Shown: positions 1 through 64,000 of the stretch, one piece after another
How the letters are laid out: each line of letters begins with the position of its first letter
Position numbering within the stretch: the stretch's first letter is position 1
IMG/VR virus record: IMGVR_UViG_3300042340_000379
Span: 62,001 to 126,000 of that record
DNA: 64,000 nucleotides
Direction: 5' to 3' (one strand)
The notes under the pieces: generated by a model
The model's database searches: none
Told to the model about the DNA's origin: nothing
What the model saw: only the letters and a program-made list of their open reading frames with translations
Program-made: the position numbers and the translations under genes

Positions 1-10
1 TGACCCCTCA

Positions 11-820
11 ATGATGTCAGAACTCAGTAATGTTCACTGGGTTTCTCCAGCTCCTATTACTGGGGAGTCCGAATACAAAGCGGCTCAGCACGCTGTCGAG
101 TCTGTCTTTGAAGCTCCATTTGGCTACGGCTCTGACGGACATCTTTTTCTTGTATTCGAGGAAGCGCAGCAACTACGAAATGACACCCTAACTAAACTGC
201 TGCAGTTTGGTGATGTAGACTGCATCGGTAACCATCTAACAATTATTCTTCTATCCATGTCTCCAGAGCGGATTGAGAGCGATATCCGCCAGGCGTTTAG
301 AGGCAGGGGTCAAGAGATCCAACTGCCTAAACCGTCTACCCGACAGCTAAAAGAATACTTGCAAGAAAACTTTCCCGACATGCCAGAGGAAAGTTGTGAT
401 CTAATCTCGAAATACACACAAAACTATCGAGATGCTTTGTCTCGAGTTGAAGTAGCCCAACATTTAGACAAAAAGCTAAGACCAGAAATGGTGGCTATTT
501 CTATTCAACAAATCCCCCGCCAACGGCGATTGGAAATCTGGGAGAAGCTCGCTAACAAATTCACTAAGCGGGCTGACCTTAGAACACTAATTGAAGATAC
601 CGCTGAACAAGTAGACGCCCGTGCGCTGCTGAATCAAATGCTGCAAGACGCTGAAGAAGCATCTGAGACTTTTGAGAACGATATATTTCTTAATCAGTTG
701 TTTATTCAGGTAAGTCAAAACTGGGCATTTATGAAACCTTACAACCTTCTAGTCCAACTAGTAGATCACCCAATCGCCCAACTTACTGTCGATTATCTTG
801 CTGACCTATGCAATCAATAA
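11..820 (+). CDS. Clamp-loader-like (DnaX/HolB-type AAA+) protein, probably 5'-truncated by the window edge
   Basis: LFLVFEEAQQLRNDTLTKLLQ resembles the DnaX/HolB Walker B region (IIDEAHxL...NALLK). The frame is open back to position 2 and no Walker A is visible. Confidence 0.5.
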   Translation: MMSELSNVHWVSPAPITGESEYKAAQHAVESVFEAPFGYGSDGHLFLVFEEAQQLRNDTLTKLLQFGDVDCIGNHLTIILLSMSPERIESDIRQAFRGRGQEIQLPKPSTRQLKEYLQENFPDMPEESCDLISKYTQNYRDALSRVEVAQHLDKKLRPEMVAISIQQIPRQRRLEIWEKLANKFTKRADLRTLIEDTAEQVDARALLNQMLQDAEEASETFENDIFLNQLFIQVSQNWAFMKPYNLLVQLVDHPIAQLTVDYLADLCNQ

Positions 821-1815
821 GAGAAAGCTTAGAGCCAGGGGTTCTATATCTAGTCACCGGCTCAGCCCAGCAAGTTCGCTATCTTTTGCCTAATCTACCA
901 ATAGAGCACCTCTATAAGCCAACAACTCAACAGTTCTCCAGAGCTGTAACTGATTCAAGAGAAGAAGAAACGCTGGTTATCATCCAGCCTGACCAGCGAG
1001 TGTATCCAAAGCGTAAAGGAAAGAAAACCACCGAGGCGGATTACAAATATGGATTGCCCCAAGCGTTTGAAGATGAACCTGACCCCGCCGCTTATTTCTT
1101 TATATGCTGCGGGATAGATGCCAAGTCATTCTACAAAAAGTTAGAGGGTGGGCCATACCAGCAACTTGACCTTACAAAGGAGTCCTATGACCTCAAAGAA
1201 CTCGCGCCAGACTCAGACATTCCCAACCTTGAGCAGGCGGCAACAGATTATAGACTTTATCCAACTGGTTTTCTCAACTATCTGGTAAGTTACCCAAACA
1301 TTCAAAGTGATACGGTAACCTATTGGGCAGAGCAGTTCATCCAAGCGCTAGCCGCTGGGCCTCGGCAAGTTGCTCAAATCCCGGCGAGTGAATTGCGCCA
1401 GTACTGTCTTGACCATCTATCCATTAGAGTAGAGACAGAGAATGACCAAGAGGTCTATAGAACCAGCATCCTGTTCAAAAACATGACCGCCGCGTTGGGG
1501 CTAGGAAAGAAAAATCTTGTACCATACAAAAGCTCTCCCTGGGGAGCGCATCAAGAACTCGCTGTCTACATCGGCCCTTTCCTAGAGCTAGCATCAACCA
1601 GGTATCGAAGCAATCCTAAGTTACCTGTAATGGCGTTTGCCAGGTGGGTAGCTGCCGCAAGTAGAGAAACAGGTTATAACAATGGCCTTTCCTTTTACAC
1701 AACAGCGAAAGGTATACGGTACAGTCAATTCAGACCTTCGAGCCAGGCTAAGGAAGCGTGGGCGATACTACTCACACAGCTTCAAAATCCAGTACAATTA
1801 ATAAAGGAACCATAG
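808..1815 (+). CDS. Hypothetical replication protein, possibly HolA (delta)-like
   Basis: N-terminal LEPGVLYLVTGS resembles the HolA start; overlaps the DnaX-like gene. Confidence 0.3.
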   Translation: MQSIRESLEPGVLYLVTGSAQQVRYLLPNLPIEHLYKPTTQQFSRAVTDSREEETLVIIQPDQRVYPKRKGKKTTEADYKYGLPQAFEDEPDPAAYFFICCGIDAKSFYKKLEGGPYQQLDLTKESYDLKELAPDSDIPNLEQAATDYRLYPTGFLNYLVSYPNIQSDTVTYWAEQFIQALAAGPRQVAQIPASELRQYCLDHLSIRVETENDQEVYRTSILFKNMTAALGLGKKNLVPYKSSPWGAHQELAVYIGPFLELASTRYRSNPKLPVMAFARWVAAASRETGYNNGLSFYTTAKGIRYSQFRPSSQAKEAWAILLTQLQNPVQLIKEP

Positions 1816-1823
1816 AAAATATT

Positions 1824-3509
1824 ATGACTTCAGAACTCGCTACCGTCCAAAATTTAGGCGCTCTTACAACAGAGCAGAAGTCTCAGCTCGCCAATCTCAT
1901 CGGCGTTGATGGAACTAAGTTAGAACGACTCCTCAAGTCTAATCCATCGGCTGTTATCAAGAAAATGAACCTGCTGAAAAATGCAGGCAGTGAAGGCGGT
2001 ACTCTCGACGTTTATACTTTCCCAGTCGTCAAACCTACAAAGGAAGGCTTTCTTGATTTTATTTGGAACGAACGCGACAACGAAGCTGAGCCGGGTAAGA
2101 AAACTGTCAAGTCTTCTAAGTTCAATACCACTCGTCGATTCTTCAAAGTTAGTATTGACGGTAAGAAGAAGTACATTTCTCACCGCTTTGTAGGATTCTC
2201 TGGTGACCCTATTGAGATGAAGCTAACTGCCCGCATGGGAGCAGGCAAAGATCAAGTTGATGTGTTGGAAGGCGAAAACCCTTGGACTCGCTGCCAGAGC
2301 ATTAGATCCGTACAATTCGGCGCGACCAAAAATGACCCTTATCCCCTAGACCCCTCAGTAATAAGTTGGGATCACTTTACTTTTAAGAAAGACAGTGACA
2401 AAAACACTATTCTTGTTGAGCGCGACGAAGACGGAAAAATCACGGGTGAAATTGTCCTTAAGAGCGAAGACTTCGCTGACGCCAAATCTCTAAGCGAAGC
2501 AATCAGACTTGGTGAGCGTGCAGTAAATCATGGCAAAGTGTTTACCGAATTTGGGGTTCAGCTCTTTGGTCGCCCTGATCCTGTGTGGGCTAAGCGCATG
2601 GGTCAAGATGAAGGCATACGTAGCTGCGAAACTTGTCTTGCCAACTCCTGGTTCCAAGAGCGGGACAAAAAGGGGGCTTGGAATCGTTGCGGCATTGAAG
2701 GTTCTGCCTTCTTCCTAGTGCGGGAACTTCTCATGCCCCATCCCATATCTGCTGATGATTTGGACGAAATTACCCATAGCTGGGTAAAAGTCGAAGATTT
2801 GCATCAGTATGGTGTTGAAGGGATTAATGGCCCATTTGTTGTCATGATCCAAATCTCAAACTCGAACTTCAAGTCCACTGAGGGCATTGGCGAAAAAGGA
2901 TATAGAGCAGTACCTAATGAAATGGTGCCTATGCCCAATAAGTACGCTAAGTCACCCGCCCAGTACTGGCGGGACATTCAGAAATTCGATCCTAATCGCT
3001 TTGACCCATTTGCTGAAATTGAAGATGGCCATGCACTTCCTAACTTTCTCGCCGCCCCTACCATCATTCAGCTAGCAAAGCGTACTGACACTGAGTTGGG
3101 TACAGGTTATGTTATCGTCGCTAGCAAAGACGAGCATGAAGGCATCCAAAGTGAAGCAGTCCAGCGTGCCATGCACGCTAACGTGACTTACCTTTGGGAG
3201 AAGTCACTGTCAGCGGGTAATGAAAAGCCTGAAGACCGTCCCAAGTTTGAGACTGAGTTTTATCATGCTGATGAAAACAAAGTCCAAAAAGAAGAAACGG
3301 CGATCGAGGGAGTTGAAACTGTCAACCAAGAAGAACTAGAGGACTTCTTAGACGACGATGATGAAGACAATGTGGCTGTAACCGTTAATCCTAAAGTCGT
3401 CGCCGCGATTGAGGAAGATGACGATGAAGAGGACACAGATCTCTACGAGGTTCTTATCACCGGCTCAGCAGCCAAAAAAGCAGCCGCTAACAATGGCACA
3501 GCTGTTTAA
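1824..3509 (+). CDS. Putative ssDNA-binding/recombination protein with acidic tail
   Basis: ATG at 1824 preferred over the track start at 1758. Cys cluster (CETC...RCG), very acidic C-terminus, replication-module context. Confidence 0.35.
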   Translation: MTSELATVQNLGALTTEQKSQLANLIGVDGTKLERLLKSNPSAVIKKMNLLKNAGSEGGTLDVYTFPVVKPTKEGFLDFIWNERDNEAEPGKKTVKSSKFNTTRRFFKVSIDGKKKYISHRFVGFSGDPIEMKLTARMGAGKDQVDVLEGENPWTRCQSIRSVQFGATKNDPYPLDPSVISWDHFTFKKDSDKNTILVERDEDGKITGEIVLKSEDFADAKSLSEAIRLGERAVNHGKVFTEFGVQLFGRPDPVWAKRMGQDEGIRSCETCLANSWFQERDKKGAWNRCGIEGSAFFLVRELLMPHPISADDLDEITHSWVKVEDLHQYGVEGINGPFVVMIQISNSNFKSTEGIGEKGYRAVPNEMVPMPNKYAKSPAQYWRDIQKFDPNRFDPFAEIEDGHALPNFLAAPTIIQLAKRTDTELGTGYVIVASKDEHEGIQSEAVQRAMHANVTYLWEKSLSAGNEKPEDRPKFETEFYHADENKVQKEETAIEGVETVNQEELEDFLDDDDEDNVAVTVNPKVVAAIEEDDDEEDTDLYEVLITGSAAKKAAANNGTAV

Positions 3510-3532
3510 GTAAGCTACAACTGCAACACTAT

Positions 3533-3559
3533 AGGGGGCCCTCGCCCCCTTTATTTTTT
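3533..3559 (+). terminator. Intrinsic terminator
   Basis: AGGGGGC-CCTC-GCCCCCT stem-loop followed by TTATTTTTT. Confidence 0.8.
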
Positions 3560-3570
3560 AGAAAAAACCC

Positions 3571-5133
3571 ATGACTCACATAAACTATGACGGGCACCTC
3601 TGCTCTTTAATTGACGCTCCCCCAGCCGTTGAAGACGAACTAAAGCAAACGCTTCAATACGTCAACACGTCAGAGATGGGGGAACACATACAGCGTTATG
3701 GTCTGACCCAAGACCAAGCGCGAGAAAAGGCAACCCATTTTATGTATAAGAATGGGTACTTTCTTAGCGGTTACTTACCAAGGGTCAAAAAGATTCTAAA
3801 GGCTCATGGCGTTAAACCTACAGTTACTTATTTGCACGACGCGCCAGAGTTTGTTGACTACGACTTTGATGAACTTCTCCATCGGCTAGAACTTGATAAA
3901 GTAGAGCACCAAGTTGATCTTCTGGAGACTCTTAAAACCAAAAATAGAGGGATAATCTGGATACCAACAGCAGGTGGCAAAGCGTTCTCAGCAGCGTTTG
4001 AGATTAACTACTTCCCTAACGCTAAGATTCTGGTTACAGTTCCAAAAGAGGATCTCCAAGTTCAGCTAATGGACACCCTGTCGTTAGTGTTAAACGAGCC
4101 TATTGGCAAGTTAGGTGGGAAAGGAAAAAACAAAATGGAGCGAGTGACCGTCGCCACACTACAAACAGCCTCTAAGAAACCAGAACTTCTAGAAGATATT
4201 CAAGTATGGGTGGCTGACGAATGCCACGAAATGCCTGAGATGCAGGAAAAGATTTCTGCTGCCATGCCTCAATGCGCGATTCGTTTTGGCTTCACAGCTA
4301 CTCCAAAACGTAAGGATGGAGCGCACTTTAAGATTGAGGGCATTCAAGGGCCAATTATCTACAAGACAACCCGGTCAGAACTAGAAGAGAATGGGTTTAT
4401 TCTAAAACCTTCCTTCTACAACGTTCGGTTTGTACACGAAGACACACGGCAGATTCCGTTTAGTAACGCGATTTCGATAGGAAGTAGTGGATATATCTAC
4501 CATGATAGGTTTGGACGACTCTCTAAACCTAACGAGGCAGAGCATCATGTTACTACTATCATGGAAAATCATGATAGAAACGACATGATCATAGAGCTAT
4601 TTACGTCGTTTCTAGAGTGGCCGGATAGAACCGGGCCTGGAGCCATATTCACAGGAAGAGTTGGACATGCAGAAGCGCTCGCCCGTCGCTTACGAGACTT
4701 GAAATATGATGCATTTGCAATTTCAGCCCCGAGAAACAAAGCAGAAAGAGAATTGCAAAAAGAGGTAATCAAAAAAGCACGCTGTTCAGATATTGACGCG
4801 GTCATTGCCGCTGATATTCTAAATACAGGAACTGACATTCGGACTTTACAATTTGCTCTTATGGCTGAGAGTTGTGCTAACCACACAATTATTACCCAGC
4901 GCATTGGGCGTATCTTACGTTCACCCCGAAACGGGGAAGTAAAATCTGGTGCGTATGTTGTGTTCATTGAAGACGATGAGTACTGGTGGCTAAACGCCAG
5001 AGCTGGGAAAGCCAAAGAGTTTATCAAAACAGAGTTTCCAGACTCACCTATGTATAATATGTCCGTTGACCAATTCAAAAAGCACTTCTTATGCTCTCAG
5101 AAACAATTGAGTTTAACGGGCCAATCCCGCTAG
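3571..5133 (+). CDS. Superfamily 2 DNA helicase (UvsW-like)
   Basis: Motifs I (PTAGGK), II (DECH), III (TAT) and VI (QRIGR). Confidence 0.9.
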   Translation: MTHINYDGHLCSLIDAPPAVEDELKQTLQYVNTSEMGEHIQRYGLTQDQAREKATHFMYKNGYFLSGYLPRVKKILKAHGVKPTVTYLHDAPEFVDYDFDELLHRLELDKVEHQVDLLETLKTKNRGIIWIPTAGGKAFSAAFEINYFPNAKILVTVPKEDLQVQLMDTLSLVLNEPIGKLGGKGKNKMERVTVATLQTASKKPELLEDIQVWVADECHEMPEMQEKISAAMPQCAIRFGFTATPKRKDGAHFKIEGIQGPIIYKTTRSELEENGFILKPSFYNVRFVHEDTRQIPFSNAISIGSSGYIYHDRFGRLSKPNEAEHHVTTIMENHDRNDMIIELFTSFLEWPDRTGPGAIFTGRVGHAEALARRLRDLKYDAFAISAPRNKAERELQKEVIKKARCSDIDAVIAADILNTGTDIRTLQFALMAESCANHTIITQRIGRILRSPRNGEVKSGAYVVFIEDDEYWWLNARAGKAKEFIKTEFPDSPMYNMSVDQFKKHFLCSQKQLSLTGQSR

Positions 5134-5285
5134 ACAAAGATGCAATTGCAGCTGCCATACTAATTAAATTAGCCAGTAGCTGCGGGCGTGATCAAGAAGC
5201 TTGGCTAGAAGCTGCTCAGTTTCCAGGTAAGCCAAGATCTATACTAGTAAATGCGATTGATTACCTCCCTGAACTCGCCAAATGA
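5091..5285 (+). CDS. Hypothetical protein
   Basis: Fills the gap between helicase and thyA; ATGA overlap with thyA. Confidence 0.5.
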   Translation: MLSETIEFNGPIPLDKDAIAAAILIKLASSCGRDQEAWLEAAQFPGKPRSILVNAIDYLPELAK

Positions 5286-6226
5286 TGAAAACCCTTGCCC
5301 CTCTTTTTTCCAATACTGACACTGTGTTTGTTGACATCGTTAACACAATCCACGGTTACGGAACCTGGGAAAAGAATCATACTGGCGTGGATGCTCTGAC
5401 TGTATTTGGCTTAAGTTACCGACTCAAAATTCGGGAGCAAGCTTTCCCTATTCTTACACTCAAGGAAACTAAGTGGAAAGCTGCTCTCATTGAGTTGATT
5501 TGGTATCTCTCAGGAGACCAAAGCATTAAAGAGTTCAGAAACTACTCCAAGATTTGGGATCAATGGGCAGATCCTGATGGCCAACTAGAATCAGCTTATG
5601 GACGCTACTGGAAATCTTACCCCTTACCAGCCCAGTACGTAGGGCGGATTAAAGGAGAAACTAAACATCTTGTCAAAGGCGAGGCGTTTCCTGCAAGCGA
5701 TCATAATGCTGTCAAGTTTAAGGATGGGCTATTTGTCTTTGACCAAGTGACCCATCTAATCAACACACTCAAGCAGCAAGAACGATCGCGCCGAATGATT
5801 ATCTCGGCCTGGTATCCCCCTAATGCTGCTGTAAGTAAACTTCCGGCTTGCCACCACACCGTTACATTCTCTACCCAAATAATTGGTGGGGTAAAAAGGC
5901 TCAACCTACATCTTAATCAACGCTCGATGGATGTTGGGCTTGGGTTTTCCTTTAATCAAGTAGCCTACTCTATTCTGCTATTATTAGTTGCAAGGGAAAC
6001 AGGCTATGAACCTGGTGAGTTTTGGCACACTATTACTGATGCCCATATTTATAAAGACCATCTTGACCCTCTGTTAGAGTGCATCAAGCGGCCCGCGCAT
6101 AACATGCCGTCTATTAAAATCCCGGACGGACTCAGCGTCCTAAATTTAGGCTACGACGACGCGAAGAAGTTTGAATTAGAAGATTACACGTTTGAGCCCT
6201 TTATCAAACTAAAGTCTCATGAGTAA
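5282..6226 (+). CDS. thyA: Thymidylate synthase
   Basis: Catalytic LPACH, QRSMDVGLG...FN, DAHIY. Confidence 0.95.
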   Translation: MMKTLAPLFSNTDTVFVDIVNTIHGYGTWEKNHTGVDALTVFGLSYRLKIREQAFPILTLKETKWKAALIELIWYLSGDQSIKEFRNYSKIWDQWADPDGQLESAYGRYWKSYPLPAQYVGRIKGETKHLVKGEAFPASDHNAVKFKDGLFVFDQVTHLINTLKQQERSRRMIISAWYPPNAAVSKLPACHHTVTFSTQIIGGVKRLNLHLNQRSMDVGLGFSFNQVAYSILLLLVARETGYEPGEFWHTITDAHIYKDHLDPLLECIKRPAHNMPSIKIPDGLSVLNLGYDDAKKFELEDYTFEPFIKLKSHE

Positions 6227-6272
6227 TTAGCTGCGCTTTATACAAACCTTTATGTTTAATTAAATTCTGCAA

Positions 6273-6782
6273 ATGCAACTAATTATCATCGCGGCGATCG
6301 ATTCAAAAGACGGCCTTGGTAAAAACAACAAGCTTGCCTGGAGCTATCCCCAAGACCTACATAGATTCAAGATGACAACCTTAAATCACACTGTAGTCAT
6401 GGGCCGGAAAACTTGGGAGTCATTACCCAAAGCTCTGCCCGGTCGCCGCAATGTTGTAATTACACGGAACCCAGCCAAAGCGTTCGCTGATTACTACAAG
6501 GGGGATACTTCCCACGAAAAACTCCCCGCCGAGTTTTACAATAACCCCCTTCACCCAGACATCTTTGACTCTCCCTTCCAGCTATTAGAGAAAATCTTTT
6601 ACATAGGGGGAGCTGAAATATACAAGCAAGTCATTAATGAAGTAGACCAGCTCCTACTAACCAGAGTGCCGGGAGATCATAACTGCGATGCTTTCTTTCC
6701 AACCATTCCAGTTGGGTTCGCTTTATCTAGTTCAGAATTAAACCCCCCGCTAACCTATGAGCTTTACAAGAGAAGAGATTGA
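6273..6782 (+). CDS. folA: Dihydrofolate reductase
   Basis: GLGKNNKLAW..PQDL..F, MGRKTWESLP..LPGRRNVV, IGGAEIY, DAFFP. Confidence 0.95.
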   Translation: MQLIIIAAIDSKDGLGKNNKLAWSYPQDLHRFKMTTLNHTVVMGRKTWESLPKALPGRRNVVITRNPAKAFADYYKGDTSHEKLPAEFYNNPLHPDIFDSPFQLLEKIFYIGGAEIYKQVINEVDQLLLTRVPGDHNCDAFFPTIPVGFALSSSELNPPLTYELYKRRD

Positions 6783-7953
6783 GGCCATTAAGAATGATGT
6801 ATCGCTAACTCGAGCCGCCGCCTTTTATAAAATCCCGGTCACAAAAGGACATAGTCGAGGAGGAGGAAATCGAGAGCCCTGCCCGCTATGCCAATCTAGA
6901 ACAGGGTTTGTCACAACCAACGATCGCAACTGGAATTGCTATAGCTGCGGTCAGCATGGAGATGTGTTTACCTTAGTTGGCCTGTGTACAGGAGGAAATG
7001 AGTTCTCCAAAGTAATCCGGCTATCATCAAAGCAGCTAAAGAAAGATGAAACCATTCGGTTGTCTGGAATGGCTGCTGTGTTTAAGCTCTATCAACAAGA
7101 AATTAGACCAGAGCATCTTGAGTATTTTGAAGAGCGCGGGATTCAATTAAAAACTGACGACTGTGGTTTTGCCCCAAGCACCACGTTTCTTCAAGACAAG
7201 GGCTACTCTAAAGAAAATATTGACAAACTCGGGCTATGGTCTGACAGCCAAAAAGAGTTGTTTGAGAATAGAATTGTCTTTCCTATTAAAGATTTCAATG
7301 GTTTCATTACCCATTTTCAAGGGCGCAGTCTAGACCCTAACGAAAAGCTACGATGGAAAGGGTCAAAGGGGGGGCTCCACTCTATTCACGAAATGCTTTA
7401 CAACGCCCATAAACGCTTTAGCAATAAGCACCCGCTGTTTATTACAGAAGGAATTACAGATACTAAATCTCTAGAAACGCTAAGAATGCAAGCGTTAGGC
7501 ACCCTAGGATTAGGGCAGCGGCTAGATGGCTACGCAAATTTGTTAGCCGGACATTCCCTCTACTTTATCTATGACAATACAAAGAAACCCATTGGTCAGA
7601 AAGATGCGGGGAAAGACGTGTCATGGAGCGCTATGCTTCCTAGCATTATTAACCTGCACGCTGCTAGGGGCCCAGGTAGAATCTACTGCCTAAAGATTCC
7701 GCGCTACTCAGGTGTGGAGGATGTTAATGACTTTGCTAACTACATAAACTGGAACTCCAAATACTTTATCCAGTTCGTGAAAGAGAGTCGAGTCTCTATT
7801 GGGCGGTTTGCGCTGGAGTCAAGTTTACCGCTAGAATTAATAGGCAAAGCTGTGGGAGTGAATAAAATCCCAGCTGAGCTAGACGAGTTTTGGGCAAGAG
7901 TGCGTCGTGAGAAAGGTTCGGTTAAACATTACTTATTGGAACTGTTATGCTAA
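6757..7953 (+). CDS. DnaG-like primase
   Basis: N-terminal Zn finger (CPLC...CYSC), RIVFPI...FQGR, TOPRIM ITEGITD, EDVND. Confidence 0.85.
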   Translation: MSFTREEIEAIKNDVSLTRAAAFYKIPVTKGHSRGGGNREPCPLCQSRTGFVTTNDRNWNCYSCGQHGDVFTLVGLCTGGNEFSKVIRLSSKQLKKDETIRLSGMAAVFKLYQQEIRPEHLEYFEERGIQLKTDDCGFAPSTTFLQDKGYSKENIDKLGLWSDSQKELFENRIVFPIKDFNGFITHFQGRSLDPNEKLRWKGSKGGLHSIHEMLYNAHKRFSNKHPLFITEGITDTKSLETLRMQALGTLGLGQRLDGYANLLAGHSLYFIYDNTKKPIGQKDAGKDVSWSAMLPSIINLHAARGPGRIYCLKIPRYSGVEDVNDFANYINWNSKYFIQFVKESRVSIGRFALESSLPLELIGKAVGVNKIPAELDEFWARVRREKGSVKHYLLELLC

Positions 7954-8225
7954 CTTTTGACAAAGAAGCCGCTCTTAAAGAGATGGACATCATCTGGCTC
8001 ATAGATAACGGCTGGACAACAGGAGGAAATCTAGCCTTCCGGCATATTCTGCATGAGATGAACAATAGTCTTCCAGACGGAGGCATTCAGACAGAACGCA
8101 TAGAACAGATTATCATTCAGTATGGGGCCGAGAACCAGACTGAAAAAATTAAACAGTCCTTAAGAGAACTCATTCAACTAAAAGCGGAACTTTCCACTAT
8201 AAGGTTCAACCGAAATGAAAACTAA
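7947..8225 (+). CDS. Hypothetical protein
   Basis: Tightly packed ORF in the operon. Confidence 0.55.
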   Translation: MLTFDKEAALKEMDIIWLIDNGWTTGGNLAFRHILHEMNNSLPDGGIQTERIEQIIIQYGAENQTEKIKQSLRELIQLKAELSTIRFNRNEN

Positions 8226-8246
8226 ATATACCCTTCTGGAATTACT

Positions 8247-8477
8247 ATGAAATTGAAATACATTGTCACGTTTCTTGTCGCTTTAATACTAACCGTCTTC
8301 TTTGCTCATGCTCTTGTTGAGTTAGCTGGGGGCGTTCTCTATTTTAAGGATGGCCCAGTAACTCTCAACCCTCCTGACAGCCTACTATTCCATGCAATTT
8401 GGGTACTCATGTCTTGGTGTTTTGCCTCTCTCGTTTTCTTTATCTGGAGTGTTGTTGAGGTAGTCCTGAAGAAGTGA
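8247..8477 (+). CDS. Small two-TM membrane protein
   Basis: Two hydrophobic segments; GTGA overlap with the next gene. Confidence 0.6.
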   Translation: MKLKYIVTFLVALILTVFFAHALVELAGGVLYFKDGPVTLNPPDSLLFHAIWVLMSWCFASLVFFIWSVVEVVLKK

Positions 8478-9343
8478 TCTACGCTGCAGCCTACGGTGCA
8501 AAAGTTGCAGCGGGCCCAGGCGTTGTGGCTGTCGTGAAATTCCTTAAACCTTTTAGTCTACCTAAGAGAGTTTTAAGGAACGACATTGATGCGCTAGAAG
8601 AGTATCTTGACCAGATAAAGGTTGGAGAAGATTACGAATCTGATTACCATATGGTTGCGGTGGAAGCGATCGACCGGCTGGGCTACTCTCAAGCTGTATC
8701 TGAAGCCACAAACTTTCTTGTTTCAAAGTTTCAGATGCAGCATCATGACTATGAGACAGTCAGGCTAGCCAAAAACAATGAATCCTTCGGCCATATCGGC
8801 GGCAGCTATCTCTACGCCCAAGATGATGAGAGCTTCTTCGCGTCCTCTTTAGCCAAGTACTATCAGATGTGGTGGATGAAATATTACTTCCACTGCTTCT
8901 ACAAGCAATATGGTTGGGACACTAACTACGGATGGCCGACTCGAGAGCACCAGATTGTTATGCTACAAGAAGGGCCTGTCTTAGGAGTGCATCGCCGCTC
9001 AGGCCTGCGCCAGCTCGCGGCACGATGGCTCGACCAGTGTAGAAACAATTCTCTATGGGCGCTGTGCCAGCCTTGGCTGAATACGTACCCAAAGTGGTGG
9101 AAAAAAGCGTATCCTGGGTATAGCTTTTGTCATTGGCTAACCAATGAACAAGTCGCTGAGCTTAGAACAATGATGAGCCCAGTGTACGATCCTGAGGTTA
9201 GTCGCTGGATGTCAAGAGAAATTCTAACCCTGGGCCTCTCTCCATCAGAGTGGCATCGTTTTGAATCACGACGGCATCGACCTGTCAAAGAAGTCGAAGA
9301 TACGCCGCGCCCTATATACAGCCCTATTGAAACTCACATATGA
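8474..9343 (+). CDS. Degenerate RNase HII-like protein (catalytic acids missing)
   Basis: AGPGVVAVV, EAIDRLG, ASSLAK and QYGWDTNYGWPTREH...GP...HRRS align with RnhB motifs, but the N-terminal GVDE motif is absent. Confidence 0.65.
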   Translation: MIYAAAYGAKVAAGPGVVAVVKFLKPFSLPKRVLRNDIDALEEYLDQIKVGEDYESDYHMVAVEAIDRLGYSQAVSEATNFLVSKFQMQHHDYETVRLAKNNESFGHIGGSYLYAQDDESFFASSLAKYYQMWWMKYYFHCFYKQYGWDTNYGWPTREHQIVMLQEGPVLGVHRRSGLRQLAARWLDQCRNNSLWALCQPWLNTYPKWWKKAYPGYSFCHWLTNEQVAELRTMMSPVYDPEVSRWMSREILTLGLSPSEWHRFESRRHRPVKEVEDTPRPIYSPIETHI

Positions 9344-9813
9344 AAGAGCTACTCGTTTTTGCAAACACATTCCAAGTTGTTGGCGACCTGGACAATGTTC
9401 TAGATTTTGCGCAGCAACATAGTGAAGAATTTTCTATCAGAGCTATCCTCACAAGCTGTCGCTCGGCCCGAATACTAAAGAGCGCTATGAATAAGCTAGG
9501 AATTGAGATTCCCGTTGGCTATCTGGCTAGCCTAACTGAAATGCCTCTACTAGACGGAAGCTCTGTAATGGCCCCGCTACGAGAATTAGAAGAAGGGAAG
9601 CCTCTCGCTCTAAAAGTTCTATACGCTACAAAAGAAAAGAACCTAAGTCTTGTTCTCATGGCTGGGTTCAGAGATCTTGGCCCGTTAGTCCTTGGATACC
9701 CCGGCTTGATGCGCTCCCGTGTCAAAGAAGTTCATATTCTAAATGGGAGGGTGAACGAAACTCTCAACTTCTTTATTGACAGCAAAGTTCCTATCTTTGA
9801 GAATGTCCTATGA
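9340..9813 (+). CDS. Truncated, degenerate nucleoside-hydrolase-like protein
   Basis: IRAILTS, LGIEIPVG and LVLMAGFRDLG...YP...VKEVHILNG resemble IU-nucleoside hydrolase motifs; DxDxxxDD is eroded. Confidence 0.4.
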   Translation: MKELLVFANTFQVVGDLDNVLDFAQQHSEEFSIRAILTSCRSARILKSAMNKLGIEIPVGYLASLTEMPLLDGSSVMAPLRELEEGKPLALKVLYATKEKNLSLVLMAGFRDLGPLVLGYPGLMRSRVKEVHILNGRVNETLNFFIDSKVPIFENVL

Positions 9814-10220
9814 ACTCATATCTAAAAACTGCTTTATGGACTACGTCTGCCCTGCTGCTGTTTCCAGAGGCTGCACAAGCTGCTAATTTTCCATTATGCT
9901 CTCAAGCTCAACAGGATCTAAGCAGGATGTTCCCAGGTACACAACTTATTCATAAGGTTGGGCCAACAAGAAATAGTTTCTCAACCAGCTTATACATTAG
10001 TGAAACTGAGCAAGTTGATTGGAGCTCTCCAGATATTCCTAATCTGGTAGAAAGTTTCCTCCAGAGCTGTGGCCTCGTTTCTGTTGAGTTTTACTCTATC
10101 CCAGAGGGCGGCGCGACTGACAACTACCTTCTACCTGGCGCGTTTGGTTTAATCGATGGGCGTGTCTACAGAAAACAAACCTGTCTTGATGCCGCTGGTT
10201 TCCTATCCTACTGTGACTAA
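9810..10220 (+). CDS. Putative exported protein
   Basis: Signal-peptide-like N-terminus ending AQA; four Cys. Confidence 0.55.
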   Translation: MNSYLKTALWTTSALLLFPEAAQAANFPLCSQAQQDLSRMFPGTQLIHKVGPTRNSFSTSLYISETEQVDWSSPDIPNLVESFLQSCGLVSVEFYSIPEGGATDNYLLPGAFGLIDGRVYRKQTCLDAAGFLSYCD

Positions 10221-10229
10221 ATAAAACCT

Positions 10230-10796
10230 ATGACTGACTCAAATTTATATAAGGTTGAAGAATCTTTCGAGCAGCTGCTTAATAAAAAAAAGGCTGAGCT
10301 AACCGCTGAAATGAAAGAAAACCAAAGTTTTGCCATGGAGCTTTGGAATGACGACAAAGTCAAAGTTGATATTATCCCCCAAAAAATAGCTCAACAATAC
10401 CGTTACCTCGGATATGCTTCTTTTAGTACTGTCCGAATAGCTAGGGTTATAGTAAAGCACGACAGTCGGTATACAGTAGACGTAGACATAGAAGGGAACG
10501 ATGAAAATGGAGACTACGCCAACTATAAAGATATAGGCACAATTATTTTAGACTCCGATCAAGCCCAAAAATGTGCTGAAGAGCTATGCAGCAGAGCTAA
10601 ATCAAAAAAGGATATTAAAGATCTGCAAATTCCTTGGGAGTTTTATGTCAAAGACCAGTGGAATGAGTACTTAGATAGCTTAGAACAATACAAAGTCCGC
10701 CAAGAAAAAATTGCAGAGCTAAAAATTACTTCAAACAGCCTGCGCGAACAGCTACGCAAAATAGAAACAGAAATAGAGGAGTTAGATGTTGAATGA
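10230..10796 (+). CDS. Hypothetical protein with C-terminal coiled coil
   Basis: 188-aa ORF in the operon. Confidence 0.65.
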   Translation: MTDSNLYKVEESFEQLLNKKKAELTAEMKENQSFAMELWNDDKVKVDIIPQKIAQQYRYLGYASFSTVRIARVIVKHDSRYTVDVDIEGNDENGDYANYKDIGTIILDSDQAQKCAEELCSRAKSKKDIKDLQIPWEFYVKDQWNEYLDSLEQYKVRQEKIAELKITSNSLREQLRKIETEIEELDVE

Positions 10797-11263
10797 TTCA
10801 ATCTATCAGCCTTGAAAACCTGCAGGCTCTAGTTGATTCCCAAGACGAAGAGCCAGTAGGAAACCTGTTTAGAGTAGACCTCTTGCTTAAACAACATCTA
10901 GAAAAACGGATTAGATGGGGTCTTTACAAACATAAAGACCCTTTCTTTTTTGACTTCTGGTTAATGATGGAGTGGATTACGCTAGAGTATCAGCGACTTG
11001 TGCCAGGCTTAACAGAGAGGCTGTACAGAGAGACCTTCTTAGGACTCAACACACTAGAGCCAGTCCTTGACTACATCACTCGCTACCACACGCTAGCGTT
11101 TAATCCTGAAGTCAAGCTCGACCTTGAAGAGCATATTCCCTACTACACGTTCTACGTCAACCAACTAAGACCTCATCTTTGGGATTCCCTCAAAGATGAA
11201 TTAAAAATCTACAGCTCTACTGTGTTTGGTATGATAGCGCCTGAAGGAAAACCACCGTTTTAG
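10793..11263 (+). CDS. Hypothetical protein
   Basis: ATGA-coupled ORF. Confidence 0.65.
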   Translation: MIQSISLENLQALVDSQDEEPVGNLFRVDLLLKQHLEKRIRWGLYKHKDPFFFDFWLMMEWITLEYQRLVPGLTERLYRETFLGLNTLEPVLDYITRYHTLAFNPEVKLDLEEHIPYYTFYVNQLRPHLWDSLKDELKIYSSTVFGMIAPEGKPPF

Positions 11264-11295
11264 CTTAGAATAGGGTCAACTTTCTATATAAGCAG

Positions 11296-11820
11296 ATGAT
11301 CCTATTCGGAATTGACCCTAGCCTAAGCTCAACTGGGTTAGCTATATTTGACACTGAAAAACTGACCCTTCAAATGGGTGCCCTACCTACCACGGACAAA
11401 AAGAAGTTTAACACCCAAGACAATTTTCAGCGCATGGCTTGGGTAGAAAGTATGATTGACACCTTAATCCTGTCCTATGAACCGAGCATGCTGTTCTTTG
11501 AAGAGCTAATGCAGCGCCCTCTTGGAATCCCTGGGATTAAGATAGACCTTCTTCTGAAGTACAATCTTCTCTACAAAAAATACAACATACCGTTTGAAAC
11601 TATTCCTTGTAGCCGAGATAAGTCATGGTTCAAAATCCTGGGCGCAAAAAGCACTAAGGATAAGTTTGCAGAAGTAATCCAACCCTACTGCAGTTTTACA
11701 ATTACAAAGAAAGATTATGACGCGACAGATGCGACAGGCGTTGTCTTAGCAGGCGCTAAGAATAAAAACTGCTTTGACGGCGACTTGTCTAAATTAACGT
11801 TTACCAAGGAAGTGTTTTAG
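11296..11820 (+). CDS. RuvC-like Holliday junction resolvase
   Basis: GIDPSLSSTGLA, FFEE, DATDA acidic motifs. Confidence 0.8.
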   Translation: MILFGIDPSLSSTGLAIFDTEKLTLQMGALPTTDKKKFNTQDNFQRMAWVESMIDTLILSYEPSMLFFEELMQRPLGIPGIKIDLLLKYNLLYKKYNIPFETIPCSRDKSWFKILGAKSTKDKFAEVIQPYCSFTITKKDYDATDATGVVLAGAKNKNCFDGDLSKLTFTKEVF

Positions 11821-12006
11821 ATGAAGCTACAAGTTCAACGGAAGTTTAACGAGGCGATAGAGATTATAGACCTCGATCTTGACCCTAACAGCAAAATACC
11901 AGTAGGGAACAGCTCGAAAAAAGCCCTCTATCTGAGTAGAGGCGAAGCTATCTACATCCCTGGACAGCAGGATGTAATCCCTTGGACAGTCAAAAAGATT
12001 GGCTAG
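11821..12006 (+). CDS. Hypothetical protein
   Basis: ATG directly after the previous stop. Confidence 0.5.
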   Translation: MKLQVQRKFNEAIEIIDLDLDPNSKIPVGNSSKKALYLSRGEAIYIPGQQDVIPWTVKKIG

Positions 12007-12068
12007 GTCGAACGGTTCCCATAACTTAAATTTTTGTAGCATACAAAAAAGCTATCCCCTAACTCCGC

Positions 12069-12770
12069 ATGTTAATTGAATCAAACGCTCAAACTTACCT
12101 TAAGAAATCTCCAGTTCAAGCCTCTGAGTTAGAACCCTCTCAACTCCACATACTGGAAAAGGGCACCCGACTTACAGTTAAGGCAATTGCTAAAAAAGAA
12201 ACCAGCGGGCACATATTCATTACACTAGACGGCCAATTCAAAGGATTCAATAGCTGGTACATCTACCCACCACACTGGATTAGTGATGAAGGCATTCATC
12301 CTAGCCATGAAGAACCTAAACTAATTCTCCCTGAAAATAAAGGGATTCTAATTGAGATCCCAGGATTAGGGGCTAGATATACAGGCAACCCGATTGATGG
12401 ATGCCCTAACTTTTTGTGGGGAGAAGCAACCGCTAACGGCACGCGCATTCCTGAAAGCCCTGCAATTGCAAACAATATTCTCAAATCAGCAAAAGTGCTA
12501 GAGAATATTCGCTCTGACTACAATGACCGACCTGTAAAAGTTAATAGCTGGTACAGAGATCCGGAGACTAACCGAAGGATAGGCGGGGCATCTCAATCAC
12601 AGCACCTTTCAGGTGGGGCAATCGATTTCAACATTGCTGGCATTAGTCCTTGGGATATTTACGCCCGGTATAACCCAACTTGGACTGGTGGCCTAGCTGC
12701 GGTAGACCGTGGCAGCTACCGTTTTTGTCACATTGATATTCGACCAATTAAATCCCGGTGGAGCTACTAA
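12069..12770 (+). CDS. Peptidase M15A (Zn peptidoglycan peptidase, endolysin candidate)
   Basis: SWYR...N..IGGA..SQH..G.AID and HID Zn ligands; cyanobacterial-type N-terminal domain (TYLKKSPVQASEL). Confidence 0.85.
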   Translation: MLIESNAQTYLKKSPVQASELEPSQLHILEKGTRLTVKAIAKKETSGHIFITLDGQFKGFNSWYIYPPHWISDEGIHPSHEEPKLILPENKGILIEIPGLGARYTGNPIDGCPNFLWGEATANGTRIPESPAIANNILKSAKVLENIRSDYNDRPVKVNSWYRDPETNRRIGGASQSQHLSGGAIDFNIAGISPWDIYARYNPTWTGGLAAVDRGSYRFCHIDIRPIKSRWSY

Positions 12771-12794
12771 GCTTCTGTTTTACCTAATCGACGG

Positions 12795-12837
12795 GAAGCC
12801 TACGCTTATTGGCTAGACAATCAAGCGTAGGTTTCTT
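12795..12837 (+). terminator. Long hairpin, terminator-like
   Basis: GAAGCCTACGCTT...AAGCGTAGGTTTC inverted repeat downstream of the M15 gene; weak T tail. Confidence 0.55.
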
Positions 12838-12922
12838 ACAAGCCACCTAAAAGAAAAATGCAATAAATCATTTACTTCTATAAAGAGGTAAGCTAGAGTA
12901 TAGACACTCTGGTCAATTTCTG

Positions 12923-14044
12923 ATGCAAAAAAGAGAATACCTCTCATTTTCAAGCCTGGAACTGTTTGGCAAATGTCAAACAGCGTATAAGCATAAATAT
13001 CTAGACGAGACCCAAGGGCATGAGACGATACAGCAGCCATTAATCCTTGGCTCTCTCATGCACGTTCTTCTAGAATACAGACTGCGGGATCTTCTCTCTA
13101 TTGATGATGCTCTCCAACTCTGTGCGGCGACTTGGGTAGAAAGCAACTGCGGTCTAAAAGTCGCGGATAGCGAAGAGAGGATGAACGCTGGAAAAGGCAT
13201 TTACCTGCCAGCCTTAATCAACTATGCCTGGGAAGTCTCTGGACTATTGCTTCGATGTGCCCCTAACTATAGAGGCAAAGACGCAATTAGAAATCAAGAT
13301 GGAACTCCCCCAAAAGATCCCATTGCATTTCCATCCAAAGCGTGGAAAGAAGCCTACTCAGAATTAGAAGTTTCGGAAGATAGGTACATGATCGATATCA
13401 TTGCCACCCAGTTAAACCCAGACTTCAAAGCGCTCTCTTTAGCTAACATTGCAGCATGGGCTGTAATGATGGCCCGCAACTTTAAGAAACCGAAGGAGGT
13501 GATGACCGTTGGTGTAGAAGATGAGTTCGGTAAAGAAAATCCTGTGTACACTGAAGGGTATTGGTGGAAAGGAGCAAAAGACTGGACAGCTGACCTACCT
13601 GAAGGTTTAGTCCCTGGAGTAGATGGGAAAGCTCGAGCGATCTTTGACCACAAGTCAGGGAAAAAAGAATTTGCAAAGGTTGCTATTCGTCAGCATCCTC
13701 AGTTAAATCTTTATGCTTGGCTTGAATACGAAACAACCGGACGACTACCTGATGTTATTGGCATCTCTCAGCCTTACTTTGGGCGACTTACCTATGAACC
13801 TGTAAATATCGACAATGTGTTTAGGGTAAAAGAATGGGTCACTAACCAAGCTAAAACTCTAAACGCCGCGATCGAGACAGAGACTTTCTCTCAACATCAC
13901 CCAAATGAATACAATAGCCCTTGTATTAATGGGGATTGGAAGACAGGATTAATCAATAGTAGCTGCCCTTACCTGGCTCATTGCTGGCCTGGCTATGCCG
14001 CCGACCTTTCTGAGTTTGAAGGCATTGAGATTCAAGCGCATTAA
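12923..14044 (+). CDS. PD-(D/E)XK RecB/Cas4-like exonuclease
   Basis: SFSSL...C, GSLMH..LE, IFDHKSG, QLNLYA, C-terminal C...CPY...C. Confidence 0.8.
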   Translation: MQKREYLSFSSLELFGKCQTAYKHKYLDETQGHETIQQPLILGSLMHVLLEYRLRDLLSIDDALQLCAATWVESNCGLKVADSEERMNAGKGIYLPALINYAWEVSGLLLRCAPNYRGKDAIRNQDGTPPKDPIAFPSKAWKEAYSELEVSEDRYMIDIIATQLNPDFKALSLANIAAWAVMMARNFKKPKEVMTVGVEDEFGKENPVYTEGYWWKGAKDWTADLPEGLVPGVDGKARAIFDHKSGKKEFAKVAIRQHPQLNLYAWLEYETTGRLPDVIGISQPYFGRLTYEPVNIDNVFRVKEWVTNQAKTLNAAIETETFSQHHPNEYNSPCINGDWKTGLINSSCPYLAHCWPGYAADLSEFEGIEIQAH

Positions 14045-14088
14045 AAACCCCAACTGTTCAGCTGATTGTTCTATACACATCAGCACAA

Positions 14089-14364
14089 ATGAATCACGAA
14101 TGGAATCAAAGCGGGCTTCTTCGCCTGCTCACGTTTAAGAAGCCAATCACCCGCGCCATGGCTAACGCCATTGTTCAGGAAGTATTTGACTTCATTGCAG
14201 TTGGATTAATTCTTGGTAGGGGCCCTGTGTCCTTACCGAGACTAGGTCAATTCACAATTGAGAATGGTGAAATCAAATTTAGCCCTTCAGCTCATCTTAC
14301 AAATTTAGTTCAAGCAGGCCACCGGAATCCTCGCTCACTAAAGGAATCCACTACCAATGGCTAA
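14089..14364 (+). CDS. HU/IHF-like DNA-binding protein
   Basis: A.AIV..VFD.I...L..G..VSLPRLGQF...IKFSPS..L pattern with a shortened arm. Confidence 0.65.
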   Translation: MNHEWNQSGLLRLLTFKKPITRAMANAIVQEVFDFIAVGLILGRGPVSLPRLGQFTIENGEIKFSPSAHLTNLVQAGHRNPRSLKESTTNG

Positions 14365-15265
14365 AGTTTGTACAGTACAAAAAAAGAAAACACCAAGCTA
14401 TGAAGTTCGGGATATTCAGTTTGCTGAGCCGCCATTAGCGCTGACAGAAGAGGAAGCTGAAAAGCAAGCAGCTAGGATCATTAAAGATTTTCTTGACCCG
14501 GTTAAAAGCAAAAAGTTAGATAGCCGGTGTAATCGACCTGATGCTATTCGAAAGGAGTTTCTTAAATACCTCCGCGCAGGCTTTGGGTATCAAGAAGACT
14601 TTAAGCACCCGATTTTAGACGAAACGTTCTCTAATCAGCTAGTCCATCAAAAGTTGTTTGAGCTAAAGAATCATTTCGCGCTCAAGGAAAGTAGTCAAAG
14701 CAGCCGACTGTCAAGTCACACAATAGCCAGGTCGTGTTCTTCTGCTGATGTGAGAAACGCTTTCTTAAACTACCTAAAGATTGAGTTTCCAACAGGTGCG
14801 GATTGGAGAAACCCTCTTACTAACAGGACGTACACTAGTATTGAGATTCGCACCACGCTCAAGCACTATCAAGAAGCGTATAACGGAATCAGCTCCTTAC
14901 ATTACAAGTCTCTGTGGTGTCTCTTTACAACCCAAGCCAGCCGAGCCTTCATCGCTAATAACTTTGGGTTTGAAGATAACTCAGTCCTTCGGCTTTGGCA
15001 TGACGCTGTTGATGGAGTCATAGTGCTTTTGGAATACAAAGACTTAAATCCAAATGAGGGGGGCAGCTATCATAAAGACTATCATGCACTCTGGTGTCTA
15101 ATCTCAACTCGAACCACGCGATCGCAGGCGTCAGAATACTTTAATCTGTCAGACTCTTCCATAAAACGACTGTGGAATGACCTGATTGACCCCGTGCTGC
15201 TAACCCTCGCCTACCCAGAATTAAGCATAGAGAAAGCGATGGGTATGTATAGAAATCGGGGTTGA
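14357..15265 (+). CDS. Putative transcription regulator with A-A-B-B internal duplication (B is HTH-like)
   Basis: Two copies of D.R..FL.YL...F....D...P....T and two copies of Y..LWCL..T...R......F...D.S..RLW.D..D.V...L.Y..L. Confidence 0.55.
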   Translation: MAKVCTVQKKKTPSYEVRDIQFAEPPLALTEEEAEKQAARIIKDFLDPVKSKKLDSRCNRPDAIRKEFLKYLRAGFGYQEDFKHPILDETFSNQLVHQKLFELKNHFALKESSQSSRLSSHTIARSCSSADVRNAFLNYLKIEFPTGADWRNPLTNRTYTSIEIRTTLKHYQEAYNGISSLHYKSLWCLFTTQASRAFIANNFGFEDNSVLRLWHDAVDGVIVLLEYKDLNPNEGGSYHKDYHALWCLISTRTTRSQASEYFNLSDSSIKRLWNDLIDPVLLTLAYPELSIEKAMGMYRNRG

Positions 15266-15334
15266 GCTACAATAACAATGAATCGTTACCTAAGCGGCGG
15301 GAGAACCTGTCGCTTTTTATATAGGACAAAAATT

Positions 15335-15580
15335 ATGTCAAGACATCCTTATACTTACTCAGCAGATTACATCGCCCATTTTGGGGGCTACGATAAGAAC
15401 GGAATTCAAATAAGCAGGTTCCAAGCGTCTCAAATCCGACAAGGAATTGCAAAAGCGCTTGGTATACCAGATGAAGAGCTAGCTGAAAAACTATCAACGT
15501 ATTACCAAGAAAATATGGATGAACTTTCTCAAGAAGCAGCAAAGCAGCTCTTAAAAGCAATTGGCCTAAATCTTAACTAG
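15335..15580 (+). CDS. Hypothetical phage protein
   Basis: ATG at 15335 follows an AGGA RBS (track start 15278). Confidence 0.65.
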   Translation: MSRHPYTYSADYIAHFGGYDKNGIQISRFQASQIRQGIAKALGIPDEELAEKLSTYYQENMDELSQEAAKQLLKAIGLNLN

Positions 15581-15655
15581 AAAACCCATGAGCGCTATCG
15601 CGGATCTAGAATGAGAGATAGCCGAATCTCTTTTTGTATGCCTATAGGAAAAACC

Positions 15656-15799
15656 ATGAAAGCATTCCACGGAACATCTGCAGACAATCTTGAAAGTATT
15701 TTAAAAATAGGTTTGCGCCCTGACAAAAAGCCAAACTGAACTACTTCTAAGGCTGAGTTGAGCACCAAAGCAAGCGTCTCCTTGGAGACAATAGCGTAG
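15656..15799 (+). pseudogene. Remnant of an ADP-ribosyltransferase-fold (HGT motif) gene
   Basis: AGGA RBS, then MKAFHGTSADNLESILKIGLRPDKKPN-TGA(15737)-TTSK...; truncated. Confidence 0.5.
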
Positions 15800-15814
15800 T
15801 AAGCTATTGAAAAC

Positions 15815-16513
15815 ATGGAAACAGAGAATCAAGCATTAGAGCATGCTTCTCAGGCGCTCGGCGTTCTAGAGCAGCTAGCTATAACTCACAGGGATATGGA
15901 AGATACTGTCCGAAGTATCCCTGCAACCTATAGAGTAAGCTTTGACCCAATCCTCGAGCGCTTCAAACTTCTAATCGAAGTGCTTGAGGAAGATGACGAG
16001 CTGGTGCCAGAGCTGGTTAAAGGCCGAAGACTCGGAGATGTCGCCAGCTCTAAAATCGAAAGGTTAAAGATTGGCAAACAAATTATACGGCTTAGAGAAG
16101 TTGAAGGTCAGACCTACCAACAGATTGCTGAGCGCATGAATATAGAGGCTACCACTGTCTCTAAGTTCTGCAAATTCTATGACAGTCAGAAGCCAGCCGT
16201 GCGCTCTCGCTATCAGCGCACGAGTATCTTTGATACAAGCCAGAATTTTGAAAATCTGGGTGCTATGATTTATAGATGCCTAGGAAACCTCGAAAACCTA
16301 GACCCTGAGAATCACGTCAAGTACATCTCAGAGTTAAGGCAGACCATCGGGGCCGCGCAGAAGTGGATGGAGCAAGTTAGCTCCCACCACAAGTATGACA
16401 TTCTCAAACAGGCGATCATAGACATTCTCTACGACGAGCTGCCTGAAAAGCGAGAAGCTATCATCAAGAGGTTCCAATCCGTTGGGGCCGCTCAAGTTCT
16501 CACGGGAAGTTAA
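15815..16513 (+). CDS. HTH DNA-binding protein (terminase small subunit is one possibility)
   Basis: GQTYQQIAERMNIEATTVSKF HTH followed by a helical C-terminus. Confidence 0.5.
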   Translation: METENQALEHASQALGVLEQLAITHRDMEDTVRSIPATYRVSFDPILERFKLLIEVLEEDDELVPELVKGRRLGDVASSKIERLKIGKQIIRLREVEGQTYQQIAERMNIEATTVSKFCKFYDSQKPAVRSRYQRTSIFDTSQNFENLGAMIYRCLGNLENLDPENHVKYISELRQTIGAAQKWMEQVSSHHKYDILKQAIIDILYDELPEKREAIIKRFQSVGAAQVLTGS

Positions 16514-16523
16514 TTCTATATAA

Positions 16524-18932
16524 ATGCAAACAGATAACATGAGCCAAGCTATACAAGTTCCATATATTTCTCAAAAAGATATCCAGGAAGCATCTGTAGT
16601 CCATGAATTCCCAAAGTTTGGCCCTTTAGGCAGTGTTGTTGACTTGCGTACTTATCGACGTTGGTCAGATACAGACAACCGCCGCGAGAGTTTCTGGGAA
16701 CGGAATGCTCGCGTAGCTAACTATAATGCATCTCTTGCGTCAAAGCTCGATCGTCATGTAGAGCAAGATGCTAGAAAAGTATTTGATTTTATGAATCAAT
16801 TTCTAGCCTTTCCAAGTGGAAGAACAATGTGGGTTGGTGGAACAAAAGTCTCAGATGCCCACCCAGCTGCAAATTTCAATTGCAGTGCCCTCGCAATTAA
16901 CCGACTAGGTGCGTTTACAACCCTGTTTGAACTTCTTATGTTAGGAACAGGAGTCGGTTATAGAGTATTCTCTTCTGACATTAGCCAACTACCCAGCATA
17001 AAAGGGTACCCTAATTTGGTTCTTGAGGATTACGCTCCACTTAAAAAATCGAGCCGACAGCAAGAAACAACACAGCACCAAAACTCAGAAGAAGAAACAA
17101 TTTATGTGACTGTAGGGGACTCAAGGCGAGGCTGGATTCAGTCTGTTGAAATTCTACTCAATGTCTGGTTTGGAATTGATGAGAGTACAGAAAGGCCCAT
17201 TAAAAGAATCTCATTTAACCTAAATTCAATCAGACCCATGGGCGAGAGAATCCAAGGTTTTGGAGGAACTGCTTCCGGCCCAGAAGCTCTTGGAACTATT
17301 CTTACAAATATCCAAGATATTCTAAAAGAGTGCCCAACAAATAGACTCCGCAGTATTGACTGCATGGACATCTGTGACTGCATTGCTAAAGGCGTAGTTG
17401 CCGGTTCCTCACGGCGGTCAGCTCTGATCTGCCTATTTGAAGAAGGAGATGATTTGTGCGCCCACGCAAAACGGGGCCTATATAGCAATCCTGAAATGCA
17501 GAAGAAGCTGTATAGAAATCAATCTAATAACACAGAATGTGTTGGTAGTTCAAGGCTTCCAGCTTTTAGAGAGTTTCTAGAAAACAATCCTGACGCAGAC
17601 TGGTTCGATATAAAAAGTTTTATTGGGAAGCATCGCCCATCTATTGAATGGCTCAAAGATAGATTTGAAGTTGTAAAAGCAGAAGGAGAGCCTGGCTTTA
17701 ACAGCATTCTTATGATGGCAGCTAAGCGTTGGAAAGCAGTTAGAGAACACAGACCTGATTGCCCCGTAGAAGAAATCTGGGTTCGCTACTGTAATGTAGT
17801 CACAAACCCATGTCATGAGATTGTTTTATCAGCAGGGTACAGTGAAAAATTAGAGGACTGCGGAAAAGGAGTCTCCTTCTGTAACCTAACAACAATCCCT
17901 CTTCAAAATTACGTTGTAGATAAAAAGCTTCAAAAAGATCTTCTTAAAGAAGCAATCGAACTATGTGTTCGTATAGGGTTACGGCAAACCTGTGTCACCA
18001 TGCCAACTCAAGAACTCAACGAAACTCAAGCAGAAGAAAGGCTACTTGGAGTTAGCGCAACTGGCTGGAGAATGATGTTTGACCTCCTTGGCTGGACAAC
18101 AACATCAGGGGAAGTCAAAGATCTTCAAGCAGATATGAGAGCTTGGGCAAATAATGAAGCTACTCGGTATGCTTTAGAGTTGGGTGTTCCCAGGCCTCTG
18201 CTTGTCACATGTATTAAACCTGAAGGAACGTCTTCAAAAGTATTTGGCTCTACTGATGGTCTCCACTGGGATTGGGCAGAATACTATATTCGGCGCATTC
18301 AAATGTCTACAACTGATGCGTTAGCAAAAACTCTTAAAGCCCAGGGTTTCCCATGGAATCCTAAAGACTACGACATCAATTACCTAATTAAGCCTGAGAG
18401 TAAGCTAAACACTTGGCAAAAGATCGAAGTATTCAATGCGCTTTCTAACAAAGAAAAAGATGACATTTTTGAGCAATCAATGGCAGTTACATTTGATTTT
18501 CCGATTAAGTCACCAGCAAAGATAGCAAGTAGTTCTGTTTCTGCTATTGAGCAGCTAGAGAACATGCTCTCATTCTCAACTTGGTACACTGACCACATGC
18601 CATCCTCAACTATAACGGTGAAGGCTAATGAGTGGGATGGTGTAGCTAACTGGATTCACAACAATTGGACAGAGTACACGACCACGTCCATGTTCTCATA
18701 CTATAACGAGGCTCATCCTCTTCTACCGTATGAAGACATTACCAAGGAAGAGTACTACCAAATGCTGACTCAATTCAAGGAGAAATACAAACACCAATTC
18801 TCTGATGGACGAGTAACCTTTATGGTAGACGAAACACTGTTAGCCCAGAAAGAATACGAGGATGTTCTTAAAGGGCTAGACATTGATGAGTTATTAGATG
18901 CTGGGTGCTCTGTTGGATGTCCCATTCGATAA
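16524..18932 (+). CDS. nrdJ: Class II adenosylcobalamin-dependent ribonucleotide reductase (RTPR-like)
   Basis: FNCS, TNPCHEI, FCNL, KPEGTSS and C-terminal redox pair CSVGCPIR; no beta-subunit gene adjacent. Confidence 0.9.
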   Translation: MQTDNMSQAIQVPYISQKDIQEASVVHEFPKFGPLGSVVDLRTYRRWSDTDNRRESFWERNARVANYNASLASKLDRHVEQDARKVFDFMNQFLAFPSGRTMWVGGTKVSDAHPAANFNCSALAINRLGAFTTLFELLMLGTGVGYRVFSSDISQLPSIKGYPNLVLEDYAPLKKSSRQQETTQHQNSEEETIYVTVGDSRRGWIQSVEILLNVWFGIDESTERPIKRISFNLNSIRPMGERIQGFGGTASGPEALGTILTNIQDILKECPTNRLRSIDCMDICDCIAKGVVAGSSRRSALICLFEEGDDLCAHAKRGLYSNPEMQKKLYRNQSNNTECVGSSRLPAFREFLENNPDADWFDIKSFIGKHRPSIEWLKDRFEVVKAEGEPGFNSILMMAAKRWKAVREHRPDCPVEEIWVRYCNVVTNPCHEIVLSAGYSEKLEDCGKGVSFCNLTTIPLQNYVVDKKLQKDLLKEAIELCVRIGLRQTCVTMPTQELNETQAEERLLGVSATGWRMMFDLLGWTTTSGEVKDLQADMRAWANNEATRYALELGVPRPLLVTCIKPEGTSSKVFGSTDGLHWDWAEYYIRRIQMSTTDALAKTLKAQGFPWNPKDYDINYLIKPESKLNTWQKIEVFNALSNKEKDDIFEQSMAVTFDFPIKSPAKIASSSVSAIEQLENMLSFSTWYTDHMPSSTITVKANEWDGVANWIHNNWTEYTTTSMFSYYNEAHPLLPYEDITKEEYYQMLTQFKEKYKHQFSDGRVTFMVDETLLAQKEYEDVLKGLDIDELLDAGCSVGCPIR

Positions 18933-19189
18933 AAGCTAGTTACACAAACTGGGAAGGAAGAACGTCTAAGCGAACTTTCCTTCCCATCCTTTTCTACTGG
19001 GGAGCTACAAAATGGCACCCCAGTTTTCAACTTCTCATAGTGGCCTACGACTATGAGAAAAAATCCGTCCGAACATTTGCCCTAAGAGACTTTCATGGAA
19101 TTAAGAGAATCAACCCCGCGTATCACATCAGGCTACTGCGAAGGATCTGGAAAGAAAAAGCCAGGTTACTCAGAAATTCTAAAGGGTGA
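18917..19189 (+). CDS. Stand-alone WYL-like domain protein
   Basis: YTNWEG..SKR...P...YWG.TKWHP..Q.L..AYD.EK..VRTFAL.D pattern. Confidence 0.6.
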   Translation: MSHSIKASYTNWEGRTSKRTFLPILFYWGATKWHPSFQLLIVAYDYEKKSVRTFALRDFHGIKRINPAYHIRLLRRIWKEKARLLRNSKG

Positions 19190-19796
19190 GCAGCTTCCTA
19201 AATCCGACCCAGCTTGCAAGCTTCAGTCTCTCGGCTGGAAAGTCGCAATCCTTTCTGCCCGCTGTGTGGCTGAGATGCCAATACCAGATGCAGAAGCTAG
19301 TCACTTTCTAACTTGGATTAACAGCAACTTCTTCTCGCTAGGAGCATACGCTTTTAATAAAGGGAATACAGACCATAGAGTATTTCCCACTAACTGCGTA
19401 CAGCAACTGGAAGCCGAAGTTCAAAGAATGAAAACCTTCATTACTCGTGAGACAGGCCGAGCAGCAACAGACTTCATTAGACTCAAATCTTCTTATGGTC
19501 TTCTTGTAGAAGAAACCCAGCTAACCGTTAGGGAAACAGAGGCAGAGTTTGTAAGCTGGATGTACGACATCCGAATCGTGTCAGATTTTTACAGTCATCT
19601 AGATAAAGATAGTGAAAGCGCGTTTGTTCGCTACAAACGAATGCGAACCCTTGGTGACTTTCTAAACAGGCTGTCTACCTACCTGTTCTGGATGAATCAG
19701 TATCACGCTCTTCTATTTCAAATAGCTGAAGGACTTCCATTTGAGTACGCTGAGTGGAAATCGAATATTGAAGTCGGCCTTTTATTTCCTGAATAA
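19095..19796 (+). CDS. PduO/MMAB-type cob(I)alamin adenosyltransferase-like protein
   Basis: G.SEIL.GEQLPKSDP, TVRETE and FLNRLSTYLF match PduO motifs (G..V.K.D.R; V.RRAER; YLNRLSD.LF); next to nrdJ. Confidence 0.7.
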   Translation: MELRESTPRITSGYCEGSGKKKPGYSEILKGEQLPKSDPACKLQSLGWKVAILSARCVAEMPIPDAEASHFLTWINSNFFSLGAYAFNKGNTDHRVFPTNCVQQLEAEVQRMKTFITRETGRAATDFIRLKSSYGLLVEETQLTVRETEAEFVSWMYDIRIVSDFYSHLDKDSESAFVRYKRMRTLGDFLNRLSTYLFWMNQYHALLFQIAEGLPFEYAEWKSNIEVGLLFPE

Positions 19797-19799
19797 CCT

Positions 19800-20015
19800 A
19801 TGCATTCACTAGAAATTGATATCTATGATGATGGTATTGACATCGGTTTTGCTGGATACAGCACTGCCTGTGTACCTGAATCAGCAGTTGTGTATATTGA
19901 AATGCGCAATGGCATCCCTTTTGTTTTGATATGGGCTGACATTAATCAAGAAGATCCAACTCATACTATCTCTCTTGAAAATGCTAAAGAGAGCATGCGA
20001 AAAAAGAAAGACTAA
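19800..20015 (+). CDS. Hypothetical phage protein
   Basis: Compact ORF with WADINQEDPTH motif. Confidence 0.6.
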   Translation: MHSLEIDIYDDGIDIGFAGYSTACVPESAVVYIEMRNGIPFVLIWADINQEDPTHTISLENAKESMRKKKD

Positions 20016-20039
20016 CTTCTAGTTGCCCACTTAACCCCC

Positions 20040-20071
20040 AAACCTCCACACTAGAATTAGCGTGGGGGTTT
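20040..20071 (+). promoter_or_regulatory. Inverted repeat enclosing a -10-like TAGAAT
   Basis: AAACCTCCAC-ACTAGAATTAGC-GTGGGGGTTT, 6 nt before the GGDEF/EAL start codon. Confidence 0.4.
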
Positions 20072-20077
20072 AACTAT

Positions 20078-21697
20078 ATGCCAGACACATCTTGGGACGC
20101 TATCTTCAACGCGACTCATACCATTCTTATTTCAGAATCAGGGAGAATCACCAAAAGCTCTCAAGGATTCGCTAATCTTCTAGGCTACACTCAATCAGCC
20201 TTAGAAGAAATGAACTATCGCAACATTGTCCATCTTGCTGATCGCGATCAAGATGAAGCTTTGTTTAAGGATCTTTTTAACGGAAACCAAACTCATTTTA
20301 ATTCCGAAGAGCGCTACATCCATAAAGAGGGATATACCATTTGGGTTCATATCATTAGCACTCTCTATGTTGAAGATGGGGCTAGGTTTATTGTAACTGT
20401 CCATGACATCACTACTCAAAAAGAGAAAGAGCTGTGTGTAGAACATTTATCTACACACGATGGTTTAACAAATCTCTACAACCGAGCCTTTTTCACAGAA
20501 TCCCTAAAGCAGACAATTGTAAAATGCTCGCGCTATTCTTGTGAAGACTATCTGTTCTACCTAGATATCAACACGTTTAAGCAAATTAATGACGACTATG
20601 GCCAAGAGGTCGGTGACCTCTGCTTAAAAATTATTGCCTCTAGGTTAACAAGTATATTTAGAAATACAGATGAAATCTTTAGAGTGAGCGGCGATGAGTT
20701 TGCCATCATTGTTCATAACGTCCAGAGTGAAGAAGCGCTTACGTACCTAATCTCAAGAATACAAAAAGAGCTTGATAAACCCATTCTCTCTGTAGCCAAC
20801 AACTTAACTGTTTCAATAACTCTGTCTCTCAGTCTGGGTGTGTGCAAACTAACTCATATATCCTCTCCATCAGATGCTCTCGCCATTGTTCAAAGATCTC
20901 TTCAGAAATCTAAAGCTGCGGAAGGGCAAACTATAGAGTGGGCATCATCTAAAGAAATCTATGAAGAGATAGAACTTGAACGGGAGATCCGTCAAGCAAT
21001 CCTCAAAGAAGACTTTGTTGTTTATTATCAGCCAATCAGAAATCTAAGTGACATGTCTCTCGCGGGGCATGAAGCGCTGCTCAGATGGCCTAAGAAAAAC
21101 ATATCCCCGATTACTATCTTAGAGATAGCCGAAAAGCTCAATCTAGTAGAACAACTTGAATGGAACTTATTTAAAAAGATTTTGAAGGTTGCTTCTTCTG
21201 AAGGGCTAGCCAAAAGATGGATTTCTGTTAATCTAAATTCACTGCTGCACGCTAAAAACTTTCGGGCAGAACTTACCCAACTTCTAAAAGACTACGATGT
21301 AAATCGAGACAGTATTGCGTTCGAGGTTATTGAAACTATCCGGCATAGCGACCCGGTTGTGCGCCTTTTAATAGACATTCAAAATGACGGCCACTCTCTT
21401 AAGCTAGATGACTTTGCACGCGATTATGCCTCGTTTGTATGGTTAAAGACACTCCCTCTAGATAGCGTAAAAATTGACCGTGAGTTTATCCACGGTATTG
21501 CTAAGGATAAACACAAAAAGCTGCAAGCTATCACCAGCGCTATGATTGATGTCTGCCACTCTCTTGGAATAAAGGTTGTCGCGGAAGGAATTCAAAGAGC
21601 TGATGATCTTGAGTGGCTAAAGCTAGCGGGCTGCGATCAAGGGCAGGGATTTCACCCATCTTTAGGAATACCTAGTAAAGATTTGCAGAAAAGATAG
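20078..21697 (+). CDS. PAS-GGDEF-EAL c-di-GMP cyclase/phosphodiesterase
   Basis: PAS (HKEG..IWV...HDIT), D.LT.LYNR, FKQIND.YG..GD, RNTD I-site, SGDEF, YQPI, EALLRW, DDF, KID, AEG. Confidence 0.92.
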   Translation: MPDTSWDAIFNATHTILISESGRITKSSQGFANLLGYTQSALEEMNYRNIVHLADRDQDEALFKDLFNGNQTHFNSEERYIHKEGYTIWVHIISTLYVEDGARFIVTVHDITTQKEKELCVEHLSTHDGLTNLYNRAFFTESLKQTIVKCSRYSCEDYLFYLDINTFKQINDDYGQEVGDLCLKIIASRLTSIFRNTDEIFRVSGDEFAIIVHNVQSEEALTYLISRIQKELDKPILSVANNLTVSITLSLSLGVCKLTHISSPSDALAIVQRSLQKSKAAEGQTIEWASSKEIYEEIELEREIRQAILKEDFVVYYQPIRNLSDMSLAGHEALLRWPKKNISPITILEIAEKLNLVEQLEWNLFKKILKVASSEGLAKRWISVNLNSLLHAKNFRAELTQLLKDYDVNRDSIAFEVIETIRHSDPVVRLLIDIQNDGHSLKLDDFARDYASFVWLKTLPLDSVKIDREFIHGIAKDKHKKLQAITSAMIDVCHSLGIKVVAEGIQRADDLEWLKLAGCDQGQGFHPSLGIPSKDLQKR

Positions 21698-21734
21698 AAG
21701 CTGTTAGTATAAAAGTAATTAATAGCTTGAGTTT

Positions 21735-22115
21735 ATGGTTGCTCTTAGAAATGCTCCTCCTTTCCGCCAGTCGTCTACACCACGTCCTGCCTACAAAACA
21801 TACTCCCCAACGGCTCGCCTCCAACCTCGGCAGATGGCCCCAAGGAAACAGCAAAACTTGCTGATTTATTCCCTTGTCTGGGGATTTGCTTTTTACCTAG
21901 TGACATCCACCGCATATAGCCTAGCTCTTGGCAAACTCGAGCCTATCTACTTTATGGGATTGATAGCCGTGGCGCTAATTATGGTAATCAACGCATTTGG
22001 GGAGCAGCTTGGCTTGTCGTTATGGTTTAGAATATTAGCTAGCTTCGCGATGGGCTGGCTGATTCCGACCTTTATGAGCGGGCTTTACTTTTTTCAAAAC
22101 CACATCGCGATGTAA
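21735..22115 (+). CDS. Three-TM membrane protein
   Basis: Basic N-terminus and three hydrophobic helices. Confidence 0.6.
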   Translation: MVALRNAPPFRQSSTPRPAYKTYSPTARLQPRQMAPRKQQNLLIYSLVWGFAFYLVTSTAYSLALGKLEPIYFMGLIAVALIMVINAFGEQLGLSLWFRILASFAMGWLIPTFMSGLYFFQNHIAM

Positions 22116-22143
22116 TCCTGTTAACTTTGTATAGTACAAAAAC

Positions 22144-23037
22144 ATGACCCGACCCTTAGATCAAATCGTGGCCGCTGTTCAGGCCGAGCAGTCGATCACC
22201 TGGCACGAATTCTGTCTCGCCGCTAACCGCACCGCCAGCAAAGAGAAATTCCCTTCTGGGTATCCCGCTGACCTTGCTGTCAGCGTTATGGGGCAGTTTA
22301 CCTATATTGGCCAAGAGCTAGATAAACTCAAAAAGGCATTGTTCTATGGAAAGAGTATGCCAGAACTTGTCGCAGCGCATCGCGTAACTATTGGAGAATC
22401 AGACCAGTACTCAGGCGAAGACTGGCCTGATAATATCTCACCTGACATTATTCACTGGATTTTGGGTGAGGCCACTGAGTCTGTTGAGCTAGTTGAAGCA
22501 CTAATCAAAGGGATGGTTGATGGTGAATCCCTTGATGCCATCAATCTTATGGAAGAAGAGGGTGACGGGCACTGGTACCGCGCTCTTCCTTACATTCACG
22601 CATTGGAAACAAAAGGCTTTGACCCAGAAGAACGCAAACAGCTAGTCTGGCGCAAAGTTCTCCTCAAGCTCATCACTCGCTACGGCGATAAGTTTAGCGC
22701 TACCGCTGCAATCGAACGGAATACTAACCTAGAGCGCGAAGTTCTAGAGGCGGGCATTGTTATGCCTAACGGAGAAATCAATTCCGCGATCGAGCAGCAA
22801 ATCATTCTCACCTCAGAACCTGATTTGGAAACTGCCCGCCAGGCACTCTCCGCTCTAGCTCGAGCAGAGCAGCAACTGCAAGACGCTCACACTGAGATCC
22901 TGACAGAAGCCGAGCAATACCTAAACATACTTTTGCTTCAGCATGTACTTCCCAGCACGATCGCTGAAATGGAAATGCCAGTTTTAATAAAGCAGCAAGT
23001 ACTAAAAATGGTACAAGCAGCCTCGACTACAAACTAA
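22144..23037 (+). CDS. MazG-like all-alpha NTP pyrophosphohydrolase with C-terminal extension
   Basis: KKALFYGK, GEATESVELVE, EEEGDGHWY, KL..RYGDKFS. Confidence 0.7.
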   Translation: MTRPLDQIVAAVQAEQSITWHEFCLAANRTASKEKFPSGYPADLAVSVMGQFTYIGQELDKLKKALFYGKSMPELVAAHRVTIGESDQYSGEDWPDNISPDIIHWILGEATESVELVEALIKGMVDGESLDAINLMEEEGDGHWYRALPYIHALETKGFDPEERKQLVWRKVLLKLITRYGDKFSATAAIERNTNLEREVLEAGIVMPNGEINSAIEQQIILTSEPDLETARQALSALARAEQQLQDAHTEILTEAEQYLNILLLQHVLPSTIAEMEMPVLIKQQVLKMVQAASTTN

Positions 23038-23102
23038 TTCGGGTAATAAGCTAAAATGGGCCTAGCTAGTAAACTAGGCCTTTGCCGTATCTGGAGATAA
23101 AA

Positions 23103-23309
23103 ATGTCAGATCAATCACAACCCGTACAACTCTCTTTGGAACAACAGTTTAGTCTGCGATCGTTTGAAGCTCAAGTTAACCGCATGAATCTTGAGCAGGC
23201 CCAGCAGTTTCTAGTCATGCTCTACGAGCAGATGATGTACAGAGAAAATACGTATAAGTCCTTAATCAAATCAGATCTACTAGGCATAAGCCGACCAATG
23301 TACCCATGA
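23103..23309 (+). CDS. nblA: Phycobilisome degradation protein NblA
   Basis: LSLEQQFSLRSFEAQVNRMNLEQAQQFLVMLYEQMMYREN.YK.L; GGAG RBS before ATG 23103. Confidence 0.95.
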   Translation: MSDQSQPVQLSLEQQFSLRSFEAQVNRMNLEQAQQFLVMLYEQMMYRENTYKSLIKSDLLGISRPMYP

Positions 23310-23548
23310 AACAAACAGGCACATTACTTAAAGACAAAGGAATCTTATTTCTTGTTACGGAAGAAGGCAAGTTCAAGATCAACTCTATGGACGCGCCCAA
23401 GTTTGAAAGATATCCTGACGGAACGCCAATGGAAGGAAATATCAGGAACGATTATCCTCCTGACCAACTAGTCAAACTTAAATGGGACTATCAGGGCACC
23501 GTGCATCCAAGCCACATTCGAGTCATCAAACAAGCCGTCGCTCAATAA
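23306..23548 (+). CDS. Hypothetical protein
   Basis: ATGA-coupled to nblA. Confidence 0.6.
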   Translation: MKQTGTLLKDKGILFLVTEEGKFKINSMDAPKFERYPDGTPMEGNIRNDYPPDQLVKLKWDYQGTVHPSHIRVIKQAVAQ

Positions 23549-23554
23549 GCTATC

Positions 23555-23752
23555 ATGACGTTAAAAGTCAAATGAGTTCGTTCAAGCGCAAACGGAACTC
23601 TAATTCCCTACTATCAGGAAAAAGTTGGTGACTTATGGTCAAAATATACCAGCCACCCTCAACGTAAACCAGACATTCCCGGCCACTCCCTAGGAATGGA
23701 AACGTTTAAACATTTGTTAAGTCTTGGGGCCGAGGTAGTTAAAGATGGCTAG
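23555..23752 (+). pseudogene. Small gene with an in-frame TGA at codon 7
   Basis: MTLKVK*VRSSANGTLIPYYQEKVGDLWSKYTSHPQRKPDIPGHSLGMETFKHLLSLGAEVVKDG; fills the gap and overlaps the next ATG by 8 nt. Confidence 0.55.
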
Positions 23753-23945
23753 ATCTAAAACAATTCGCCCGGTTGGATTTAAGCTGACCTTTCACGCGGG
23801 CCAGTGGTACGGCTTCAACTGGAAGGGCGGATTGTTTGTCGGCCTTGTTGGTATTTCATTAACAAGAGAAAATGCTCTATCAAAATCTAAGAGTAGCCTC
23901 CGCCGTTCTAACAACGATGGGCTTTGCTTTCGGCCTAAGCGATAG
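23745..23945 (+). CDS. Hypothetical protein
   Basis: Short ORF; overlap with the next ORF lowers certainty. Confidence 0.4.
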   Translation: MARSKTIRPVGFKLTFHAGQWYGFNWKGGLFVGLVGISLTRENALSKSKSSLRRSNNDGLCFRPKR

Positions 23946-24126
23946 AATTAGCGCTTATAATCAAAGTCGAGACCCGGTAGAGTTCTCGTTAATATTCATC
24001 GCGCTCGCTTTCGCTGTGAACATTTCGATTAACTATCCTTGGGAACGATTTCAATCTACTTATAAACTCATTACACAATTATGTCTGACAAAGAAACTCG
24101 ATACGAACATTCGTCCTACGGATTAA
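23872..24126 (+). CDS. Small membrane protein
   Basis: Two hydrophobic segments. Confidence 0.45.
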   Translation: MLYQNLRVASAVLTTMGFAFGLSDRISAYNQSRDPVEFSLIFIALAFAVNISINYPWERFQSTYKLITQLCLTKKLDTNIRPTD

Positions 24127-24794
24127 TTAGCTTCAGCCGGTTTAATGGCGTAACCAACTTCTTTGGCGTCGAGCCCACCCTCAGTGGTGGGATTTCAATG
24201 ACTATCCACGCCGCTGAAGTTAACCATGACCTAAACCGTGATTGGTATTTTGGAAGATCGCGGCTTGTTGAAATTGAGATGAGCGCTCATCAATTTGCTG
24301 AACTCATCACAAATATGAATCGCGGGCCGGGTATTCCCTGCACAATCAAGCACATCGCGGGGCATGACATAGAAAAGTATGTCCCAATGCCTACCGTTAG
24401 AGAAAAGTTTGACGAAAATTTAACGGATAGTCTTTCTGAGCTTGAACGTAGGGCCGCAGCTCTTCATCAAGAAATTGCCGACCTCAAAAATGATAAAGGT
24501 AAAGCCGGTAAAAAAGATCTGGAAGTTCTTACTGGAAAAGCAGAGATGTTACTCAGGCAAATTAAGAGCAACCTGCCCTTCCTGACGCAATCGTTCTCAG
24601 AACAGCTGGACAACCAAGTGCTTAAAGCAAAGGTTGAGTTTACAGCCTATGTTGATAGTCAAGTCTACGCTCATGGGCTTGACGCCCTGGGAATTCAAGC
24701 AACCCTACCCGCCGCTGAAGAAAGTCCCGAGCAGGTTGACACTCCCCGACCTGAAGGTGCGGGGATTCTTGGTTCACTGACCGGACTTAACTAA
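24081..24794 (+). CDS. Hypothetical phage protein; C-terminus replaced by IS sequence
   Basis: Removing the element at 24736-26058 restores ...ESPEQDKLEG-stop. Confidence 0.75.
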   Translation: MSDKETRYEHSSYGLISFSRFNGVTNFFGVEPTLSGGISMTIHAAEVNHDLNRDWYFGRSRLVEIEMSAHQFAELITNMNRGPGIPCTIKHIAGHDIEKYVPMPTVREKFDENLTDSLSELERRAAALHQEIADLKNDKGKAGKKDLEVLTGKAEMLLRQIKSNLPFLTQSFSEQLDNQVLKAKVEFTAYVDSQVYAHGLDALGIQATLPAAEESPEQVDTPRPEGAGILGSLTGLN

Positions 24795-24890
24795 GCAGGA
24801 TTTCTCCAACTTAGTCAGAGGCTCAATCTCCCCAAGCGTTATAGTTTGGATCTGCCCGACCCTACTTAATCCAAGTTTCAGGATGTTAAT
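24716..24890 (-). ncRNA. Predicted omegaRNA of element 1 (5' end approximate)
   Basis: Established TnpB architecture: scaffold overlaps the tnpB 3' end and right end; guide is the flank CCTGCTCGGGACTTTC.... Confidence 0.5.
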
Positions 24891-26058
24891 GGCTGCATTT
24901 ACGTCTCTATCTTCCATGTAGCCACAGTTAGGGCAAACGTGGGTTCTGACAGAGAGTGCTTTCTTAACTCTTGTTCCACAGTTAGAGCAATCTTGACTGG
25001 TATAGTGTGCGGGAACGGCGACAGCAATCTTTCCGTACTTACCAGCAAAATATTCTAACCATTTACGAAACGTTGACCATCCTGAATCACTAATCGACTT
25101 AGCTAGGTGGCGATTCTTAACCAACCCTTTCACATTCAAGTCTTCATAGGCGATCAAATCGTTAGATTGAACTAAACGCAGTGCCTTATTTTTAAGCCAC
25201 TCAACACGCTGCCTACTTACTCTTAAATGATTTAGGACGTACCGCTTTCTAGCTTTCTGATAGTTCTTGGATTGAGGTTTAGATCCTTTACGGAATTTCT
25301 TAGACTTTCTACGGTTGGCTCTATTCAACTGCTCCTCAGATTTGCGGTAAAACTTGGGGGATTCTACAAACTCGCCATTGCTAGTGGCGAAGAAGTATTT
25401 AATCCCTAAGTCAATCCCGACCGTGTTGTGGGTAGGCTCCGACTCTACTGTGCTGTCTGCCTGAATGCAGAATTGAACGTAGTAACCGTCAGCCCGCTTA
25501 ACCAAACGAACACGCTTGATCTGACTTTCATTATAGAAAGATAGATCATAGGTGCCAATTAAGCGTAACTCCCCAATATCAAAACCATCGGTAAACTTAA
25601 TCCGTTTTGGCTCAAGTAACTTCCATCCAGAGGTTTTGTATTCTACTGAACGTCCATTCTTTTTGAACTTAGGGAATCCTTTCTTACCCTTGGTTTTCTT
25701 TTTGCAGTTGTCATAGAACCGACTGATTGAACTCCAAGCCCTCTCAGCCGAAGCTTGCCGAGCCATAGAGTTGAGTTTTTTAGCAAACGGAAATTCCTCA
25801 GCTAACTCCTTGCAGAGTTTGTTGAGATCATATTTTCCTACTTTCTCATTATCCATCCAGTAACGAAGCGCTTTATTCCTCACGAATTGACTCGTGCGAA
25901 TGGCTTCGTCAATAGCTGACGATTGAGAAGGTTTTGTCCGTGCTTTGAACTCTAGTACAATCATATTCTTATGCTAACAGCTTCAGCATAAAATGACAAC
26001 AAAATAGCTAATTAACTAAGCCGTCCTAGAAGGACGGGGTTTTAGACCCAGTTTTTTG
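24736..26058 (-). mobile_element. Non-autonomous IS200/IS605-family element 1 (tnpB only)
   Basis: Left end TTAT|CAAAAAACTGGGTCTAAAA plus hairpin; right end GAAT-hairpin-TCAA; the empty site restores the interrupted gene. Confidence 0.88.
24774..25964 (-). CDS. tnpB: RNA-guided endonuclease TnpB
   Basis: RuvC GIDLG, YEDL, DRDVNAA and Zn finger CSNC...CPNC all intact. Confidence 0.95.
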   Translation of the reverse strand: MIVLEFKARTKPSQSSAIDEAIRTSQFVRNKALRYWMDNEKVGKYDLNKLCKELAEEFPFAKKLNSMARQASAERAWSSISRFYDNCKKKTKGKKGFPKFKKNGRSVEYKTSGWKLLEPKRIKFTDGFDIGELRLIGTYDLSFYNESQIKRVRLVKRADGYYVQFCIQADSTVESEPTHNTVGIDLGIKYFFATSNGEFVESPKFYRKSEEQLNRANRRKSKKFRKGSKPQSKNYQKARKRYVLNHLRVSRQRVEWLKNKALRLVQSNDLIAYEDLNVKGLVKNRHLAKSISDSGWSTFRKWLEYFAGKYGKIAVAVPAHYTSQDCSNCGTRVKKALSVRTHVCPNCGYMEDRDVNAAINILKLGLSRVGQIQTITLGEIEPLTKLEKSCLVKSGQ

Positions 26059-26091
26059 ATAAACTAGAAGGGTAGCATTCCACGCTCTTCT

Positions 26092-26313
26092 ATGTATGAC
26101 ATCTTGTTCAACTGGAAATCAGGAACCGTTAGATACAGACTCACAGAGCTTGTATTAGTTCCTGTTTCTGTTCTAGCGTGCGCTTTTATGGCGGGCTTAG
26201 TATTCTTTCTTGTCTATAAGCTAATTGGGCTTATCCTCAGCCTTTTTCTGGTCAGCCCAATTAGTCTCGCCATTATTATCTTCGGAGGAATTGTATGGAA
26301 AAAGACGGTGTAG
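26092..26313 (+). CDS. Small membrane protein
   Basis: Long hydrophobic stretch. Confidence 0.55.
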   Translation: MYDILFNWKSGTVRYRLTELVLVPVSVLACAFMAGLVFFLVYKLIGLILSLFLVSPISLAIIIFGGIVWKKTV

Positions 26314-26570
26314 AAAAATATCCGCTTGGAGTCCTGGTTAAAGAGAATTTTCAGTGGGTATTTCACGTTGAGAATTCAGAGAACTATTATCTGTATTTAG
26401 AACTTCGTAAGGGCAGCGATGACATTCGAGTGACTCGAGTATGCACTCTTCGCAATCATGCTGGAGATACGATTTTAGATATTGGGTTTTATACATCCGA
26501 GAAATTCATTGAGTTATGTGAGCGGAATTGCTCAGGAAAACTTTTAGAAGGAGTCGAATTTTTCGGCTAA
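26295..26570 (+). CDS. Hypothetical protein
   Basis: GGAGG RBS before the ATG. Confidence 0.6.
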   Translation: MEKDGVEKYPLGVLVKENFQWVFHVENSENYYLYLELRKGSDDIRVTRVCTLRNHAGDTILDIGFYTSEKFIELCERNCSGKLLEGVEFFG

Positions 26571-26747
26571 GCAAACCCTACCTACTTACCCATGTCCCTA
26601 CTTAATCAAAACTCCATGACAAACTACTGGTGGGACTGCCCCTCTTGTGGAACCACCAAAATCTCTTCTGTGCTTCACTCAGAAAATGGGGAGATTTTAG
26701 GAGCCACAATGTGCTGCCCCGAATGTTCTTACTTGATACTCCCCGCC

Positions 26748-28009
26748 CTAAAGAGACGTGGATTCTTGAGCAATCCAAATTTGGATTCTCAAAGGCGCAA
26801 TCAAAGCACCCCTACTGACTCCATCGAGGTTGACCCTCAACTTTGCCGCTACTTTTCTCAGGATATTCGCCGCGCCATTGCAGTCAGCGTTGATCTTGAT
26901 GCCATCTTTAGATCGATACAGACCACGCTTAACCCGCTTACCAGACTCTTGCCACCCTTCGGGTTTTGCACCGAATGTAGGTAGTTCATCTTGGTCGATA
27001 AAGCTGGCTTTACTAGCGTAGCTTTCCTCAGTCTCGACAAAAACGATCCCGTACTGCTCACATAATTGAGCGATCCGATCCTTTAGTCGGCCTGTTGGGA
27101 TCTGGACAAACTTTTGATTTGTCTTGCTACCCAGGTTGATTCCTTGGCGCTGCCCCTGGTTCCAACCAAAAACAACAGAGCCGATCCTTTTCTCAATGCA
27201 ATGGTTGATCACAATCCGGGCTGTTTTATTTACAGCATCCCTAACTTGACGGTTTCTCTTCTCAGTAATCCCGGCTAGCTGCTTAGACCAAAAACCCTGT
27301 GGTTGATTTTCCTTAAGGATCGAAACCCTTTTGTTATACCACTGGTTCAAAGACTTTAAGTGCAGGCCATCCACAAAAAAGGACGTGCCCACATTGCTGA
27401 CACAAGTGATCCAGTTATTCAGACCTGGGTCAATCCCCAGCACGTTAGCGGGGTCTACGTCAGTCTTTACTGGCTCTACCTTATAGATCAATTCAAGGTA
27501 GAAAACACCATTCCTAGGCAAAATCCGATATTCCCGGATCGACTTAAAATCAAGGTTTGTGGGCATTGGCATATAGAAGGCGTCTAAGCCAAACCACGCT
27601 TTAACCTGACGACCCAGGGGGAACCGTAGACCTTCAGGCTTTAACTCAACGTCAGCCCCTGGGTAGGTGACTAAGTTTAACCCAGGCTTCCGGTAGTTTG
27701 GCAGCTTAGGCTTCTGAGAGACTGTCCCTTTTTCACGCCTTTTAGCAAACCGAAGAAGGACTTAAAAGACTCTGCTACTGTGGTCAAACATTGCTGGGAA
27801 ACGTGAGACTGCATCGCCTTAAAATGGGGGTTCCCTTTTAACTCACGGTGTAAATCAAACTTGGACGGAGCTTTACCTATCTTGAAGTAAAGTTGACGAG
27901 ACAAATAGGTACCACAGTTATGTAGCTTATTTGACTCCCCACAAAGAAACTCAAGGACTCCTTTTAGCTGGGGGTCTGGGTTGATTAAAACTTGCTGGCA
28001 TCCAAACAT
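26748..28009 (-). pseudogene. tnpB: TnpB split by a one-base frameshift near 27725-27733
   Basis: The frame changes at AAA AAG GGA; the -1 frame continues TVSQKPKLPNYRK...GIDPG...EESYAS...INADCNGAANI. Confidence 0.85.
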
Positions 28010-28067
28010 ATTGTTTTATTCCCTCCTATCTCTTATAATAGCATAGTGTTATTACTTTAGGGGCACA

Positions 28068-28220
28068 ATGCCAACAAAAAAACATCCTATCCCTGCTTAC
28101 CTAGATGATGCAGAATTTCAGATGCTAAGGAAGATCGCAGAAGACTGGGGCTGTAGCCTATCGGCAGCAATTAAGCGATTAATCCGGGAAGAAAGCCGTC
28201 CTGAAGGACGGGGCTTGTGA
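28068..28220 (+). CDS. Ribbon-helix-helix (CopG-like) protein inside element 2 (not in ORF track)
   Basis: MPTKKHPIPAYLDDAEFQMLRKIAEDWGCSLSAAIKRLIREE...; divergent from tnpB. Confidence 0.7.
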   Translation: MPTKKHPIPAYLDDAEFQMLRKIAEDWGCSLSAAIKRLIREESRPEGRGL

Positions 28221-28426
28221 CCCATTTATTTAGTGAGCTCACAATTCGGGAAGCTTTGAATATAGACAGGACTAAAGAAACATCAGCAGCCGTTGATAAA
28301 ATTCTCTCTCGCATAGTTGGAATGGGCACCTCTGTTGACACGCCCTTCCTCGAAATGCAAGAAGCAGATTATGATAAAGCCTGCTTAATAGCTGAGCATG
28401 TTCTAGAAGAAATGGAAATAAACTAA
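28217..28426 (+). CDS. Hypothetical protein (true start probably after the IS, e.g. TTG 28256)
   Basis: TAATG coupling to the next gene. Confidence 0.45.
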   Translation: MTHLFSELTIREALNIDRTKETSAAVDKILSRIVGMGTSVDTPFLEMQEADYDKACLIAEHVLEEMEIN

Positions 28427-28758
28427 TGAAACTCAATGATCCCAAGCGCACAACCTGGCCTTATGAGTATGCTTATGGCCTTAATCGCAAAGCTTGTACA
28501 GACCCAACCCAGTTTAGCCATCACTCATATGACCTTCATAGATTAAAAGATAACCCTCTAGAGGCTCAAGCACTTCAGAAGTGGATTGAGATTAACAAAC
28601 GCTCAGATATTCTCGCCTACCTTCTTTCAGACAAAGTAAATGAAGCTCAACATGACAGGCTAAGCCAGCGCGATCTAGAAGTCGCCGCCACGCTTATGCA
28701 ATGGCTTGGCAGTCCTGTTGGGCAAGGATTCTTGCGTGACGCAGGGCTCAAAGACTAA
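28426..28758 (+). CDS. Hypothetical phage protein
   Basis: VAATLMQWLGSPVGQGFL motif. Confidence 0.65.
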   Translation: MKLNDPKRTTWPYEYAYGLNRKACTDPTQFSHHSYDLHRLKDNPLEAQALQKWIEINKRSDILAYLLSDKVNEAQHDRLSQRDLEVAATLMQWLGSPVGQGFLRDAGLKD

Positions 28759-28775
28759 CAAAACGTCACATCTTC

Positions 28776-28811
28776 AAAAAAGCCACCTCTGATTTCTAGA
28801 GGTGGCTTTTT
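28776..28811. terminator. Bidirectional intrinsic terminator
   Basis: AAAAAAGCCACCTCT-GATTTCT-AGAGGTGGCTTTTT. Confidence 0.85.
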
Positions 28812-28818
28812 GCTAAAC

Positions 28819-29134
28819 GGCTGAGAAAAATGGATAACAAGGCTGATAAGAATAGACATAGGAGGTTTAAGTTGAAACTTAGTCTATAGTTTAACCCACT
28901 TTTAAGTAAAGCAGTAAGTAACGCTTTAGTGATATCAACGTCAAGTGCCTAAAACTTATAGCTGACAAGACTTTCAAAATCAACATAATCCTCTGGTGCT
29001 ACCTGCGCAGTAGCACTAGGAAAACAAAAAACTTCTTAGCTTATAAAAGTTGAGAGCCGTGGAACCCTTGATGTGTCTACGTTCCAGCCTTATAAATATA
29101 AAAGGCAGTTCTAAACACAGGATAAGGATAGACA
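28819..29134. other. Candidate intact attP site
   Basis: Core-like inverted repeat CTGGTGCTAC-[CTGCGCA]-GTAGCACTAG (28993-29019); arm-like direct repeats at 28819, 28841 and 29121; integrase about 0.5 kb away. Confidence 0.55.
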
Positions 29135-29270
29135 AAAATTCGTAGAAATTAGTAAAAATCTGCGCCTATTTAAGGAAATTTTTAAGTAAGGGGTTTTTCC
29201 TTAATGTTGGGCAGATGCTTGAAAAGGCAAGAGTGTAAGATTGGAAAGAACATCTAGAGAAAAATCTCCT

Positions 29271-29582
29271 ATGCTATCCCTAGCCAAAGCGTTTGCAATC
29301 CTGAGCATTATGAACAACCTGAAAGGCGAATATGATAAAGCTATGAAAGATGGTGAGCTGACTTTTGAAGAGCTCAGTGACCTTATCATTGGTTTTATCG
29401 TCGGCCTTGCCAAAGCCCTTATGCCCAGCATGCCCGATCAAGTTGTTGCAAAGCTAGAGGCTCTTGTCGAATCTCTAGCAAATTCCAAAGAAAAAGTTGA
29501 AGCTCGAGTTATGGAAGTGACCGCAATTCTTGATAAAGCCGACGGGGTTTACGAGAAGTTTCAGGCCCAAGTTCGAGCCTAG
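29271..29582 (+). CDS. Hypothetical helical protein
   Basis: ATG at 29271; lies between the attP candidate and the integrase. Confidence 0.6.
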   Translation: MLSLAKAFAILSIMNNLKGEYDKAMKDGELTFEELSDLIIGFIVGLAKALMPSMPDQVVAKLEALVESLANSKEKVEARVMEVTAILDKADGVYEKFQAQVRA

Positions 29583-29607
29583 CTTAAAGGCGGTCTCCTT
29601 AAGCAAA

Positions 29608-29616
29608 TGCTAAAAT
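29608..29616 (+). promoter_or_regulatory. Extended -10 promoter candidate for the integrase
   Basis: TGCTAAAAT 16 nt upstream of the ATG, preceded by inverted repeat GCTTAAAGG/CCTTAAGC. Confidence 0.4.
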
Positions 29617-29632
29617 CTGGTTTTACCAGAAC

Positions 29633-30976
29633 ATGGCAAGTAGTATTGAGGCCGACTTAAATCGGGCTAACGAACAGCTTAAATCAGAGAGGGTTTCCGT
29701 TAAGATTAAACGTCGCGGGAACGCTCTCTTTTTAGTTGGTACCCTCCCACCTAAACCTTCCTCTAAAAAACAAAAGCCTCACCAACAAGAAATCTCTCTC
29801 AAGAAACTTCAAGCAGAACACGCCAATATTCTTTACGCGCAAGAACAGGCCCGCCGAGTTGATAGAGACCTGAAGAACAGTAAGTTTGATTGGAGCGAAT
29901 ACTCTTCTAAAATCTATGCAGAAACCCACAAAACAATTGGGGTACTTCTAGAAGAGTTTAAAAAAGACTATTGGCAAATGCACCCAAAAGGTAAGACTAG
30001 CGAGATTAACTGGCATAGATCCTACTGGGCTTTCTTTAAAAAATTAGACTTAAAAGCAGAACTTAGCCTCAAAGAACTTATTAAAGTTATTGAGAAATAC
30101 GAGCCTGATACTCAGAGCCGGTCAAAGTGCTGCCAAAAATTTGTAAAGTTTGCTGAGTGGTGCGATCTACCTACGTCTGACATTAGAAAAATCCGCTCTC
30201 TAAAAGGAAAGTACGGAATCTCCAAAACTAGAAAAAGAAAAATCCTAACTGATCAACAAATTGTAGATCTTAGAGTTCAAATTCCTCCCGGCCCCCTGAG
30301 ATGGATGTTTGAAGTCTTAGTCGTGTGGGGACTTAGACCCCACGAGGTCTATGAGATTGATATGGAGAAACTTGCGGTAGAACGAGACGGCATTATAACA
30401 GTTTTTAGCCAAAAGACTAAACGGGAGCGCATTGTATCAGCCATTTACCCTGAATGGTTTAAGAGGTGGGAGTTGTGGAAAGGAATGCCACCTCCCACCA
30501 ACAGAGAAAGAGAAAAAGGCAAAACAGTTACTTACTACTTTAAGAAACTCAACCTCGAAATTTATCCTTATGATCTAAGGCATGCTTGGGCTGTTAGAGC
30601 TCTCTACTACCCAAAAATTGATGAGGCTCAAGCCGCCGCTCAGATGGGGCATTCTCTAAAAATCCACCAACAAGTTTACGAATACTGGATTACAGAGCAA
30701 CGAGCTCGAGCAGAACAACTTAAGAGAATGTACGGAGATGAAAAGATTGAGGTTCCTGACGACCCTCCAGAAGGAGATTACCGGCAAATTCGCCTTAAAG
30801 ACGACCCCCTTAACGCGGAACGCCACCCACAAAACTACTCTTTAATCCCATGCCCAAAGTGCGGGTCAAACTCAGTCATCTGGAATGGCTGGGCGATCAA
30901 CCAAGATAAACTTTATGGGCGCAGACAGAAATGCCAAGTATGTAATTTCATCAAGACGATCAAGCCCACAGCTTAG
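29633..30976 (+). CDS. Tyrosine integrase (cyanobacterial type) with C-terminal Zn ribbon
   Basis: GLRPHE, KT, YDLRHAWAVR, MGHS...H...Y; C-terminal CPKC...CQVC. Confidence 0.9.
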   Translation: MASSIEADLNRANEQLKSERVSVKIKRRGNALFLVGTLPPKPSSKKQKPHQQEISLKKLQAEHANILYAQEQARRVDRDLKNSKFDWSEYSSKIYAETHKTIGVLLEEFKKDYWQMHPKGKTSEINWHRSYWAFFKKLDLKAELSLKELIKVIEKYEPDTQSRSKCCQKFVKFAEWCDLPTSDIRKIRSLKGKYGISKTRKRKILTDQQIVDLRVQIPPGPLRWMFEVLVVWGLRPHEVYEIDMEKLAVERDGIITVFSQKTKRERIVSAIYPEWFKRWELWKGMPPPTNREREKGKTVTYYFKKLNLEIYPYDLRHAWAVRALYYPKIDEAQAAAQMGHSLKIHQQVYEYWITEQRARAEQLKRMYGDEKIEVPDDPPEGDYRQIRLKDDPLNAERHPQNYSLIPCPKCGSNSVIWNGWAINQDKLYGRRQKCQVCNFIKTIKPTA

Positions 30977-31235
30977 CGCAAGCCTCTACGTTGTACTCGT
31001 AATGAGTATACTTTGGCAGCGGCTGACCGCGCTTGAATTTTGTACTATGCAAAATTCGGAAGTGAGTTCCGGGCTTTAGATACCCACTCTGCCGATAGGC
31101 TTTTAGGGTTGAAGGGCTGACTTTCAGCAGTTTCGCCGCCCGCCCAGGCTTCATCCAGCCAGCAGCCTGACCCGGCAGGTTGGCTTGGCTTAGTCTCTTA
31201 ACAAGCTCAACTAAAAATTCGTCGTTCGCTATCAT
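30960..31235 (-). CDS. Excisionase-like winged-HTH protein
   Basis: WMKPGRAAKLLKVSPSTLKAYR..G.LK.GTHFR; AAGAAGGA RBS; convergent with the integrase. Confidence 0.7.
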   Translation of the reverse strand: MIANDEFLVELVKRLSQANLPGQAAGWMKPGRAAKLLKVSPSTLKAYRQSGYLKPGTHFRILHSTKFKRGQPLPKYTHYEYNVEACAKLWA

Positions 31236-31259
31236 TGTCCTTCTTAAGCTATTATTGAT

Positions 31260-32651
31260 ATGACCCTTTCACAAGATACTAACCCCATGTTTGACGACCA
31301 ACAAGCTACAAGCCCCGCTCTCACTTCCACTCCCTATGATGAAAATGGTCAACCTATTGGCTATCAATGGACTGGTGTAATTACCGGGGCCATGGTTCAC
31401 GGAGACCAAAGTGTTGTTAAAGGCTCAAAAACTTTACAGACCGAATCAACCGCCCTGCGCGACGAAACCAGCGCTACAGACATGAATCTGTACTACGGTC
31501 AAGAGCGGGACTTTATCGGCACCCCTATCGCAACTTCTGTGGATGAGCCAGATGCGGCCAAGTCTATCCTGAATGAAGCTGGCCTGAACTGGCCTGTTCA
31601 CACTCTTGATGGACTAACCGGCTCTTGGGAATACGCCAACAAGCGCGTACCTCGCCACGTCTACCGACTAGTTCCTGGCAAAATGGTCACTAGCGCTGGT
31701 CTACCTACTACTGACCCCGAACAAGCTGATCATGAGCGCTCAGGGAAAAAGCTATTCACTGTTGCGGTTAGTGATCGCTGGAAGCCTGTTCAAAACGATC
31801 GTCTGATTGAGGACATTGTCACCTTTGCCAAAGAGAGTAACACCCAAATCCAACGAGTGGGTACCCTAATGGACGAGACTAAAGTCTTCGCTGTGCTTGA
31901 CGTGGGTGAGGATTTTGTTCTGCGTAATGAAGACCGCACAACCGCAAAGATGATCGTCAGCAATACTCACTGTCCTGGTGGCTTAGACTTCCGTCTTATG
32001 GCCCTTCGCCAAGTTTGCAGCAATACGTTGGTGAACCCTGTTCGCTTGAAGACCAAGAAAATGACGCACGTAACCAACATTACGAGCACTCAAATTCTGG
32101 CTGTGATGCGGGCGATGCGCTCTGAGTTTGAAGGCTTCCATGTTGGAGCTGAACTTACCTCTCAGGTTCCCTCCACTCTTAGTTCGCTAGGCACCATGGC
32201 CAACTACCAAGACAAAGTCTTTAAGGTTCGAGCCTTTGCGCTGGAAAAGTTTGGCAGCAAGAACACTGATGGTACTCCCAAAGCTATGGCTGAACAGCCT
32301 GTATGGCTGCGTGAGATGATCAAAAACGACGAGCATCTTCTGGCCAGCATCGTTGCTATTGCAGCAGTGAAGAAAACCAGTCCCTCTCAATTTGAGCATG
32401 ACACTGAGTTTGAGAATCTCCCTCAAGCCTACAAAGACATCATGGGTCTTTACCAAAAAGAGACCCTCATCAGCAGCTTTAACACTGTCTGGGGAGCGGT
32501 AAACGGAGTGACCGGCTATGTCGATCACTTCTCTCGGACTCGCAACGGGTTGGAAGGCCACTACCAGTCCAACTGGTACGGGGCCAAAGCTGGTGCTAAA
32601 ATGGAAGCGTTCAAAACAGCCCAAACTGTTTCGGCTATGGTTCTAGCCTAG
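31260..32651 (+). CDS. DUF932-family phage/plasmid protein
   Basis: AGLNWPV, VSDRWKPVQN, R.VCSNT, WGAVNGVTGYVDH. Confidence 0.75.
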   Translation: MTLSQDTNPMFDDQQATSPALTSTPYDENGQPIGYQWTGVITGAMVHGDQSVVKGSKTLQTESTALRDETSATDMNLYYGQERDFIGTPIATSVDEPDAAKSILNEAGLNWPVHTLDGLTGSWEYANKRVPRHVYRLVPGKMVTSAGLPTTDPEQADHERSGKKLFTVAVSDRWKPVQNDRLIEDIVTFAKESNTQIQRVGTLMDETKVFAVLDVGEDFVLRNEDRTTAKMIVSNTHCPGGLDFRLMALRQVCSNTLVNPVRLKTKKMTHVTNITSTQILAVMRAMRSEFEGFHVGAELTSQVPSTLSSLGTMANYQDKVFKVRAFALEKFGSKNTDGTPKAMAEQPVWLREMIKNDEHLLASIVAIAAVKKTSPSQFEHDTEFENLPQAYKDIMGLYQKETLISSFNTVWGAVNGVTGYVDHFSRTRNGLEGHYQSNWYGAKAGAKMEAFKTAQTVSAMVLA

Positions 32652-32660
32652 GTTAATTTT

Positions 32661-32692
32661 GTATCGTACAAGAATTGATTCTTGTGCGATAC
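32661..32692. repeat. 15-bp inverted repeat directly upstream of the tRNA
   Basis: GTATCGTACAAGAAT-TG-ATTCTTGTGCGATAC, overlapping the -10-like TGCGATACT. Confidence 0.7.
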
Positions 32693-32696
32693 TCAA

Positions 32697-32769
32697 GCCG
32701 TGTTAGCTCAGTTGGTAGAGCAGTTGGCCTGTACCCAACGTGTCGCGGGTTCGAGCCCTGCATACGGCT
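32697..32769 (+). tRNA. tRNA-Thr(UGU), no encoded CCA
   Basis: Full cloverleaf: GCCGTGT/ATACGGC, GCTC/GAGC, GTTGG-CCTGTAC-CCAAC, GCGGG-TTCGAGC-CCTGC. Confidence 0.9.
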
Positions 32770-32839
32770 TTAACAATCAATAAGAAAATATGAATATCAC
32801 AATACGGCACTGCCTGCGATCTGTAGAAGAAAGAATCAT

Positions 32840-34119
32840 CGAAGAAATGGGTCTGAAACCCCGCCGTTTTAGGGCGGCTTGCATTTTACGTGCTAGAATG
32901 TGAGCATGACACAGAAAGCGTTTAAGTACCGATTCTATCCAACACCTGAGCAGGAATCTTTGCTCAGGCGAACGATGGGCGGCACCCGTCTTGTCTATAA
33001 CCGAGCACTGGCCGCAAGGACTGAAGCTTGGTATGAACGACAGGAACGGGTGGGGTACGTTGAAACGTCGGCTATGCTCACCGAATGGAAAAAAGATGAA
33101 AGTCTTTTGTTCCTGAATGAAGTGAGTTGTGTGCCTCTGCAACAAGGGTTGCGGCATCTGCAAACCGCCTTCACAAATTTCTTTGCGGGTCGGGCGAAAT
33201 ATCCCAACTTCAAGAAGAAGAGGAATGGTGGTAGTGCTGAGTTCACCAAGTCAGCGTTTAGGTTCAAGGACGGTCAGGTATTCCTGGCCAAGTGCTCTGA
33301 ACCATTGCCGATTCGCTGGAGTCGTGCCCTGCCTGAGGGTGCTGAACCCTCCACAATAACGATCAAGCTGACTCCCTCTGGGAAGTGGTTTGTCTCGTTG
33401 TTGGTGGATGTTGAGATTGAACCTTTGCCTACGGTTATGGCCAAGATCGGCCTTGACCTGGGCATCAATAGTTTGTTGGCGCTGAGCACTGGGGAGAAGG
33501 TCGCCAACCCGAAGATCTTTCGGGCTAAGCACAAAGCTCTCAAGAAAGCTCAGAAAGCGCTGGCACGTAAGCAGAAAGGGTCTAACAATCGCTACAAGGC
33601 ACGGCTCAAAGTAGCCCGTGCTCACGAAGCGATTGTCAACGCCCGCAAAGATTTCCTTCACAAGCTGACAACTCGATTGGTGCGCGAAAACCAAACCATC
33701 GCCGTCGAAGACTTGGCTGTGAAGAATATGGTGAAGAACCGTAGCCTCGCCCTCTCCATCAGTGATGCGAGTTGGGGTGAGTTGGTTCGGCAGCTTGAGT
33801 ACAAGTGCGATTGGTACGGCAGGGAATTGGTCAAGATTGACCGTTGGTTCCCATCCTCGAAGCGGTGCAGCCAATGCGGCCACACCGTCGAAAAACTGCC
33901 TCTCAACATTCGCTCTTGGGATTGCCCTAGTTGTGGTGCTCACCATGATCGGGATGTCAATGCTGCAAAAAATGTCTTGGCCGCTGGGCTAGCGGTGTCA
34001 GTCTGTGGAGCGACCGTAAGACCCGAACAGAGTAAGTCTGTGAAGGCTGGTGCTACGAAGCAGAAAAACTCCTGAGCGATCAGGGGAATCCCCTTCCTTT
34101 AGGTGGGGGAGCATGTCAA
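32840..34119 (+). mobile_element. Non-autonomous IS200/IS605-family element 3 (tnpB only)
   Basis: Left end TCAT|CGAAGAAATGGGTCTGAAA plus hairpin; right end GAAT-hairpin-TCAA; higher GC than flanks. Confidence 0.88.
32906..34075 (+). CDS. tnpB: RNA-guided endonuclease TnpB
   Basis: KYRFYPT HTH, GLDLG, VEDL, CSQC...CPSC, DRDVNAA. Confidence 0.95.
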   Translation: MTQKAFKYRFYPTPEQESLLRRTMGGTRLVYNRALAARTEAWYERQERVGYVETSAMLTEWKKDESLLFLNEVSCVPLQQGLRHLQTAFTNFFAGRAKYPNFKKKRNGGSAEFTKSAFRFKDGQVFLAKCSEPLPIRWSRALPEGAEPSTITIKLTPSGKWFVSLLVDVEIEPLPTVMAKIGLDLGINSLLALSTGEKVANPKIFRAKHKALKKAQKALARKQKGSNNRYKARLKVARAHEAIVNARKDFLHKLTTRLVRENQTIAVEDLAVKNMVKNRSLALSISDASWGELVRQLEYKCDWYGRELVKIDRWFPSSKRCSQCGHTVEKLPLNIRSWDCPSCGAHHDRDVNAAKNVLAAGLAVSVCGATVRPEQSKSVKAGATKQKNS

Positions 34120-34139
34120 CGAAGAGTTAAACAATCACG
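33965..34139 (+). ncRNA. Predicted omegaRNA of element 3 (5' end approximate)
   Basis: Scaffold ends at TCAA 34119; guide CGAAGAGTTAAACAATCACG. Confidence 0.5.
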
Positions 34140-34330
34140 GTGAGACTACTCTTCTAGCTGAGTCTCATAAGTACATTTAGTTCGCCAAACAATATATTCT
34201 TAAAAAGAATAAAGTTTGCACAACCAGAGAAACGCAGGGATGCCTCGCTGTAAATACACAACAGGCCGATCAGCTTAACGTTATTGACAAGGATTGCATC
34301 TATTTGTAGTTCCATTAATTAATTTCTCCC

Positions 34331-34371
34331 AAACTCCGCACTAGCATAACTTGCTTGCGGAGTTTCTTTTT
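34331..34371 (+). terminator. Hairpin with T tract
   Basis: AAACTCCGCA...TGCGGAGTTT-CTTTTT. Confidence 0.6.
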
Positions 34372-34399
34372 GCGCAAAGCCTGAGTCGCAATTGAAGTA

Positions 34400-34880
34400 A
34401 GACGATTTTGATTAATCATTAATTTCTTCTGAGTCATTCTGTAACAATGGCTACATTTTAACTTAAAATAGTAGTGAAAGCCACTAGGTTAAACAGATAG
34501 CCGCGCTTACTCCCTACTAGGCTAAGAAGAGTTTTAGGCATAAGCATGGTTGTTCTAACTAAGCTGCCCGGACAAACCGCTATCCACAATGCAAAAACTA
34601 ACATAGGGGCTAGATAGAGACTGATCATCTTTATTAAAAAGGTTTTCTCGATAGAGACTGTCAAAAAAATGTATTTGGCCAGAAAAGGCAAAACTCCATC
34701 TGGGTTCAATAAAACATATCTGGGAATAGCTCCCGATGGAACGAGAGTAGTTTTTGAAAACGCTGTTGAGTTTGCTTCTCAACATCCGCCTCTAGCCGCG
34801 TGTTGTATAAGAGACTGCGCTAGGGGAACGCAAAAAAACATAGAGGATGGACATTCTCTTATTGTTCCCCATAGTCAATT
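34400..34880 (+). pseudogene. Decayed homing endonuclease (GIY-YIG/NUMOD type), boundaries approximate
   Basis: NGYILT fragment, NUMOD3-like FSIETVKKMYLARKGK, and C-terminal IRDCARGTQK/HRGWTF split at an A7 run. Confidence 0.5.
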
Positions 34881-34898
34881 AATTATCCAGAGGTTTTT

Positions 34899-35339
34899 AT
34901 GATTGGAAATGGCGTCTATAACACTGTAATCCACCAAGGCTCAACATTTGAGCTTTCTATCACGCTTACAGACTTTGATTTAACAGATCTCAATGTTCGA
35001 GCCCAGCTTCGTGAAAAGCTTAACAGCTCCGCAGCAACTGATTTTGTATGCAGCGTTGTAGATACAAGTCCCTCTGGTGTAATCAAACTTAGCCTTACTT
35101 CTACAGTAACCGCCGCGCTCAAAGCCAACATTGAAGCCGTGAATTACAAAGCGCTTAAAGCAGCCTTACCCTGGGACTCTCTCATTCAAGAACTCACCCC
35201 TGATGAAAAAAAGAAATATCTCATCAGCGGCAAAGATCCCTACTACTGGGACTTGGAAGTCTTTGAGCTGGGTAGTCCAGAAGTTGTCAACAGATTTTTA
35301 ACAGGACGGGTACTTGTTACAACTGAGGTGACCCGTTGA
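34899..35339 (+). CDS. Virion structural/tail-associated Ig-like protein
   Basis: IHQGSTF...DLT....AQ.R...G.I.LSLT...YYWDLE...G.V.V..EVTR pattern. Confidence 0.6.
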   Translation: MIGNGVYNTVIHQGSTFELSITLTDFDLTDLNVRAQLREKLNSSAATDFVCSVVDTSPSGVIKLSLTSTVTAALKANIEAVNYKALKAALPWDSLIQELTPDEKKKYLISGKDPYYWDLEVFELGSPEVVNRFLTGRVLVTTEVTR

Positions 35340-35824
35340 GCAACGTAGAAATTATACAACCAGAAGAAATTATAGTTTCAATAGAAATTCCTGAAGTTGT
35401 TGAGGTTTCTATTGAGCCCAACGCTGTTGTCGAAGTTTCTATTGAACCTGGAAGCGTATCATACCGACCGATTAGAACAACTCGGCGGGGATTCTTAGCT
35501 GCTGAAAATGTGTCAGCTTTAAGAATAGTCGTATTAAATTCAAACAACACCGTTAGCTATGCCAGCGCATCAAACGTTAATCACTCAAATAGAGTGAAAG
35601 GATTAACCGTTGCAGCTGCTTTAGCTGGGCAGTCAGTTGAAGTCATTGAAGAGGGGCCCTACACAGACTCTAGTTGGGATTGGGGCTCTAATCAAGCTAT
35701 CTTTCTTTCAGAGAATGGGATTATGTCTGTGTTGCCTCCCACATCAGGATTTTACATGCAAGTTGCTCAGTCAGAAACGCCAGATACTCTCTACATTAAT
35801 ATTCAAAGACCTATTCTTATATAA
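35336..35824 (+). CDS. Putative virion cement/fibre protein
   Basis: VEVSIEP repeats; AAENVSALR...W.W......FL..NG. Confidence 0.55.
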   Translation: MSNVEIIQPEEIIVSIEIPEVVEVSIEPNAVVEVSIEPGSVSYRPIRTTRRGFLAAENVSALRIVVLNSNNTVSYASASNVNHSNRVKGLTVAAALAGQSVEVIEEGPYTDSSWDWGSNQAIFLSENGIMSVLPPTSGFYMQVAQSETPDTLYINIQRPILI

Positions 35825-36336
35825 TGGCCACAAACAAATTTTTGACAATTGTTGGCAATGCTGTTCGGCTTGTACAAGCTGTAGTAAGTTCGGCTGGGCC
35901 AAGCGATGCTAACAAACTAATCTCAACTAACTCTGGCGGTGTCATTGACCCTTCTCTTCTTCCCGCTGGCGTAGAACTACAAGTTCAAGCTATTCAAACG
36001 ACAGAAAATCTTTCGGCTGGAAATTTCGTAAATATCTACTTAGACGCAGGAAATAAGCGTTGTCGGCTAGCTGATGCAAGCAATAATCGCCCAGCTAATG
36101 GATATGTAATCGCAGCGTTTACTTTAGGAAATCCTGCTAATGTGTACTTCTCTGGAAAAAACAGCGCTTTAACAGGACTAACTGCTGGAGTCCAGTTTCT
36201 AAGTGCAACTATTGCTGGAACTTCTACTGCAACGGCTCCCTCTGCAGCTGGAACTTTGCGCCAATCTTTAGGAAATGCTATCAGCGCAACCGAACTTACC
36301 TTTGAGTACAACGAACCCATCTACATAGATGCCTAA
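35824..36336 (+). CDS. Putative virion cement/fibre protein
   Basis: ENLSAGNFVNI...LADA...PANGYV...GLTAG..FLS...Q.LG.A. Confidence 0.55.
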   Translation: MATNKFLTIVGNAVRLVQAVVSSAGPSDANKLISTNSGGVIDPSLLPAGVELQVQAIQTTENLSAGNFVNIYLDAGNKRCRLADASNNRPANGYVIAAFTLGNPANVYFSGKNSALTGLTAGVQFLSATIAGTSTATAPSAAGTLRQSLGNAISATELTFEYNEPIYIDA

Positions 36337-36730
36337 CGCGCTCTCCCTTGTTGGCAATCAGGTTAGGGCAGTTAAAGGAGAGCGCACCCTATCTCCTGAG
36401 TACCAGCTCGTCAGCGGGATTCTAGCAAATTACCCTGAAGCTTATACAGAATTTACTTATACTGGGTCAAACTTAACAGGAATTTCTATCTGGGCAAGTT
36501 TAGCAAAAGTAACCCTGCTAGTAACAAAAACTTTTAGTTACTCAGGGGGCAATTTAGTTAGCAAAGTTGTTACTGACGAAATAACCTTAAAAACTATAAC
36601 TGTAACTTACGGATACACGGGTTCAAATTTAACTTCAAAAGCTACTACTTTTTCTTCTTTAGTATATATAAATTTTGATTTTTCTAACAGAAATAGTTCG
36701 TTGACATTTGGTTTGCTAGGAAATTTGTAA
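36329..36730 (+). CDS. Small beta-hairpin repeat structural protein
   Basis: Three repeats: FTYTGSNLT, FSYSGGNLV, YGYTGSNLT. Confidence 0.55.
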   Translation: MPNALSLVGNQVRAVKGERTLSPEYQLVSGILANYPEAYTEFTYTGSNLTGISIWASLAKVTLLVTKTFSYSGGNLVSKVVTDEITLKTITVTYGYTGSNLTSKATTFSSLVYINFDFSNRNSSLTFGLLGNL

Positions 36731-36741
36731 AGTGCCAAAAA

Positions 36742-39700
36742 TTAAAGACCAGCAACCGCAGCATTCTTAGCAGCAGTTGCAATTGTTTTAACTTCAGATA
36801 GCTCATTGATTAGTGCAGATGATGTGGCTAGCCCTGCCACCGCCGAATCAAGCTCTGCCTTAGTTGGGCCATCATAGTCAGCCAAGGCCGCATCAACCTC
36901 CGCGTTGACCTGGGCCGTGCTGAGGTTATTGAGCCCAGCGATCGCCCCTGTGACCGTCCCTATATCGCTGGTCAACTCTGCCCGTGTCGGCGGGTCGTAG
37001 GCGTTGAGGGCCGCTGCTGCCGCCGCCTGGGTAGCCGTAGAATCAAGGGCATTGTTTCGGGCTACCAGGGTATCTAGGTCGGCATCGACACTGCCTGCCG
37101 CTGGAGAGCCCGCTGTAGGTGCCAGCTTAAGAGCATCGCGTACCTGTTGAGCCGTTAGGCCGCCGCCGCCGCCCGAGGGTGCATTAGCCAGGGCCGCTGT
37201 ACTAAATACTCCGGTCGTTTGCAATGTGGCGGCTAGATCGGCTAGGTCTTCAGCCTCACCCGCCGTCAAGCCACTGGTGCCTGATTCAAACGTCAGCAAA
37301 GTTCCTAGGCTCAGTGCGTTCGGGTTAATGCCGCCGGTGCCGGTCTGCGTTGGTGCTACCAGCGAACTGCCATCAGCGCTGGTGGCATTGCCCCCTACAA
37401 TATTCAGCCGGGTGCTGCTGGTGTTGTCAATCTCGAAGTTGGCAAAGACGAAGTTACTTGCGGTAATAGCGATCGAAGTATCCGCATTAATTAATCGAAT
37501 CCCTGGGGCCGTTGAAGATACCCACACACCCCAAATATAAAGGTCTTGCCATAGGCTCAGACCATCTGCGTCAGAAGCGTTTACCTGCACCCTACCGCCA
37601 CCACCCTCTAGCCCAAAACTGTAGGGGCCACCATTAGAAGCATCAAGCGTACTACCGTCATTAGCAGCAGTGAGTTCTGTCACCACCGTACCGCTAGCGT
37701 TTTTGATCCGCCCCCCGAGTTGCACAGAGGTTGAGGCGACAATATCTTCATGCACCAAATTCAATTCAATCGCCGGATTTACCACCACCGGGTCGTTAAT
37801 CCCTGCGGTCGCACTCCACAAAAAATCTTGGATATATAGCGGGGTAGCTGTGGCAATGCCGCCCGGATTATCCCAGTAAATTGCTTTGCGAATCACCCTG
37901 TCTCCATTGGCCAGAGTTAGCACAACACTGGCCCCGCTGCCACCGCTAACCACCGCATTATGCTTCTGGGTTTCAGTGATCAGCGTAAAAATAGAGCCGC
38001 TTGCGTTTGTGCCTGTTGTGGATATTGTGATAGGCGTTGCAGGGATGTCGGCTTCTTTAATAAATAGCGTGATAGCTCCAGCAGAAATGGTGGCATAGTA
38101 ACGCCCGCCATCGACTATCTGCGGGCTAGTCGTGGGCAGTGTGGCCCCTGCTGTGGCCTGGATTTTTACATTGGTGTAGGGGCTACCCGTAGCGAATGCT
38201 GGGGGACGGCTGTTGCTGTCGTTGCCTAGGGTTATGGTATCGGTGCCAGTATTTACGGCTGCGCTGGCGACTAGAAACGATTGTTGATGGGCTAGGTATA
38301 GGCGGGTGCCATCGACTAGGCTGGTGGAGGTGTAGGCGATAACTGGTGCAGATAATGTCACCCCTGTGCCTAAGACCAGTCCCGGATCAGGGTATGGAAT
38401 TGTTAGCGTAAACCCTGACCCTGTAACAGTCACTCCAGACTCTAGAACAAACTCAGATGTAAGAATAGTATTCGCCGTGATTTTTAGCTCAGCGCCACTT
38501 TTCACTGTTACGGAATCTGCATAAGTCCCTTTGCTGCTTAGTCGGCAAAAACGGCCTGAAGCTATATTTATTCTATAATTCCCGATTATGGCAGATGAAG
38601 CCCCGCTCATCTCAAAATCTTCACCATCAAATGTCACGACCGTATCTTCTGAAATAGTGATTTGATAATTAAATGTTGTGGTTGTTGTACCCGTACTTAA
38701 AACGCCTCTACCACTAATTAAATAGCGAAAAAATGAAAAATCATCAATTGATGAATTGCCTAATACAATTGGGCCTGAGCCTGTTTTTCGGATAGGCGAC
38801 GAATCGCCAAATGTTAATGCGCTAATGGTATTACGATTATCAAGAATCCTGGTTAATGCCCCCTTCCAAATACTGATAGCTGGGATACCGGCTCGATTAA
38901 CAGCAACTACAGTGGATAGATCCCCAGCCTCATCTAGTAGCGCATGATTAACAGTCCCTGTAGAGACGTATTCAAAACTTAAAAACTCGTTTAATGTGCT
39001 AAAAGATTGGGGATTTAATATTAAGCCCCCAACAACTGACGGAGCTGGAAGTGATGCTATTAATACATGCCGAGTTGATGAAATTTTAGTTATGTTAAAA
39101 TTGGTAAAACCAAAGTTTTGCGTACCACTCCTAACGATTGCGCTAGGTGCATAAGAAACTGTTCCTAACACTGTATCAGGATTAAATGTTCTAAAAACAA
39201 ATTTTTGCAGACTATCGGAGAGGTCTAGCATCATGGCGGCGATGTAACTGTTTGCCCCATCCACAGCCATATCAATTGCAGCTAAGGGACTTCCAGTATT
39301 GAAAGAGAATGAAGCTGTATGTACTGTTCCAGTCGTGCTAATTGTTGATGGATTAAATCTCCAAAAACGAACAAAAGCAAAATTCAGAGCAGCCAAATAC
39401 CCTACAGTTGCACTTAAGTGATGATACGAACATATTGTCATCCCACCTGTCCCAGCAAATGTGGCACGAAGGAGGGACGCTCTAGTGTTAGCGCTAGTTA
39501 TACCTGTGGCGCTAAACTCCAGCATGTCAACGCGATTGTTAGCGGTGTCCGTTGAAAACAAATAACTGTTGGCACCATTCAAATGAGCTTGGAGTCCTCG
39601 GATAGTGCCCATGCCCGTAATTGTTGCCGTTGATGCTACGGTTCCAGATACAGTGGATGGGTTAAATCTAAAAATAGTAATTGTATCAGTTGAATTTCCA

Positions 39701-39996
39701 GAAGAATGGAATAATAAGCTATTTGCTCCATTTTCTTTGAATAGGATTAAAGCACTCGGACTACCCGTTGGAACTGTAAATGTTGCGACTGGGGTGGGTG
39801 TTCCGCTTGCCACAGTGTCGGGATTGATTTCATGTAGCTCGATAGCAGCGGCTGAAGTCGAACAAGTATAGATTTGGAGCCGGGTCGAGCTTATTTTATT
39901 TAATTGGCAATAAGATGAATTATTGGCCAGCGTTAAAGTTGCGTTAATGTTGGCCAGAGGCAATGTAGCTGGTTGCCGTTTTGTTTGTAGCGCCAT
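36742..39996 (-). CDS. Tail fibre/receptor-binding-like mosaic protein
   Basis: 1084 aa, T/S/G/A-rich; repeated FNP.TV.GT beta units; helical C-terminus with duplicated AAL..YD.PT.AEL. Confidence 0.6.
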   Translation of the reverse strand: MALQTKRQPATLPLANINATLTLANNSSYCQLNKISSTRLQIYTCSTSAAAIELHEINPDTVASGTPTPVATFTVPTGSPSALILFKENGANSLLFHSSGNSTDTITIFRFNPSTVSGTVASTATITGMGTIRGLQAHLNGANSYLFSTDTANNRVDMLEFSATGITSANTRASLLRATFAGTGGMTICSYHHLSATVGYLAALNFAFVRFWRFNPSTISTTGTVHTASFSFNTGSPLAAIDMAVDGANSYIAAMMLDLSDSLQKFVFRTFNPDTVLGTVSYAPSAIVRSGTQNFGFTNFNITKISSTRHVLIASLPAPSVVGGLILNPQSFSTLNEFLSFEYVSTGTVNHALLDEAGDLSTVVAVNRAGIPAISIWKGALTRILDNRNTISALTFGDSSPIRKTGSGPIVLGNSSIDDFSFFRYLISGRGVLSTGTTTTTFNYQITISEDTVVTFDGEDFEMSGASSAIIGNYRINIASGRFCRLSSKGTYADSVTVKSGAELKITANTILTSEFVLESGVTVTGSGFTLTIPYPDPGLVLGTGVTLSAPVIAYTSTSLVDGTRLYLAHQQSFLVASAAVNTGTDTITLGNDSNSRPPAFATGSPYTNVKIQATAGATLPTTSPQIVDGGRYYATISAGAITLFIKEADIPATPITISTTGTNASGSIFTLITETQKHNAVVSGGSGASVVLTLANGDRVIRKAIYWDNPGGIATATPLYIQDFLWSATAGINDPVVVNPAIELNLVHEDIVASTSVQLGGRIKNASGTVVTELTAANDGSTLDASNGGPYSFGLEGGGGRVQVNASDADGLSLWQDLYIWGVWVSSTAPGIRLINADTSIAITASNFVFANFEIDNTSSTRLNIVGGNATSADGSSLVAPTQTGTGGINPNALSLGTLLTFESGTSGLTAGEAEDLADLAATLQTTGVFSTAALANAPSGGGGGLTAQQVRDALKLAPTAGSPAAGSVDADLDTLVARNNALDSTATQAAAAAALNAYDPPTRAELTSDIGTVTGAIAGLNNLSTAQVNAEVDAALADYDGPTKAELDSAVAGLATSSALINELSEVKTIATAAKNAAVAGL

Positions 39997-40140
39997 CTAC
40001 CGCACCCTCCCCAGCCATTGCACCGCCCGATCGCGCCATGCCAGTGCCCACGCTACCGCCAGCGCCAGGTGCCACCGCCAGCCGGATAGGGGGCGGAGTC
40101 GGGCTTTTTCGTCGGGGGTGGGTGGGCCTGGGGTATACAT
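39997..40140 (-). CDS. 47-aa Trp/Arg-rich peptide (not in ORF track)
   Basis: MYTPGPPTPDEKARLRPLSGWRWHLALAVAWALAWRDRAVQWLGRVR; its TAG abuts the next ATG. Confidence 0.5.
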   Translation of the reverse strand: MYTPGPPTPDEKARLRPLSGWRWHLALAVAWALAWRDRAVQWLGRVR

Positions 40141-40286
40141 AAGCGCGATTGCTCTAGACTAATAGCTCAGAAAAATGACTGCTGCAGGGCGGTCAGAGTG
40201 TAGGAATATAAAAGTCAATAAACTTAATAGCTTACTTAGGGAACTGTAGATAAAAGAGCCCAAACTAAGGTGAGCAACCTACACAA

Positions 40287-43200
40287 TTAAACCAAAAGAG
40301 CAACAAAAGATGGATCTGCAGTATTACTAGCCGCTACTCGGTTGCTAGCATGGAAATGATCCGATGCAGACTGTTGTTGTTTAATTGAGATTCTGTTTGA
40401 TTGGGCGTCATAAGAAACTACATGTTCAGTATTTTGAGAAGCTGAAGGCCTTGGATTAGGATTTGAGGGTTGTCTACTTGAAACTTGTTGAACAGAAACA
40501 GTTCCGCGAACAGGCTGAACTTCAGGAGCTTTAACTTCTTGTGGAGTATAAGTTTGAACTGCAGCTCCAACTGTCATTGGTAATTCTTGTGCTCGTTGTC
40601 TCGCTTGAGTTTCACGCACTCTTACTCTTTGAGCCCCTCTTCTAAATAGATCCAATCCAAGAGTTAGGCCAGGAATAAACGTAGAAGCTAAAGCCCGCGC
40701 TGACTGATTAAACAAGTTAAACGCCCGCTTGAAAAACCCTGGCTTCTCTTTTGTGTAAGAAGAGGGGGATCGGTTAGCTACTTGGTCGATATAGCTTTCA
40801 GCATTTGTGTTATCACCAACCAGCCGCTGCTGGATAGATCCTCCCAAAAGTCGGTCAACAGCTTCTCGAGCATCCCTAAGAAGTCGGTCTGGGTGAGATT
40901 TGTAATAGCTAGCTGTTCCTAAAACTGAGCCTAATTTCCGACCTCCATAATTTGCCAGGTCAGAACCAAGAGTGTCAATAGTAACGCCAAGCGCAATCAT
41001 GCCAAGACCAAGGCCCGCACCTACACCAGTTGCCGTTACAGCCGCTCCCGTTGCGTAAAGACTTTTAGCTAAAATTGACATGGGAAGCGTAGCCGCTAAT
41101 CGAAACGCACCCCCAACTGCTTGAGAATAAGCCAGTTGATGCTGCTCTTTTGAAGAGCCATAATTAAGAGAAAAAGCTTTCTTTAAACCAGAGAACACAT
41201 CATAAGCCCCGATGCCATATTCAACAACATCAAAAATCCTCCCAGCAAACCAAGCCCCACTCTTAGCCACCTTAGTCGCACTAATAGCTTTTGTTGTATT
41301 CGCAGTCCAGCTAGCCGCGCCAATGCCTAACCGCCCTAAAGCTCGACCTCCTCGTCCAACCCCTCGGGCTACTCTACTTGATTGCTCAGCCTGTCGAGCT
41401 GCTTGAAGAGAAAGATGGAGTCCAGACTTAGCTGCTTGCTGCACAGCTTGATTTGAATTAACCGCTCCAGCTCGAAGCGCTTCGTACAGGCGAGCAGTTT
41501 TTGTATTCCGGCTAGCAACTGACTGAGTATAAGAACTCATCATATTAAACAGATCGTCGGTCTGATTTAACATCCCAGATTCTCGGGCGTAGCTCATTGA
41601 CCTAGACATTCTGGAAAACTCAGCATTCTGGGCATAATTTACTAAGGGCTCGAGATTACCAGATGCTCTACCTGCTTTAGCCAAAGAGAGAAGTTGGGGA
41701 GCATGTCGAATTAATCGAGAAGTCTTAAGGCTAAAGAGAGTGTTAGACACAGCCCCCACAACTAGATCTGTTTCAGTAGCTCTTCCCTTAGCCATAAATT
41801 CAGCTCGCCGCTCAGACCTAGCTGCTATTAGTGGGGCAAGTCCAATAGAAGCGAGCACACCTACAAGATCATTCTTAAACGCCGCTGTTATACCAAAGGC
41901 CGCTATTGTTTGAAGAGCTGAAGAGTATGTTGATTTAACATATCGTTCGCGAGTACCGCCAGAGAAATTATCGGCTCCCATTAATAACCGCATGTTATTA
42001 GCCATTCCTACGCCAAGAACGCCGTAACTACCAACTCTAAACGCTCCAGAAAGAACTCCCCCTCTGCGCATAGCGTAATCAAGCGCTTTGTGGCGAACTC
42101 CCCCAGTCACCGCGCCTCTAAATAGTTGAGCAAATATTTTGGTGTGCATAGCTTGAGCAGGTTTAGCTAAATACGCTAGCCCTATACCAACCGCAGCTCC
42201 TACATAAGCCCCTTTAGAATCATCATCATCAAGGCTATTTCCAATAAGATGACCCACCATAGCGCCAATGCCAGCCATTCCTATATAACGGTTAAAAACT
42301 CGGAAAGAACTTCTTACCTGATTTCGAGCACCGTATTGAGTTGCGGCAGAAATTCCCCCAGCAATAGCCGCACCTGCTACTCCAGTAACAGAAATCCCAT
42401 CATTTTCTCTACTAGAGAAACGATCACCTATTAGATAACCTAAAGCTCCAAAACCTCCAGTAAATCCAGCCTGAGATAGAGGGGCTAACAGTGAAGACAA
42501 TCGCTTAGCCTGAGACATGTAAGCAGCCCCAGCAAAAGCAGCGACGGTCGCGCCGACCATTACATTAATGTTTCCCTCAAACAATTTGTTGTAAGCGGCT
42601 ACTGAGAGGCCAGCCGCAATTGCTGCCATAGCTGCTGCCGTTCCCAGTTTGAAGCCTTTAGCCAGATTGATAGTAAGAGAACGCTGCTTAGCTAGCTTCT
42701 GAAAAATTCCTGAAGACTTAACCCGATTAAGTAAACCTGAAAACCGGCTTTGTCTAGCTATATGACCAGAAGCTATAAGCTCAATCGCAGTATGGCGAAT
42801 AGACCCGCTATAAACTAAAGCAGCGGTCGCAGCACCCCCGGCCCCCGCCAGTAAAAAACTCTTTTCGTCATCATTTTGTAAGTAGTAAAGTGCAGCCATA
42901 GACAAAGCGCCCGCGACTAGTGATCGCCCACCTCCTGACCTAAAAATTCCCCCTTCTAGGTAGCGTTCATACTCAAAAGCCGCGACTGAGTTTATAACGT
43001 TTTGTAGAGAACGGGTTGCTTGACGCACACCCTTAAACCCAAACTTATGCTTGACCGCGTAAGTGATAAGATTATCAACCGTTCCGCTTAGCTGGGGTAA
43101 AAGTAGATGAGCCTTTTTCTGAGCTAATGAGAGAATCTGGGTTTTGTATAAACCTGAGGCACCCCCAAGTGCTAAACCTAAAACAGTTCCGTACACTCCA

Positions 43201-46200
43201 AAAGTAGAACCAAACTGCGCTCCAATAGCCGCTCCAACAAAACTTGAAGCAGTAAGTGTGGTAGGAGAGCGGTACTTAAGAATTTGAGAAGCACTTAAAG
43301 CGCCAGTCACACCAAACGCGATGTTAGTAAGCTTTTGAGTACTACGGTCGTCCGGACTAGACGCAATTAAACCTAAAGCTGCACCACCCAAAGCTATAGA
43401 GAACACTTTCCGATTCATTAGCCCAAGCTTAATCCGACCTTTAAGATCAGGACGGGTTACAGCCAAAACGTTGCCAGTCGGATTTGTTAGATTTCCTCTA
43501 TATGTCGAGATTGAGGAAGCTTGAGACATGTAACCCGATCGCGCCATGGGAGGAAGAATTGCTATACCAGCTCCAATAGAACCCCCTAACATAATGCCAA
43601 AAGTGTTTCTATCATCGCGGCCCCCATCTCGGGTATAGCCATAACCAAAAGCGTGTCTGGCAAGAATAGAGCCAGCTAAAAACCCGGCTCCTGCTCGTGC
43701 GCCATACTTAGCTGTCTGCTTAGCAAGATACACACCGGGTTTTTCAATCCCTTGCTTGCCAAGATGCTCAGCTACTCTAGTTTTTAACCCTAAAACAACA
43801 CCCTTAACTTTAGGCAGGGTTCTTTGAATATCATCGTTAAGAGCAGGCGCTGCCATCCGAAGCGTGAACTCAGTCGAAACACCCGGCATAATAATACCGT
43901 CAGCCGATGCGTCTCTCATCACCTCGCTAATGTAGTCGTTACCTCGCCCGGTGATGTCAAGACCTAAAAACTGCCCACCAAAACCGATCGCGTATAGAAG
44001 TGCTTTACTCCCTGCTGCTAGGCCTGCCATAGAGCCAATAAAAGAGAGCATTGCGCCCTGGTTTTGACTCACATTAGTTTGAGCAATCTCAACAGCTCGT
44101 GAAACCCGACCTCCAGTTGGTCGGGGATCTAGCATGTACTGATAAAAGTCAGCTCGGTTACGATATGTAGCGAACAAGTTTAGAGCTGGATCAGCGATGC
44201 TCATTACATCCGCCGCGCCCAAACGACTACCAGAGTACAACTTTGCAGCTGGTAAAACACCCTCTGCCTGTTTAACCAGAGCCCCTCCTTGAGAAGCTTC
44301 ATAGTTGTTCTTTGTTTGAAGAAGCTCAGCTTCTAACTCAAGACGCTTATTGTAAGAAAGGTCGGGGTTTAGAAGCTCAGCTTCTATTCGGGTCTTTATA
44401 TTTTCAGACCGCGCCATTTCCTGATTAATCAAATCAAGCTCATCAGCTTTGATGGTATACGAGCGACTCGAAATATCAGGATTATTTAGGTGCTTAATGA
44501 GACCCTGGTAAACATCAACGTTAGCGTTAACGTCAGCCATAGCAGTGTGAGCGTTTTGCAGTGGCTCTCCCGCGATTGCCTCATAAATAGAGCCAAGGTT
44601 GGAGCGAGCAGCACCTAATTCTCTATACCGCTTGGGGTCAATATCATTAAGCGTGTCAATATAGCGGCCTTGAGTTACTGCTTTATCCAGTTTTTTAACC
44701 AAGTCATGCCGACCCAGCCGGTGCATTGTCGCTTGGAGAACTGGAATGTCAAACTTAGAAATGTTGTGGCCAGCTAGAACAGCACCATCAAGCTGACCCA
44801 TTAATTCTTCAAGAACATCTCCTGCTGCCTTACCTTTAGCCAGATCATCTAAGTTAAACTTACCCCCGGTCATTTCACTGGGGTCATAGTAGGGCTGCAC
44901 AAGATAACGATTCTCAGAAAGACTTTGAACCCGCCCAGTTTGAGTGTCTATAGTAATTTTTCGGTAGGCTACTTCCGCAATAGGAGGGCGCGATCCTGGA
45001 TCAGTCTCAGAAAGATCTGTTCGAGCTGAGTAGGATGTTTCAAGGTCAAAGAATAAAAGATTTTGATAGCGGGGTAAGTCTTTGATTGTTTTTAGCTTTG
45101 GCGGATCAGCATGATTTACTAGCTTGTCAATTGGAGTGTTAGTTCTAGACTTTACTGACTGGAGGTCAGGATTCATTACTGAAGTAAACTCAGCGCGATC
45201 AAAATCTCGAATACCATCGCTGCTCTTACTTTGAGAAGATCGTTTGGCTGATTTGCTTTGGTCTTTACGCCCAATCGTCCGCTTAATAGGGTCCTCAGAA
45301 CCACTGGATAAATCGTGGATGCTCTGAACCATGTGACCCGATTCAAACGAGAACGTTCCATCGTGATAAGTAGCCCCCTGCATAAGGCGGTCGAAAATAG
45401 GATGGGTGTTATCTAACTGGATAGCATTAGCACCAAGCTTGTCTAAGTTCCCTTGGAATAGACCAGTCTTAGTGTTCTGATATCCTTCAAATCGGCCCCT
45501 ACTCTGCCGATCATCTATAGTTTGGACAATACGGCTAGCGCGGGAAACACCGTACTTGTTACGCTGCTTGATAAATGCGCGAGAGTTAGCCTCAAACTCC
45601 TGCTCATAAATTTGCTGATAACCAATATGGTCGAGATTTTGATTGTTAGCTAATGCCCCTTGAGCTGAGCGTTGAGCCAACCTATCAATAGATGTAATAA
45701 CGTCAGAAGATGCGCCTGCTTGAGTCAAGAGCTTCTGATTGCCAAGAAGATCCCGACTCGCCGTAAAGCCTGGGCGATTAAATTCCTTAAGATGCTTTCT
45801 AGCCTGGCGAACGTGCATCTTCTCGTGAAGAAGCTCAAATTCAGCCATCTGGTAGCGCATCGAGTTACGGGGAGACTTGAGCCTCGCCTGCAAACTCTCG
45901 CTCATATCGATTCGAGGATTCCCGTTACCATCAAACGACACCTCACTTCTGGAGAGGTTAGCAATCATTCGAGAACGAATAGTCGAGTAAACCGAGAGGC
46001 TTGAAGCGATAATCGCGGAGGCGTAGAGTTTATTGCGGCTATCCTTATATTCATGGACATCATATTGAGCCATCCGGTAGCCCATGCGGTCGCCTATCGC
46101 AAAACCCATGACACCTAAAGCGACAACCGACAAAAGCGATCGCCCTTGAAGCGCACCAATAGAACTGGCGATAGCGCTGAACGAAGAACCCAAAGATTCT

Positions 46201-49200
46201 CTATAAGCCGCAGCGACATTCTCACCCGTCTGCCGGTCAGGCTGACTCTCCATTACTCGGCGGGTCGCGCCAAACATAGAGTACATATCAATAAAAGCTG
46301 GGCCCATGTCTTTAAGAACAGTGCCTGTCTGGCGCAAGTTTCTCCCCATACGAGAAGAAGTCTTACGTAAGCGCATAGCCAAAATCTGACCGTCAGTTAA
46401 AGCAGGGCCAACAGCAGAAGGGGCTGGAGGCAGCAAACCAAAAGGGGTAAACTCTTTAACAGGCTGCAAAAGTCCAAACGGAGTAAAAGCCGCTGGGGCA
46501 TAACCAGGGCTAACAGGTGTCTGGATTTGAGGGACGTTCTTAATCGCGTCGTAGATTTTACCCACTCCGCCCGCCGCTTCATTAATAACAGTGGATGAAA
46601 TAAATGATGAGGCAGTAGAGACACCCAAGAATGCAGCCGTTGCAAGTTTCTGCATTTCAAACAGAGTCTGGCTAGCGACAGGTTCAAAAAACCGCCCGAC
46701 CTGTTGAATAGGTAATAGCACTCCTGGCCGATGAGTAACGTAACGAAGGTTCCTCATCCCTCGGGAAAAGCCTCTCCGCGCAATTCTCGTCTGAACTTTA
46801 AAGCTCGGAATGGTCACATCAGGAAAAATAACTTGCACGTTAGGCAAGTGCATCCCAAACTTAGGTCGCCGCATTAGCATTTGGCGTCTAAATAACTGAC
46901 CGGGATTAGCAGCTTGAAGATTCTTTGCTCCCTTTACATACCCAGAAATGTCGGCAAACTCTTCTCTTAGTTGAGGGAGAATACTGCTGTTCAGTTGCCG
47001 AGCCATTTTTGAAGTGGAAGCATAGGCAGACATTAAGCCTAAAGCTACCCGATTATCTTCAGCAGGCGCAGGCCGACGCATCATTGCACCATATATTGCG
47101 TAATTACCCATGTCCTGACGCCGCTCAAGAGCCATTCTCATCGTCGGACTTAAACGATTCATGCTTGAGATAGAAAAGCTCGAGATAATAGAAGGCATAA
47201 TTCTCTCTCGAGAATTAAAGTAGCGCTCACTGTAGTAGTTGTCTAAAAATCCATAAGCAGAACCACGCACGTTTGCTTGAACCGGAATCTCTCCACCCAC
47301 AGACATAAAACTAGATAAGCCCCGACTCATCTTGTTTCTGTGGTAGATGTCCTGGTTATAAACAAACGGCTCTGAGCCTGTAAACGTTTTTTGGGCTTCT
47401 TTATAAATCTGCTGTTTGTATAGAGATTGGGGTAAAAGAATGCTAGTAGCAATCGCCATCGCCATACTACGGGAGCCCTTAGCATAAGTCTCACCAATCT
47501 TTTCTCCCATAGGCTCAAAGATTGTACCAACTAAAGCATCTCCTAATGGGCCGGTTGCTTTGCTGACTAGGCTGCTAACACCTGAGACTAAGCCAGCTGC
47601 AAAAGATGTAAATCCACGCTCGACAGAAACAATACCTTGGGCTAATCTAGAATTTTTAAAAGACTCAAAGTTGACGGACATGATTGCACCCGCCAAGAGC
47701 ATAGCTGGTAAATTAGCCTTTCCACTAAATAAAACCTTTGAGATAACCCGCTCAAGACCATAGGCAAGACCTAGCTGACTAGACGCTCGAACTAACTGAA
47801 GAGATGCCTGGTCGCGGAGACGATCTTCACTTGATAGTAAGTAAGCAGATGATTCAGCAAGAGTATAAACATCCTGACCGTAGGAAGCATAAAATGCAGT
47901 AACTCTACCTGCTCCCATTACAGCGTTCATCACATCTTCCGTGATAGGTCGAACAGTTGGAGCACCTCTAACAGTCTCAAAGACTTTCTCGACTTTTACA
48001 TTGTTTGTGGTGTCTATCTCACCTAGTCGCATCATATGTTGCTCAAAAGCCTGAGCTTCAAGCTGAGCCCGCCGAATGTTTAGGCGAGACAGCCTATCTC
48101 CAGATGAGAGGCGTCTATTATTCTTGAGCGTATTAGCATAGTCTTCCAGCTCACCATAAGACTCAGGGGCAATCATCGCCTCAAGCTTTTGGGTAAAATC
48201 GCCAGTGTAAAGCACTTCATAGCGCTTTGGATTTAACCCCATTGTTTCTTCTAACAAAGGCTCTTGCATAAACGCATAAATCTTCTGCTGAAAATCTGAT
48301 GCAAGATTACTTTTAACATCCCGGCCCTCTAGCAAATCCTGCATGTACGGAGACATAGAACCAATATGGTCAGCTACCGTGCGCGTTAAAGTACCATAGG
48401 TTTTCATAACCTGATACCAATATGCTCTTTGAGTAAGCTGCATGCCCTCAGGCATAGCAATCTTATAAGCCGCTGTAATAACCTCTTTGTCTTTAGAAAA
48501 GAGCTGGGCGACAGCTTTAGTGTCAGATTTATGAGTATCAAACCGCCCGCTTCGAGCTACTCTATAGAAATCTCGAACAACATCCTTAAGCGCGTCGTTT
48601 CTAAGCCCTATACTCTCACCTAAAAACGCTCGTTCCATCCCACCCGTAACCGTAGCTAATGCAATACCCGTTGAAGCTAAAGTACCAATCGATAAGGCTG
48701 TAGAAATAGAACCAAGCAAAGCGGTTGAACCAGCGGTCTGCCCCTGGTCGCTATAGGCTTTATTTATCCCCCCGATTTGAGTAAAGAAACCGGATTTAGC
48801 AGTGTAATAATGTTGAGATGTAATATTAACTATCAAATCATCTAGGGTTTCGCGGCTCCCTCTTGCTGTGTAAGTTCCCTGAAAAGCGCTGGCTAAGTCA
48901 ATAGATAAAGCCTGAAGTGGGTCATATCCTTGATAGGGAACTTTTCCTAGAGATGTTGAAGTACGCCCTAGAAGAATACCTTCCTTAAGTTGGTCAATCG
49001 CAAGCTCACTTGCCCGCTGCATAGAAATCCAGCGCATGGTAAATTCGCGTCGGGCAAATGCAGTTTGAAGAGTAGAGCTAGTCAGCGCTCGCTGCTCATA
49101 CATTGTTATACCGTCAACCCGCATCTTTTTGCGACGAGAGACAGCGCCTCTATACATCGCAAGAATTTCTTCTGCAGCAGCAGGACTTTCATCAAGCCTA

Positions 49201-52200
49201 TTCATGTTGTAATCAAGAACAGCTGAAAGTTGCTGCATCGCTTCTTTTGACATTTCATAGTTAAACATCCCGTAAGATGCATAAGAAATGTCAGAAGTTG
49301 GAGAGGCTATTTGAGAATAAAACCGAACTTGGGAGTTGGTTTGATCCATTGATGCCCCAGTTGGATAGAGCAACGGCGTAAATAGGTTTGGCGTATCTAC
49401 ATAAAGACCCGTAAGCTTTTCGAGATTCACCCCCGTTAGCTTCTTAATCAAAGAAGATGTAGTTTGAAAGACGGCTCGAAGGGGATTGCCACGCTGCTCA
49501 GCATATTGAGTAGGGTCTGGGCCAGCTAGTCTTAGTGCGGGTAGAAGTTTGTACAATCCTTCAAGACCAGCTTGGCCAAACATTTCTCCTGCAAGACGGG
49601 TGCCCAAAGTAGCTGTAAGACCAGCCGTTACTAGCAACGTGCCCGCAAGTTTCATCCGAGCTGACGAACGACGAAAAAGATTAGTCGAAGAAGCAATCGC
49701 TTGCTGTTGTTCTAAAAGTCCGGGTACAAGCTCAAGTACTTTTTGACTAGGCCCTCTTAGTCTAATCTGAGAAGCAACGTCGCCCGCGCTGGAGTAAACA
49801 CCAGACTGCATTCCAAGATAACCAACATATCCCAACTGCGCAGCCGCAAGCCCGCGCTGAAACGGGTTCTCAAATGCTTCATGACTTCCTGGGCCAGTAT
49901 CAGGATCTGTCAAAGCCAGACTTGCCATCGCGGTTAGATAAAAAGGGAGAGCTCTACCTACACCTTTAGGAATGTTAAATGAGCTATTCAGCTTTTGAGC
50001 AATTCCAGTTCCTTGAATAAATGCTTTACCACCGGCCATCATTGCTTGGGGAACAGCGACTGAGAAGCCAGTCATAATCCCGGTCATCGATTCAATAGTT
50101 CTAAAACCCGTTCCCAAAACCTTCATCATAGGAGAAAGGTACTTTGATTCTCTCTGGGCTAGATTTGAAAGGTTATAAAGCATAGACCCAGGGCGAGAGC
50201 CTTTCATAGCTGCTTGGGTACGCTGAATAGTTCCCCTAGCTAGAGTTGCGGCACCTAAGAATCCAAGCGCTGCTTCTACCTGGCTTCCTTCTGAGTACAC
50301 AAAAGAATTAAAAAAGGCTAGCCCAGCTGCTTGATTTAATAGCTGCTCACCTGTGCCAAGTACTGTCCCTAATGGGCCGTTAGGGTTTATTCCAGAATTA
50401 GCTAAGGTTTGGTTCAGATAGTTGTTTTTTTCGTTAGCTCTTAAACGCAGTGCAATAGGTAGAGTAGGGTTTACACCCATACCTAGCATAGGCAGCAACT
50501 GCATACCAAACGAGAGAGTTGTCTGGTTGCTAGTTGGGTCAGTGCGCAGCAAGGTAGCAAACTGAACAAAGCCTAAGTTTGTCTGCTGAGCAATCGAGTA
50601 AACATTCATTCCAATCGCGGCGGTTGGATCACCTGATTGAAGCTCTTTTAGAACATGCCCTAGCACCCCTCTAGTCGCAACAGAAGAGGGGGTAATATCA
50701 GCAAGCAATCCTTGGCCGGTTGTATATCGAGTTTTGTTTAGGGTTGCTTTAATCAGGCCAGCGACTGATTCAGTCTCAGAGTCTAGCTCACGTCCTGGTT
50801 GCCGATTATGAATATTGTTTAGAAGCGCAGAGACCGCAACGTAAGCAACTTTTGCTGACACCAAACCCATAACCGCGCCGACCGCAGCTGACCTCATGTT
50901 AAACTTAGCCTTAACAGAGACAATGTCTTTAGTAAGCTGCTGAGCTTGGTCAAGTGATCGGGATAAAGCTTTAAGACCAGAAGATTGAGTAGCGACTCTA
51001 TACGTCCGAAGATGGTCACCCATGTGGTAAAGCATCTTACCGACCGTGCTGTTCTCCAGTCGGGTCTTAGCAAAATAGGGGAAGAGACTACCAGTCGCCA
51101 AACCTGCAACACCTGCTACTCCTAAAGCAGTAGCCGCAGGCATCGCCCCGTTAAATTTGAAGGCCATCACTTGGCCTTCATCATTACGGACAGCATCAAA
51201 GAGCTTCATTTGAGAATGGAGTGAAGCGCCTTGAGTCCTTAAAATAAATTGGTCAAAAAGATAATCAGCGCCAAGAACACCCCCGACAACCAGAAGCGTT
51301 CTGATATTCTTTTTGAATCGAGATGATCTAGCCGTAATAATTTGGTCAGCGTCTTGGCCTAGGTTATAACCTACATAGCTGCTGGCCTGAGTGTTCATCA
51401 ACTTTGTTTGCTGAACAAGACTCGACCCTGCCATCGCGTTGGAAGTAGAAACCATTGTCTCTAGCAGTTGGGTTGTGTCCCTCAAAACTTGAGGCCGGGA
51501 AGAAGAGTAATCAGCTTTAATGCCGCGAATGTTGTCTCTAAGAGATTTTGTGTACTGCTGCTCTAATTGAACTAAAGAGCGTGAGTCTTCAAAAAGCTTC
51601 ATAGCTGCACGGTAAGACTGGATAGGCTGCTTAATTATGTTTGCGGTAACCCTGGCCGTCACATCAAATTTAATCAGCATATTCTGCATGAGGTTATCGC
51701 CAAACACCTCAGCAATCGAATTGTCGTCAGCCGTCGTTACGCCCATCCACTGCCGCATACTCGGAATCCAGTAGATAGGATTTGAGGGTACTGCCCGCGC
51801 AATCTTATCTACTTCTTGGGCCAAGTCTTGAACTCGACTACGCCCAAAATTAACCAGACCATCTTCTCGTACAGAAACAGGTTGCTTAATTCTCTTGGCA
51901 AGGTTGGTAAGCGCCTCATTAGCGCCAGCTCTATCGGCAGCAGGTACGACAATATCAATCATCGAGCCACCAATAGTCCGAACAATCTCTGATTCGTATC
52001 GTCTTAAAGAGTTGATAAATCCAAGAGGAGTTCCAATGTCAGCATGCTTTGTAGCAATCCTGACGCTTAATTTGTCGGGATCGTTAAGTGTAACTTGATG
52101 CGCCCGCTTGAGAATCTCAGCGGCTCCAACATTCTCTCCTGTTCCAACAAGCTGATCTTTAACATAGTCAATTGCAGCATCCATCTGCCGAGACTCAGGC

Positions 52201-53492
52201 GTGGAAAATACACCTCGAAATATATTCTGAAGAGGAGTTCTCTGCTGAGTTGTCTGGCTAGAAAGGTAAGCAAGACCCTCCTCTTGGATAGCCATAATAC
52301 CAAGTTGAGAAGCAAACGACGCTCCATATCCAACAATTGCAACCGCAATTCCTTTTGCTGCATCAGTAGAAGCGCCCAGCATCTTCTCGATAGGGCCCGC
52401 TTCTAGAGAATTGTCTCTATACTGAGTACGGTGAAATGCAAGTGGTGTGCCCTCAAGCCGCCCTTCACGCACCATCTTCTCGTACTGAAAAGCATGAAAG
52501 CCTGTCACATTGTCTAGAAAACGCCCAGCTGAACGAGCTGCCGAACCTAGAATGCCGTAACCTTCATGGTAAAACTTAAACCCAAGAGCCCGATTAATTT
52601 GGTGCCCCAAAGAAGGAGTTCCGATCTCCCGATCAGCGGTAATAACGGCGGTAGGTGCTGTCTGAGATGTAAACATCTCATAGGTCGCTGTGGTAGATCT
52701 ATACATGGGTAGAGATCTACCAATATATCGGTCAAAGAAAGATTCCTTTAATTGAGTCGGCATGTAGGGTAAAGAAACTCCCTGCCCTAGTCTATCTTGA
52801 GATAAAGAGTCTACCTGACTATAAGTCGTCTTGCGAAGAGACCCAAACTCGCCTAAATCATAAGAGTTAAGAACGGGAGGCTTAGGAGGACTTGGCTTTA
52901 ATGCCTTTGATTTTTGCTTCTGATAATTTAGTTGCTTCTTAGCCTGAAGAATCTCCTGAGGATCTCCACCCTCCCGTGCTTTCTTCAAATTCTGCTTAGC
53001 AGAATCTAAATACATTACACGCTGACGAAAATCACTGGGCGTTTCACCCAGACCATAAACAGCCCCTCCCTGCTTATACGCTTTGAGAGCTGCCTTAGAA
53101 TAAGCATCAGCTTTATTCCGGTCTGAAAATATAGTTTGGGAAGGGATGTGAGCAAGCCCTGCTTCAACAATCCGAAGGTTTACAGAACCCTGAGCGTTAT
53201 GTATTTCACCAAGAGTTCGTCCGTATTGGTCAGTTCCTTGAGACTCAATCTGAGCTTGGCTTCCAATAGGAGCCAAGCTTCTAGCATAGTCTGTGGCCCT
53301 ATCTCCGTAACGCTGCCCTTTTGTTCCCCTACCATGGGAAGTTTCAGGCGCATCAATATAAGAGAGACGAACTGTGCGCTTCTCTCCAAACTTATCTTGA
53401 ACAACAAAAGTGTCAGCATCTTCAATCCCAACAACAGTCCCTGACATGTCAGGACGATTATGGCTGCTGAGTCTATTGACAAACGAGTCCAT
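40287..53492 (-). CDS. 4401-aa giant virion-module protein: thermonuclease + DEDDh exonuclease + Gly/Ala-rich hydrophobic tracts
   Basis: SNase motifs DADT, VRL..IDAPET, DQYGRTL, EAGLA; DEDDh motifs FDLET, GHNI.KFD, HTAMAD at about 44490-45065. Confidence 0.85.
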   Translation of the reverse strand: MDSFVNRLSSHNRPDMSGTVVGIEDADTFVVQDKFGEKRTVRLSYIDAPETSHGRGTKGQRYGDRATDYARSLAPIGSQAQIESQGTDQYGRTLGEIHNAQGSVNLRIVEAGLAHIPSQTIFSDRNKADAYSKAALKAYKQGGAVYGLGETPSDFRQRVMYLDSAKQNLKKAREGGDPQEILQAKKQLNYQKQKSKALKPSPPKPPVLNSYDLGEFGSLRKTTYSQVDSLSQDRLGQGVSLPYMPTQLKESFFDRYIGRSLPMYRSTTATYEMFTSQTAPTAVITADREIGTPSLGHQINRALGFKFYHEGYGILGSAARSAGRFLDNVTGFHAFQYEKMVREGRLEGTPLAFHRTQYRDNSLEAGPIEKMLGASTDAAKGIAVAIVGYGASFASQLGIMAIQEEGLAYLSSQTTQQRTPLQNIFRGVFSTPESRQMDAAIDYVKDQLVGTGENVGAAEILKRAHQVTLNDPDKLSVRIATKHADIGTPLGFINSLRRYESEIVRTIGGSMIDIVVPAADRAGANEALTNLAKRIKQPVSVREDGLVNFGRSRVQDLAQEVDKIARAVPSNPIYWIPSMRQWMGVTTADDNSIAEVFGDNLMQNMLIKFDVTARVTANIIKQPIQSYRAAMKLFEDSRSLVQLEQQYTKSLRDNIRGIKADYSSSRPQVLRDTTQLLETMVSTSNAMAGSSLVQQTKLMNTQASSYVGYNLGQDADQIITARSSRFKKNIRTLLVVGGVLGADYLFDQFILRTQGASLHSQMKLFDAVRNDEGQVMAFKFNGAMPAATALGVAGVAGLATGSLFPYFAKTRLENSTVGKMLYHMGDHLRTYRVATQSSGLKALSRSLDQAQQLTKDIVSVKAKFNMRSAAVGAVMGLVSAKVAYVAVSALLNNIHNRQPGRELDSETESVAGLIKATLNKTRYTTGQGLLADITPSSVATRGVLGHVLKELQSGDPTAAIGMNVYSIAQQTNLGFVQFATLLRTDPTSNQTTLSFGMQLLPMLGMGVNPTLPIALRLRANEKNNYLNQTLANSGINPNGPLGTVLGTGEQLLNQAAGLAFFNSFVYSEGSQVEAALGFLGAATLARGTIQRTQAAMKGSRPGSMLYNLSNLAQRESKYLSPMMKVLGTGFRTIESMTGIMTGFSVAVPQAMMAGGKAFIQGTGIAQKLNSSFNIPKGVGRALPFYLTAMASLALTDPDTGPGSHEAFENPFQRGLAAAQLGYVGYLGMQSGVYSSAGDVASQIRLRGPSQKVLELVPGLLEQQQAIASSTNLFRRSSARMKLAGTLLVTAGLTATLGTRLAGEMFGQAGLEGLYKLLPALRLAGPDPTQYAEQRGNPLRAVFQTTSSLIKKLTGVNLEKLTGLYVDTPNLFTPLLYPTGASMDQTNSQVRFYSQIASPTSDISYASYGMFNYEMSKEAMQQLSAVLDYNMNRLDESPAAAEEILAMYRGAVSRRKKMRVDGITMYEQRALTSSTLQTAFARREFTMRWISMQRASELAIDQLKEGILLGRTSTSLGKVPYQGYDPLQALSIDLASAFQGTYTARGSRETLDDLIVNITSQHYYTAKSGFFTQIGGINKAYSDQGQTAGSTALLGSISTALSIGTLASTGIALATVTGGMERAFLGESIGLRNDALKDVVRDFYRVARSGRFDTHKSDTKAVAQLFSKDKEVITAAYKIAMPEGMQLTQRAYWYQVMKTYGTLTRTVADHIGSMSPYMQDLLEGRDVKSNLASDFQQKIYAFMQEPLLEETMGLNPKRYEVLYTGDFTQKLEAMIAPESYGELEDYANTLKNNRRLSSGDRLSRLNIRRAQLEAQAFEQHMMRLGEIDTTNNVKVEKVFETVRGAPTVRPITEDVMNAVMGAGRVTAFYASYGQDVYTLAESSAYLLSSEDRLRDQASLQLVRASSQLGLAYGLERVISKVLFSGKANLPAMLLAGAIMSVNFESFKNSRLAQGIVSVERGFTSFAAGLVSGVSSLVSKATGPLGDALVGTIFEPMGEKIGETYAKGSRSMAMAIATSILLPQSLYKQQIYKEAQKTFTGSEPFVYNQDIYHRNKMSRGLSSFMSVGGEIPVQANVRGSAYGFLDNYYSERYFNSRERIMPSIISSFSISSMNRLSPTMRMALERRQDMGNYAIYGAMMRRPAPAEDNRVALGLMSAYASTSKMARQLNSSILPQLREEFADISGYVKGAKNLQAANPGQLFRRQMLMRRPKFGMHLPNVQVIFPDVTIPSFKVQTRIARRGFSRGMRNLRYVTHRPGVLLPIQQVGRFFEPVASQTLFEMQKLATAAFLGVSTASSFISSTVINEAAGGVGKIYDAIKNVPQIQTPVSPGYAPAAFTPFGLLQPVKEFTPFGLLPPAPSAVGPALTDGQILAMRLRKTSSRMGRNLRQTGTVLKDMGPAFIDMYSMFGATRRVMESQPDRQTGENVAAAYRESLGSSFSAIASSIGALQGRSLLSVVALGVMGFAIGDRMGYRMAQYDVHEYKDSRNKLYASAIIASSLSVYSTIRSRMIANLSRSEVSFDGNGNPRIDMSESLQARLKSPRNSMRYQMAEFELLHEKMHVRQARKHLKEFNRPGFTASRDLLGNQKLLTQAGASSDVITSIDRLAQRSAQGALANNQNLDHIGYQQIYEQEFEANSRAFIKQRNKYGVSRASRIVQTIDDRQSRGRFEGYQNTKTGLFQGNLDKLGANAIQLDNTHPIFDRLMQGATYHDGTFSFESGHMVQSIHDLSSGSEDPIKRTIGRKDQSKSAKRSSQSKSSDGIRDFDRAEFTSVMNPDLQSVKSRTNTPIDKLVNHADPPKLKTIKDLPRYQNLLFFDLETSYSARTDLSETDPGSRPPIAEVAYRKITIDTQTGRVQSLSENRYLVQPYYDPSEMTGGKFNLDDLAKGKAAGDVLEELMGQLDGAVLAGHNISKFDIPVLQATMHRLGRHDLVKKLDKAVTQGRYIDTLNDIDPKRYRELGAARSNLGSIYEAIAGEPLQNAHTAMADVNANVDVYQGLIKHLNNPDISSRSYTIKADELDLINQEMARSENIKTRIEAELLNPDLSYNKRLELEAELLQTKNNYEASQGGALVKQAEGVLPAAKLYSGSRLGAADVMSIADPALNLFATYRNRADFYQYMLDPRPTGGRVSRAVEIAQTNVSQNQGAMLSFIGSMAGLAAGSKALLYAIGFGGQFLGLDITGRGNDYISEVMRDASADGIIMPGVSTEFTLRMAAPALNDDIQRTLPKVKGVVLGLKTRVAEHLGKQGIEKPGVYLAKQTAKYGARAGAGFLAGSILARHAFGYGYTRDGGRDDRNTFGIMLGGSIGAGIAILPPMARSGYMSQASSISTYRGNLTNPTGNVLAVTRPDLKGRIKLGLMNRKVFSIALGGAALGLIASSPDDRSTQKLTNIAFGVTGALSASQILKYRSPTTLTASSFVGAAIGAQFGSTFGVYGTVLGLALGGASGLYKTQILSLAQKKAHLLLPQLSGTVDNLITYAVKHKFGFKGVRQATRSLQNVINSVAAFEYERYLEGGIFRSGGGRSLVAGALSMAALYYLQNDDEKSFLLAGAGGAATAALVYSGSIRHTAIELIASGHIARQSRFSGLLNRVKSSGIFQKLAKQRSLTINLAKGFKLGTAAAMAAIAAGLSVAAYNKLFEGNINVMVGATVAAFAGAAYMSQAKRLSSLLAPLSQAGFTGGFGALGYLIGDRFSSRENDGISVTGVAGAAIAGGISAATQYGARNQVRSSFRVFNRYIGMAGIGAMVGHLIGNSLDDDDSKGAYVGAAVGIGLAYLAKPAQAMHTKIFAQLFRGAVTGGVRHKALDYAMRRGGVLSGAFRVGSYGVLGVGMANNMRLLMGADNFSGGTRERYVKSTYSSALQTIAAFGITAAFKNDLVGVLASIGLAPLIAARSERRAEFMAKGRATETDLVVGAVSNTLFSLKTSRLIRHAPQLLSLAKAGRASGNLEPLVNYAQNAEFSRMSRSMSYARESGMLNQTDDLFNMMSSYTQSVASRNTKTARLYEALRAGAVNSNQAVQQAAKSGLHLSLQAARQAEQSSRVARGVGRGGRALGRLGIGAASWTANTTKAISATKVAKSGAWFAGRIFDVVEYGIGAYDVFSGLKKAFSLNYGSSKEQHQLAYSQAVGGAFRLAATLPMSILAKSLYATGAAVTATGVGAGLGLGMIALGVTIDTLGSDLANYGGRKLGSVLGTASYYKSHPDRLLRDAREAVDRLLGGSIQQRLVGDNTNAESYIDQVANRSPSSYTKEKPGFFKRAFNLFNQSARALASTFIPGLTLGLDLFRRGAQRVRVRETQARQRAQELPMTVGAAVQTYTPQEVKAPEVQPVRGTVSVQQVSSRQPSNPNPRPSASQNTEHVVSYDAQSNRISIKQQQSASDHFHASNRVAASNTADPSFVALLV

Positions 53493-53495
53493 AAA

Positions 53496-54044
53496 TTAAT
53501 ACTGGAATCTAGCTAAGCCAGAATTACGTTCAGGAATTTCAATAAGCTGATCAAGAGTAACTGCAGCCGTGTAAGCAATACTAATCTCAGTTCCAACTGG
53601 AGGATTATTTGTAATCCAATTTAATTGATTGCTGAGAATCTCAAAAGTTCCATTCCAACTGGGGTCTAGACTTGAAAAGTAATCATCGGGAAGTGGAATA
53701 GAAGCACCGGATGTAGAGACATGCCAAACAAAATTGCGGGTTCCTTTGCGCTCTGGAACTAGCCACTGCTGACGGTCAATAGGTTGAGGGTTCCCTGGCC
53801 TGTAATAGTTAATTTGATACCGTCCTAATGGAAAGTATCGATCAGAGGGCAAAAGCTTCAAACGCAAATCTTCCCCAACCGTTGCTGTAACTATTACTTT
53901 ATCCTGAATGCTTTGGTATGTCCCTGGTCGATTTCCTCTAGGAAACAGAATCTCTAGAATGTATTCCGTTTCAATAAGCGGATTATCTTCCGCATCCAAA
54001 GCTGGACTCTGGAAGTTAACAAGAATTTCGGTGTACTCAATCAT
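53496..54044 (-). CDS. Hypothetical structural protein
   Basis: Stops 3 nt before the giant gene; beta-rich. Confidence 0.6.
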   Translation of the reverse strand: MIEYTEILVNFQSPALDAEDNPLIETEYILEILFPRGNRPGTYQSIQDKVIVTATVGEDLRLKLLPSDRYFPLGRYQINYYRPGNPQPIDRQQWLVPERKGTRNFVWHVSTSGASIPLPDDYFSSLDPSWNGTFEILSNQLNWITNNPPVGTEISIAYTAAVTLDQLIEIPERNSGLARFQY

Positions 54045-54156
54045 GTTTGTCCCAACGCTGCTGCTAGTTTAGAGTGCGGGCTTAGTAGTTGAGTACCCAA
54101 CTTGCTCACTCTTAGCCTAAAAATAAATATAGGATAGTCCTAGACTAGGAACAGCT

Positions 54157-54393
54157 ATGGCAGAAAACGATTTCTTAGAAGATGTGCAAGACAGGCTCTC
54201 AGACTTAATCTGGAAGGGATTAATTTGGGCCCTAGTTGCTACGTTCGGTTGGGGTGTAAGAACGGCTCTTCAAGTTAATGATCTTGCGGCTCTAGCTAAA
54301 GAGTCTACCGTTGAAGTGAGCGTGCTTAAAGATAAAGTTGATGCTCTAAATCTACGTGTAATCGTGCTTGAAACAAAGTTAGAAAAAAACTAA
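54157..54393 (+). CDS. Single-TM coiled-coil protein (holin/lysis accessory candidate)
   Basis: TM segment then heptad repeat; AGGA RBS; opposite strand to its neighbours. Confidence 0.5.
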   Translation: MAENDFLEDVQDRLSDLIWKGLIWALVATFGWGVRTALQVNDLAALAKESTVEVSVLKDKVDALNLRVIVLETKLEKN

Positions 54394-54698
54394 AACGTTC
54401 CGCCATTAATAAACGAGCTTCTATAATACTCCGTTCCGTTAGCATTCGATGTCACAAAGCTTGCGTAGGTTGCGTTAGTACTTAAAGGCACCTCCAAAAA
54501 ATCCTCAGCGGCAGTAATTTCTAAATAAGTATCTTCAGCATCTTGGGTTGTTAAAAAATCCTCAATACCTGAGTTTGGTGCATAGTTATCTTTAATAAAA
54601 GACAAGACGGCCCTCACCCGTGCAGGCGTAATAAAGTTCTCAACGTTGTCAGGAAGATTGGTTGTAATTAACGCTTGAAGGTCTTCTGGTTCAGCCAT
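54390..54698 (-). CDS. Hypothetical structural protein
   Basis: NLPDN...ITPA.VR; overlaps the terL stop. Confidence 0.55.
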   Translation of the reverse strand: MAEPEDLQALITTNLPDNVENFITPARVRAVLSFIKDNYAPNSGIEDFLTTQDAEDTYLEITAAEDFLEVPLSTNATYASFVTSNANGTEYYRSSFINGGTF

Positions 54699-57600
54699 AG
54701 TCTCGAATTGAGTTCCACTGTTGTTCTATATCTTGCGCTACAGCAGCGTAGCTTTTAGGACGAAACTCATTCAAATACTGATTACGATCTGATACTGAGT
54801 TTGTCTCGCTTGACGTTTGACTAGAATACACGACAGGAGTAACTGCAAAGCGTGCATTCTTACCTGTTAACTGCCAGGCAACCCCAGCGACGGCATCTGC
54901 TAAATCTTTGCTGCCCGTAGAATCGTGATCAATTTTCCTACCTTTTATAAGCTTAAGGCGAGTAAGCTCGTCTAGCAGCAGGTTTTTGAACGCTGAGTTT
55001 GATGGAAACGTAATCCTACTTTCATGCAAAAGCAGTCGCAAGTTGTCATACATCTCGAGCTGTAGCTTCTGAGAGAAGTACAAAGACTCAGACTTAATAC
55101 CATACATCCTAAACCGCTCAAGCGTTTCCCATGAGTTGTGATGGTCAGCGCTTATTTTGCTGATGGGCCTGGAGCTATGAATCTTAAAGATAATATCTTG
55201 AACATTCGTAATAGAGACAGCCGCTGTCGGATCAGGCCTCCACGCGATTAGACCATCAATAACAACAAGTGTTGGGTCTTGATAATCACCGCTTATCGTT
55301 TCGGCATGACCAATAGCAAATCCGTAAGAGTCAGTAACTACAGACGGGTCTAAATGAACTATAGATAGATAGTCGTTGCAGGGTTCAATCTTTTCAATAG
55401 AGACTCTTATAAGACCGTCGGGGTCAGAAGACTGAGTAGTGAAAATCTTGTTTGAGCCACGAAACGCTCGAGTAACTTCATCTTGGTCAAAGAAGGCATC
55501 TTCAGCTACTCCTCGAACTCCTTCACATTCAAGAGCCGCTCGCCTTGGGTCTAGATTATACTCAGAGGCAATAAGGGCATTTTCTCTGTTATAGATTGGA
55601 TTGACATCCCAAGTCCTTAGCCGAAATCCTAACCAAGTATTATCTGATGCCGAGCTTTGGTACAGTTTCTGAATCGCGTCCCCCTCATACCAAGCAGAAG
55701 AGATAGCTAATCGCTTCGCGTCAGCTCCAAAGTTAATTCCACTAATCCCAATGTTGCTCCATAACTCAAGGGCATTAGAGTCTCCATCAATATCCTTAAA
55801 TCTAGTTACCTCGTCCATTGCTAAGAGGATAACTGATTGCCCTACCTGGCTACTAGACTGGGAGTTACCTGAGTAGATGTAGAGAAGCTTTTTCTCAAAC
55901 TTAATCTCTTCTTGACCTACAGTAATTAGTTGTTGCTCAATAAGCCGCTCAAAGTATTTGCATACTCGCATCATCCCAATAACTTGTTTAAAAATGGTTC
56001 GCTTAGCTTGAGCAGCAGACGTAGCTAGAACAAGAATCGAGATAGGAGTTGAGGAGGCTATACCATAGTGTTTTTGGGGTTCGGGAAGGTGGCAAAGTCG
56101 ATAGAACTCATAGACAATAATTACAGACGAGAGCATCGTGTTGTGGTTAGTAAACCCATTCGCGATGTACTGATTGGTTTCGGGCACAGACAAGTCGAAG
56201 CATTCAGCCCGAGACTCCTCTACCAAGACAATAGGGTCAAAGAAGTAATTTAGACTCTGGATCTCCTGAAAGTGTTGAATAGCTTGAGTATCTAAACCAT
56301 GTTTTGTAGAGTACAAAATAAGGTCATCTAGCCTGTAATAGGAAAAATGCTTCTTACATCCAGCTTTAATCGAGTTACCTACAATCGCTCGCAAACCAGC
56401 TCGAATGTTCTCTAGCTTTGGAAGAGACTTTTGGAGCTCTGGGTCATTCGATTTATAAGCATGACTACCAGGCTGCTTACCTCGATTACTCGGAGCTGAT
56501 GCTCTTAGTTGCTTGAGCCAGTCTTGCTGGTAAGGTATCCTCTCAGTATCTCCTCCATCTTTTTTACCCAAAGAGTTCTGAACGTAAGTCTCAAGTCTAT
56601 TTTGTTTCCGTGTTGTTTTTAGCTTAATCTTCCAATAGAAATTCAGAATAGACTTCTTACCACGAACCTGAACTTCGTAGTAACCCTGCCCATCAACTTT
56701 TTTTGTTGTGATGACAGAAACGATCCCTAGGTTTAAGAGCATAACCTGAGTCTCTTCAGCTAACTTAATAGAAGCTGTGGATAATGAGATGGTTTTTCCA
56801 TCTTGGGAAACCGTACCATCCCCGTCAAACAATCCAGCTAGATAGCTACACACAGCTGACATAGATGAACGTCTGATAGCCCAAGGCGTAATTTTACCTC
56901 GAACAGATGACCCAGTTTTCCATCCTAGGTTATCTAAAAACTTTCTAGCTTGGACGCTATTAAGACAAACTTGATAACCATGGTCAGAGGTTTGTTTGAA
57001 TCGAATGTTCCCTTCTGGAAATATTGCCTGGTACGCCGCTTTGTAGATTTCGAGATCTGCATCATAAAGATGGCACTCAACTCTATTGGGTAAATTCCAA
57101 CTTCCATTCGCAGTCAATATGCCAAGTAAATAGCCCAATTGGGTATCTAAAGTGAAAGGAAGATCAAGTATATTCGCATTAGCTGCAAATTCTTTCTCAC
57201 TTGGAAGATAGGTGCTTATATCAAGGTCTTGCTCAGGAAAGCAGAGATTTCCTCGGTTAATACAAGCATAATCTCCTACCTGCAGGTCAGCAAAGTATTT
57301 CCACTGAATAGTTCCATCTTGAGTCATTACCTTAATTCGATGTTCAGGAGTAGCTTCTAGCTTATAACCAGCAGCTGTCTTAATCTTTCGGGTTGCAGTG
57401 ACTCCTTTATAGTAGAGACCGTTTGCTTCAACTGGAAGGGCTTCTCCTGGTTGGGCAACTTTTGAAGAGAAAGATGATAAGTAGGAGGTAGGCTCTAAAT
57501 CTACAACTTTATCAAGTCTGTCTTCAAGTAGCACAAAAGAATCTGTGTTAGGCATATAGTTAGAAAAAAGTTCATAACCATATACCAACCCATGAGACTG

Positions 57601-57954
57601 GTCGATGTGCATGGATGAGAGAGACCGGCATTTGCCCGCCCTTCTTCCGCATTCCAATACAAGTGATTGGTATTGATCGTGGTCTTTAGTCCAAGTAGAG
57701 CGATCTTGCTCTTTCCAGCTCTCAAGAATAGATTCTTCTTCTATTGTGAGCTCAACGCCGTAGAAAGCTTTTAGAATTGCCCACTGCCGAACGTTAGGAC
57801 TTATACCCCACTTCTCTTGGTCAATTTCTGTTTCAATAAACTCAACAATATTTTTAAGAGTACTAGAACTTGCAAACTGAGACGTAAGGTCAAAGGCTAA
57901 ATCTTTAAAAAGCTGATCTGGTTCAATCTCAATGTCGCTCGGTCGTTTAGGCAT
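54691..57954 (-). CDS. terL: Terminase large subunit with intein
   Basis: Walker A GRRAGK|T, Walker B LAMDE, nuclease HLDPS...D and SKDLADA. Confidence 0.9.
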   Translation of the reverse strand: MPKRPSDIEIEPDQLFKDLAFDLTSQFASSSTLKNIVEFIETEIDQEKWGISPNVRQWAILKAFYGVELTIEEESILESWKEQDRSTWTKDHDQYQSLVLECGRRAGKCRSLSSMHIDQSHGLVYGYELFSNYMPNTDSFVLLEDRLDKVVDLEPTSYLSSFSSKVAQPGEALPVEANGLYYKGVTATRKIKTAAGYKLEATPEHRIKVMTQDGTIQWKYFADLQVGDYACINRGNLCFPEQDLDISTYLPSEKEFAANANILDLPFTLDTQLGYLLGILTANGSWNLPNRVECHLYDADLEIYKAAYQAIFPEGNIRFKQTSDHGYQVCLNSVQARKFLDNLGWKTGSSVRGKITPWAIRRSSMSAVCSYLAGLFDGDGTVSQDGKTISLSTASIKLAEETQVMLLNLGIVSVITTKKVDGQGYYEVQVRGKKSILNFYWKIKLKTTRKQNRLETYVQNSLGKKDGGDTERIPYQQDWLKQLRASAPSNRGKQPGSHAYKSNDPELQKSLPKLENIRAGLRAIVGNSIKAGCKKHFSYYRLDDLILYSTKHGLDTQAIQHFQEIQSLNYFFDPIVLVEESRAECFDLSVPETNQYIANGFTNHNTMLSSVIIVYEFYRLCHLPEPQKHYGIASSTPISILVLATSAAQAKRTIFKQVIGMMRVCKYFERLIEQQLITVGQEEIKFEKKLLYIYSGNSQSSSQVGQSVILLAMDEVTRFKDIDGDSNALELWSNIGISGINFGADAKRLAISSAWYEGDAIQKLYQSSASDNTWLGFRLRTWDVNPIYNRENALIASEYNLDPRRAALECEGVRGVAEDAFFDQDEVTRAFRGSNKIFTTQSSDPDGLIRVSIEKIEPCNDYLSIVHLDPSVVTDSYGFAIGHAETISGDYQDPTLVVIDGLIAWRPDPTAAVSITNVQDIIFKIHSSRPISKISADHHNSWETLERFRMYGIKSESLYFSQKLQLEMYDNLRLLLHESRITFPSNSAFKNLLLDELTRLKLIKGRKIDHDSTGSKDLADAVAGVAWQLTGKNARFAVTPVVYSSQTSSETNSVSDRNQYLNEFRPKSYAAVAQDIEQQWNSIRDYG
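56140..57630 (-). mobile_element. 497-aa intein with LAGLIDADG homing endonuclease
   Basis: Starts with Cys (CRSLSS), block B ATPEH, LLGILTANG and LAGLFDGDG, ends HN followed by Thr. Confidence 0.92.
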
Positions 57955-57958
57955 AAAG

Positions 57959-58759
57959 TTAGATTGCGACTACATCTAGCTGATAGGAAAGCCTGACTAA
58001 GTTAATAGGGTTAAAAACCTGCAGATAAACCGCATCATCCTGCTCTACGCCAACAGCGCCAACAGAGTAAGTCTGTCTACCTACCTGAGTGAGCGTATTC
58101 ATTGGGGTGAGGTAAGAAAACTCTTCTCCATTACGAGCGAGCCGAAGTCCCGCCGATCGGTTGACAGAGTTAGTCTCCCACTGCGGTAGGATATGAAACT
58201 TTGTAACTCGAAACTTAAACGGAGCGCTGAGAAACAAAGGAAAAGATTGACTTGGAATTGATAGAGGAGGTTGGCCTAAAAGCGCCATCAAATCACTCAA
58301 ATTTTCAGGTGATAAAATTGACGGGTTACTAGTGCTGACTGGAACTGTGCCAGTAAATGAGTGGGTAAGCGCAGACTTTAGAGTATCAGGACGAATAAAT
58401 CCTGCCTGATCATCTAATCGAGTAAGTTGGTTGCTCCCCTCGGTACAAGAGACAAGCGGATATGTTACGTCATTAATTACTAAATCGCCAACACCGCTCG
58501 CGCTAGCCTGAGTAGTAATTTCGAGGTAGTTTTCTGTTATAGAAAGAACTGTAGGAGTATTTGAAACCCCGGTATAAGCAAGCACTTCCTCACCATCGAT
58601 ATAAAGAGCGGCTTCATCGCCAATCTCTATAGGCTCATAAAGAAAGTTGCTAAAAGCTGCATTGTCGTGGGTGTGACTGTTATATTTCTGAAAGGCTCTA
58701 CGAGTAGAGTCTCCTCCATACCCAGTGGTTGAAGAACCTAAAAAGACTTTTGGCTTCAT
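57959..58759 (-). CDS. Tail-fibre-associated structural protein
   Basis: N-terminal G.GGDS.R.AF.K.N motif typical of fibre proteins. Confidence 0.55.
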   Translation of the reverse strand: MKPKVFLGSSTTGYGGDSTRRAFQKYNSHTHDNAAFSNFLYEPIEIGDEAALYIDGEEVLAYTGVSNTPTVLSITENYLEITTQASASGVGDLVINDVTYPLVSCTEGSNQLTRLDDQAGFIRPDTLKSALTHSFTGTVPVSTSNPSILSPENLSDLMALLGQPPLSIPSQSFPLFLSAPFKFRVTKFHILPQWETNSVNRSAGLRLARNGEEFSYLTPMNTLTQVGRQTYSVGAVGVEQDDAVYLQVFNPINLVRLSYQLDVVAI

Positions 58760-58760
58760 A

Positions 58761-59195
58761 TTAAAATTCTCGAATGGTTAGGTCACCCGGCTTAAAGCTT
58801 TGAGGACTCTCTTTGCTAATGGCAAGACTAGTTTCTAAAGAAGACCAGTACATTAGATAGCCTTCTACTCGCTCTGTCCAAATAGCTATATGAGTTGCAA
58901 GCCACGAACTGGTGTCTGTGGGATACGGAAGAATGATCTCAAGAGTGTTATAAATCAAAGCGTGCTGAGTCTCTCCTGAAGATATAGTTGGAGGAACTTT
59001 TACCCAGCTTGGAATCTTTACTCGAGAGCCCAAAACTCGCAAAGTACCAATCTCAGCATCTTCTGCTAATGGAAAGCTAGAGCTAGCCGTATTTGATAGC
59101 AGCTCTAGCCACCAACAACAAGGAGTCTCTAAAGGCTGTTCCTTAAAAAGGTGGTCTAGGATTTTACTTTCTAGAGTGGCTGATTTTCCAGACAT
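58761..59195 (-). CDS. Tail structural protein
   Basis: S..LE..ILDHLF...THIAIW....G..MYW...F.PG.L pattern. Confidence 0.55.
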   Translation of the reverse strand: MSGKSATLESKILDHLFKEQPLETPCCWWLELLSNTASSSFPLAEDAEIGTLRVLGSRVKIPSWVKVPPTISSGETQHALIYNTLEIILPYPTDTSSWLATHIAIWTERVEGYLMYWSSLETSLAISKESPQSFKPGDLTIREF

Positions 59196-59578
59196 TAAAG
59201 AGGAGCCGTGTACGAAAAACTAAGAATCGCCAAACTCTGATTCTGAAGAATTAGAGCGTCTTCAGTTTCAATCTCCCAGTCTGCTCCAGAATCTGGGCCA
59301 CCCATAGTGCCTTTAAGAATCAGAATTGAAGTACCAGCTTCTAAAATTCGCCAAGCTACACCCTCTCCAGTAGCTAAAACAATTGTAGGAGCAATGGTTG
59401 TTGCCACAATAGTGCCGTTTGTCGGAGTATTAAAAGCTGGAGAACCTAGCGTAAACTCTGCCAGCTTTGTGCCAGTAAAATTTGTCGTGCCCCAAACTTG
59501 AAGAGCAGCTCCAGCAGAGCGGGTTCTAACTAATGAACAAATGTCGTTTCTAACAGTCGGCCCGAACAGAAAGGCCAT
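59195..59578 (-). CDS. Tail structural protein
   Basis: LAEFTLGSPAF...NG...ATG...WRI pattern. Confidence 0.55.
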   Translation of the reverse strand: MAFLFGPTVRNDICSLVRTRSAGAALQVWGTTNFTGTKLAEFTLGSPAFNTPTNGTIVATTIAPTIVLATGEGVAWRILEAGTSILILKGTMGGPDSGADWEIETEDALILQNQSLAILSFSYTAPL

Positions 59579-59636
59579 AGGAAAATATCTCTAGTTACTA
59601 ATTAGAGATTAGTAATTCCATATAGGGAGCTTGTAG

Positions 59637-61787
59637 TCAATCTGTCTCGACTGTTTGATAAGTGCAGATAGTCAGACTAATTCCATAAGGAATTAACCCT
59701 ACCACTTTTCTAAAAACAGGGGGGCTGCTAATTTTTACCTGGGCTGACAAATTGGAGAGGGGAAGAAGGGCAAACGGTGAGTCAGCTGTTATATCTAGAT
59801 GACTCTCAACAGTAAAGTCTGAAGAGGCATCTAAATAATAAGAGAACCCCGGTATAGGCCGAATAACATCTTGGGTCAGGTCACCTTCCCCATCAACTGC
59901 GCGAGTTAGCTCTTGGTAAAATAAATTGTTGACTTCGTTAGGTCGAATAGGATTAAATTGTTTCTCTGTGTAGTCTAAATTGTAATCAAAGTGGTCATAT
60001 AGAATTGGATAGTCCCAAACGTCAACATGCTTATAGCGCAAATTTAAATAAGCATCAGTCGTAGGTTCATCAGCAGATATAAGATCGCTAGCTAACTGGT
60101 CAGAACGGTCAGCCGACAAAAGCAGATGGTCTTCCTGGTAAAACTCAAAGTCTCGCAATCCCCAGTGGTCGGCCTTTTCTGAGAAATCTGTTAGCTTTTT
60201 ACTTCTAATAATCCAAGAAGACCAATATTGGTCTGAGCAAAATAGGGGCTTTTCAAAATAAGCTTGAAGATAGTGAGCTTGAAGGCGATCAACCCGATTA
60301 GCATTCTGGAGCATAAAGAGCTCTAGCGCGTAATCAAAGGCTGAAGCGGCAAACATTTTAAACAGAGCGTAGAGAATACCATAGTTGGTAGATTCCTCAG
60401 AAGGCCACATTCTACCAGTCGGCCACATGTAAACCGCCCACTGGTAAAGATAATCAGTAAATGCTTCAGCTTCATAAGCGTGAAGATAGAACGTAGGCTC
60501 TGAGCATAAGCTTAAAGTTGATTCAGACCATAAGCTTAAAGATTCCTCAGCCAGATTTGATGGGTTAGATATAGATATTTCCTCATGAAGAAGAGCCGCC
60601 CACCAAAATTGGGAGAGTTGATCGCATAAAATGTGAGATTCATGATAGGCCAAACTTTTGCTTGTATCCTGCCCATACATCTGAGCCCACAAAAAACGAG
60701 TGCTCTGTATTAAACTCTCAGATATCTCATCAGATACTTGAGAAGGCCCGTCTAGAGTCAGGAATATTCGGGCAGCTGTGGCGTGAATACTGCGCTCATA
60801 ACTAATAGAAAGGATTTCTCCTAGAGCAATAGAGGCCCAAAGAGTTGAGTACTCAGATGGAACCGGGTCGTAGATCCAAGCAGATAGCTTGTCAGTGCTG
60901 GCCTGGATTAGATTTCCTATCCCTTGTAAAATTGCTCGTAGTGAATCATAAACAGTAATGTCTATGCCAACCGCAGCAGGCCTGTTTCTAAAGTACTTAA
61001 TAACTTGAACTAGAGAGTAAGCTAGAAAACTATTCTGATAAACAGAGACTTCAGCATCATTTACTTTAAGGTCATACCTATAGAATTTTTTAGGAAAACC
61101 TAGTTTATAGGAAGGCTGAAGATTACCCGCTACTCTTTCAATTAAAGAAAACGATTCGGCCATCCGAACGATTGAGAGTAGCTGAGCTCCCATCAGCTCG
61201 TGGTCTTGTTCTGCCAGAGCGTATAGAAGACCATAGCCTAAAGCTTCAGGAGACGTTGTCCTATCTGACAAAGTTAGACTTGGAATAGGTTGATTAAAAA
61301 CCTCAGCAACTAACTCGTCATTTTGATAGAAAGAAACAAAGGTAACTCCATTTTCCGGCATAAACGGAGTTAGGTTTACATTCTCAGAATAGGAAAGCTC
61401 TCTTGGTGAGCGCAAAACAAATCGGTCAAAATCATTAGAAATTCGATGTTGATCATCAATTGGGTCTAGAGAATCTGCCGTGAGTCTTTCTTGTACGGTA
61501 CCAAATTGAGAGTAAGCTGGAATCTCGATTAGATTAGGGTTCTCGATTAATTCACTCCCTGAGGCAGAGACTGTTTCCTCAAGCTGATAGGTTGCCTCCT
61601 GAATTGTACTTATAGAAACTGGGTCATCAGCCGTTAGAACATCAGAACCATAAAAAGGCTTAGAGTACTCAGTTCTTGCTACATACCTAAAAGGAGATTC
61701 TGCTTCAACCTGAAGAGCCAAAGACCCAATAGATAGACTTACCTCAAGACTTCCTGAGTAAAGATGAGTAAAGTAAGGGCTAGTCAT
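59637..61787 (-). CDS. Putative baseplate wedge protein (P2 gpI/Mu gp48 position) with extra helical region
   Basis: Directly follows baseplate J; MWPTGRMWP resembles the gp48-type LP.G.AW motif. Confidence 0.45.
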   Translation of the reverse strand: MTSPYFTHLYSGSLEVSLSIGSLALQVEAESPFRYVARTEYSKPFYGSDVLTADDPVSISTIQEATYQLEETVSASGSELIENPNLIEIPAYSQFGTVQERLTADSLDPIDDQHRISNDFDRFVLRSPRELSYSENVNLTPFMPENGVTFVSFYQNDELVAEVFNQPIPSLTLSDRTTSPEALGYGLLYALAEQDHELMGAQLLSIVRMAESFSLIERVAGNLQPSYKLGFPKKFYRYDLKVNDAEVSVYQNSFLAYSLVQVIKYFRNRPAAVGIDITVYDSLRAILQGIGNLIQASTDKLSAWIYDPVPSEYSTLWASIALGEILSISYERSIHATAARIFLTLDGPSQVSDEISESLIQSTRFLWAQMYGQDTSKSLAYHESHILCDQLSQFWWAALLHEEISISNPSNLAEESLSLWSESTLSLCSEPTFYLHAYEAEAFTDYLYQWAVYMWPTGRMWPSEESTNYGILYALFKMFAASAFDYALELFMLQNANRVDRLQAHYLQAYFEKPLFCSDQYWSSWIIRSKKLTDFSEKADHWGLRDFEFYQEDHLLLSADRSDQLASDLISADEPTTDAYLNLRYKHVDVWDYPILYDHFDYNLDYTEKQFNPIRPNEVNNLFYQELTRAVDGEGDLTQDVIRPIPGFSYYLDASSDFTVESHLDITADSPFALLPLSNLSAQVKISSPPVFRKVVGLIPYGISLTICTYQTVETD

Positions 61788-62838
61788 AACAGATTGAGAT
61801 ATCCGATAGCTGCGGAAGTTGATCAGGTCTTAGTTGGATAGGGCGAGAAGGTTTATCCATCTGAACACTTGAGACATAGGAACTAATTAGAGATCTCAAT
61901 GCTTCAGGATGGACAACTTGCCCTGGTTCAAAAGAAGAGAAGTGCATTTCTAAAGCTTGACGAATATCTAAATCTGGTGTGGTATCTGAATAAGCTTCTA
62001 CCCTTACAGCAATTTCTATGGGGCGAAGACTCGCTCTTTCAAAAGACACTGCTACGCCTAAAGGAAGAAATGGCAAAACTCTCTGGCGGAGCTGATCTTG
62101 AAACTCATCTGTCAGTGGAGAGTCTAAATCAAGATAAACTCTAACAAAGCCAGGAGCTAGCGTTGTTACCCAAGCCCGATTAACTGGGAGATAAGAACTG
62201 ATAGCGCTTTCAAGCGTTGGCCCCTGCCCGTCCTTAAACTCAGCAATCCGTTGACGGAGGGCCACGTCTGTTTCTTGAATTGTCCCGCCTGAAAGATTTC
62301 CGCAGATAGACCCGTCAGAAGCTCTTTCATATCCAACAATCGCCTTTACTTGTAAGAGGCTAGGATTATTTGTCGCATTAAGGTAAAGGGGAGTCCCAGA
62401 GGCTAAATTTGCCTCAGCTCCCTCAGCCACACTTAAAACATCTACAGTTATGTCTAAAGTTGGAGTAACAGTAATCGGGCCTTCAACAGTGATGTACTGA
62501 AGCCCTCGATTAAGCTCTGTAAGAAGTGTGCCTCTAGGTACGATTAAAGAAACATTTGCGTCAGTAGAAAAAATAACAGTACCTCTAGCCAAAGTTCCAG
62601 GCTTTCGGTAGATATTAAATTGAGCCACCGCGTAGTCGTCAAGATATGAACCTGACATTTTAGCTGGGTCTAAATTGTCTAAAGTTTCTTGAAGACGGTT
62701 ATCTTGTTCTAGAGTAACTGAAGAGGCTGAACGGACTATTGCACTTAAAACAGACCCAGGGCTCAGATCATCGGCGGGAGAGTTCGCAATAGTTAGAGCG
62801 GCTATCATAGCCTGCTGAATTTCTTCTAGAGATCTCAT
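61780..62838 (-). CDS. Baseplate J-like protein
   Basis: PGSVL..I, G.YLD.......RKPGT.A.G.V.F, VP.GT, G...N, GG...ETD..LR.R. Confidence 0.88.
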   Translation of the reverse strand: MRSLEEIQQAMIAALTIANSPADDLSPGSVLSAIVRSASSVTLEQDNRLQETLDNLDPAKMSGSYLDDYAVAQFNIYRKPGTLARGTVIFSTDANVSLIVPRGTLLTELNRGLQYITVEGPITVTPTLDITVDVLSVAEGAEANLASGTPLYLNATNNPSLLQVKAIVGYERASDGSICGNLSGGTIQETDVALRQRIAEFKDGQGPTLESAISSYLPVNRAWVTTLAPGFVRVYLDLDSPLTDEFQDQLRQRVLPFLPLGVAVSFERASLRPIEIAVRVEAYSDTTPDLDIRQALEMHFSSFEPGQVVHPEALRSLISSYVSSVQMDKPSRPIQLRPDQLPQLSDISICYD

Positions 62839-63317
62839 AGCTGGTAATTAAGTAATTGAATAGCGTCCCGGCCTCGAATACGGTACTTAATCTCAAATGT
62901 AAGAGGGGAGTTCATAGAACCTTTATTCCCTGTCACATTCAAGATTTCAATCCGGCCATCTATCTCAGCCGCCTTTTTCAAGTAATTAATAATCTCATTT
63001 ACTAAAGCATCTGACTTTAACGAGGATAGCTTTGAGTAAGTCTTATTTTCAAGATTAGAATTAACAAGTCGGATGCCTGTATGAGCTCTATAGTACCGTT
63101 CATAACCTCCAGTCCCTGTGGATAGCCTCCGCATTAGAGAGGTAATAATTGACCGCGCTCCAGATGCTAAGGCAAGATCTCCTTCTGAAATACCTAACTC
63201 AAAGTTCTCGCTTTGGTAATCAATCGTAATGTCAGAGCCTAGCCAAGGCTCAACATCAGCTACCTTAAAGGGTCTCGGTGTGCCAGCAAGAGAAGTAGAG
63301 TTGCGATCGTAGAACAT
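62835..63317 (-). CDS. Baseplate wedge gp25/W-like protein
   Basis: GDLALASG...I...L.RRL.T..G, DGRI; upstream of J. Confidence 0.7.
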   Translation of the reverse strand: MFYDRNSTSLAGTPRPFKVADVEPWLGSDITIDYQSENFELGISEGDLALASGARSIITSLMRRLSTGTGGYERYYRAHTGIRLVNSNLENKTYSKLSSLKSDALVNEIINYLKKAAEIDGRIEILNVTGNKGSMNSPLTFEIKYRIRGRDAIQLLNYQL

Positions 63318-63854
63318 TTACGCCAAGTTTATAGCTGAAATAGCCGCGCCCATCTTACATTCTAAAGTTGATGTTGGACTGGGAACTGTCCAACATTTCT
63401 CAACTTGCTTTATAGGACTCTGATTCAAATACTGAGTAACCCTTAATCTGTACGTGCCTTCCGGAAAAGAACCTCGTACTTGAGCTTTACAGTAGCCAGG
63501 GTTTAGCTCATCATTGCCAGTTAAGATTAATCTAGAGCCATAGAAGAGTTGCCATCTGATTCCACCCTGGCGACTAGTAATGCATTGAGCGCAAAATTTA
63601 GACTCCTCGGTACCAACAAAAAATAACTGGGGAACCAAAATAGTAAATGACGGCTGGGCTAGTTTCCACCAGGTTAAAACTTTTCCAACTGAAACAGAAG
63701 AGGAGTTAGATAGTTTTACACCGTAAGTTGTGTCATTATAAGTTTGGGTAATAATTCCGAAGCTTGACTCAAATTGAACTCGTGCGCCAATAGCTAGCTT
63801 TCTAAAACTAGAAACGGTGGCGTAATCTTCTTCTTGACTTACAACAGTAATCAT
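63318..63854 (-). CDS. Hypothetical structural protein
   Basis: Abuts the gp25-like gene. Confidence 0.55.
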   Translation of the reverse strand: MITVVSQEEDYATVSSFRKLAIGARVQFESSFGIITQTYNDTTYGVKLSNSSSVSVGKVLTWWKLAQPSFTILVPQLFFVGTEESKFCAQCITSRQGGIRWQLFYGSRLILTGNDELNPGYCKAQVRGSFPEGTYRLRVTQYLNQSPIKQVEKCWTVPSPTSTLECKMGAAISAINLA

Positions 63855-64000
63855 AAAGTAGGTCTAGTTATAGATTGATCAGGCAAATTCTCATCTCGGT
63901 TATAAACCGGGGCGGTGATAGGAGAGGTTGAAATTCTTCCAGCAGGAGAGATACCGGCATAAGCTCCTGCTGTTCCCTGAGGTGGTGATACAACTTCTTG
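63851..64000 (-). CDS. 3' end of a gene running off the window
   Basis: Open frame QEVVSPPQG...TRPTL-TGA with ATGA coupling to the next gene. Confidence 0.5.
   Translation of the reverse strand, partial: QEVVSPPQGTAGAYAGISPAGRISTSPITAPVYNRDENLPDQSITRPTL

What the first reader, a model, noticed from the sequence alone, without database searches (positions are those of the whole stretch)
16524..19796. B12 module: class II RNR coupled to a PduO-type adenosyltransferase
Seen: nrdJ is followed, via overlapping genes, by a divergent PduO/MMAB-like gene. Known: NrdJ needs an adenosylated cobamide, and cyanobacteria typically make pseudocobalamin. Inference: the phage makes or repairs its own light-sensitive cofactor, diverting cobamide from methionine synthase. 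The ATP-binding N-terminus is atypical (ITSGYCEGSGKKKPG).
Basis: partly seen in the sequence, partly recalled or inferred. Interest (0 to 1): 0.6.

Follow-up and report, generated by a model that had tools for sequence, protein, structure and literature searches.

The report
Cyanophage NrdJ with its own adenosyltransferase
A freshwater cyanobacterial virus carries a vitamin-B12-dependent enzyme for making DNA building blocks, followed directly by a diverged copy of the enzyme that makes the active B12 cofactor; this pairing recurs in cyanobacterial viruses and suggests they secure their own cofactor supply.

Summary
Window 16524-18932 encodes a monomeric class II ribonucleotide reductase (RTPR-type NrdJ). 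Window 19095-19796 encodes a 233-aa protein with a genuine PduO-type ATP:corrinoid adenosyltransferase (ATR) fold: AF2 pLDDT 92, VIA-align Z 17-18 to solved PduO/MMAB enzymes. The overlapping gene between them (18917-19189) is an intact small phage WYL-domain protein, and close relatives lack it.

The ATR belongs to a small family of 64 clusters among 1.8 billion proteins. In the phage isolate collection it occurs only in cyanophages (Nodularia, Microcoleus). It usually sits beside NrdJ, even where the NrdJ lineage has been exchanged.

All 53 aligned members keep the equivalents of human ATR K78, F170, R190, E193 and N214. The window's clade has lost the GD of the ATP motif (now KK). It has also lost the D90-R186 salt bridge (now W48/Q142).

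The best reading is a working, specialised adenosyltransferase that supplies or regenerates adenosyl-cobamide for the phage NrdJ. Diversion of cobamide from methionine synthase and repair of light damage remain untested. Nodularia phage records already annotate such a gene next to RNR, so this is a new variant of a known kind. No activity was measured.

The parts
16524..18932 (+). nrdJ: monomeric class II (adenosylcobalamin-dependent) ribonucleotide reductase of RTPR type, 802 aa, without an intein. It has the thiyl-radical motif N428-P-C430-H-E432, C120 aligned to RTPR C119, and a C-terminal Cys pair C795/C799.
   Evidence: No class I small subunit and no second RTPR candidate was seen in the 208-kb genome.
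18917..19189 (+). Small WYL-domain protein gene (90 aa from ATG 18917; 94 aa from GTG 18905). The WYL core is about nt 18917-19102. The basic 28-aa tail is encoded inside the 5' end of the ATR gene.
   Evidence: phrog_3715 scores 1.3e-16, and Pfam WYL scores 19.1 bits (below its gathering score). tblastn hits 108 phage records, including 70-75 aa stand-alone genes. 17 invariant residues are kept. Atlas features score 0.93 to viral WYL clusters. The gene is absent from relatives L001/L002/L006. It is present in an independent lake-metagenome strain.
19095..19796 (+). PduO-type ATP:corrinoid adenosyltransferase homologue, 233 aa, of a phage-specific subfamily. Compared with canonical PduO it has extra segments (about residues 12-17, 93-101 and 162-188) and a C-terminal tail with an invariant W221.
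19122..19172 (+). Atypical N-terminal ATP-binding segment, residues 10-26 (ITSGYCEGSGKKKPGYS). The canonical T-(K/R)-x-G-D-x-G-x-(T/S) motif is changed. K21-K22 replace G63-D64 of human ATR. G24 (=G66) and S26 (=S68) are kept.
   Evidence: Residue map from hmmalign plus the PDB profile alignment. Family table. This part of the AF2 model has low pLDDT (56-57), as expected for a segment that orders only with ATP (PMC8633584).
19200..19202 (+). K36, equivalent to human ATR K78 (beta-hairpin roof, triphosphate contact). Invariant in 53 of 53 family members.
   Evidence: PMC8633584.
19473..19475 (+). F127, equivalent to human F170 and LrPduO F112. In the solved enzymes this Phe sits under the cobalt and holds the corrinoid base-off. 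Invariant in 53 of 53.
   Evidence: PMC8633584.
19518..19541 (+). Catalytic helix. Q142 sits in place of human R186 (LrPduO R128). R146 = R190 and E149 = E193, both invariant. A150 sits in place of R194.
19662..19676 (+). L190-N191-R192-L193-S194, the LNRLS motif. N191 = N214 (Mg/triphosphate contact) and S194 = S217.
19236..19238 (+). W48, in place of human D90 (LrPduO D35). Its salt-bridge partner position is Q142. The rest of the family has E/D here paired with R.

Best explanation
The locus is a two-enzyme B12 module of a 208-kb freshwater cyanophage, with an unrelated small WYL gene inserted between the two enzymes. NrdJ (RTPR type) reduces ribonucleotides using adenosyl-cobamide as its radical source. 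The downstream 233-aa protein is a functional but specialised PduO-type adenosyltransferase.

Inferred mechanism:
- The protein assembles like other PduO enzymes.
- It binds ATP through K36, R146, E149, N191 and S194 and the G24-x-S26 hairpin. K21/K22 may take over the triphosphate contact of the lost G-D.
- It holds cob(II)amide base-off over F127.
- After reduction by a host flavin or flavodoxin-type donor, it transfers the 5'-deoxyadenosyl group from ATP to cobalt.
- The product feeds the phage NrdJ. It either tops up the adenosylated pool when NrdJ is made in bulk, or re-adenosylates cob(II)amide left by abortive turnover or photolysis.

PduO enzymes bind the corrinoid base-off, so the host's pseudocobalamin should be accepted. 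In the human enzyme, R186Q speeds release of AdoCbl into solution, so the natural Gln at this position may favour product release, which would suit an RNR that takes its cofactor from solution.

Shown here: gene order, fold, residue conservation, recurrent linkage, and restriction to cyanophages among isolates. Inferred: oligomer, activity, substrate, reductant, and hand-over to NrdJ.
For: Fold: AF2 pLDDT 92. Foldseek TM 0.75-0.81 to PduO ATRs. VIA-align Z 17.8 to B. cereus PduO with ATP (180 of 182 residues aligned) and Z 17.4 to human ATR. The model's beta-hairpin at residues 25-35 matches the ATP-induced hairpin 68-80 of the human enzyme (PMC8633584).

Homology: 45 of 53 family members hit PF01923, best 7.7e-17. 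The family profile hits MMAB at 8.9e-12.

Active site: equivalents of K78, F170, R190, E193 and N214 are invariant in 53 of 53. G66 is kept in 51, S68 in 49 (plus 3 Thr) and S217 in 52. PMC8633584 names these same residues as the ATP, Mg and cobalt-face residues.

Linkage: NrdJ lies directly upstream in the window and in L001/L002, L003, L006/L016 and L009/L010. One ORF intervenes in Nodularia phages, 2-4 kb in L011 and G153, and the two share a genome in G154.

Linkage survives partner exchange. The L001/L006 ATRs are 58-60% identical to the window's, but their NrdJs only 25-29%. The L009 ATR is 35% identical, but its NrdJ 51-54%.

Specificity: 1207 phage records carry an NrdJ homologue, yet the ATR family is found in only 10, all cyanophages.

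Genome content: no other B12-binding domain, CobA/CobO or CobS_N is found in the phage genome, so NrdJ is the only recognisable client.

Host side: the Nodosilinea MAG carrying a relative has CobA-type ATRs and its own RTPR but no canonical PduO. 122 of 151 genomes sampled from the cyanobacterial phylum lack PduO.

Other: the two substitutions in the ATR of an independent strain are synonymous. No + strand terminator lies between nrdJ and the ATR.
Against: - No activity was measured.
- The single-sequence Pfam score is marginal (25.7 against 24). NCBIfam and PHROGs give nothing for this protein.
- The window's clade lacks three features of studied PduO enzymes: the G-D of the ATP motif, the D90-R186 salt bridge and R194. 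In humans, R186Q and R186W cause disease (PMC9262797).
- No phage-encoded corrinoid reductase was identified.
- The host already has CobA-type adenosyltransferases, so the phage enzyme could be redundant.
- Linkage is not universal. The partial Microcoleus phage record and two 35-kb provirus fragments have the ATR without an RTPR in the sequenced part. In G154 the two genes lie 54 kb apart.
Confidence: 0.62

Rival explanations
1. The protein is a cofactor escort rather than a catalyst. It keeps the PduO fold and the corrinoid/adenosine pocket but has lost efficient adenosyl transfer. It acts as a chaperone that binds Ado-cobamide or cob(II)amide and loads or unloads the phage NrdJ, as human ATR does for methylmalonyl-CoA mutase.
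For: The window's clade has lost G-D, the salt-bridge pair and R194. Human ATR has separable catalytic and chaperone functions (PMC8633584). The family-specific insertions and the invariant C-terminal W221 could form a docking surface.
Against: The residues that contact ATP's ribose, alpha-phosphate, adenine and Mg/triphosphate (R146, E149, K36, N191, S194) are invariant. A pure binder would hardly need them. Loss of G-D is shared by a 25-member clade that otherwise evolves conservatively. Basic residues replace the Gly in 21 of the roughly 28 GD-less members, which looks like compensation.
Confidence: 0.15
2. The protein is an adenosyltransferase that serves the host cobamide pool in general, or another host enzyme, and not NrdJ specifically. 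On this reading the adjacency only reflects the clustering of nucleotide-metabolism and auxiliary genes in phage genomes.
For: Family members also sit next to dUTPase, ThyX and dNMP kinase genes. In G154 the ATR and NrdJ are 54 kb apart, and three records have the ATR without an RTPR.
Against: Immediate adjacency holds in at least six independent lineages and persists after the NrdJ lineage was exchanged. Every complete genome examined that has the family also has NrdJ: G000, G153, G154 and the Nodularia phages. No other B12-dependent enzyme is encoded by the phage.
Confidence: 0.1
3. The protein has a PduO fold put to another use. It would use a different nucleotide donor or a non-corrinoid acceptor, or act as a regulator, with no role in B12 metabolism.
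For: The ATP motif is rewritten. Two extra Cys residues are conserved in the near clade: C15, and C41 (kept in 40 of 53 family-wide). Sequence identity to solved ATRs is 14-18%.
Against: The Phe that sits under the cobalt and the adenine- and ribose-binding Glu and Arg are invariant. The genomic partner is an adenosylcobalamin enzyme. Basal family members have a fully canonical G-D, Glu-Arg pair and LNRLS motif.
Confidence: 0.06

Closest known systems
PduO-type ATP:cob(I)alamin adenosyltransferases (Pfam PF01923; human MMAB 2IDX/6D5X, Lactobacillus reuteri PduO 3CI1, B. cereus 3KE5)
   Same: Same helical-bundle fold with an N-terminal hairpin (Z 17-18). Same ATP, Mg and cobalt-face residues: K78, F170, R190, E193, N214, S217, G66 and S68 equivalents. 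Same LNRLS motif.
   Different: About 40 residues longer, with three insertions and a C-terminal tail carrying an invariant Trp. In the window's clade G-D has become K-K, D90 has become W, R186 has become Q and R194 has become A. Only 14-18% identical. Encoded by a virus next to an RNR rather than a mutase or dehydratase.
'Cobalamin adenosyltransferase' of Nodularia phages vB_NpeS-2AV2 (2AV2_172) and vB_NspS-kac65/kac68 (UniProt A0A482MHX5)
   Same: Same phage-specific subfamily (26% identity, E 9e-16 pairwise; best BFVD fold match at 5e-9). Same position downstream of a class II RNR with one small ORF in between. Cyanophage host.
   Different: The Nodularia proteins keep the canonical G-D and the Glu-Arg pair and are basal in the tree. 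Their RNR carries an intein. Their intervening 93-aa ORF is unrelated to the window's WYL gene. They are about 140-kb siphoviruses, whereas this is a 208-kb genome.
Lactobacillus leichmannii ribonucleoside-triphosphate reductase (RTPR, 1L1L; TIGR02505)
   Same: Monomeric class II architecture with the insertion domain, the NPCxE thiyl loop, C119 equivalent and a C-terminal Cys pair.
   Different: Scores 320 bits, under the 340-bit equivalog cut-off. Much less RTPR-like than the host-type NrdJ of a related phage or provirus (608 bits) or of the Nodosilinea MAG (750 bits).
Human MMAB-MMUT cofactor delivery and repair system
   Same: An adenosyltransferase functionally paired with one adenosylcobalamin-dependent radical enzyme that is prone to cofactor inactivation.
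   Different: No G-protein chaperone (MMAA/MeaB) is found here. The client is an RNR that binds its cofactor reversibly. Direct transfer is not shown.
Small stand-alone WYL-domain proteins of phages (phrog_3715; e.g. Bacillus phage Shanette gp135, Salmonella phage SeKF_80 CDS0109)
   Same: The intervening ORF shares 38-46% identity and all 17 invariant core residues. These genes also lie in replication and nucleotide-metabolism regions.
   Different: It has a 28-aa basic tail made by reading into the ATR gene. Function is unknown in every case.

Membership tests
PduO-type corrinoid adenosyltransferase (PF01923) | Significant match to the family profile | tested here: met
   PF01923 scores 25.7 bits against a gathering score of 24, E 1.4e-5, covering 9-169 of 171. 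45 of 53 relatives match, best 7.7e-17. The family profile against PDB ATRs reaches 8.9e-12. The match is marginal for the single sequence.
PduO-type corrinoid adenosyltransferase (PF01923) | Helical-bundle fold with an N-terminal beta-hairpin roof | tested here: met
   AF2 pLDDT 92. Foldseek TM 0.75-0.81. VIA-align Z 14.4-17.8 for the first 41 rows, all in this family, then a drop to 10.7.
PduO-type corrinoid adenosyltransferase (PF01923) | N-terminal ATP motif T-(K/R)-x-G-D-x-G-x-(T/S) | tested here: not met
   G63-D64 equivalents are K21-K22. G66 and S68 equivalents (G24, S26) are kept. About half the family (24-26 of 53) keeps G-D. The loss is derived.
PduO-type corrinoid adenosyltransferase (PF01923) | ATP/Mg ligands K78, R190, E193, N214, S217 (human numbering) | tested here: met
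   K36, R146, E149, N191 and S194 are present. They are invariant or nearly invariant in the family. Their roles are taken from PMC8633584. The R194 equivalent is Ala.
PduO-type corrinoid adenosyltransferase (PF01923) | Phe under the cobalt (human F170, LrPduO F112) that enforces base-off four-coordinate cob(II)alamin | tested here: met
   F127 is invariant in 53 of 53.
PduO-type corrinoid adenosyltransferase (PF01923) | Inter-subunit salt bridge D90-R186 (LrPduO D35-R128) | tested here: not met
   W48 and Q142 occupy these positions in the window and its six nearest relatives. The acidic partner (E/D) is kept in 43 of 53 members and the Arg in 44 of 53.
PduO-type corrinoid adenosyltransferase (PF01923) | Homotrimer with active sites at subunit interfaces | tested here: inconclusive
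   No usable result was obtained (see Tried and rejected).
PduO-type corrinoid adenosyltransferase (PF01923) | ATP-dependent adenosylation of cob(I)alamin | not testable with these tools
   Needs an anaerobic enzyme assay.
Monomeric class II RNR (RTPR, TIGR02505) | Profile match over the curated cut-off | tested here: not met
   320 bits against a 340.05 cut-off, E 2.7e-95, covering 6-690 of 724. It is a clear homologue but not an equivalog by NCBI's threshold.
Monomeric class II RNR (RTPR, TIGR02505) | Class II insertion domain, thiyl-radical Cys loop, redox Cys and C-terminal Cys pair | tested here: met
   PF21995 at 1.1e-13. NPC430HE motif, C120 aligned to RTPR C119, and C795/C799.
WYL domain (PF13280), small phage form (phrog_3715) | Profile match and conserved core | tested here: met
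   phrog_3715 at 1.3e-16. 17 invariant residues are shared with 70-154 aa phage homologues. Pfam WYL scores 19.1 bits, below its gathering score of 21.8.

The most novel reading that the evidence does not exclude
The GD-less, salt-bridge-less clade that holds the window's protein is not a conventional adenosyltransferase. It would be a virus-evolved, NrdJ-dedicated cofactor loading and repair factor. For example, it might re-adenosylate cob(II)amide directly on or next to the reductase, or use a different triphosphate-binding chemistry (Lys-Lys in place of Gly-Asp and the metal contact). On this reading, cyanophage DNA synthesis would be independent of the host's adenosylation capacity in the light.
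Probability: 0.2. Interest if true: 0.75.

Novelty: new variant of a known kind. Interest (0 to 1): 0.55.

Why it matters
Viruses with B12-dependent RNR are usually treated as fully dependent on the host for the active cofactor (for example PMC10547690). This is a conserved viral module that pairs the reductase with the last step of coenzyme B12 synthesis. Among isolated phages, only cyanophages have it.

If the enzyme is active, adenosyl-cobamide supply, and not only the corrin ring, limits phage DNA synthesis in cyanobacteria. That adds a cofactor-activation step to the list of viral auxiliary metabolic functions.

The family also offers a natural series of active-site variants: G-D kept or lost, and the salt bridge kept or lost, including a natural counterpart of the pathogenic human R186Q. 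These variants could inform PduO/MMAB enzymology and help explain how product release and retention are tuned.

Tried and rejected
- blastn of the locus against 50,697 phage records gave no match.
- A single-sequence phmmer search and the 6-sequence profile against PDB gave only noise and a weak MMAB hit (E 0.69). The homology became clear only with the 53-sequence profile.
- A homotrimer job (three copies plus ATP) returned no verdict, with scores of 0.11 and 0.02 against a mark of 0.42. It is not used as evidence either way.
- The search for related loci failed on alignments A2, A5 and A7 because no stretch was conserved enough. The IMG/VR survey is therefore small: L006 and L021-L025.
- The 93-aa ORF between RnR and ATR in Nodularia phage 2AV2 is not homologous to the window's WYL ORF. 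A conserved three-gene module is therefore rejected.
- I considered a frameshift fusion of NrdJ to WYL or of WYL to ATR and rejected it. No slippery heptamer lies in 18900-18935. The ATR N-terminus from M1/R9 is conserved in relatives that lack the WYL gene.
- No cobalamin riboswitch or other Rfam family lies in 12000-24000.
- No CobS_N, CobA/CobO, B12-binding domain or class I R2 is found in the phage genome.
- The canonical PduO loci of cyanobacterial-phylum genomes (L017-L020) show no NrdJ within their 1.5-kb flanks.
- Literature searches for phage or cyanophage adenosyltransferase found no paper that discusses this module. The library covers only open-access papers, and the original Nodularia phage paper was not readable there.


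Full report
**Observation.** The window is bases 62001-126000 of a single 207,855-bp contig. This is an IMG/VR virus record estimated 97% complete, with 45% GC. Between 16524 and 19796 there are three + strand ORFs:
- an 802-aa ORF at 16524-18932;
- a small ORF in a different frame at 18905(GTG)/18917(ATG)-19189;
- a 233-aa ORF at 19095-19796.

The small ORF overlaps the end of the first ORF by 16-28 nt and the start of the third by 95 nt.

**The reductase.** The 802-aa protein is a monomeric class II RNR. It matches phrog_367 at 8e-131 and TIGR02505 (RTPR) at 320 bits, E 2.7e-95, just under the 340-bit equivalog cut-off. Pfam finds RNR-II_ins_dom, RNR_Alpha and the barrel domain. Its only PDB sequence match is L. 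leichmannii RTPR 1L1L at 1e-46. It has the NPC430HE thiyl loop, C120 aligned to RTPR C119, and a C-terminal C795/C799 pair. Several relatives carry an intein, but this protein does not. No class I small subunit is found in the genome.

**The PduO-like protein: homology and fold.** Alone it scores 25.7 bits against PF01923 (gathering score 24) and nothing in NCBIfam or PHROGs. The word search found five relatives. Because that left the protein open, I spent the exhaustive profile search. It found only 64 clusters at E<1e-3 among 1.84 billion representatives.

A 53-sequence alignment (A2) settles the homology:
- 45 of 53 members hit PF01923, best 7.7e-17.
- The profile hits human MMAB at 8.9e-12, LrPduO at 2.6e-10 and other solved ATRs.
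- AlphaFold2 on A2 gives pLDDT 92 and pTM 0.86.
- The best Foldseek matches down to rank 43 are all PduO-type ATRs or scaffolds built on them (TM by target 0.75-0.81 for the best).
- VIA-align gives Z 17.8 to B. cereus PduO with ATP (180 of 182 residues aligned) and 17.4 to human ATR. The first 41 rows are all in this family, then Z drops to 10.7.

**Active site.** I mapped the protein onto human ATR through the profile alignment and hmmalign. The numbering offsets reproduce the known residues R186, R190, E193, F170, N214 and S217. For LrPduO they reproduce D35, F112, R128 and R132, which agrees with the titles of the variant structures. PMC8633584 gives the roles:
- K78, S217, N214, G63 and S68 contact the triphosphate directly or through Mg/K.
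- R190 contacts the ribose and the alpha-phosphate.
- E193 and R194 contact the adenine.
- F170 lies 3.6 Å from the cobalt in the base-off cofactor.
- Residues 68-80 form an ATP-induced hairpin.

Conservation in the family is as follows. K36 (=K78), F127 (=F170), R146 (=R190), E149 (=E193) and N191 (=N214) are invariant in 53 of 53. G24 (=G66) is kept in 51, S26 (=S68) in 49 plus 3 Thr, and S194 (=S217) in 52. The model's hairpin at 25-35 is in register with human 68-80. This pattern is what purifying selection on an ATP- and corrinoid-binding site would leave.

**What is atypical.** The window's protein has K21-K22 where canonical enzymes have G63-D64. It has W48 for D90 (LrPduO D35), Q142 for R186 (LrPduO R128) and A150 for R194.

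A tree was rooted on four canonical PduOs taken from cyanobacterial-phylum genomes. It shows that:
- GD-bearing, Glu-Arg-bearing members, including the Nodularia-phage type, are basal.
- One derived clade of 25 (SH-aLRT 98) lost G-D, mostly to Lys or Arg at the Gly position.
- A nested clade of 8 (SH-aLRT 99) holds the window, and 7 of its members also replaced the salt-bridge pair with Trp plus Gln or Asn.

The divergence is therefore stepwise and inherited, not decay of a single gene. From my own knowledge of LrPduO enzymology, the D35-R128 bridge matters for catalysis. In the human enzyme R186Q and R186W are pathogenic (PMC9262797), and R186Q accelerates release of AdoCbl into solution (PMC8633584).

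Compared with canonical PduO, the whole family has insertions at about residues 12-17, 93-101 and 162-188, and a C-terminal tail with an invariant W221.

**Linkage with NrdJ.** The gene lies at these distances from an NrdJ gene:
- Directly downstream in the window, L001/L002 (two Logan runs), L003 (ENA), L006/L016 (IMG/VR and a Nodosilinea MAG contig) and L009/L010 (JGI).
- One small ORF away in five Nodularia phages.
- 2.2 kb away in L011 and about 4 kb away in G153, a complete 121-kb genome.
- 54 kb away in G154, a complete 252-kb genome.

Exceptions are a partial Microcoleus phage record, two provirus fragments about 52% complete, and short contigs.

The two partners have discordant histories. 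The ATRs of L001 and L006 are 58-60% identical to the window's, but their NrdJs only 25-29%. The ATR of L009 is 35% identical, but its NrdJ 51-54%. The adjacency has therefore survived exchange of the reductase, which argues for selection on the pairing itself.

**Who has it.** With either a derived or a basal family member as query, tblastn against 50,697 phage records finds the family in 10 records only: nine Nodularia and one Microcoleus. By contrast, 1207 records hold an NrdJ homologue, mostly actinobacteriophages. A canonical PduO query finds 15 records, mostly short unannotated fragments. In BFVD, only three viral proteins share the fold at E<1e-3, and the best is the Nodularia phage protein.

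The window's phage encodes NblA at 23103-23309, as does relative L001. It is found in lake-water metagenomes of several studies. In one independent strain the nrdJ end, the WYL gene and the ATR are 99.5% identical, and both ATR changes are synonymous.

**Host side.** The Nodosilinea MAG that carries a 58%-identical relative has four CobA/CobO-type matches and its own RTPR (750 bits). No canonical PduO match was found in it. In a sample of 151 genomes of that phylum, 29 have a canonical PduO and 122 do not. The S. elongatus control has CobA and RTPR but not PduO. The phage genome has no CobS_N, CobA/CobO or B12-binding domain. NrdJ is therefore the only recognisable B12 client, and the ATR is the only B12-related accessory.

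**The gene in between.** The small ORF is a real gene. It matches phrog_3715 at 1.3e-16, hits 108 phage records by tblastn, keeps all 17 invariant residues of 70-154 aa phage WYL proteins, and matches viral WYL clusters in the Atlas at 0.93. It is missing from the closest relatives, where nrdJ and the ATR are separated by 46-82 nt. The ORF at the same place in Nodularia phages is unrelated to it. It is therefore an insertion peculiar to this lineage. Its 28-aa basic tail arises because it reads into the ATR gene. It is not part of the conserved module.

**Mechanism and rivals.** The best-supported reading (0.62) is a working PduO-type adenosyltransferase that supplies or regenerates adenosyl-cobamide for the phage NrdJ.
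- Shown: fold, ligand residues, linkage and distribution.
- Inferred: oligomer, activity, use of pseudocobalamin (plausible because PduO enzymes bind the corrinoid base-off), the reductant, and hand-over to NrdJ.

The Lys-Lys replacement may contact the triphosphate directly, and Gln142 may favour product release. Both are hypotheses.

The rivals are:
- a non-catalytic escort (0.15);
- an ATR that serves the host pool without specific coupling to NrdJ (0.10);
- a PduO fold used for something else (0.06).

**Novelty.** A phage 'cobalamin adenosyltransferase' next to RnR is already annotated in Nodularia phage records and in UniProt. I found no paper in the searchable library that discusses it. 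The new points are:
- the delineation of a small phage-specific PduO subfamily;
- its recurrent pairing with NrdJ despite partner exchange;
- its restriction to cyanophages among isolates;
- the derived active-site variant carried by this window.

I rate it a new variant of a known kind, of moderate interest.

Noticed in passing
window 23103-23309 (+): NblA (phycobilisome degradation protein) homologue of 68 aa, PF04485 at 80 bits. It marks the virus as a cyanophage. It is also present in relative L001 at 11787-11981.
   Followed up: partly
window 20078-21697 (+): A phage-encoded PAS-GGDEF-EAL protein (539 aa), a candidate c-di-GMP turnover enzyme. It is conserved at 45% identity directly after the ATR in L001/L002.
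   Followed up: partly
window 15815-16513 (+): A 232-aa protein with a sigma-70 region 4-like helix-turn-helix lies directly upstream of nrdJ. It is 70% identical, and in the same position, in L001/L002. It may regulate the module.
   Followed up: no
window 22144-23037 (+) and 12923-14044 (+): A MazG-like pyrophosphatase (phrog_229) and a PD-(D/E)XK exonuclease-like protein flank the region. The neighbourhood is a nucleotide-metabolism and replication block.
   Followed up: no
window 19800-20015 (+): A 71-aa ORF without any family match follows the ATR. In an independent lake strain the sequence identity breaks at 19814/19815, right after the ATR stop, which suggests a recombination junction.
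   Followed up: partly
L001 4476-7919; L004 1891-5340; L009 2-3277; L011 94-2748: The NrdJ genes of several relatives carry inteins (with LAGLIDADG in L001/L002). The window's NrdJ is intein-free.
   Followed up: partly
window 40287-53492 (-); genome C1:156772-166854 (+): Giant ORFs of 4401 aa and 3360 aa in the phage genome.
   Followed up: no
window 32696-32770 (+): tRNA-Thr (anticodon TGT), the only tRNA in the window.
   Followed up: no
L007 1-2436: In this 7.7-kb metagenome contig the ATR homologue has no intact NrdJ upstream. There is only a weak match to the NrdJ C-terminal part (residues 667-750) at 2053-2319, and no genes are called in the first 2 kb. This may be a broken or differently organised reductase.
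   Followed up: no
genomes G002...G089: In the sample of 151 genomes from the cyanobacterial phylum, canonical PduO occurs in every third handle up to G089 (29 genomes) and in none of the others. One subgroup of the phylum apparently has it throughout, and the rest lack it.
   Followed up: no
L016 (Nodosilinea sp. WJT8-NPBG4 MAG, contig of 255 kb) and IMG/VR UViG_3300035001_000008: The same relative of the module appears in a cyanobacterial MAG contig and in an IMG/VR record classed as a provirus. Its NrdJ is host-like (608 bits to RTPR). This may indicate an integrated or co-binned jumbo cyanophage, and a filamentous cyanobacterial host range for the group.
   Followed up: partly

What the first reader, a model, noticed from the sequence alone, without database searches (positions are those of the whole stretch)
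20078..21697. Phage-encoded PAS-GGDEF-EAL c-di-GMP enzyme
Seen: a complete sensor-cyclase-phosphodiesterase with phage-like base composition among phage genes. It has an SGDEF A-site, a correctly spaced RxxD I-site and most EAL catalytic residues, but DIN replaces DID and loop 6 reads DDFARDY instead of DDFGTGY. Known: c-di-GMP governs motility, pili, aggregation and EPS in cyanobacteria. Inference: the phage or lysogen rewires host second-messenger signalling, for example receptor masking, superinfection exclusion or dispersal. To my knowledge this is uncommon in phages.
Basis: partly seen in the sequence, partly recalled or inferred. Interest (0 to 1): 0.75.

Follow-up and report, generated by a model that had tools for sequence, protein, structure and literature searches.

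The report
Cyanophage PAS-GGDEF-EAL c-di-GMP signalling gene
A large virus of freshwater cyanobacteria carries, and has long kept, its own intact gene for an enzyme that makes or breaks the bacterial signal c-di-GMP, most likely to reset the host's stick-or-swim and growth signalling during infection.

Summary
ORF 20078..21697 (+) encodes an intact 539-aa PAS-GGDEF-EAL protein, with Pfam E-values from 5e-11 to 2e-48. It lies about 82 kb inside a 207,855-bp IMG/VR viral contig, between a class II RNR and NblA.

It is not a chimera. Three relatives (78%, 60% and 45% identity) occur in independent assemblies in the same gene order. Codon usage matches the phage. All three domains are under purifying selection.

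No cellular protein exceeds about 36% identity. The four phage proteins form one long-branched clade with no identifiable donor.

All ten EAL catalytic residues are invariant in the clade. The cyclase signature varies (SGDEF, GGDEF, DSDHF, GGDEF), but the RxxD I-site is invariant. Loop 6 and 13 other near-invariant EAL positions are replaced across the whole lineage.

Best reading: an infection-time c-di-GMP phosphodiesterase with a regulatory, possibly still catalytic, GGDEF domain. The direction of its effect is unproven.

Tandem GGDEF-EAL genes are rare in phages but not unique. Several other large IMG/VR contigs carry canonical copies. I rate this a new member of a known kind, of moderate interest.

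The parts
20078..21697 (+). Intact 539-aa PAS-GGDEF-EAL gene (end includes the stop codon)
   Evidence: AF2 model with mean pLDDT 89.5. Top fold match is RbdA PAS-GGDEF-EAL.
20123..20413 (+). PAS domain (residues 16-112); ligand or cofactor unknown
   Evidence: Pfam PAS_9 4.6e-11 and PAS_3 7e-11. No PDB sequence match for residues 1-125. This is the least conserved domain: 83/43/40% identity to the three relatives.
20453..20923 (+). GGDEF domain (residues 126-282). D163-I-N165 at 20564-20572, I-site RNTD at 20660-20671, A-site SGDEF at 20687-20701
   Evidence: D163, N171, D180, R195, D198, D206 and F208 are invariant in the clade. The signature varies: SGDEF / GGDEF / DSDHF / GGDEF.
20981..21655 (+). 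EAL domain (residues 302-526) with the complete catalytic set
   Evidence: E332, R336, N385, E416, E419, D444, D445, K465, E503 and Q523 are invariant in all four lineage members. It superposes on active PDEs at 2.2-2.9 A with TM 0.81-0.87.
21407..21436 (+). Derived loop 6, DDFARDYASF in place of DDFGTGYSSL
   Evidence: D449 and A451 are fixed in 4 of 4 phage proteins. In 116 cellular homologues the same positions are G (111), C (3) or S (2), never D, and S in 116 of 116. Six other viral GGDEF-EAL proteins are canonical or near-canonical here.
20033..20072 (+). Conserved GC-rich stem-loop ending about 6 nt before the ATG. Its G-run lies 6-9 nt from the start codon, so it may sequester a Shine-Dalgarno (inferred)
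   Evidence: MFE -19.4 kcal/mol, z -2.5. Present upstream of the orthologues in L005 and L003, with 3 compensatory pairs. The motif is unique in the window, 2 overlapping matches against 0.12 expected.
16524..19796 (+). Upstream syntenic neighbours: class II (B12-dependent) ribonucleotide reductase and a cobalamin-adenosyltransferase-like gene
   Evidence: Pfam. Same order in L003/L004, where the adenosyltransferase-like protein is 60% identical.
21735..23309 (+). Downstream syntenic neighbours: a 126-aa ORF that looks hydrophobic by eye, a 297-aa ORF, and NblA (23082-23309)
   Evidence: NblA Pfam 1.2e-22. Orthologues sit downstream of the gene in L003 and L005.

Best explanation
This is a genuine cyanophage gene that has been inherited vertically for a long time. 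It encodes a compact, soluble PAS-GGDEF-EAL protein of the RbdA / MorA / PA0575 type. It sits in the co-directional block of replication, nucleotide-metabolism and host-takeover genes that runs from a sigma-like gene through the RNR to NblA. It is therefore most likely made during infection (inferred). Its conserved core activity is most likely EAL-catalysed hydrolysis of host c-di-GMP (inferred from sequence). The GGDEF domain would act mainly as a nucleotide-sensing regulator, binding GTP at the A-site and c-di-GMP at the invariant RxxD I-site. In this particular phage (SGDEF) it may still make some c-di-GMP. The PAS domain gates output in response to an unknown cue. The remodelled beta5-alpha5 loop (loop 6: the FGTG hinge is replaced by FARD) probably changes how catalysis is coupled to dimerisation, for example by uncoupling the enzyme from host-type control (speculative). 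Lowering c-di-GMP would push a cyanobacterial host towards the motile, buoyant, non-aggregated state. In filamentous hosts it would also perturb CdgR-controlled cell size and viability. A conserved hairpin over the likely ribosome-binding site suggests that translation is also controlled (inferred).
For: Identity and fold. Phage ownership: the gene is about 82 kb into a 207,855-bp viral contig with phage genes on both sides. More than 11 genes are colinear with L003/L004 at 26-70% protein identity, and L005 is also colinear. Codon usage equals the phage mean. Selection: pS is saturated (above 0.8), while pN is 0.16 for EAL, 0.29 for GGDEF and 0.37 for PAS between the window and L005. PDE as the core function: all ten EAL catalytic, metal and substrate residues are invariant across 45-78% identity, and EAL is the best conserved domain. 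P0003 lost the cyclase signature (DSDHF) but kept the EAL set and the I-site, and the tree shows this as a derived loss. Precedents: RbdA is a PDE reported to be stimulated by GTP binding to its GGDEF domain (PMC10294637). CC3396 has a non-catalytic regulatory GGDEF (discussed in PMC8079147). Host biology: low c-di-GMP permits motility and buoyancy and high c-di-GMP gives aggregation and biofilm (PMC10124867); c-di-GMP controls cell size and viability in Anabaena (PMC13075795).
Against: Loop 6 departs from DDFG(T/A)GYSS at positions that are invariant or nearly so in 116 cellular homologues. Loop 6 is reported to be needed for dimerisation and for Mg2+ and c-di-GMP binding (Rao 2009, as cited in PMC7290235), and positioning of the DDFGTG motif is how dimerisation activates EAL PDEs (PMC5301497). 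PDE activity could therefore be weak, conditional or absent. Three of the four lineage members keep a catalytically plausible [GS]GDEF with every metal- and guanine-binding residue, and SGDEF enzymes can be active (PMC3974145, PMC8079147). Net synthesis is therefore not excluded. There are no expression data, no biochemistry and no identified host. Domain orientation in the model is uncertain (pTM 0.66).
Confidence: 0.5

Rival explanations
1. It is a bifunctional enzyme or a net diguanylate cyclase. The SGDEF site synthesises c-di-GMP under I-site feedback, and the EAL with its altered loop 6 is weak or switched off. Infection would then raise c-di-GMP, giving aggregation, reduced type IV pilus motility and altered surface structures, for example superinfection exclusion or keeping hosts clustered for progeny.
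For: The metal ligands (D163, D206), E207, the guanine-binding N171 and D180, and the correctly spaced RxxD are all present. SGDEF occurs in 12 of 116 cellular homologues and is active in ECA3270, MbaA (in vivo) and CdgB (PMC3974145, PMC8079147, PMC9683572). The non-canonical loop 6 could cripple the PDE (PMC7290235, PMC5301497). Phage-borne stand-alone GGDEF proteins exist: phage G gp350, SP-15 and L002.
Against: One lineage member (P0003) has DSDHF, so cyclase chemistry is dispensable, whereas the EAL catalytic set is never lost and EAL is the most constrained domain. Putting a serine at the first position of the signature abolished activity in VCA0965 (PMC3974145), so SGDEF activity depends on context.
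Confidence: 0.25
2. It is a catalytically inert c-di-GMP receptor, sponge or scaffold. The protein binds c-di-GMP at the I-site and/or the EAL pocket without turning it over. It would titrate the messenger or dock onto host partners, as LapD and FimX do.
For: Loop 6 is degenerate and 14 near-invariant EAL positions are changed. The I-site is invariant even where the A-site is dead. LapD and FimX appear among the fold and sequence matches.
Against: Known receptor-type EAL domains have lost metal-binding or catalytic residues (my knowledge of LapD and FimX, not checked here). In this lineage all ten are invariant under strong purifying selection, which is hard to explain without metal-dependent chemistry.
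Confidence: 0.15
3. It is an EAL hydrolase with altered specificity. The remodelled pocket would cleave a different cyclic di- or oligonucleotide, for instance an immune signal of a host defence system, making this an anti-defence enzyme.
For: The lineage-specific substitutions sit next to catalytic residues: S387 by N385, T418 between E416 and E419, and G449/S451/L453 in loop 6. Other viral GGDEF-EAL proteins do not share these changes. A PDB entry (6ifq) labels an EAL protein as a 'cyclic dinucleotide phosphodiesterase'.
Against: There is no direct evidence. The I-site and the guanine-specific GGDEF residues point to c-di-GMP and GTP. No defence or anti-defence context was seen next to the gene.
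Confidence: 0.07
4. It is an artefact: host DNA mis-joined to a phage contig, or the host flank of a prophage.
For: GGDEF-EAL genes are typically cellular. Many IMG/VR hits lie at contig ends.
Against: The gene lies about 82 kb inside the contig with phage genes on both sides. The same neighbourhood was recovered in at least three other independent assemblies at 45-78% identity. Composition is phage-typical. No cellular protein exceeds about 36% identity among 1.84 billion representatives.
Confidence: 0.02

Closest known systems
RbdA (PA0861), Pseudomonas aeruginosa; PAS-GGDEF-EAL crystal structures 5xgb/5xgd/5xge
   Same: Same PAS, GGDEF, EAL order. It is the best full-length fold match (Foldseek E 1e-36). 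It has an RxxD I-site, as stated for RbdA in PMC9683572. [quoted passage not shown]
   Different: Only about 21% identity. RbdA has an additional N-terminal putative periplasmic sensor region (PMC10294637), whereas the phage protein starts directly with the PAS domain. The phage loop 6 is non-canonical; I did not check RbdA's own motifs here. RbdA is chromosomal, not viral.
PA0575 (5m3c) and MorA (4rnh), Pseudomonas GGDEF-EAL tandems
   Same: They are the best sequence matches in the PDB (2.6e-46 and 4.3e-44). Aligned motifs agree, including GGDEF-domain GTP-site residues and the EAL catalytic set.
   Different: 26-29% identity. They are large multi-sensor membrane proteins (my knowledge; the crystallised fragments are the GGDEF-EAL part). 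They have the canonical DDFGTGYSS (alignments).
MbaA (Vibrio cholerae) and CdgB (Azospirillum): SGDEF-type GGDEF-EAL proteins
   Same: They have a non-canonical SGDEF A-site in a tandem GGDEF-EAL. Both are reported to be bifunctional or signal-switched (PMC8079147, PMC9683572).
   Different: [quoted passage not shown] MbaA has EVL rather than EAL, and CdgB lacks the RxxD I-site.
CC3396/PdeA (Caulobacter): EAL PDE with a non-catalytic regulatory GGDEF
   Same: It is the model for a GGDEF domain acting as a nucleotide sensor for the EAL domain. The P0003 member (DSDHF) fits this pattern. The PdeA EAL superposes at 2.2-2.7 A.
   Different: The window's own GGDEF keeps catalytic residues. GTP activation has not been tested here.
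Phage-borne GGDEF or GGDEF-EAL genes: Bacillus phage G gp350, Bacillus phage SP-15 DGC, Bordetella phage CN1 GGDEF; IMG/VR contigs L178, L206, L192, L170
   Same: They are viral carriage of c-di-GMP domains. L192 and L170 even have the PAS-GGDEF-EAL order, and L178 sits beside a tail-fibre/baseplate gene.
   Different: The isolates carry single domains only. The IMG/VR tandems are 24-31% identical, which points to independent acquisitions, and they have canonical or near-canonical GGDEF, E-x-T-E and loop 6 motifs. None of them is a cyanophage with NblA.
Phage peptides that bind the host cyclase YfiN (Pseudomonas phages; PMC8085984)
   Same: Phage interference with host c-di-GMP signalling.
   Different: They are small inhibitory peptides acting on a host enzyme, not a phage-encoded turnover enzyme.

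Membership tests
GGDEF-domain diguanylate cyclase (PF00990) | Domain profile match above the curated cut-off | tested here: met
   115.9 bits against a cut-off of 23.8, residues 126-282
GGDEF-domain diguanylate cyclase (PF00990) | GG[D/E]EF A-site signature | tested here: inconclusive
   The window has SGDEF. The relatives have GGDEF, DSDHF and GGDEF. SGDEF is active in some proteins and not in others (PMC3974145, PMC8079147).
GGDEF-domain diguanylate cyclase (PF00990) | Metal-binding Asp/Glu and guanine-binding Asn/Asp (PleD D327, E370, E371, N335, D344 equivalents; numbering from my knowledge) | tested here: met
   D163, D206, E207, N171 and D180 are present. All except E207 are invariant in the clade, and E207 is His in P0003.
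GGDEF-domain diguanylate cyclase (PF00990) | RxxD inhibitory site five residues upstream of the signature | tested here: met
   R195-N-T-D198, then five residues, then SGDEF. R and D are invariant in 4 of 4.
GGDEF-domain diguanylate cyclase (PF00990) | GTP to c-di-GMP synthesis | not testable with these tools
   Needs an enzyme assay.
EAL-domain c-di-GMP phosphodiesterase (PF00563) | Domain profile match and fold | tested here: met
   165 bits against a cut-off of 31.3. The model superposes on the MucR, MorA, PdeA, TBD1265, RocR and BifA EAL domains at 2.2-2.9 A, TM 0.81-0.87.
EAL-domain c-di-GMP phosphodiesterase (PF00563) | Catalytic, metal and substrate residues (RocR E175, R179, N233, E265, E268, D295, D296, K316, E352, Q372 equivalents) | tested here: met
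   E332, R336, N385, E416, E419, D444, D445, K465, E503 and Q523 are all present and invariant in 4 of 4. The residue roles are those listed in PMC7290235.
EAL-domain c-di-GMP phosphodiesterase (PF00563) | Canonical loop 6, DFG(T/A)GYSS (the mark of an active 'class I' EAL) | tested here: not met
   DDFARDYAS. G447A, G449D and S451A fall at positions that are G in 116/116, G in 111/116 and S in 116/116 cellular homologues.
EAL-domain c-di-GMP phosphodiesterase (PF00563) | c-di-GMP to pGpG hydrolysis | not testable with these tools
   Needs an enzyme assay.
RbdA-type PAS-GGDEF-EAL dispersal phosphodiesterase | PAS, GGDEF, EAL order in one polypeptide | tested here: met
RbdA-type PAS-GGDEF-EAL dispersal phosphodiesterase | N-terminal sensor module upstream of the PAS domain | tested here: not met
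   The PAS domain begins at residue 16 and the whole protein is only 539 aa. [quoted passage not shown]
RbdA-type PAS-GGDEF-EAL dispersal phosphodiesterase | GTP-stimulated PDE activity | not testable with these tools
   Biochemistry required.
Phage auxiliary (host-manipulating) gene | Embedded in a phage genome and conserved in related phages | tested here: met
   About 82 kb into a 207,855-bp viral contig. Phage genes lie on both sides. The block is syntenic in L003/L004 and L005. Codon usage is typical of the phage.
Phage auxiliary (host-manipulating) gene | Expressed during infection with an effect on the host | not testable with these tools
   No transcriptome and no cultured phage-host pair.

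The most novel reading that the evidence does not exclude
The EAL domain of this cyanophage lineage keeps every catalytic residue. But it has replaced the glycine hinge of loop 6 and 13 other near-invariant positions, several of them adjacent to catalytic residues. It may therefore be a functionally new EAL. One possibility is a phosphodiesterase that is independent of dimerisation and constitutively active, having escaped host-type control. Another is an enzyme retargeted to a different cyclic nucleotide, for example a host immune signal, with the GGDEF I-site and the PAS domain as its regulators.
Probability: 0.1. Interest if true: 0.8.

Novelty: new member of a known kind. Interest (0 to 1): 0.55.

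Why it matters
c-di-GMP governs motility, aggregation, buoyancy and, in some filamentous species, cell size and survival in freshwater and benthic cyanobacteria. A phage lineage that has kept its own sensor-coupled c-di-GMP enzyme under purifying selection, next to NblA and nucleotide-metabolism genes, suggests that second-messenger takeover is part of the infection programme. Signalling enzymes would then belong on the list of cyanophage auxiliary genes. If so, infection could change bloom behaviours such as sinking, mat formation and dispersal before lysis.

The lineage also offers a natural experiment on EAL loop 6. The catalytic residues are held fixed while the regulatory hinge is rewritten, and the consequences can be tested directly by biochemistry.

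Tried and rejected
- **DNA search:** Megablast of 12 kb around the gene against 50,697 phage records found nothing, so there is no close cultured relative.
- **PAS ligand:** The PAS domain alone has no sequence match in the PDB, so there is no ligand clue.
- **Promoters and terminators:** The consensus scan was uninformative. Promoter-like sites were below the shuffle expectation.
- **RNA families:** Rfam found no c-di-GMP riboswitch, only a tRNA-Thr.
- **Host or donor naming:** Cluster look-ups returned no organism names. The genome-contig scan was limited by its patterns and returned mainly Gammaproteobacteria at 32% identity or less, with no cyanobacterial donor. The metagenome scan added no lineage members.
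- **dN/dS:** Synonymous sites are saturated, so I cite only pN and pS. The '<' ratios printed in that call are an arbitrary bound and are not used.
- **Phylogeny:** The treekit mixture-model run did not finish, so I used FastTree. The phage stem is long, so its attachment point is unreliable and no donor is claimed.
- **Literature:** Rao et al. 2009 on loop 6 is not held. I cite it only through PMC7290235 and support it with PMC5301497.
- **3D clustering:** Model coordinates are not exposed, so I could not test whether the 14 changed EAL positions cluster in space.
- **Rejected readings:** An assembly chimera or prophage host flank is rejected on synteny, composition and position. Recent transfer from the host is rejected because no homologue exceeds about 36% identity and codon usage is ameliorated. 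A pseudogene is rejected because the ORF is intact and under purifying selection.
Full report

Yes. The window has an uninterrupted ATG-initiated ORF at 20078..21697 (+) of 539 aa.

Pfam places three domains, all far above the curated thresholds:
- PAS_9/PAS_3 at residues 16-112 (about 5e-11).
- GGDEF at residues 126-282 (2e-33).
- EAL at residues 302-526 (2.4e-48).

I translated each motif at its nucleotide coordinates:
- D-I-N at 20564-20572.
- RNTD at 20660-20671.
- SGDEF at 20687-20701, with exactly five residues between RxxD and the signature.
- EALLR at 21071-21085.
- NLNS at 21230-21241.
- EVIET at 21323-21337.
- DDFARDYASF at 21407-21436.
- KID at 21470-21478.
- AEGI at 21581-21592.
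- QGQG at 21638-21649.

One point needs correcting. 'DIN for DID' belongs to the GGDEF domain, on the strand that carries the metal-binding Asp, not to the EAL domain. The metal ligand D163 is intact. An Asn at the second position occurs in 13 of 116 cellular homologues.

**2. Is it really a phage gene?**

The protein is 100% identical to one on IMGVR_UViG_3300042340_000379, a 207,855-bp contig. From the locus coordinates, the window corresponds to contig positions 62,001-126,000, and the gene starts at about 82,078.

The surrounding genes are those of a large myovirus-type cyanophage:
- A helicase, ThyA, a primase and an exonuclease (PHROGs).
- A class II RNR and a cobalamin-adenosyltransferase-like gene.
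- NblA at 23082-23309 (1.2e-22) and an M15 peptidase.
- Baseplate J, and a terminase large subunit interrupted by a LAGLIDADG intein.

The terminase is about 31% identical to those of Ma-LMM01-type Microcystis phages and a Microcoleus phage.

The gene's GC3 (0.383) and its codon-usage score (0.057) sit at the window mean (0.405 and 0.057). The three TnpB genes, used as a foreign-DNA control, score -0.088 to 0.006.

**3. Relatives and synteny**

A k-mer/HMMER search of 5.8 billion proteins found only three close relatives. They are P0002 (78%), P0003 (60%) and P0004 (45%), all 538-542 aa with the same architecture.

An exhaustive HMMER pass over 1.84 billion representatives confirmed the gap. 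The phage cluster scores 967 bits and the next protein scores 312 bits. Everything else is at or below about 36% identity and is mostly 700-2,100 aa long.

The relatives come from independent assemblies:
- In L003/L004 the order is PD-(D/E)XK exonuclease, two ORFs, sigma-70-region-4-like gene, class II RNR, adenosyltransferase-like gene, PAS-GGDEF-EAL, 126-aa ORF, dUTPase, NblA.
- In L005 the gene is followed by the 302-aa ORF and NblA.

BLASTP shows that more than 11 of these genes are colinear with the window at 26-70% identity, with the c-di-GMP gene at 45% in the middle of that range.

This excludes an assembly chimera. It indicates long vertical inheritance in the phage lineage.

A FastTree of the GGDEF-EAL region (120 rows) puts the four phage proteins in one clade (support 100). 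The clade sits on a stem of about 1 substitution per site, outside all 116 cellular sequences, including the four named cyanobacterial ones. No donor can be named.

**4. What selection says**

Synonymous sites are saturated (pS above 0.8). Non-synonymous divergence between the window and L005 is 0.16 in EAL, 0.29 in GGDEF and 0.37 in PAS, and it is likewise well below pS in the other pairs.

Identity of each domain to the three relatives:

| Domain | P0002 | P0003 | P0004 |
|---|---|---|---|
| EAL | 84% | 74% | 52% |
| GGDEF | 68% | 54% | 44% |
| PAS | 83% | 43% | 40% |

All ten canonical EAL residues are invariant. They are E332, R336, N385, E416, E419, D444, D445, K465, E503 and Q523.

In the GGDEF domain the metal ligand D163, the guanine ligands N171 and D180, and the I-site R195 and D198 are invariant. 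The signature itself reads SGDEF (window), GGDEF, DSDHF and GGDEF.

The tree topology is (P0004,(P0003,(window,P0002))). This makes DSDHF a derived loss on one branch. Cyclase chemistry is therefore dispensable in this lineage. The EAL site and the c-di-GMP-binding I-site are not.

**5. A lineage-specific EAL remodelling**

In 116 cellular homologues loop 6 is DDFG[T/N..]GYSS:
- Position 447 is G in 116 of 116.
- Position 449 is G in 111, C in 3 and S in 2, and never D.
- Position 451 is S in 116 of 116.

The phage clade has DDFARDYAS, DDFARDHAS (twice) and DDFGQDHAG.

A systematic scan found 17 positions where at least 90% of cellular homologues share a residue that none of the four phage proteins has. 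Fourteen are in the EAL domain:
- S387 to N/E, two residues after the catalytic N385.
- T418 to I/M, between E416 and E419.
- G449D, S451A and L453F in loop 6.
- Also G341, F347, I348, C369, W375, L413, I489, Q510 and P530.

Six tandem GGDEF-EAL proteins from other large viral contigs have canonical or near-canonical motifs at these sites. The remodelling is therefore specific to this cyanophage lineage.

The literature ties loop 6 (the beta5-alpha5 loop) to dimerisation and to Mg2+ and c-di-GMP binding (PMC7290235, citing Rao 2009). [quoted passage not shown]

Here the two Asp ligands are retained, but two of the hinge positions that are Gly in cellular homologues are not. I infer an altered coupling between oligomeric state and catalysis. 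I cannot tell whether this locks the enzyme on, off, or onto another substrate.

**6. Structure**

An AF2 model built from a 42-sequence alignment is confident (mean pLDDT 89.5, pTM 0.66).

Foldseek against the PDB gives these matches:
- The RbdA/PA0861 PAS-GGDEF-EAL structures are the best full-length matches (E 1e-36).
- DosP, PA0575 and MorA follow.
- The EAL domain superposes on active PDE domains at 2.2-2.9 A with TM 0.81-0.87.

By sequence the best solved relatives are PA0575 (5m3c), MorA (4rnh) and RbdA (5xgb).

The PAS domain alone matches nothing in the PDB by sequence. I see no LOV-type Cys motif by eye, so its cue is unknown.

**7. How it most likely works**

*Shown:*
- It is an intact, selected, phage-owned PAS-GGDEF-EAL protein.
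- It has a complete EAL catalytic set, an intact I-site and a plausible but non-canonical A-site.

*Inferred:*
- It is produced during infection, together with the replication, nucleotide-metabolism and NblA block. All of these genes are co-directional, with no convincing internal promoter or terminator.
- It resets host c-di-GMP.

I commit to net hydrolysis (confidence about 0.5), with the GGDEF domain as a GTP and c-di-GMP sensing regulator, as reported for RbdA (PMC10294637) and CC3396 (PMC8079147). My reasons are that the EAL is the invariant and most constrained part, and that one lineage member has abandoned cyclase chemistry.

SGDEF can be active (ECA3270, MbaA, CdgB; PMC3974145, PMC8079147, PMC9683572). 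A bifunctional or net-cyclase role is therefore the main rival (0.25). An inert receptor or sponge follows (0.15), then an altered-substrate hydrolase (0.07).

In cyanobacteria, low c-di-GMP favours motility and buoyancy, and high c-di-GMP favours aggregation and biofilm (PMC10124867). In Anabaena, c-di-GMP sets cell size and is essential for viability through CdgR (PMC13075795). Marine Prochlorococcus and Synechococcus lack these enzymes (PMC10124867), which fits a freshwater or benthic host.

One TnpB (32900-34075, GC 0.52) is 87-95% identical to TnpBs from a 6.1-Mb genome and from unnamed short metagenome contigs. It is about 81% identical to many Microcoleus and Pseudanabaena copies. This hints at a filamentous host but does not prove it.

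**8. A conserved leader hairpin**

Immediately upstream of the ATG, at 20033-20072, is a GC-rich stem-loop (MFE -19.4 kcal/mol, z -2.5).

The same element precedes the orthologues in L005 and L003, with three compensatory pairs. It is unique within the window, with 2 overlapping matches against 0.12 expected.

Its 3' G-run lies 6-9 nt from the start codon in all three phages, and the tail is poor in U. I therefore favour a translation-control hairpin that sequesters the ribosome-binding site over a terminator. With only three sequences this remains a suggestion.

**9. How unusual is it?**

Among 50,697 phage records, no complete isolate genome has the tandem. The high-coverage hits are mislabelled bacterial WGS contigs or short faecal contigs.

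Genuine isolates carry single domains:
- Bacillus phage G gp350 (GGDEF).
- Citrobacter phage Chris1 (EAL).
- Pseudomonas phage Y10.

In BFVD the model finds viral GGDEF and PAS proteins but no viral EAL.

A broader pattern scan of IMG/VR returned at least 295 contigs with relatives. Many lie at contig ends or on roughly 18-kb elements predicted in isolate genomes.

Tandem genes also sit on large contigs:
- L178 (328 kb), beside a BppL_N / Peptidase_S74 tail-fibre protein.
- L206 (259 kb).
- L192 (170 kb), a PAS-GGDEF-EAL followed by an HD_5 protein.
- L170 (93 kb), near a phage OB-fold ligase domain.

Viral DGC genes have been noted in viromes (PMC7785012). I found no paper describing a phage tandem GGDEF-EAL or any cyanophage c-di-GMP enzyme.

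**Verdict.** The gene is rare, recurrent in large phages, and apparently undescribed. It is a new member of a known kind, distinguished by conservation across a cyanophage lineage and by a remodelled EAL. Interest is moderate (0.55).

Noticed in passing
window 40287-53492 (-): A giant 4,401-aa ORF whose only Pfam hit is an N-terminal staphylococcal-nuclease (SNase) domain at residues 39-140. It lies between the structural and packaging genes.
   Followed up: partly
window 54691-57954 (-): The terminase large subunit (about 31% identical to Ma-LMM01-type Microcystis phages over residues 592-1033) is interrupted by an intein with a LAGLIDADG homing endonuclease. In relative L003 the class II RNR carries an intein instead, and the window's RNR does not.
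   Followed up: partly
window 24774-25964 (-), 26748-27572 (-), 32900-34075 (+); tRNA-Thr 32696-32770: There are three IS200/IS605-type TnpB genes within 10 kb. The third has GC 0.52 and atypical codon usage and lies just downstream of a tRNA-Thr. It is 87-95% identical to TnpBs from a 6.1-Mb genome and unnamed short metagenome contigs, and about 81% to Microcoleus and Pseudanabaena copies. This is a possible clue to the host.
   Followed up: partly
window 16524-19796 (+): A B12-dependent class II RNR is followed by a cobalamin-adenosyltransferase-like gene. The pairing is conserved in L003 (60% identity). It suggests that the phage supplies the AdoCbl cofactor for its own RNR.
   Followed up: no
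window 15815-16513 (+): A 232-aa protein with a sigma-70 region 4 motif is the best conserved gene of the syntenic block (71% identical in L003). It may be a phage transcription factor heading the unit that contains the c-di-GMP gene.
   Followed up: no
window 20033-20072 (+): A conserved GC-rich hairpin lies directly upstream of the start codon and is shared with L005 and L003 with compensatory changes. In the window two alternative C-rich 5' arms (20033-20040 and about 20041-20049) could pair with the same G-rich 3' arm.
   Followed up: partly
L002 9377-10411 (+), and 6310-7308 (-): An unrelated 208-kb IMG/VR jumbo-phage contig encodes a 344-aa GGDEF-only protein with a canonical GGDEF and a correctly spaced RxxD. 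A neighbouring 332-aa ORF looks tubulin/PhuZ-like by eye, which I did not test.
   Followed up: no
L192 5701-8569 (+): A 170-kb viral contig (GC 0.31) has a PAS-GGDEF-EAL gene immediately followed by an HD_5/HD-domain protein. This could be a second cyclic-nucleotide phosphodiesterase, and so a two-gene signalling module in a phage.
   Followed up: no
IMG/VR loci L143, L146, L149, L150, L152, L153, L157, L159, L162, L195: A recurrent set of roughly 18-kb 'viral' elements predicted in isolate genomes each carries a central PAS-GGDEF-EAL-type gene. These may be a mobile element or satellite, or a systematic misprediction.
   Followed up: no
window 29633-30976 (+): A 447-aa ORF has only a sub-threshold match to the phage integrase family (23.9 bits against a cut-off of 27.1) and no PHROG hit. 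Whether the phage can lysogenise is unresolved.
   Followed up: no

What the first reader, a model, noticed from the sequence alone, without database searches (positions are those of the whole stretch)
28819..29134. Intact attP-like site suggests a large temperate cyanomyovirus in free form
Seen: 10-bp inverted arms around a 7-bp spacer CTGCGCA; direct repeats GGCTGAGAAAAATGGATA, GGCTGATAAGAATAGACA and GATAAGGATAGACA on both sides; imperfect palindromes near 28951-28976 and 29061-29086; integrase and Xis-like genes nearby; phage genes on both flanks. Known: lambda-type attP has core sites with a 7-bp overlap plus arm sites. A large cyanophage with its own replication and dNTP kit plus integration would be notable.
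Basis: partly seen in the sequence, partly recalled or inferred. Interest (0 to 1): 0.6.

Follow-up and report, generated by a model that had tools for sequence, protein, structure and literature searches.

The report
Probable attP beside cyanophage XisA-like integrase
A 510-base non-coding stretch in a complete 208-kb virus of cyanobacteria carries clustered repeats just upstream of a XisA/XisC-family recombinase gene, which is the layout of a phage attachment site, but no integrated copy or host target was found, so integration is not shown.

Summary
The described features are at the stated coordinates. Taken singly they are weak. A 10-7-10 inverted repeat of this quality occurs 85 times in the genome. 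Such a palindrome, or a 13/14 direct repeat, arises in about 8% of composition-matched random sequences.

The context is stronger. The contig closes on itself, so it is a free phage of 207.7 kb with a tail-sheath gene. Its only tyrosine recombinase (29633-30976) belongs to the cyanobacterial XisA/XisC family, has a full catalytic set and folds like full-length lambda Int. A small MerR/HTH_17-type gene follows it.

A second motif, TTAAG[GT]AA, has 4 of its 23 genome copies within 303 bp here. Three phage lineages (recombinases 42-45% identical) keep the module order, and the two with readable DNA keep the same site layout: one distal site, then a cluster of two direct and one inverted site. Unrelated viral contigs with XisAC-type recombinases show the same plan around a tRNA 3'-half-like fragment.

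I read the region as an attP-type recombination and control region (confidence 0.5). The crossover point is unproven, because the palindrome is not conserved. No attB, prophage or junction was found. A match of the palindrome to class I aldolase genes is at chance level. "Temperate" is unproven.

The parts
28777..28811 (+). Terminator-like hairpin (14-bp perfect stem, 7-nt loop, flanked by A and T runs) that ends the upstream gene set. It marks the left edge of the non-coding region.
   Evidence: I3; sequence
28819..28858 (+). Two tandem copies of the GGCTGA...(T)AGACA repeat, 22 bp apart (28819-28836, 28841-28858). Candidate distal arm-type sites.
   Evidence: 2 of the genome's 6 GGCTGA[GT]AA copies
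28902..28909 (+). Distal TTAAGTAA site.
   Evidence: An equivalent distal copy lies 258 bp upstream of the proximal cluster in L003 and L086.
28962..28989 (+). Sigma-70-like promoter match (CTGACA, 16 nt, CATAAT; 10 of 12) directly upstream of the palindrome.
   Evidence: A consensus match only.
28993..29019 (.). 10-7-10 inverted repeat. It is the only core-type candidate between the repeat clusters. The crossover site is not shown.
   Evidence: Not above chance and not conserved in L003/L086.
29028..29114 (+). The only block alignable with the related phage L003 (63% over 87 nt). It holds the shared 11-mer TAGCTTATAAA (29037-29047), probably the -10 region of the recombinase-operon promoter.
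   Evidence: The promoter reading is by eye.
29071..29091 (-). Inverted, degenerate copy of the GGCTG...TAGACA repeat.
   Evidence: I2, 71% complementary over 21 nt
29117..29134 (+). Third direct copy of the repeat (14-mer, 13 of 14 identical to 28845-28858).
29170..29204 (.). Proximal cluster of three TTAAG[GT]AA sites: 29170 (+), 29182 (+), 29197 (-). It lies inside a 21-nt-arm imperfect inverted repeat (29158-29216). The same two-direct-one-inverted cluster abuts the recombinase start codon in L003 and L086.
   Evidence: (I1)
29271..29582 (+). 103-aa ORF (113 aa from TTG at 29241) between the cis-region and the recombinase gene. No family match, predicted helical. The related phages L003/L086 have no counterpart at this position.
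29633..30976 (+). XisA/XisC-family tyrosine recombinase, 447 aa. Catalytic R235, K261, Y313 (where most family members of the wider superfamily have His), R316, H340, Y349. It has an extra N-terminal alpha-beta domain (1-95) and a C-terminal zinc ribbon (about 405-447) found only in the phage clade.
30960..31235 (-). 91-aa MerR/HTH_17-type small DNA-binding protein, convergent with the recombinase gene. Candidate excisionase or regulator, conserved in related phages.
   Evidence: HTH_17 E 1e-4, below cut-off; 34% identity to the L003 neighbour, E 2e-11; a 72% homologue carries PF00376
31260..32651 (+). DUF932 protein, 463 aa. The last conserved member of the module.

Best explanation
The AT-rich spacer 28812-29240 is the cis-acting recombination and control region (attP-type) of a conserved phage module: cis-region, XisA/XisC-family tyrosine recombinase, small MerR/HTH_17 protein, DUF932 protein.

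Inferred mechanism:
- The recombinase has three lambda-Int-like domains. Through its extra N-terminal domain it binds repeated sites at both edges of the spacer. These are the distal TTAAGTAA and the GGCTGA...TAGACA pair on the left, and the TTAAG[GT]AA cluster and further TAGACA copies on the right.
- The roughly 270 bp between them is wrapped, and strand exchange takes place in the middle. The 28993-29019 inverted repeat is the only formal core candidate there.
- The same sites overlap two promoter-like elements, so occupancy would also regulate the operon that contains the recombinase gene.
- The small HTH protein would set direction or repress.
- The partner site in a cyanobacterial chromosome is unknown.

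Shown: the sequence features, their local enrichment, the recombinase family and its catalytic residues, the fold, the conserved synteny, and the free genome form.

Inferred: binding, the crossover position, and integration itself.
For: 1. Recombinase.
- It is intact and is the only tyrosine recombinase in the genome.
- It carries the Pfam families XisAC_N and XisAC_2nd.
- The AF2 model has pLDDT 87. The best structural matches are full-length lambda Int (1z1b, Foldseek E 9e-7; VIA Z 13.2 over model 6-367 against chain 8-356).

2. Family habit.
- In gene-interrupting elements the xis gene lies at the element end that its 5' end faces, so the recombination site lies upstream of the gene (Hilton et al. 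2016, PMC4874684).
- Among 41 IMG/VR contigs with relatives, about ten have the gene within 2 kb of a contig end, reading inward.
- Five of them have a tRNA gene 150-330 bp upstream of the recombinase gene.

3. Shared plan in L245/L246/L250.
- L246 has phage-type genes on both sides of the module.
- A repeat sits at about -246 and at -18 from the start codon.
- A tRNA 3'-half-like fragment lies between these repeats, at about -165 to -125.

4. TTAAG[GT]AA sites.
- 4 of the 23 genome copies lie within 303 bp here.
- The layout of one distal site plus a cluster of two direct and one inverted site recurs in L003, L086 and L087, whose recombinases are only 42% identical.

5. The module order recurs in three further phage lineages.

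6. A conserved Xis-like HTH gene is adjacent.

7. The genome holds no second copy of the site, which excludes an inversion switch.

8. The genome closes on itself and is unsplit in four samples.
Against: - No attB, prophage or junction was found.
- No homologue of the module's DUF932 protein was found in 301 cyanobacterial genomes.
- The palindrome is not conserved in related phages and is not beyond chance.
- The N-terminal domain folded alone matches arm-binding domains only weakly: 3jtz Z 3.8 and the lambda N-domain Z 3.4. Unrelated folds score higher.
- No S24/CI-type or HTH_3 repressor and no ParA/ParB were detected.
- The genome is otherwise that of a large, self-sufficient, lytic-looking phage, with RNR, thymidylate synthase, primase and helicase.
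- The conserved block looks like a promoter, so all conserved cis-features could be purely regulatory.
Confidence: 0.5

Rival explanations
1. The region is purely regulatory. It would hold a terminator, one or two promoters, and operator sites (the TTAAG[GT]AA cluster and the palindrome) for the small HTH protein or for autoregulation of the ORF-recombinase operon. The recombination site would lie elsewhere, or the recombinase would no longer be used for integration.
For: - A promoter-like match lies at 28962-28989, directly before the palindrome.
- The only block conserved with L003 reads as a -35/-10 pair.
- In L003 and L086 the proximal site cluster overlaps the start codon and ribosome-binding region of the recombinase gene.
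- A 10-7-10 palindrome is also a typical dimeric-repressor operator.
- A conserved HTH gene is adjacent.
Against: - Relatives of this recombinase family place a tRNA-derived core inside the same kind of repeat frame upstream of the gene.
- An operator role does not explain a distal site kept 260-280 bp away in three lineages.
- attP and the int promoter commonly overlap, so this rival is not exclusive of the best explanation.
Confidence: 0.2
2. The region is a Cre/loxP-like or Xer/dif-like site. The recombinase would act on the palindrome only between phage genomes, to circularise terminally redundant DNA or resolve multimers, with no chromosomal integration.
For: - There is a single simple inverted repeat with a 7-bp spacer next to the recombinase gene.
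- No attB or prophage was found.
- The genome is large and probably terminally redundant or permuted.
- A 42-member clade of chromosomal family members has a conserved location next to ferrochelatase, which suggests a housekeeping rather than a mobile role for part of the family.
Against: - The recombinase has an extra N-terminal domain and aligns with full-length lambda Int rather than best with Cre or Xer.
- Repeat clusters flank the site.
- An Xis-like gene is adjacent.
- No ParA/ParB was found for a plasmid prophage.
- The palindrome is not conserved in sister phages.
Confidence: 0.13
3. The region is an iteron-type replication origin. The direct repeats would bind an initiator and the AT-rich DNA would unwind.
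For: - GC is 36% here against 45% for the genome.
- Two repeats are phased at 22 bp.
- The replication gene cluster lies 10-25 kb upstream.
Against: - Only two copies are tandem.
- No initiator gene is adjacent; the neighbour is a recombinase.
- There is no inflection of cumulative GC skew at genome position 90.8 kb. The minimum is at 136 kb.
- The repeats differ in sequence between related phages while the recombinase module is conserved.
Confidence: 0.05
4. The region encodes a small non-coding RNA or a structured 5' leader. The palindrome and the other stems would be RNA hairpins.
For: - A promoter-like site lies just upstream of the palindrome.
- The 251-nt fold has a z-score of -1.9, with the palindrome as a stable hairpin.
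Against: - No Rfam match at E up to 1.
- The z-score is modest (6 of 200 shuffles fold as well).
- The hairpin is not conserved in related phages.
Confidence: 0.05

Closest known systems
Bacteriophage lambda attP with Int and Xis (heterobivalent tyrosine integrase)
   Same: - The recombinase has a three-domain fold whose best structural match is full-length lambda Int.
- Repeated sites lie on both sides of a central inverted repeat with a 7-bp spacer.
- A small HTH gene lies next to int.
- The region spans about 390 bp.
   Different: - Sequence identity to lambda Int is about 16%.
- Tyr replaces the first catalytic His.
- The site lies upstream of the gene's 5' end, not beyond its 3' end (lambda's gene order is from general knowledge).
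- There is a C-terminal zinc ribbon.
- Arm-binding by the N-domain is not shown.
- No attB is known.
XisA/nifD-element and XisC/hupL-element excision systems of heterocyst-forming cyanobacteria
   Same: - Same protein family (XisAC_N plus XisAC_2nd).
- The recombination site is expected just upstream of the recombinase gene (PMC4874684).
   Different: - Those are chromosomal remnants that interrupt genes and only excise. Here the module sits in a complete 208-kb phage with phage genes on both sides.
- The phage proteins form a separate long branch outside all 79 chromosomal relatives sampled.
- They carry an extra zinc ribbon.
- Identity is at most 37%.
IMG/VR viral contigs L245, L246, L250, L263 and L267 with XisAC-type recombinases beside tRNA genes
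   Same: - Same recombinase family (26-32% identity).
- The repeat frame has one copy at about -246 and one at the start codon.
- The presumed core lies between them, 125-165 bp upstream of the gene.
   Different: - Those carry a tRNA gene or a tRNA 3'-half-like fragment as an obvious core.
- They share no other gene with this phage and are much smaller contigs.
- L246 has an HTH_3 repressor-like neighbour.
- The window has no tRNA-like core.
P1 Cre/loxP
   Same: - A single short inverted repeat with an asymmetric spacer lies next to the recombinase gene of a large phage.
- The catalytic and core-binding domains align (Z about 11).
   Different: - Cre has no extra N-terminal domain, no flanking repeats and no Xis-like partner.
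- P1 is a plasmid prophage with partition genes. No partition genes were found here.
T7-like marine cyanophage int/attP (PMC8776855)
   Same: A cyanophage of lytic appearance that carries an integrase and an attP-like site.
   Different: - That is a podovirus with a tRNA-matching attP and a different integrase family.
- The paper's title and abstract report integration without lysogeny. This warns against reading 'temperate' from the genes alone.

Membership tests
Lambda-type (arm plus core) attP | An adjacent, catalytically complete tyrosine recombinase | tested here: met
   R235, K261, R316, H340 and Y349 are invariant or nearly so in 65 sequences, and Y313 is nearly invariant. It is the only PF00589-like gene in the genome.
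Lambda-type (arm plus core) attP | The integrase has a separate N-terminal arm-binding domain | tested here: inconclusive
   An extra helix, three-strand, helix domain (residues 1-95) is present, and full-length lambda Int aligns from residue 6 or 16. Folded alone, the domain matches the HPI Int arm-binding domain only at Z 3.8 and the lambda N-domain at Z 3.4, below unrelated folds at Z 5.
Lambda-type (arm plus core) attP | Core: two inverted recombinase sites around a 6-8 bp overlap | tested here: inconclusive
   28993-29019 fits formally and is the only such repeat with arms of 8 nt or more in the central part of the region; the one other such repeat lies within the proximal site cluster. 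However, there are 85 such repeats in the genome, 8% of random regions have one, and it is not conserved in L003/L086.
Lambda-type (arm plus core) attP | Repeated arm-type sites on both sides of the core, different in sequence from the core | tested here: met
   Two repeat families flank the centre. The TTAAG[GT]AA layout is conserved in related phages. Binding itself was not tested.
Lambda-type (arm plus core) attP | A stretch identical to a host attB | tested here: not met
   The only match is 19 nt exact (24 of 26 in a second genome) to class I aldolase genes. Control queries give equally good chance hits. The host is unknown, so absence is not shown.
Lambda-type (arm plus core) attP | Prophage copies split at the site (attL and attR) | tested here: not met
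Read-level junctions could not be examined.
XisA/XisC recombinase family | XisAC_N and XisAC_2nd domains followed by a tyrosine-recombinase catalytic domain | tested here: met
   Precomputed Pfam PF27551 and PF27132 on P0001 and its relatives. The local Pfam copy lacks these models and gives only a weak PF00589 hit. E is 1e-56 or better to cyanobacterial members.
XisA/XisC recombinase family | Developmentally regulated excision of a gene-interrupting element | tested here: not met
   The gene lies in a free phage with phage genes on both sides. The phage clade lies outside the chromosomal clades.
Cre/loxP or Xer/dif simple site | A two-domain recombinase acting on one short palindrome without accessory repeats or a directionality factor | tested here: not met
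   There is an extra N-terminal domain and a zinc ribbon, flanking repeat clusters and an adjacent HTH gene.
Iteron origin of replication | Several phased tandem iterons, an adjacent initiator gene and a strand-composition switch | tested here: not met
   Only two copies are tandem. The neighbour is a recombinase. There is no skew inflection at this position.

The most novel reading that the evidence does not exclude
The phage is a living, free counterpart of the 'interruption elements' of cyanobacteria. Under this reading it uses its XisA/XisC-family integrase to insert into a conserved protein-coding gene rather than a tRNA. The candidate target is the ILWCYLR(N/S)S codons of the class I fructose-bisphosphate aldolase gene, which match the left arm, the spacer and part of the right arm of the 28993-29019 palindrome (19 nt exact, 24 of 26). 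Insertion would split the gene until excision. That would give direct support to the long-standing idea that the nifD and hupL elements descend from phages.
Probability: 0.1. Interest if true: 0.8.

Novelty: new variant of a known kind. Interest (0 to 1): 0.45.

Why it matters
- Sequenced temperate cyanophages are few (PMC8776855; bioRxiv 10.1101/325100, abstracts). No tblastn match to this recombinase was found in 50,697 GenBank phage records.
- The elements that interrupt nif and hup genes in heterocyst formers have been hypothesised to be phage remnants (PMC4874684). A complete 208-kb contractile-tailed phage that carries the same recombinase family, with an intact upstream site and an Xis-like partner, would be the kind of ancestor that idea needs.
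- It also offers a testable recombinase-plus-site pair of possible use for genetic tools in cyanobacteria.
- If the site is only regulatory, or acts only in phage-phage resolution, the finding is of ordinary interest.

Tried and rejected
2. Near-identical phages. Megablast of 20 kb against GenBank phages found nothing.
3. attB by BLAST against five cyanobacterial genomes. The top hit was class I aldolase. I followed it with pattern searches in 401 and 52 genomes, a metagenome scan and a viral scan. I demoted it to a lead for three reasons: control queries give equal E-values, all but one of the metagenome hits are ordinary aldolase genes, and no aldolase fragment lies beside any of the 80 chromosomal or 41 viral XisAC loci.
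4. A family-wide arm motif in the 79 chromosomal upstream regions. None was found. The enriched word turned out to be the start of a divergent ferrochelatase gene. One Nostoc locus (L027) has many GTCTACAG copies that resemble the window's TAGACA, but this is not general.
5. IS/TnpB ends as the source of the repeats. Rejected, because the region has no other copy in the genome and is separated from the nearest tnpB by three small ORFs.
6. Rfam families. None matched.
7. Inversion switch. Rejected, because there is no second site.
8. Plasmid-prophage lifestyle. No ParA or ParB was found.
9. Closer relatives of the recombinase by exhaustive HMMER. Only a 45% lineage whose DNA could not be fetched and a 63% gene fragment without upstream DNA were found.
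10. Calibrating the core distance on Nostoc loci. There the recombinase follows small zinc-ribbon ORFs in an operon, so they are not comparable.

Full report
**What the window is.** The window is bases 62001-126000 of a 207,855-base IMG/VR virus record, rated 97% complete and classed 'linear'. The first 145 bases recur at the very end of the contig, differing by one G in a homopolymer run. The assembly therefore closes on itself and has no host flanks.
- The window encodes helicase, thymidylate synthase, primase, an exonuclease, ribonucleotide reductase, a MazG-like protein and a baseplate wedge protein.
- It also encodes NblA and a PAS-GGDEF-EAL protein.
- The genome has a tail-sheath C-terminal domain above Pfam's cut-off.
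- Three TnpB (IS605 OrfB) genes are present, one of them broken. The intact one is 80-95% identical to cyanobacterial copies.
- A cyanobacterial host and a contractile tail are thus supported. The host genus is unknown.

**The observation.** The finding lies in the non-coding stretch 28759-29270. This runs between a 110-aa ORF that ends in a perfect terminator-like hairpin (28777-28811) and a 103-aa ORF (29271-29582) that precedes the recombinase gene.
- The inverted repeat with a 7-bp spacer (28993-29019), the two tandem repeats (28819 and 28841, 22 bp apart) and the 13/14 copy at 29121 are all there.
- A degenerate inverted copy lies at 29071-29091.
- The two further 'palindromes' are poor.
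- Inverted repeats of this quality occur 85 times in the genome.
- In 400 composition-matched random 512-mers, 31 had such an inverted repeat and 34 had such a direct repeat.
- The region is AT-rich, 36% GC against 45%, and has no second copy in the genome.

**A stronger signal.** TTAAG[GT]AA occurs 23 times in the genome. Four copies lie within 303 bp here: 28902 (+), 29170 (+), 29182 (+) and 29197 (-) (Poisson P about 5e-8, motif chosen after the fact).

I chose this motif because it is the repeat unit of the equivalent region in related phage contigs. In L003/L004, L086 and L087 the recombinases are 42% identical to the window's. They are preceded by an 18-nt repeat ending in TTAAGTAAG, arranged as follows:
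- two tandem copies 21 bp apart;
- one copy 258 bp further on;
- an inverted copy overlapping the start codon.

The layout of a distal site plus a proximal cluster of two direct and one inverted site is therefore kept in the two lineages with readable DNA, while most of the sequence between the sites is not alignable. Only 29028-29114 aligns with L003 (63%, E 0.005). It shares an 11-mer that reads as the -10 part of a promoter. In L086 and L087 that 11-mer is half of an 8-7-8 inverted repeat. The window's palindrome has no counterpart in those phages.

**The recombinase.** The 447-aa protein hits Pfam's Phage_integrase only weakly in the local library. It carries the newer families XisAC_N and XisAC_2nd in precomputed annotation.
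- An alignment of 65 relatives keeps R235, R316, H340 and Y349 invariant. K261 and Y313 are nearly invariant, with Tyr at the position of the first catalytic His.
- The AlphaFold model (pLDDT 87) matches full-length lambda integrase best: 1z1b at Foldseek E 9e-7, and VIA Z 13.2 over model 6-367 against chain 8-356.
- The protein therefore has an extra N-terminal domain where lambda Int has its arm-binding domain.
- Folded alone, that domain resembles known arm-binding domains only at noise level. This point stays open.
- The phage clade alone has a C-terminal zinc ribbon.

- On a quick tree the four phage proteins form a separate long branch.
- A well-supported clade of 42 includes 29 genes that sit divergently next to a gene beginning MGRVGVLLLNLGGP, which I read as ferrochelatase. 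That suggests a fixed chromosomal orthologue in that clade.
- No relative exists in 50,697 GenBank phage records.
- 41 IMG/VR contigs have one. About ten of these genes lie within 2 kb of a contig end and read inward. Five have a tRNA gene 150-330 bp upstream.
- L246 has phage-type genes on both sides of the module. In L245, L246 and L250 a repeat stands at about -246 and at the start codon. Between them, 125-165 bp upstream, lies a fragment with a tRNA T-arm and acceptor-like end, read by eye.
- This is the ordinary signature of a tRNA-targeting attP, and it has the same frame as the window's region.
- Hilton et al. (PMC4874684) report that xis genes of interruption elements lie at the element end that their 5' end faces. 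This again puts the site upstream of the gene.

**Neighbours.** A 91-aa convergent gene has a weak HTH_17/MerR match. It is conserved next to the recombinase in related phages, and a 72% homologue carries PF00376. It is a fair excisionase or regulator candidate. A DUF932 gene completes a module found in four lineages. The genome shows no other tyrosine recombinase, no S24 or HTH_3 repressor, and no ParA/ParB.

**Search for the partner site.**
- All contigs with the identical recombinase, from four samples, are unsplit and identical or nearly so across the region.
- BLAST of the region against five cyanobacterial genomes gave a best hit (E 0.03) that falls on the left arm and spacer of the palindrome. 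It is 19 nt exact, inside the class I fructose-bisphosphate aldolase gene at the codons ILWCYLRN.
- A second genome matches 24 of 26 and extends into the right arm. Four of 52 genomes of that genome's family are within 3 mismatches.
- Control queries from the related phages give equally good chance hits.
- The 19-mer is simply a frequent coding of a conserved aldolase motif. There were at least 120 metagenome hits; all but one are ordinary aldolase genes and none joins phage sequence. No viral contig carries the 19-mer, and no XisAC locus has an aldolase fragment beside it.
- I keep the aldolase match as a lead only.
- The DUF932 protein has no homologue in 301 genomes of one cyanobacterial order.

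**Verdict.** The best reading is an attP-type recombination and control region for a XisA/XisC-family integrase module (0.5). The crossover point is undetermined and integration is unproven. The rivals are a purely regulatory region (0.2), a lox/dif-like phage-phage site (0.13), an origin (0.05) and an RNA element (0.05); chance accounts for the remainder. 'Temperate' does not follow from these genes: T7-like cyanophages integrate without lysogeny (PMC8776855).

The novelty lies in the recombinase family and its zinc-ribbon phage clade inside a large contractile-tailed cyanophage, not in the kind of site.

Noticed in passing
genome 1-145 and 207711-207855 (outside the window): The contig's ends overlap by 145 bases, with a one-base difference in a G run. 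IMG/VR classes the record as linear, yet the assembly is in fact closed (circular or circularly permuted).
   Followed up: yes
window 20078-21697: The phage encodes a 539-aa PAS-GGDEF-EAL protein, a domain set typical of cyclic-di-GMP turnover. This is unusual cargo for a phage.
   Followed up: no
window 23103-23309: A 68-aa NblA (phycobilisome degradation) gene. Related phage contigs L003 and L086 also carry one, just upstream of their recombinase module.
   Followed up: no
window 24774-25964 (-), 26748-28009 (-), 32900-34075 (+): Three TnpB (IS605 OrfB / Cas12f-like) genes lie within 10 kb of the recombinase. The middle one is split into two ORFs. The third lies 130 bp after the phage's tRNA-Thr (32696-32770) and is 95% identical to copies in metagenomes.
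   Followed up: partly
window 40287-53492 (-): A giant 4401-aa ORF with an SNase domain in precomputed annotation. The related phage L086 has a 4477-aa counterpart with PLDc_2.
   Followed up: no
loci L020, L028, L030, L032, L033, L035-L037, L039, L042-L045 and others: In 27 of the 80 loci sampled, the XisAC-family recombinase sits divergently, 77-430 bp away, from a gene beginning MGRVGVLLLNLGGP (ferrochelatase by my reading). On the tree, all loci carrying this sequence signature fall within one well-supported clade of 42. A fixed chromosomal position suggests a housekeeping role, possibly chromosome dimer resolution.
   Followed up: partly
L027 817-1060 and 1109-1342: Upstream of a Nostoc XisAC-type recombinase lie at least seven copies of GTCTACAG/CTGTAGAC, including a 47-bp near-perfect palindrome, and a small zinc-ribbon ORF that overlaps the recombinase start. 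In the phage clade a zinc ribbon is fused to the recombinase C-terminus instead.
   Followed up: partly
L003 7444-7650 (and L086 9505-9715): An uncalled ORF of about 66 codons for a small hydrophobic protein. It is revealed by third-codon-position substitutions between L003 and L086, and it shortens the real non-coding region there to about 290 bp.
   Followed up: partly
L003 7680-7724 and L086 9745-9785: A terminator-like hairpin upstream of the recombinase keeps its pairing through compensatory changes between the two phages.
   Followed up: no
window 28068-28220: A 50-aa ORF with weak ribbon-helix-helix matches (E about 0.01) lies 540 bp upstream of the region. It is another possible small regulator.
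   Followed up: no
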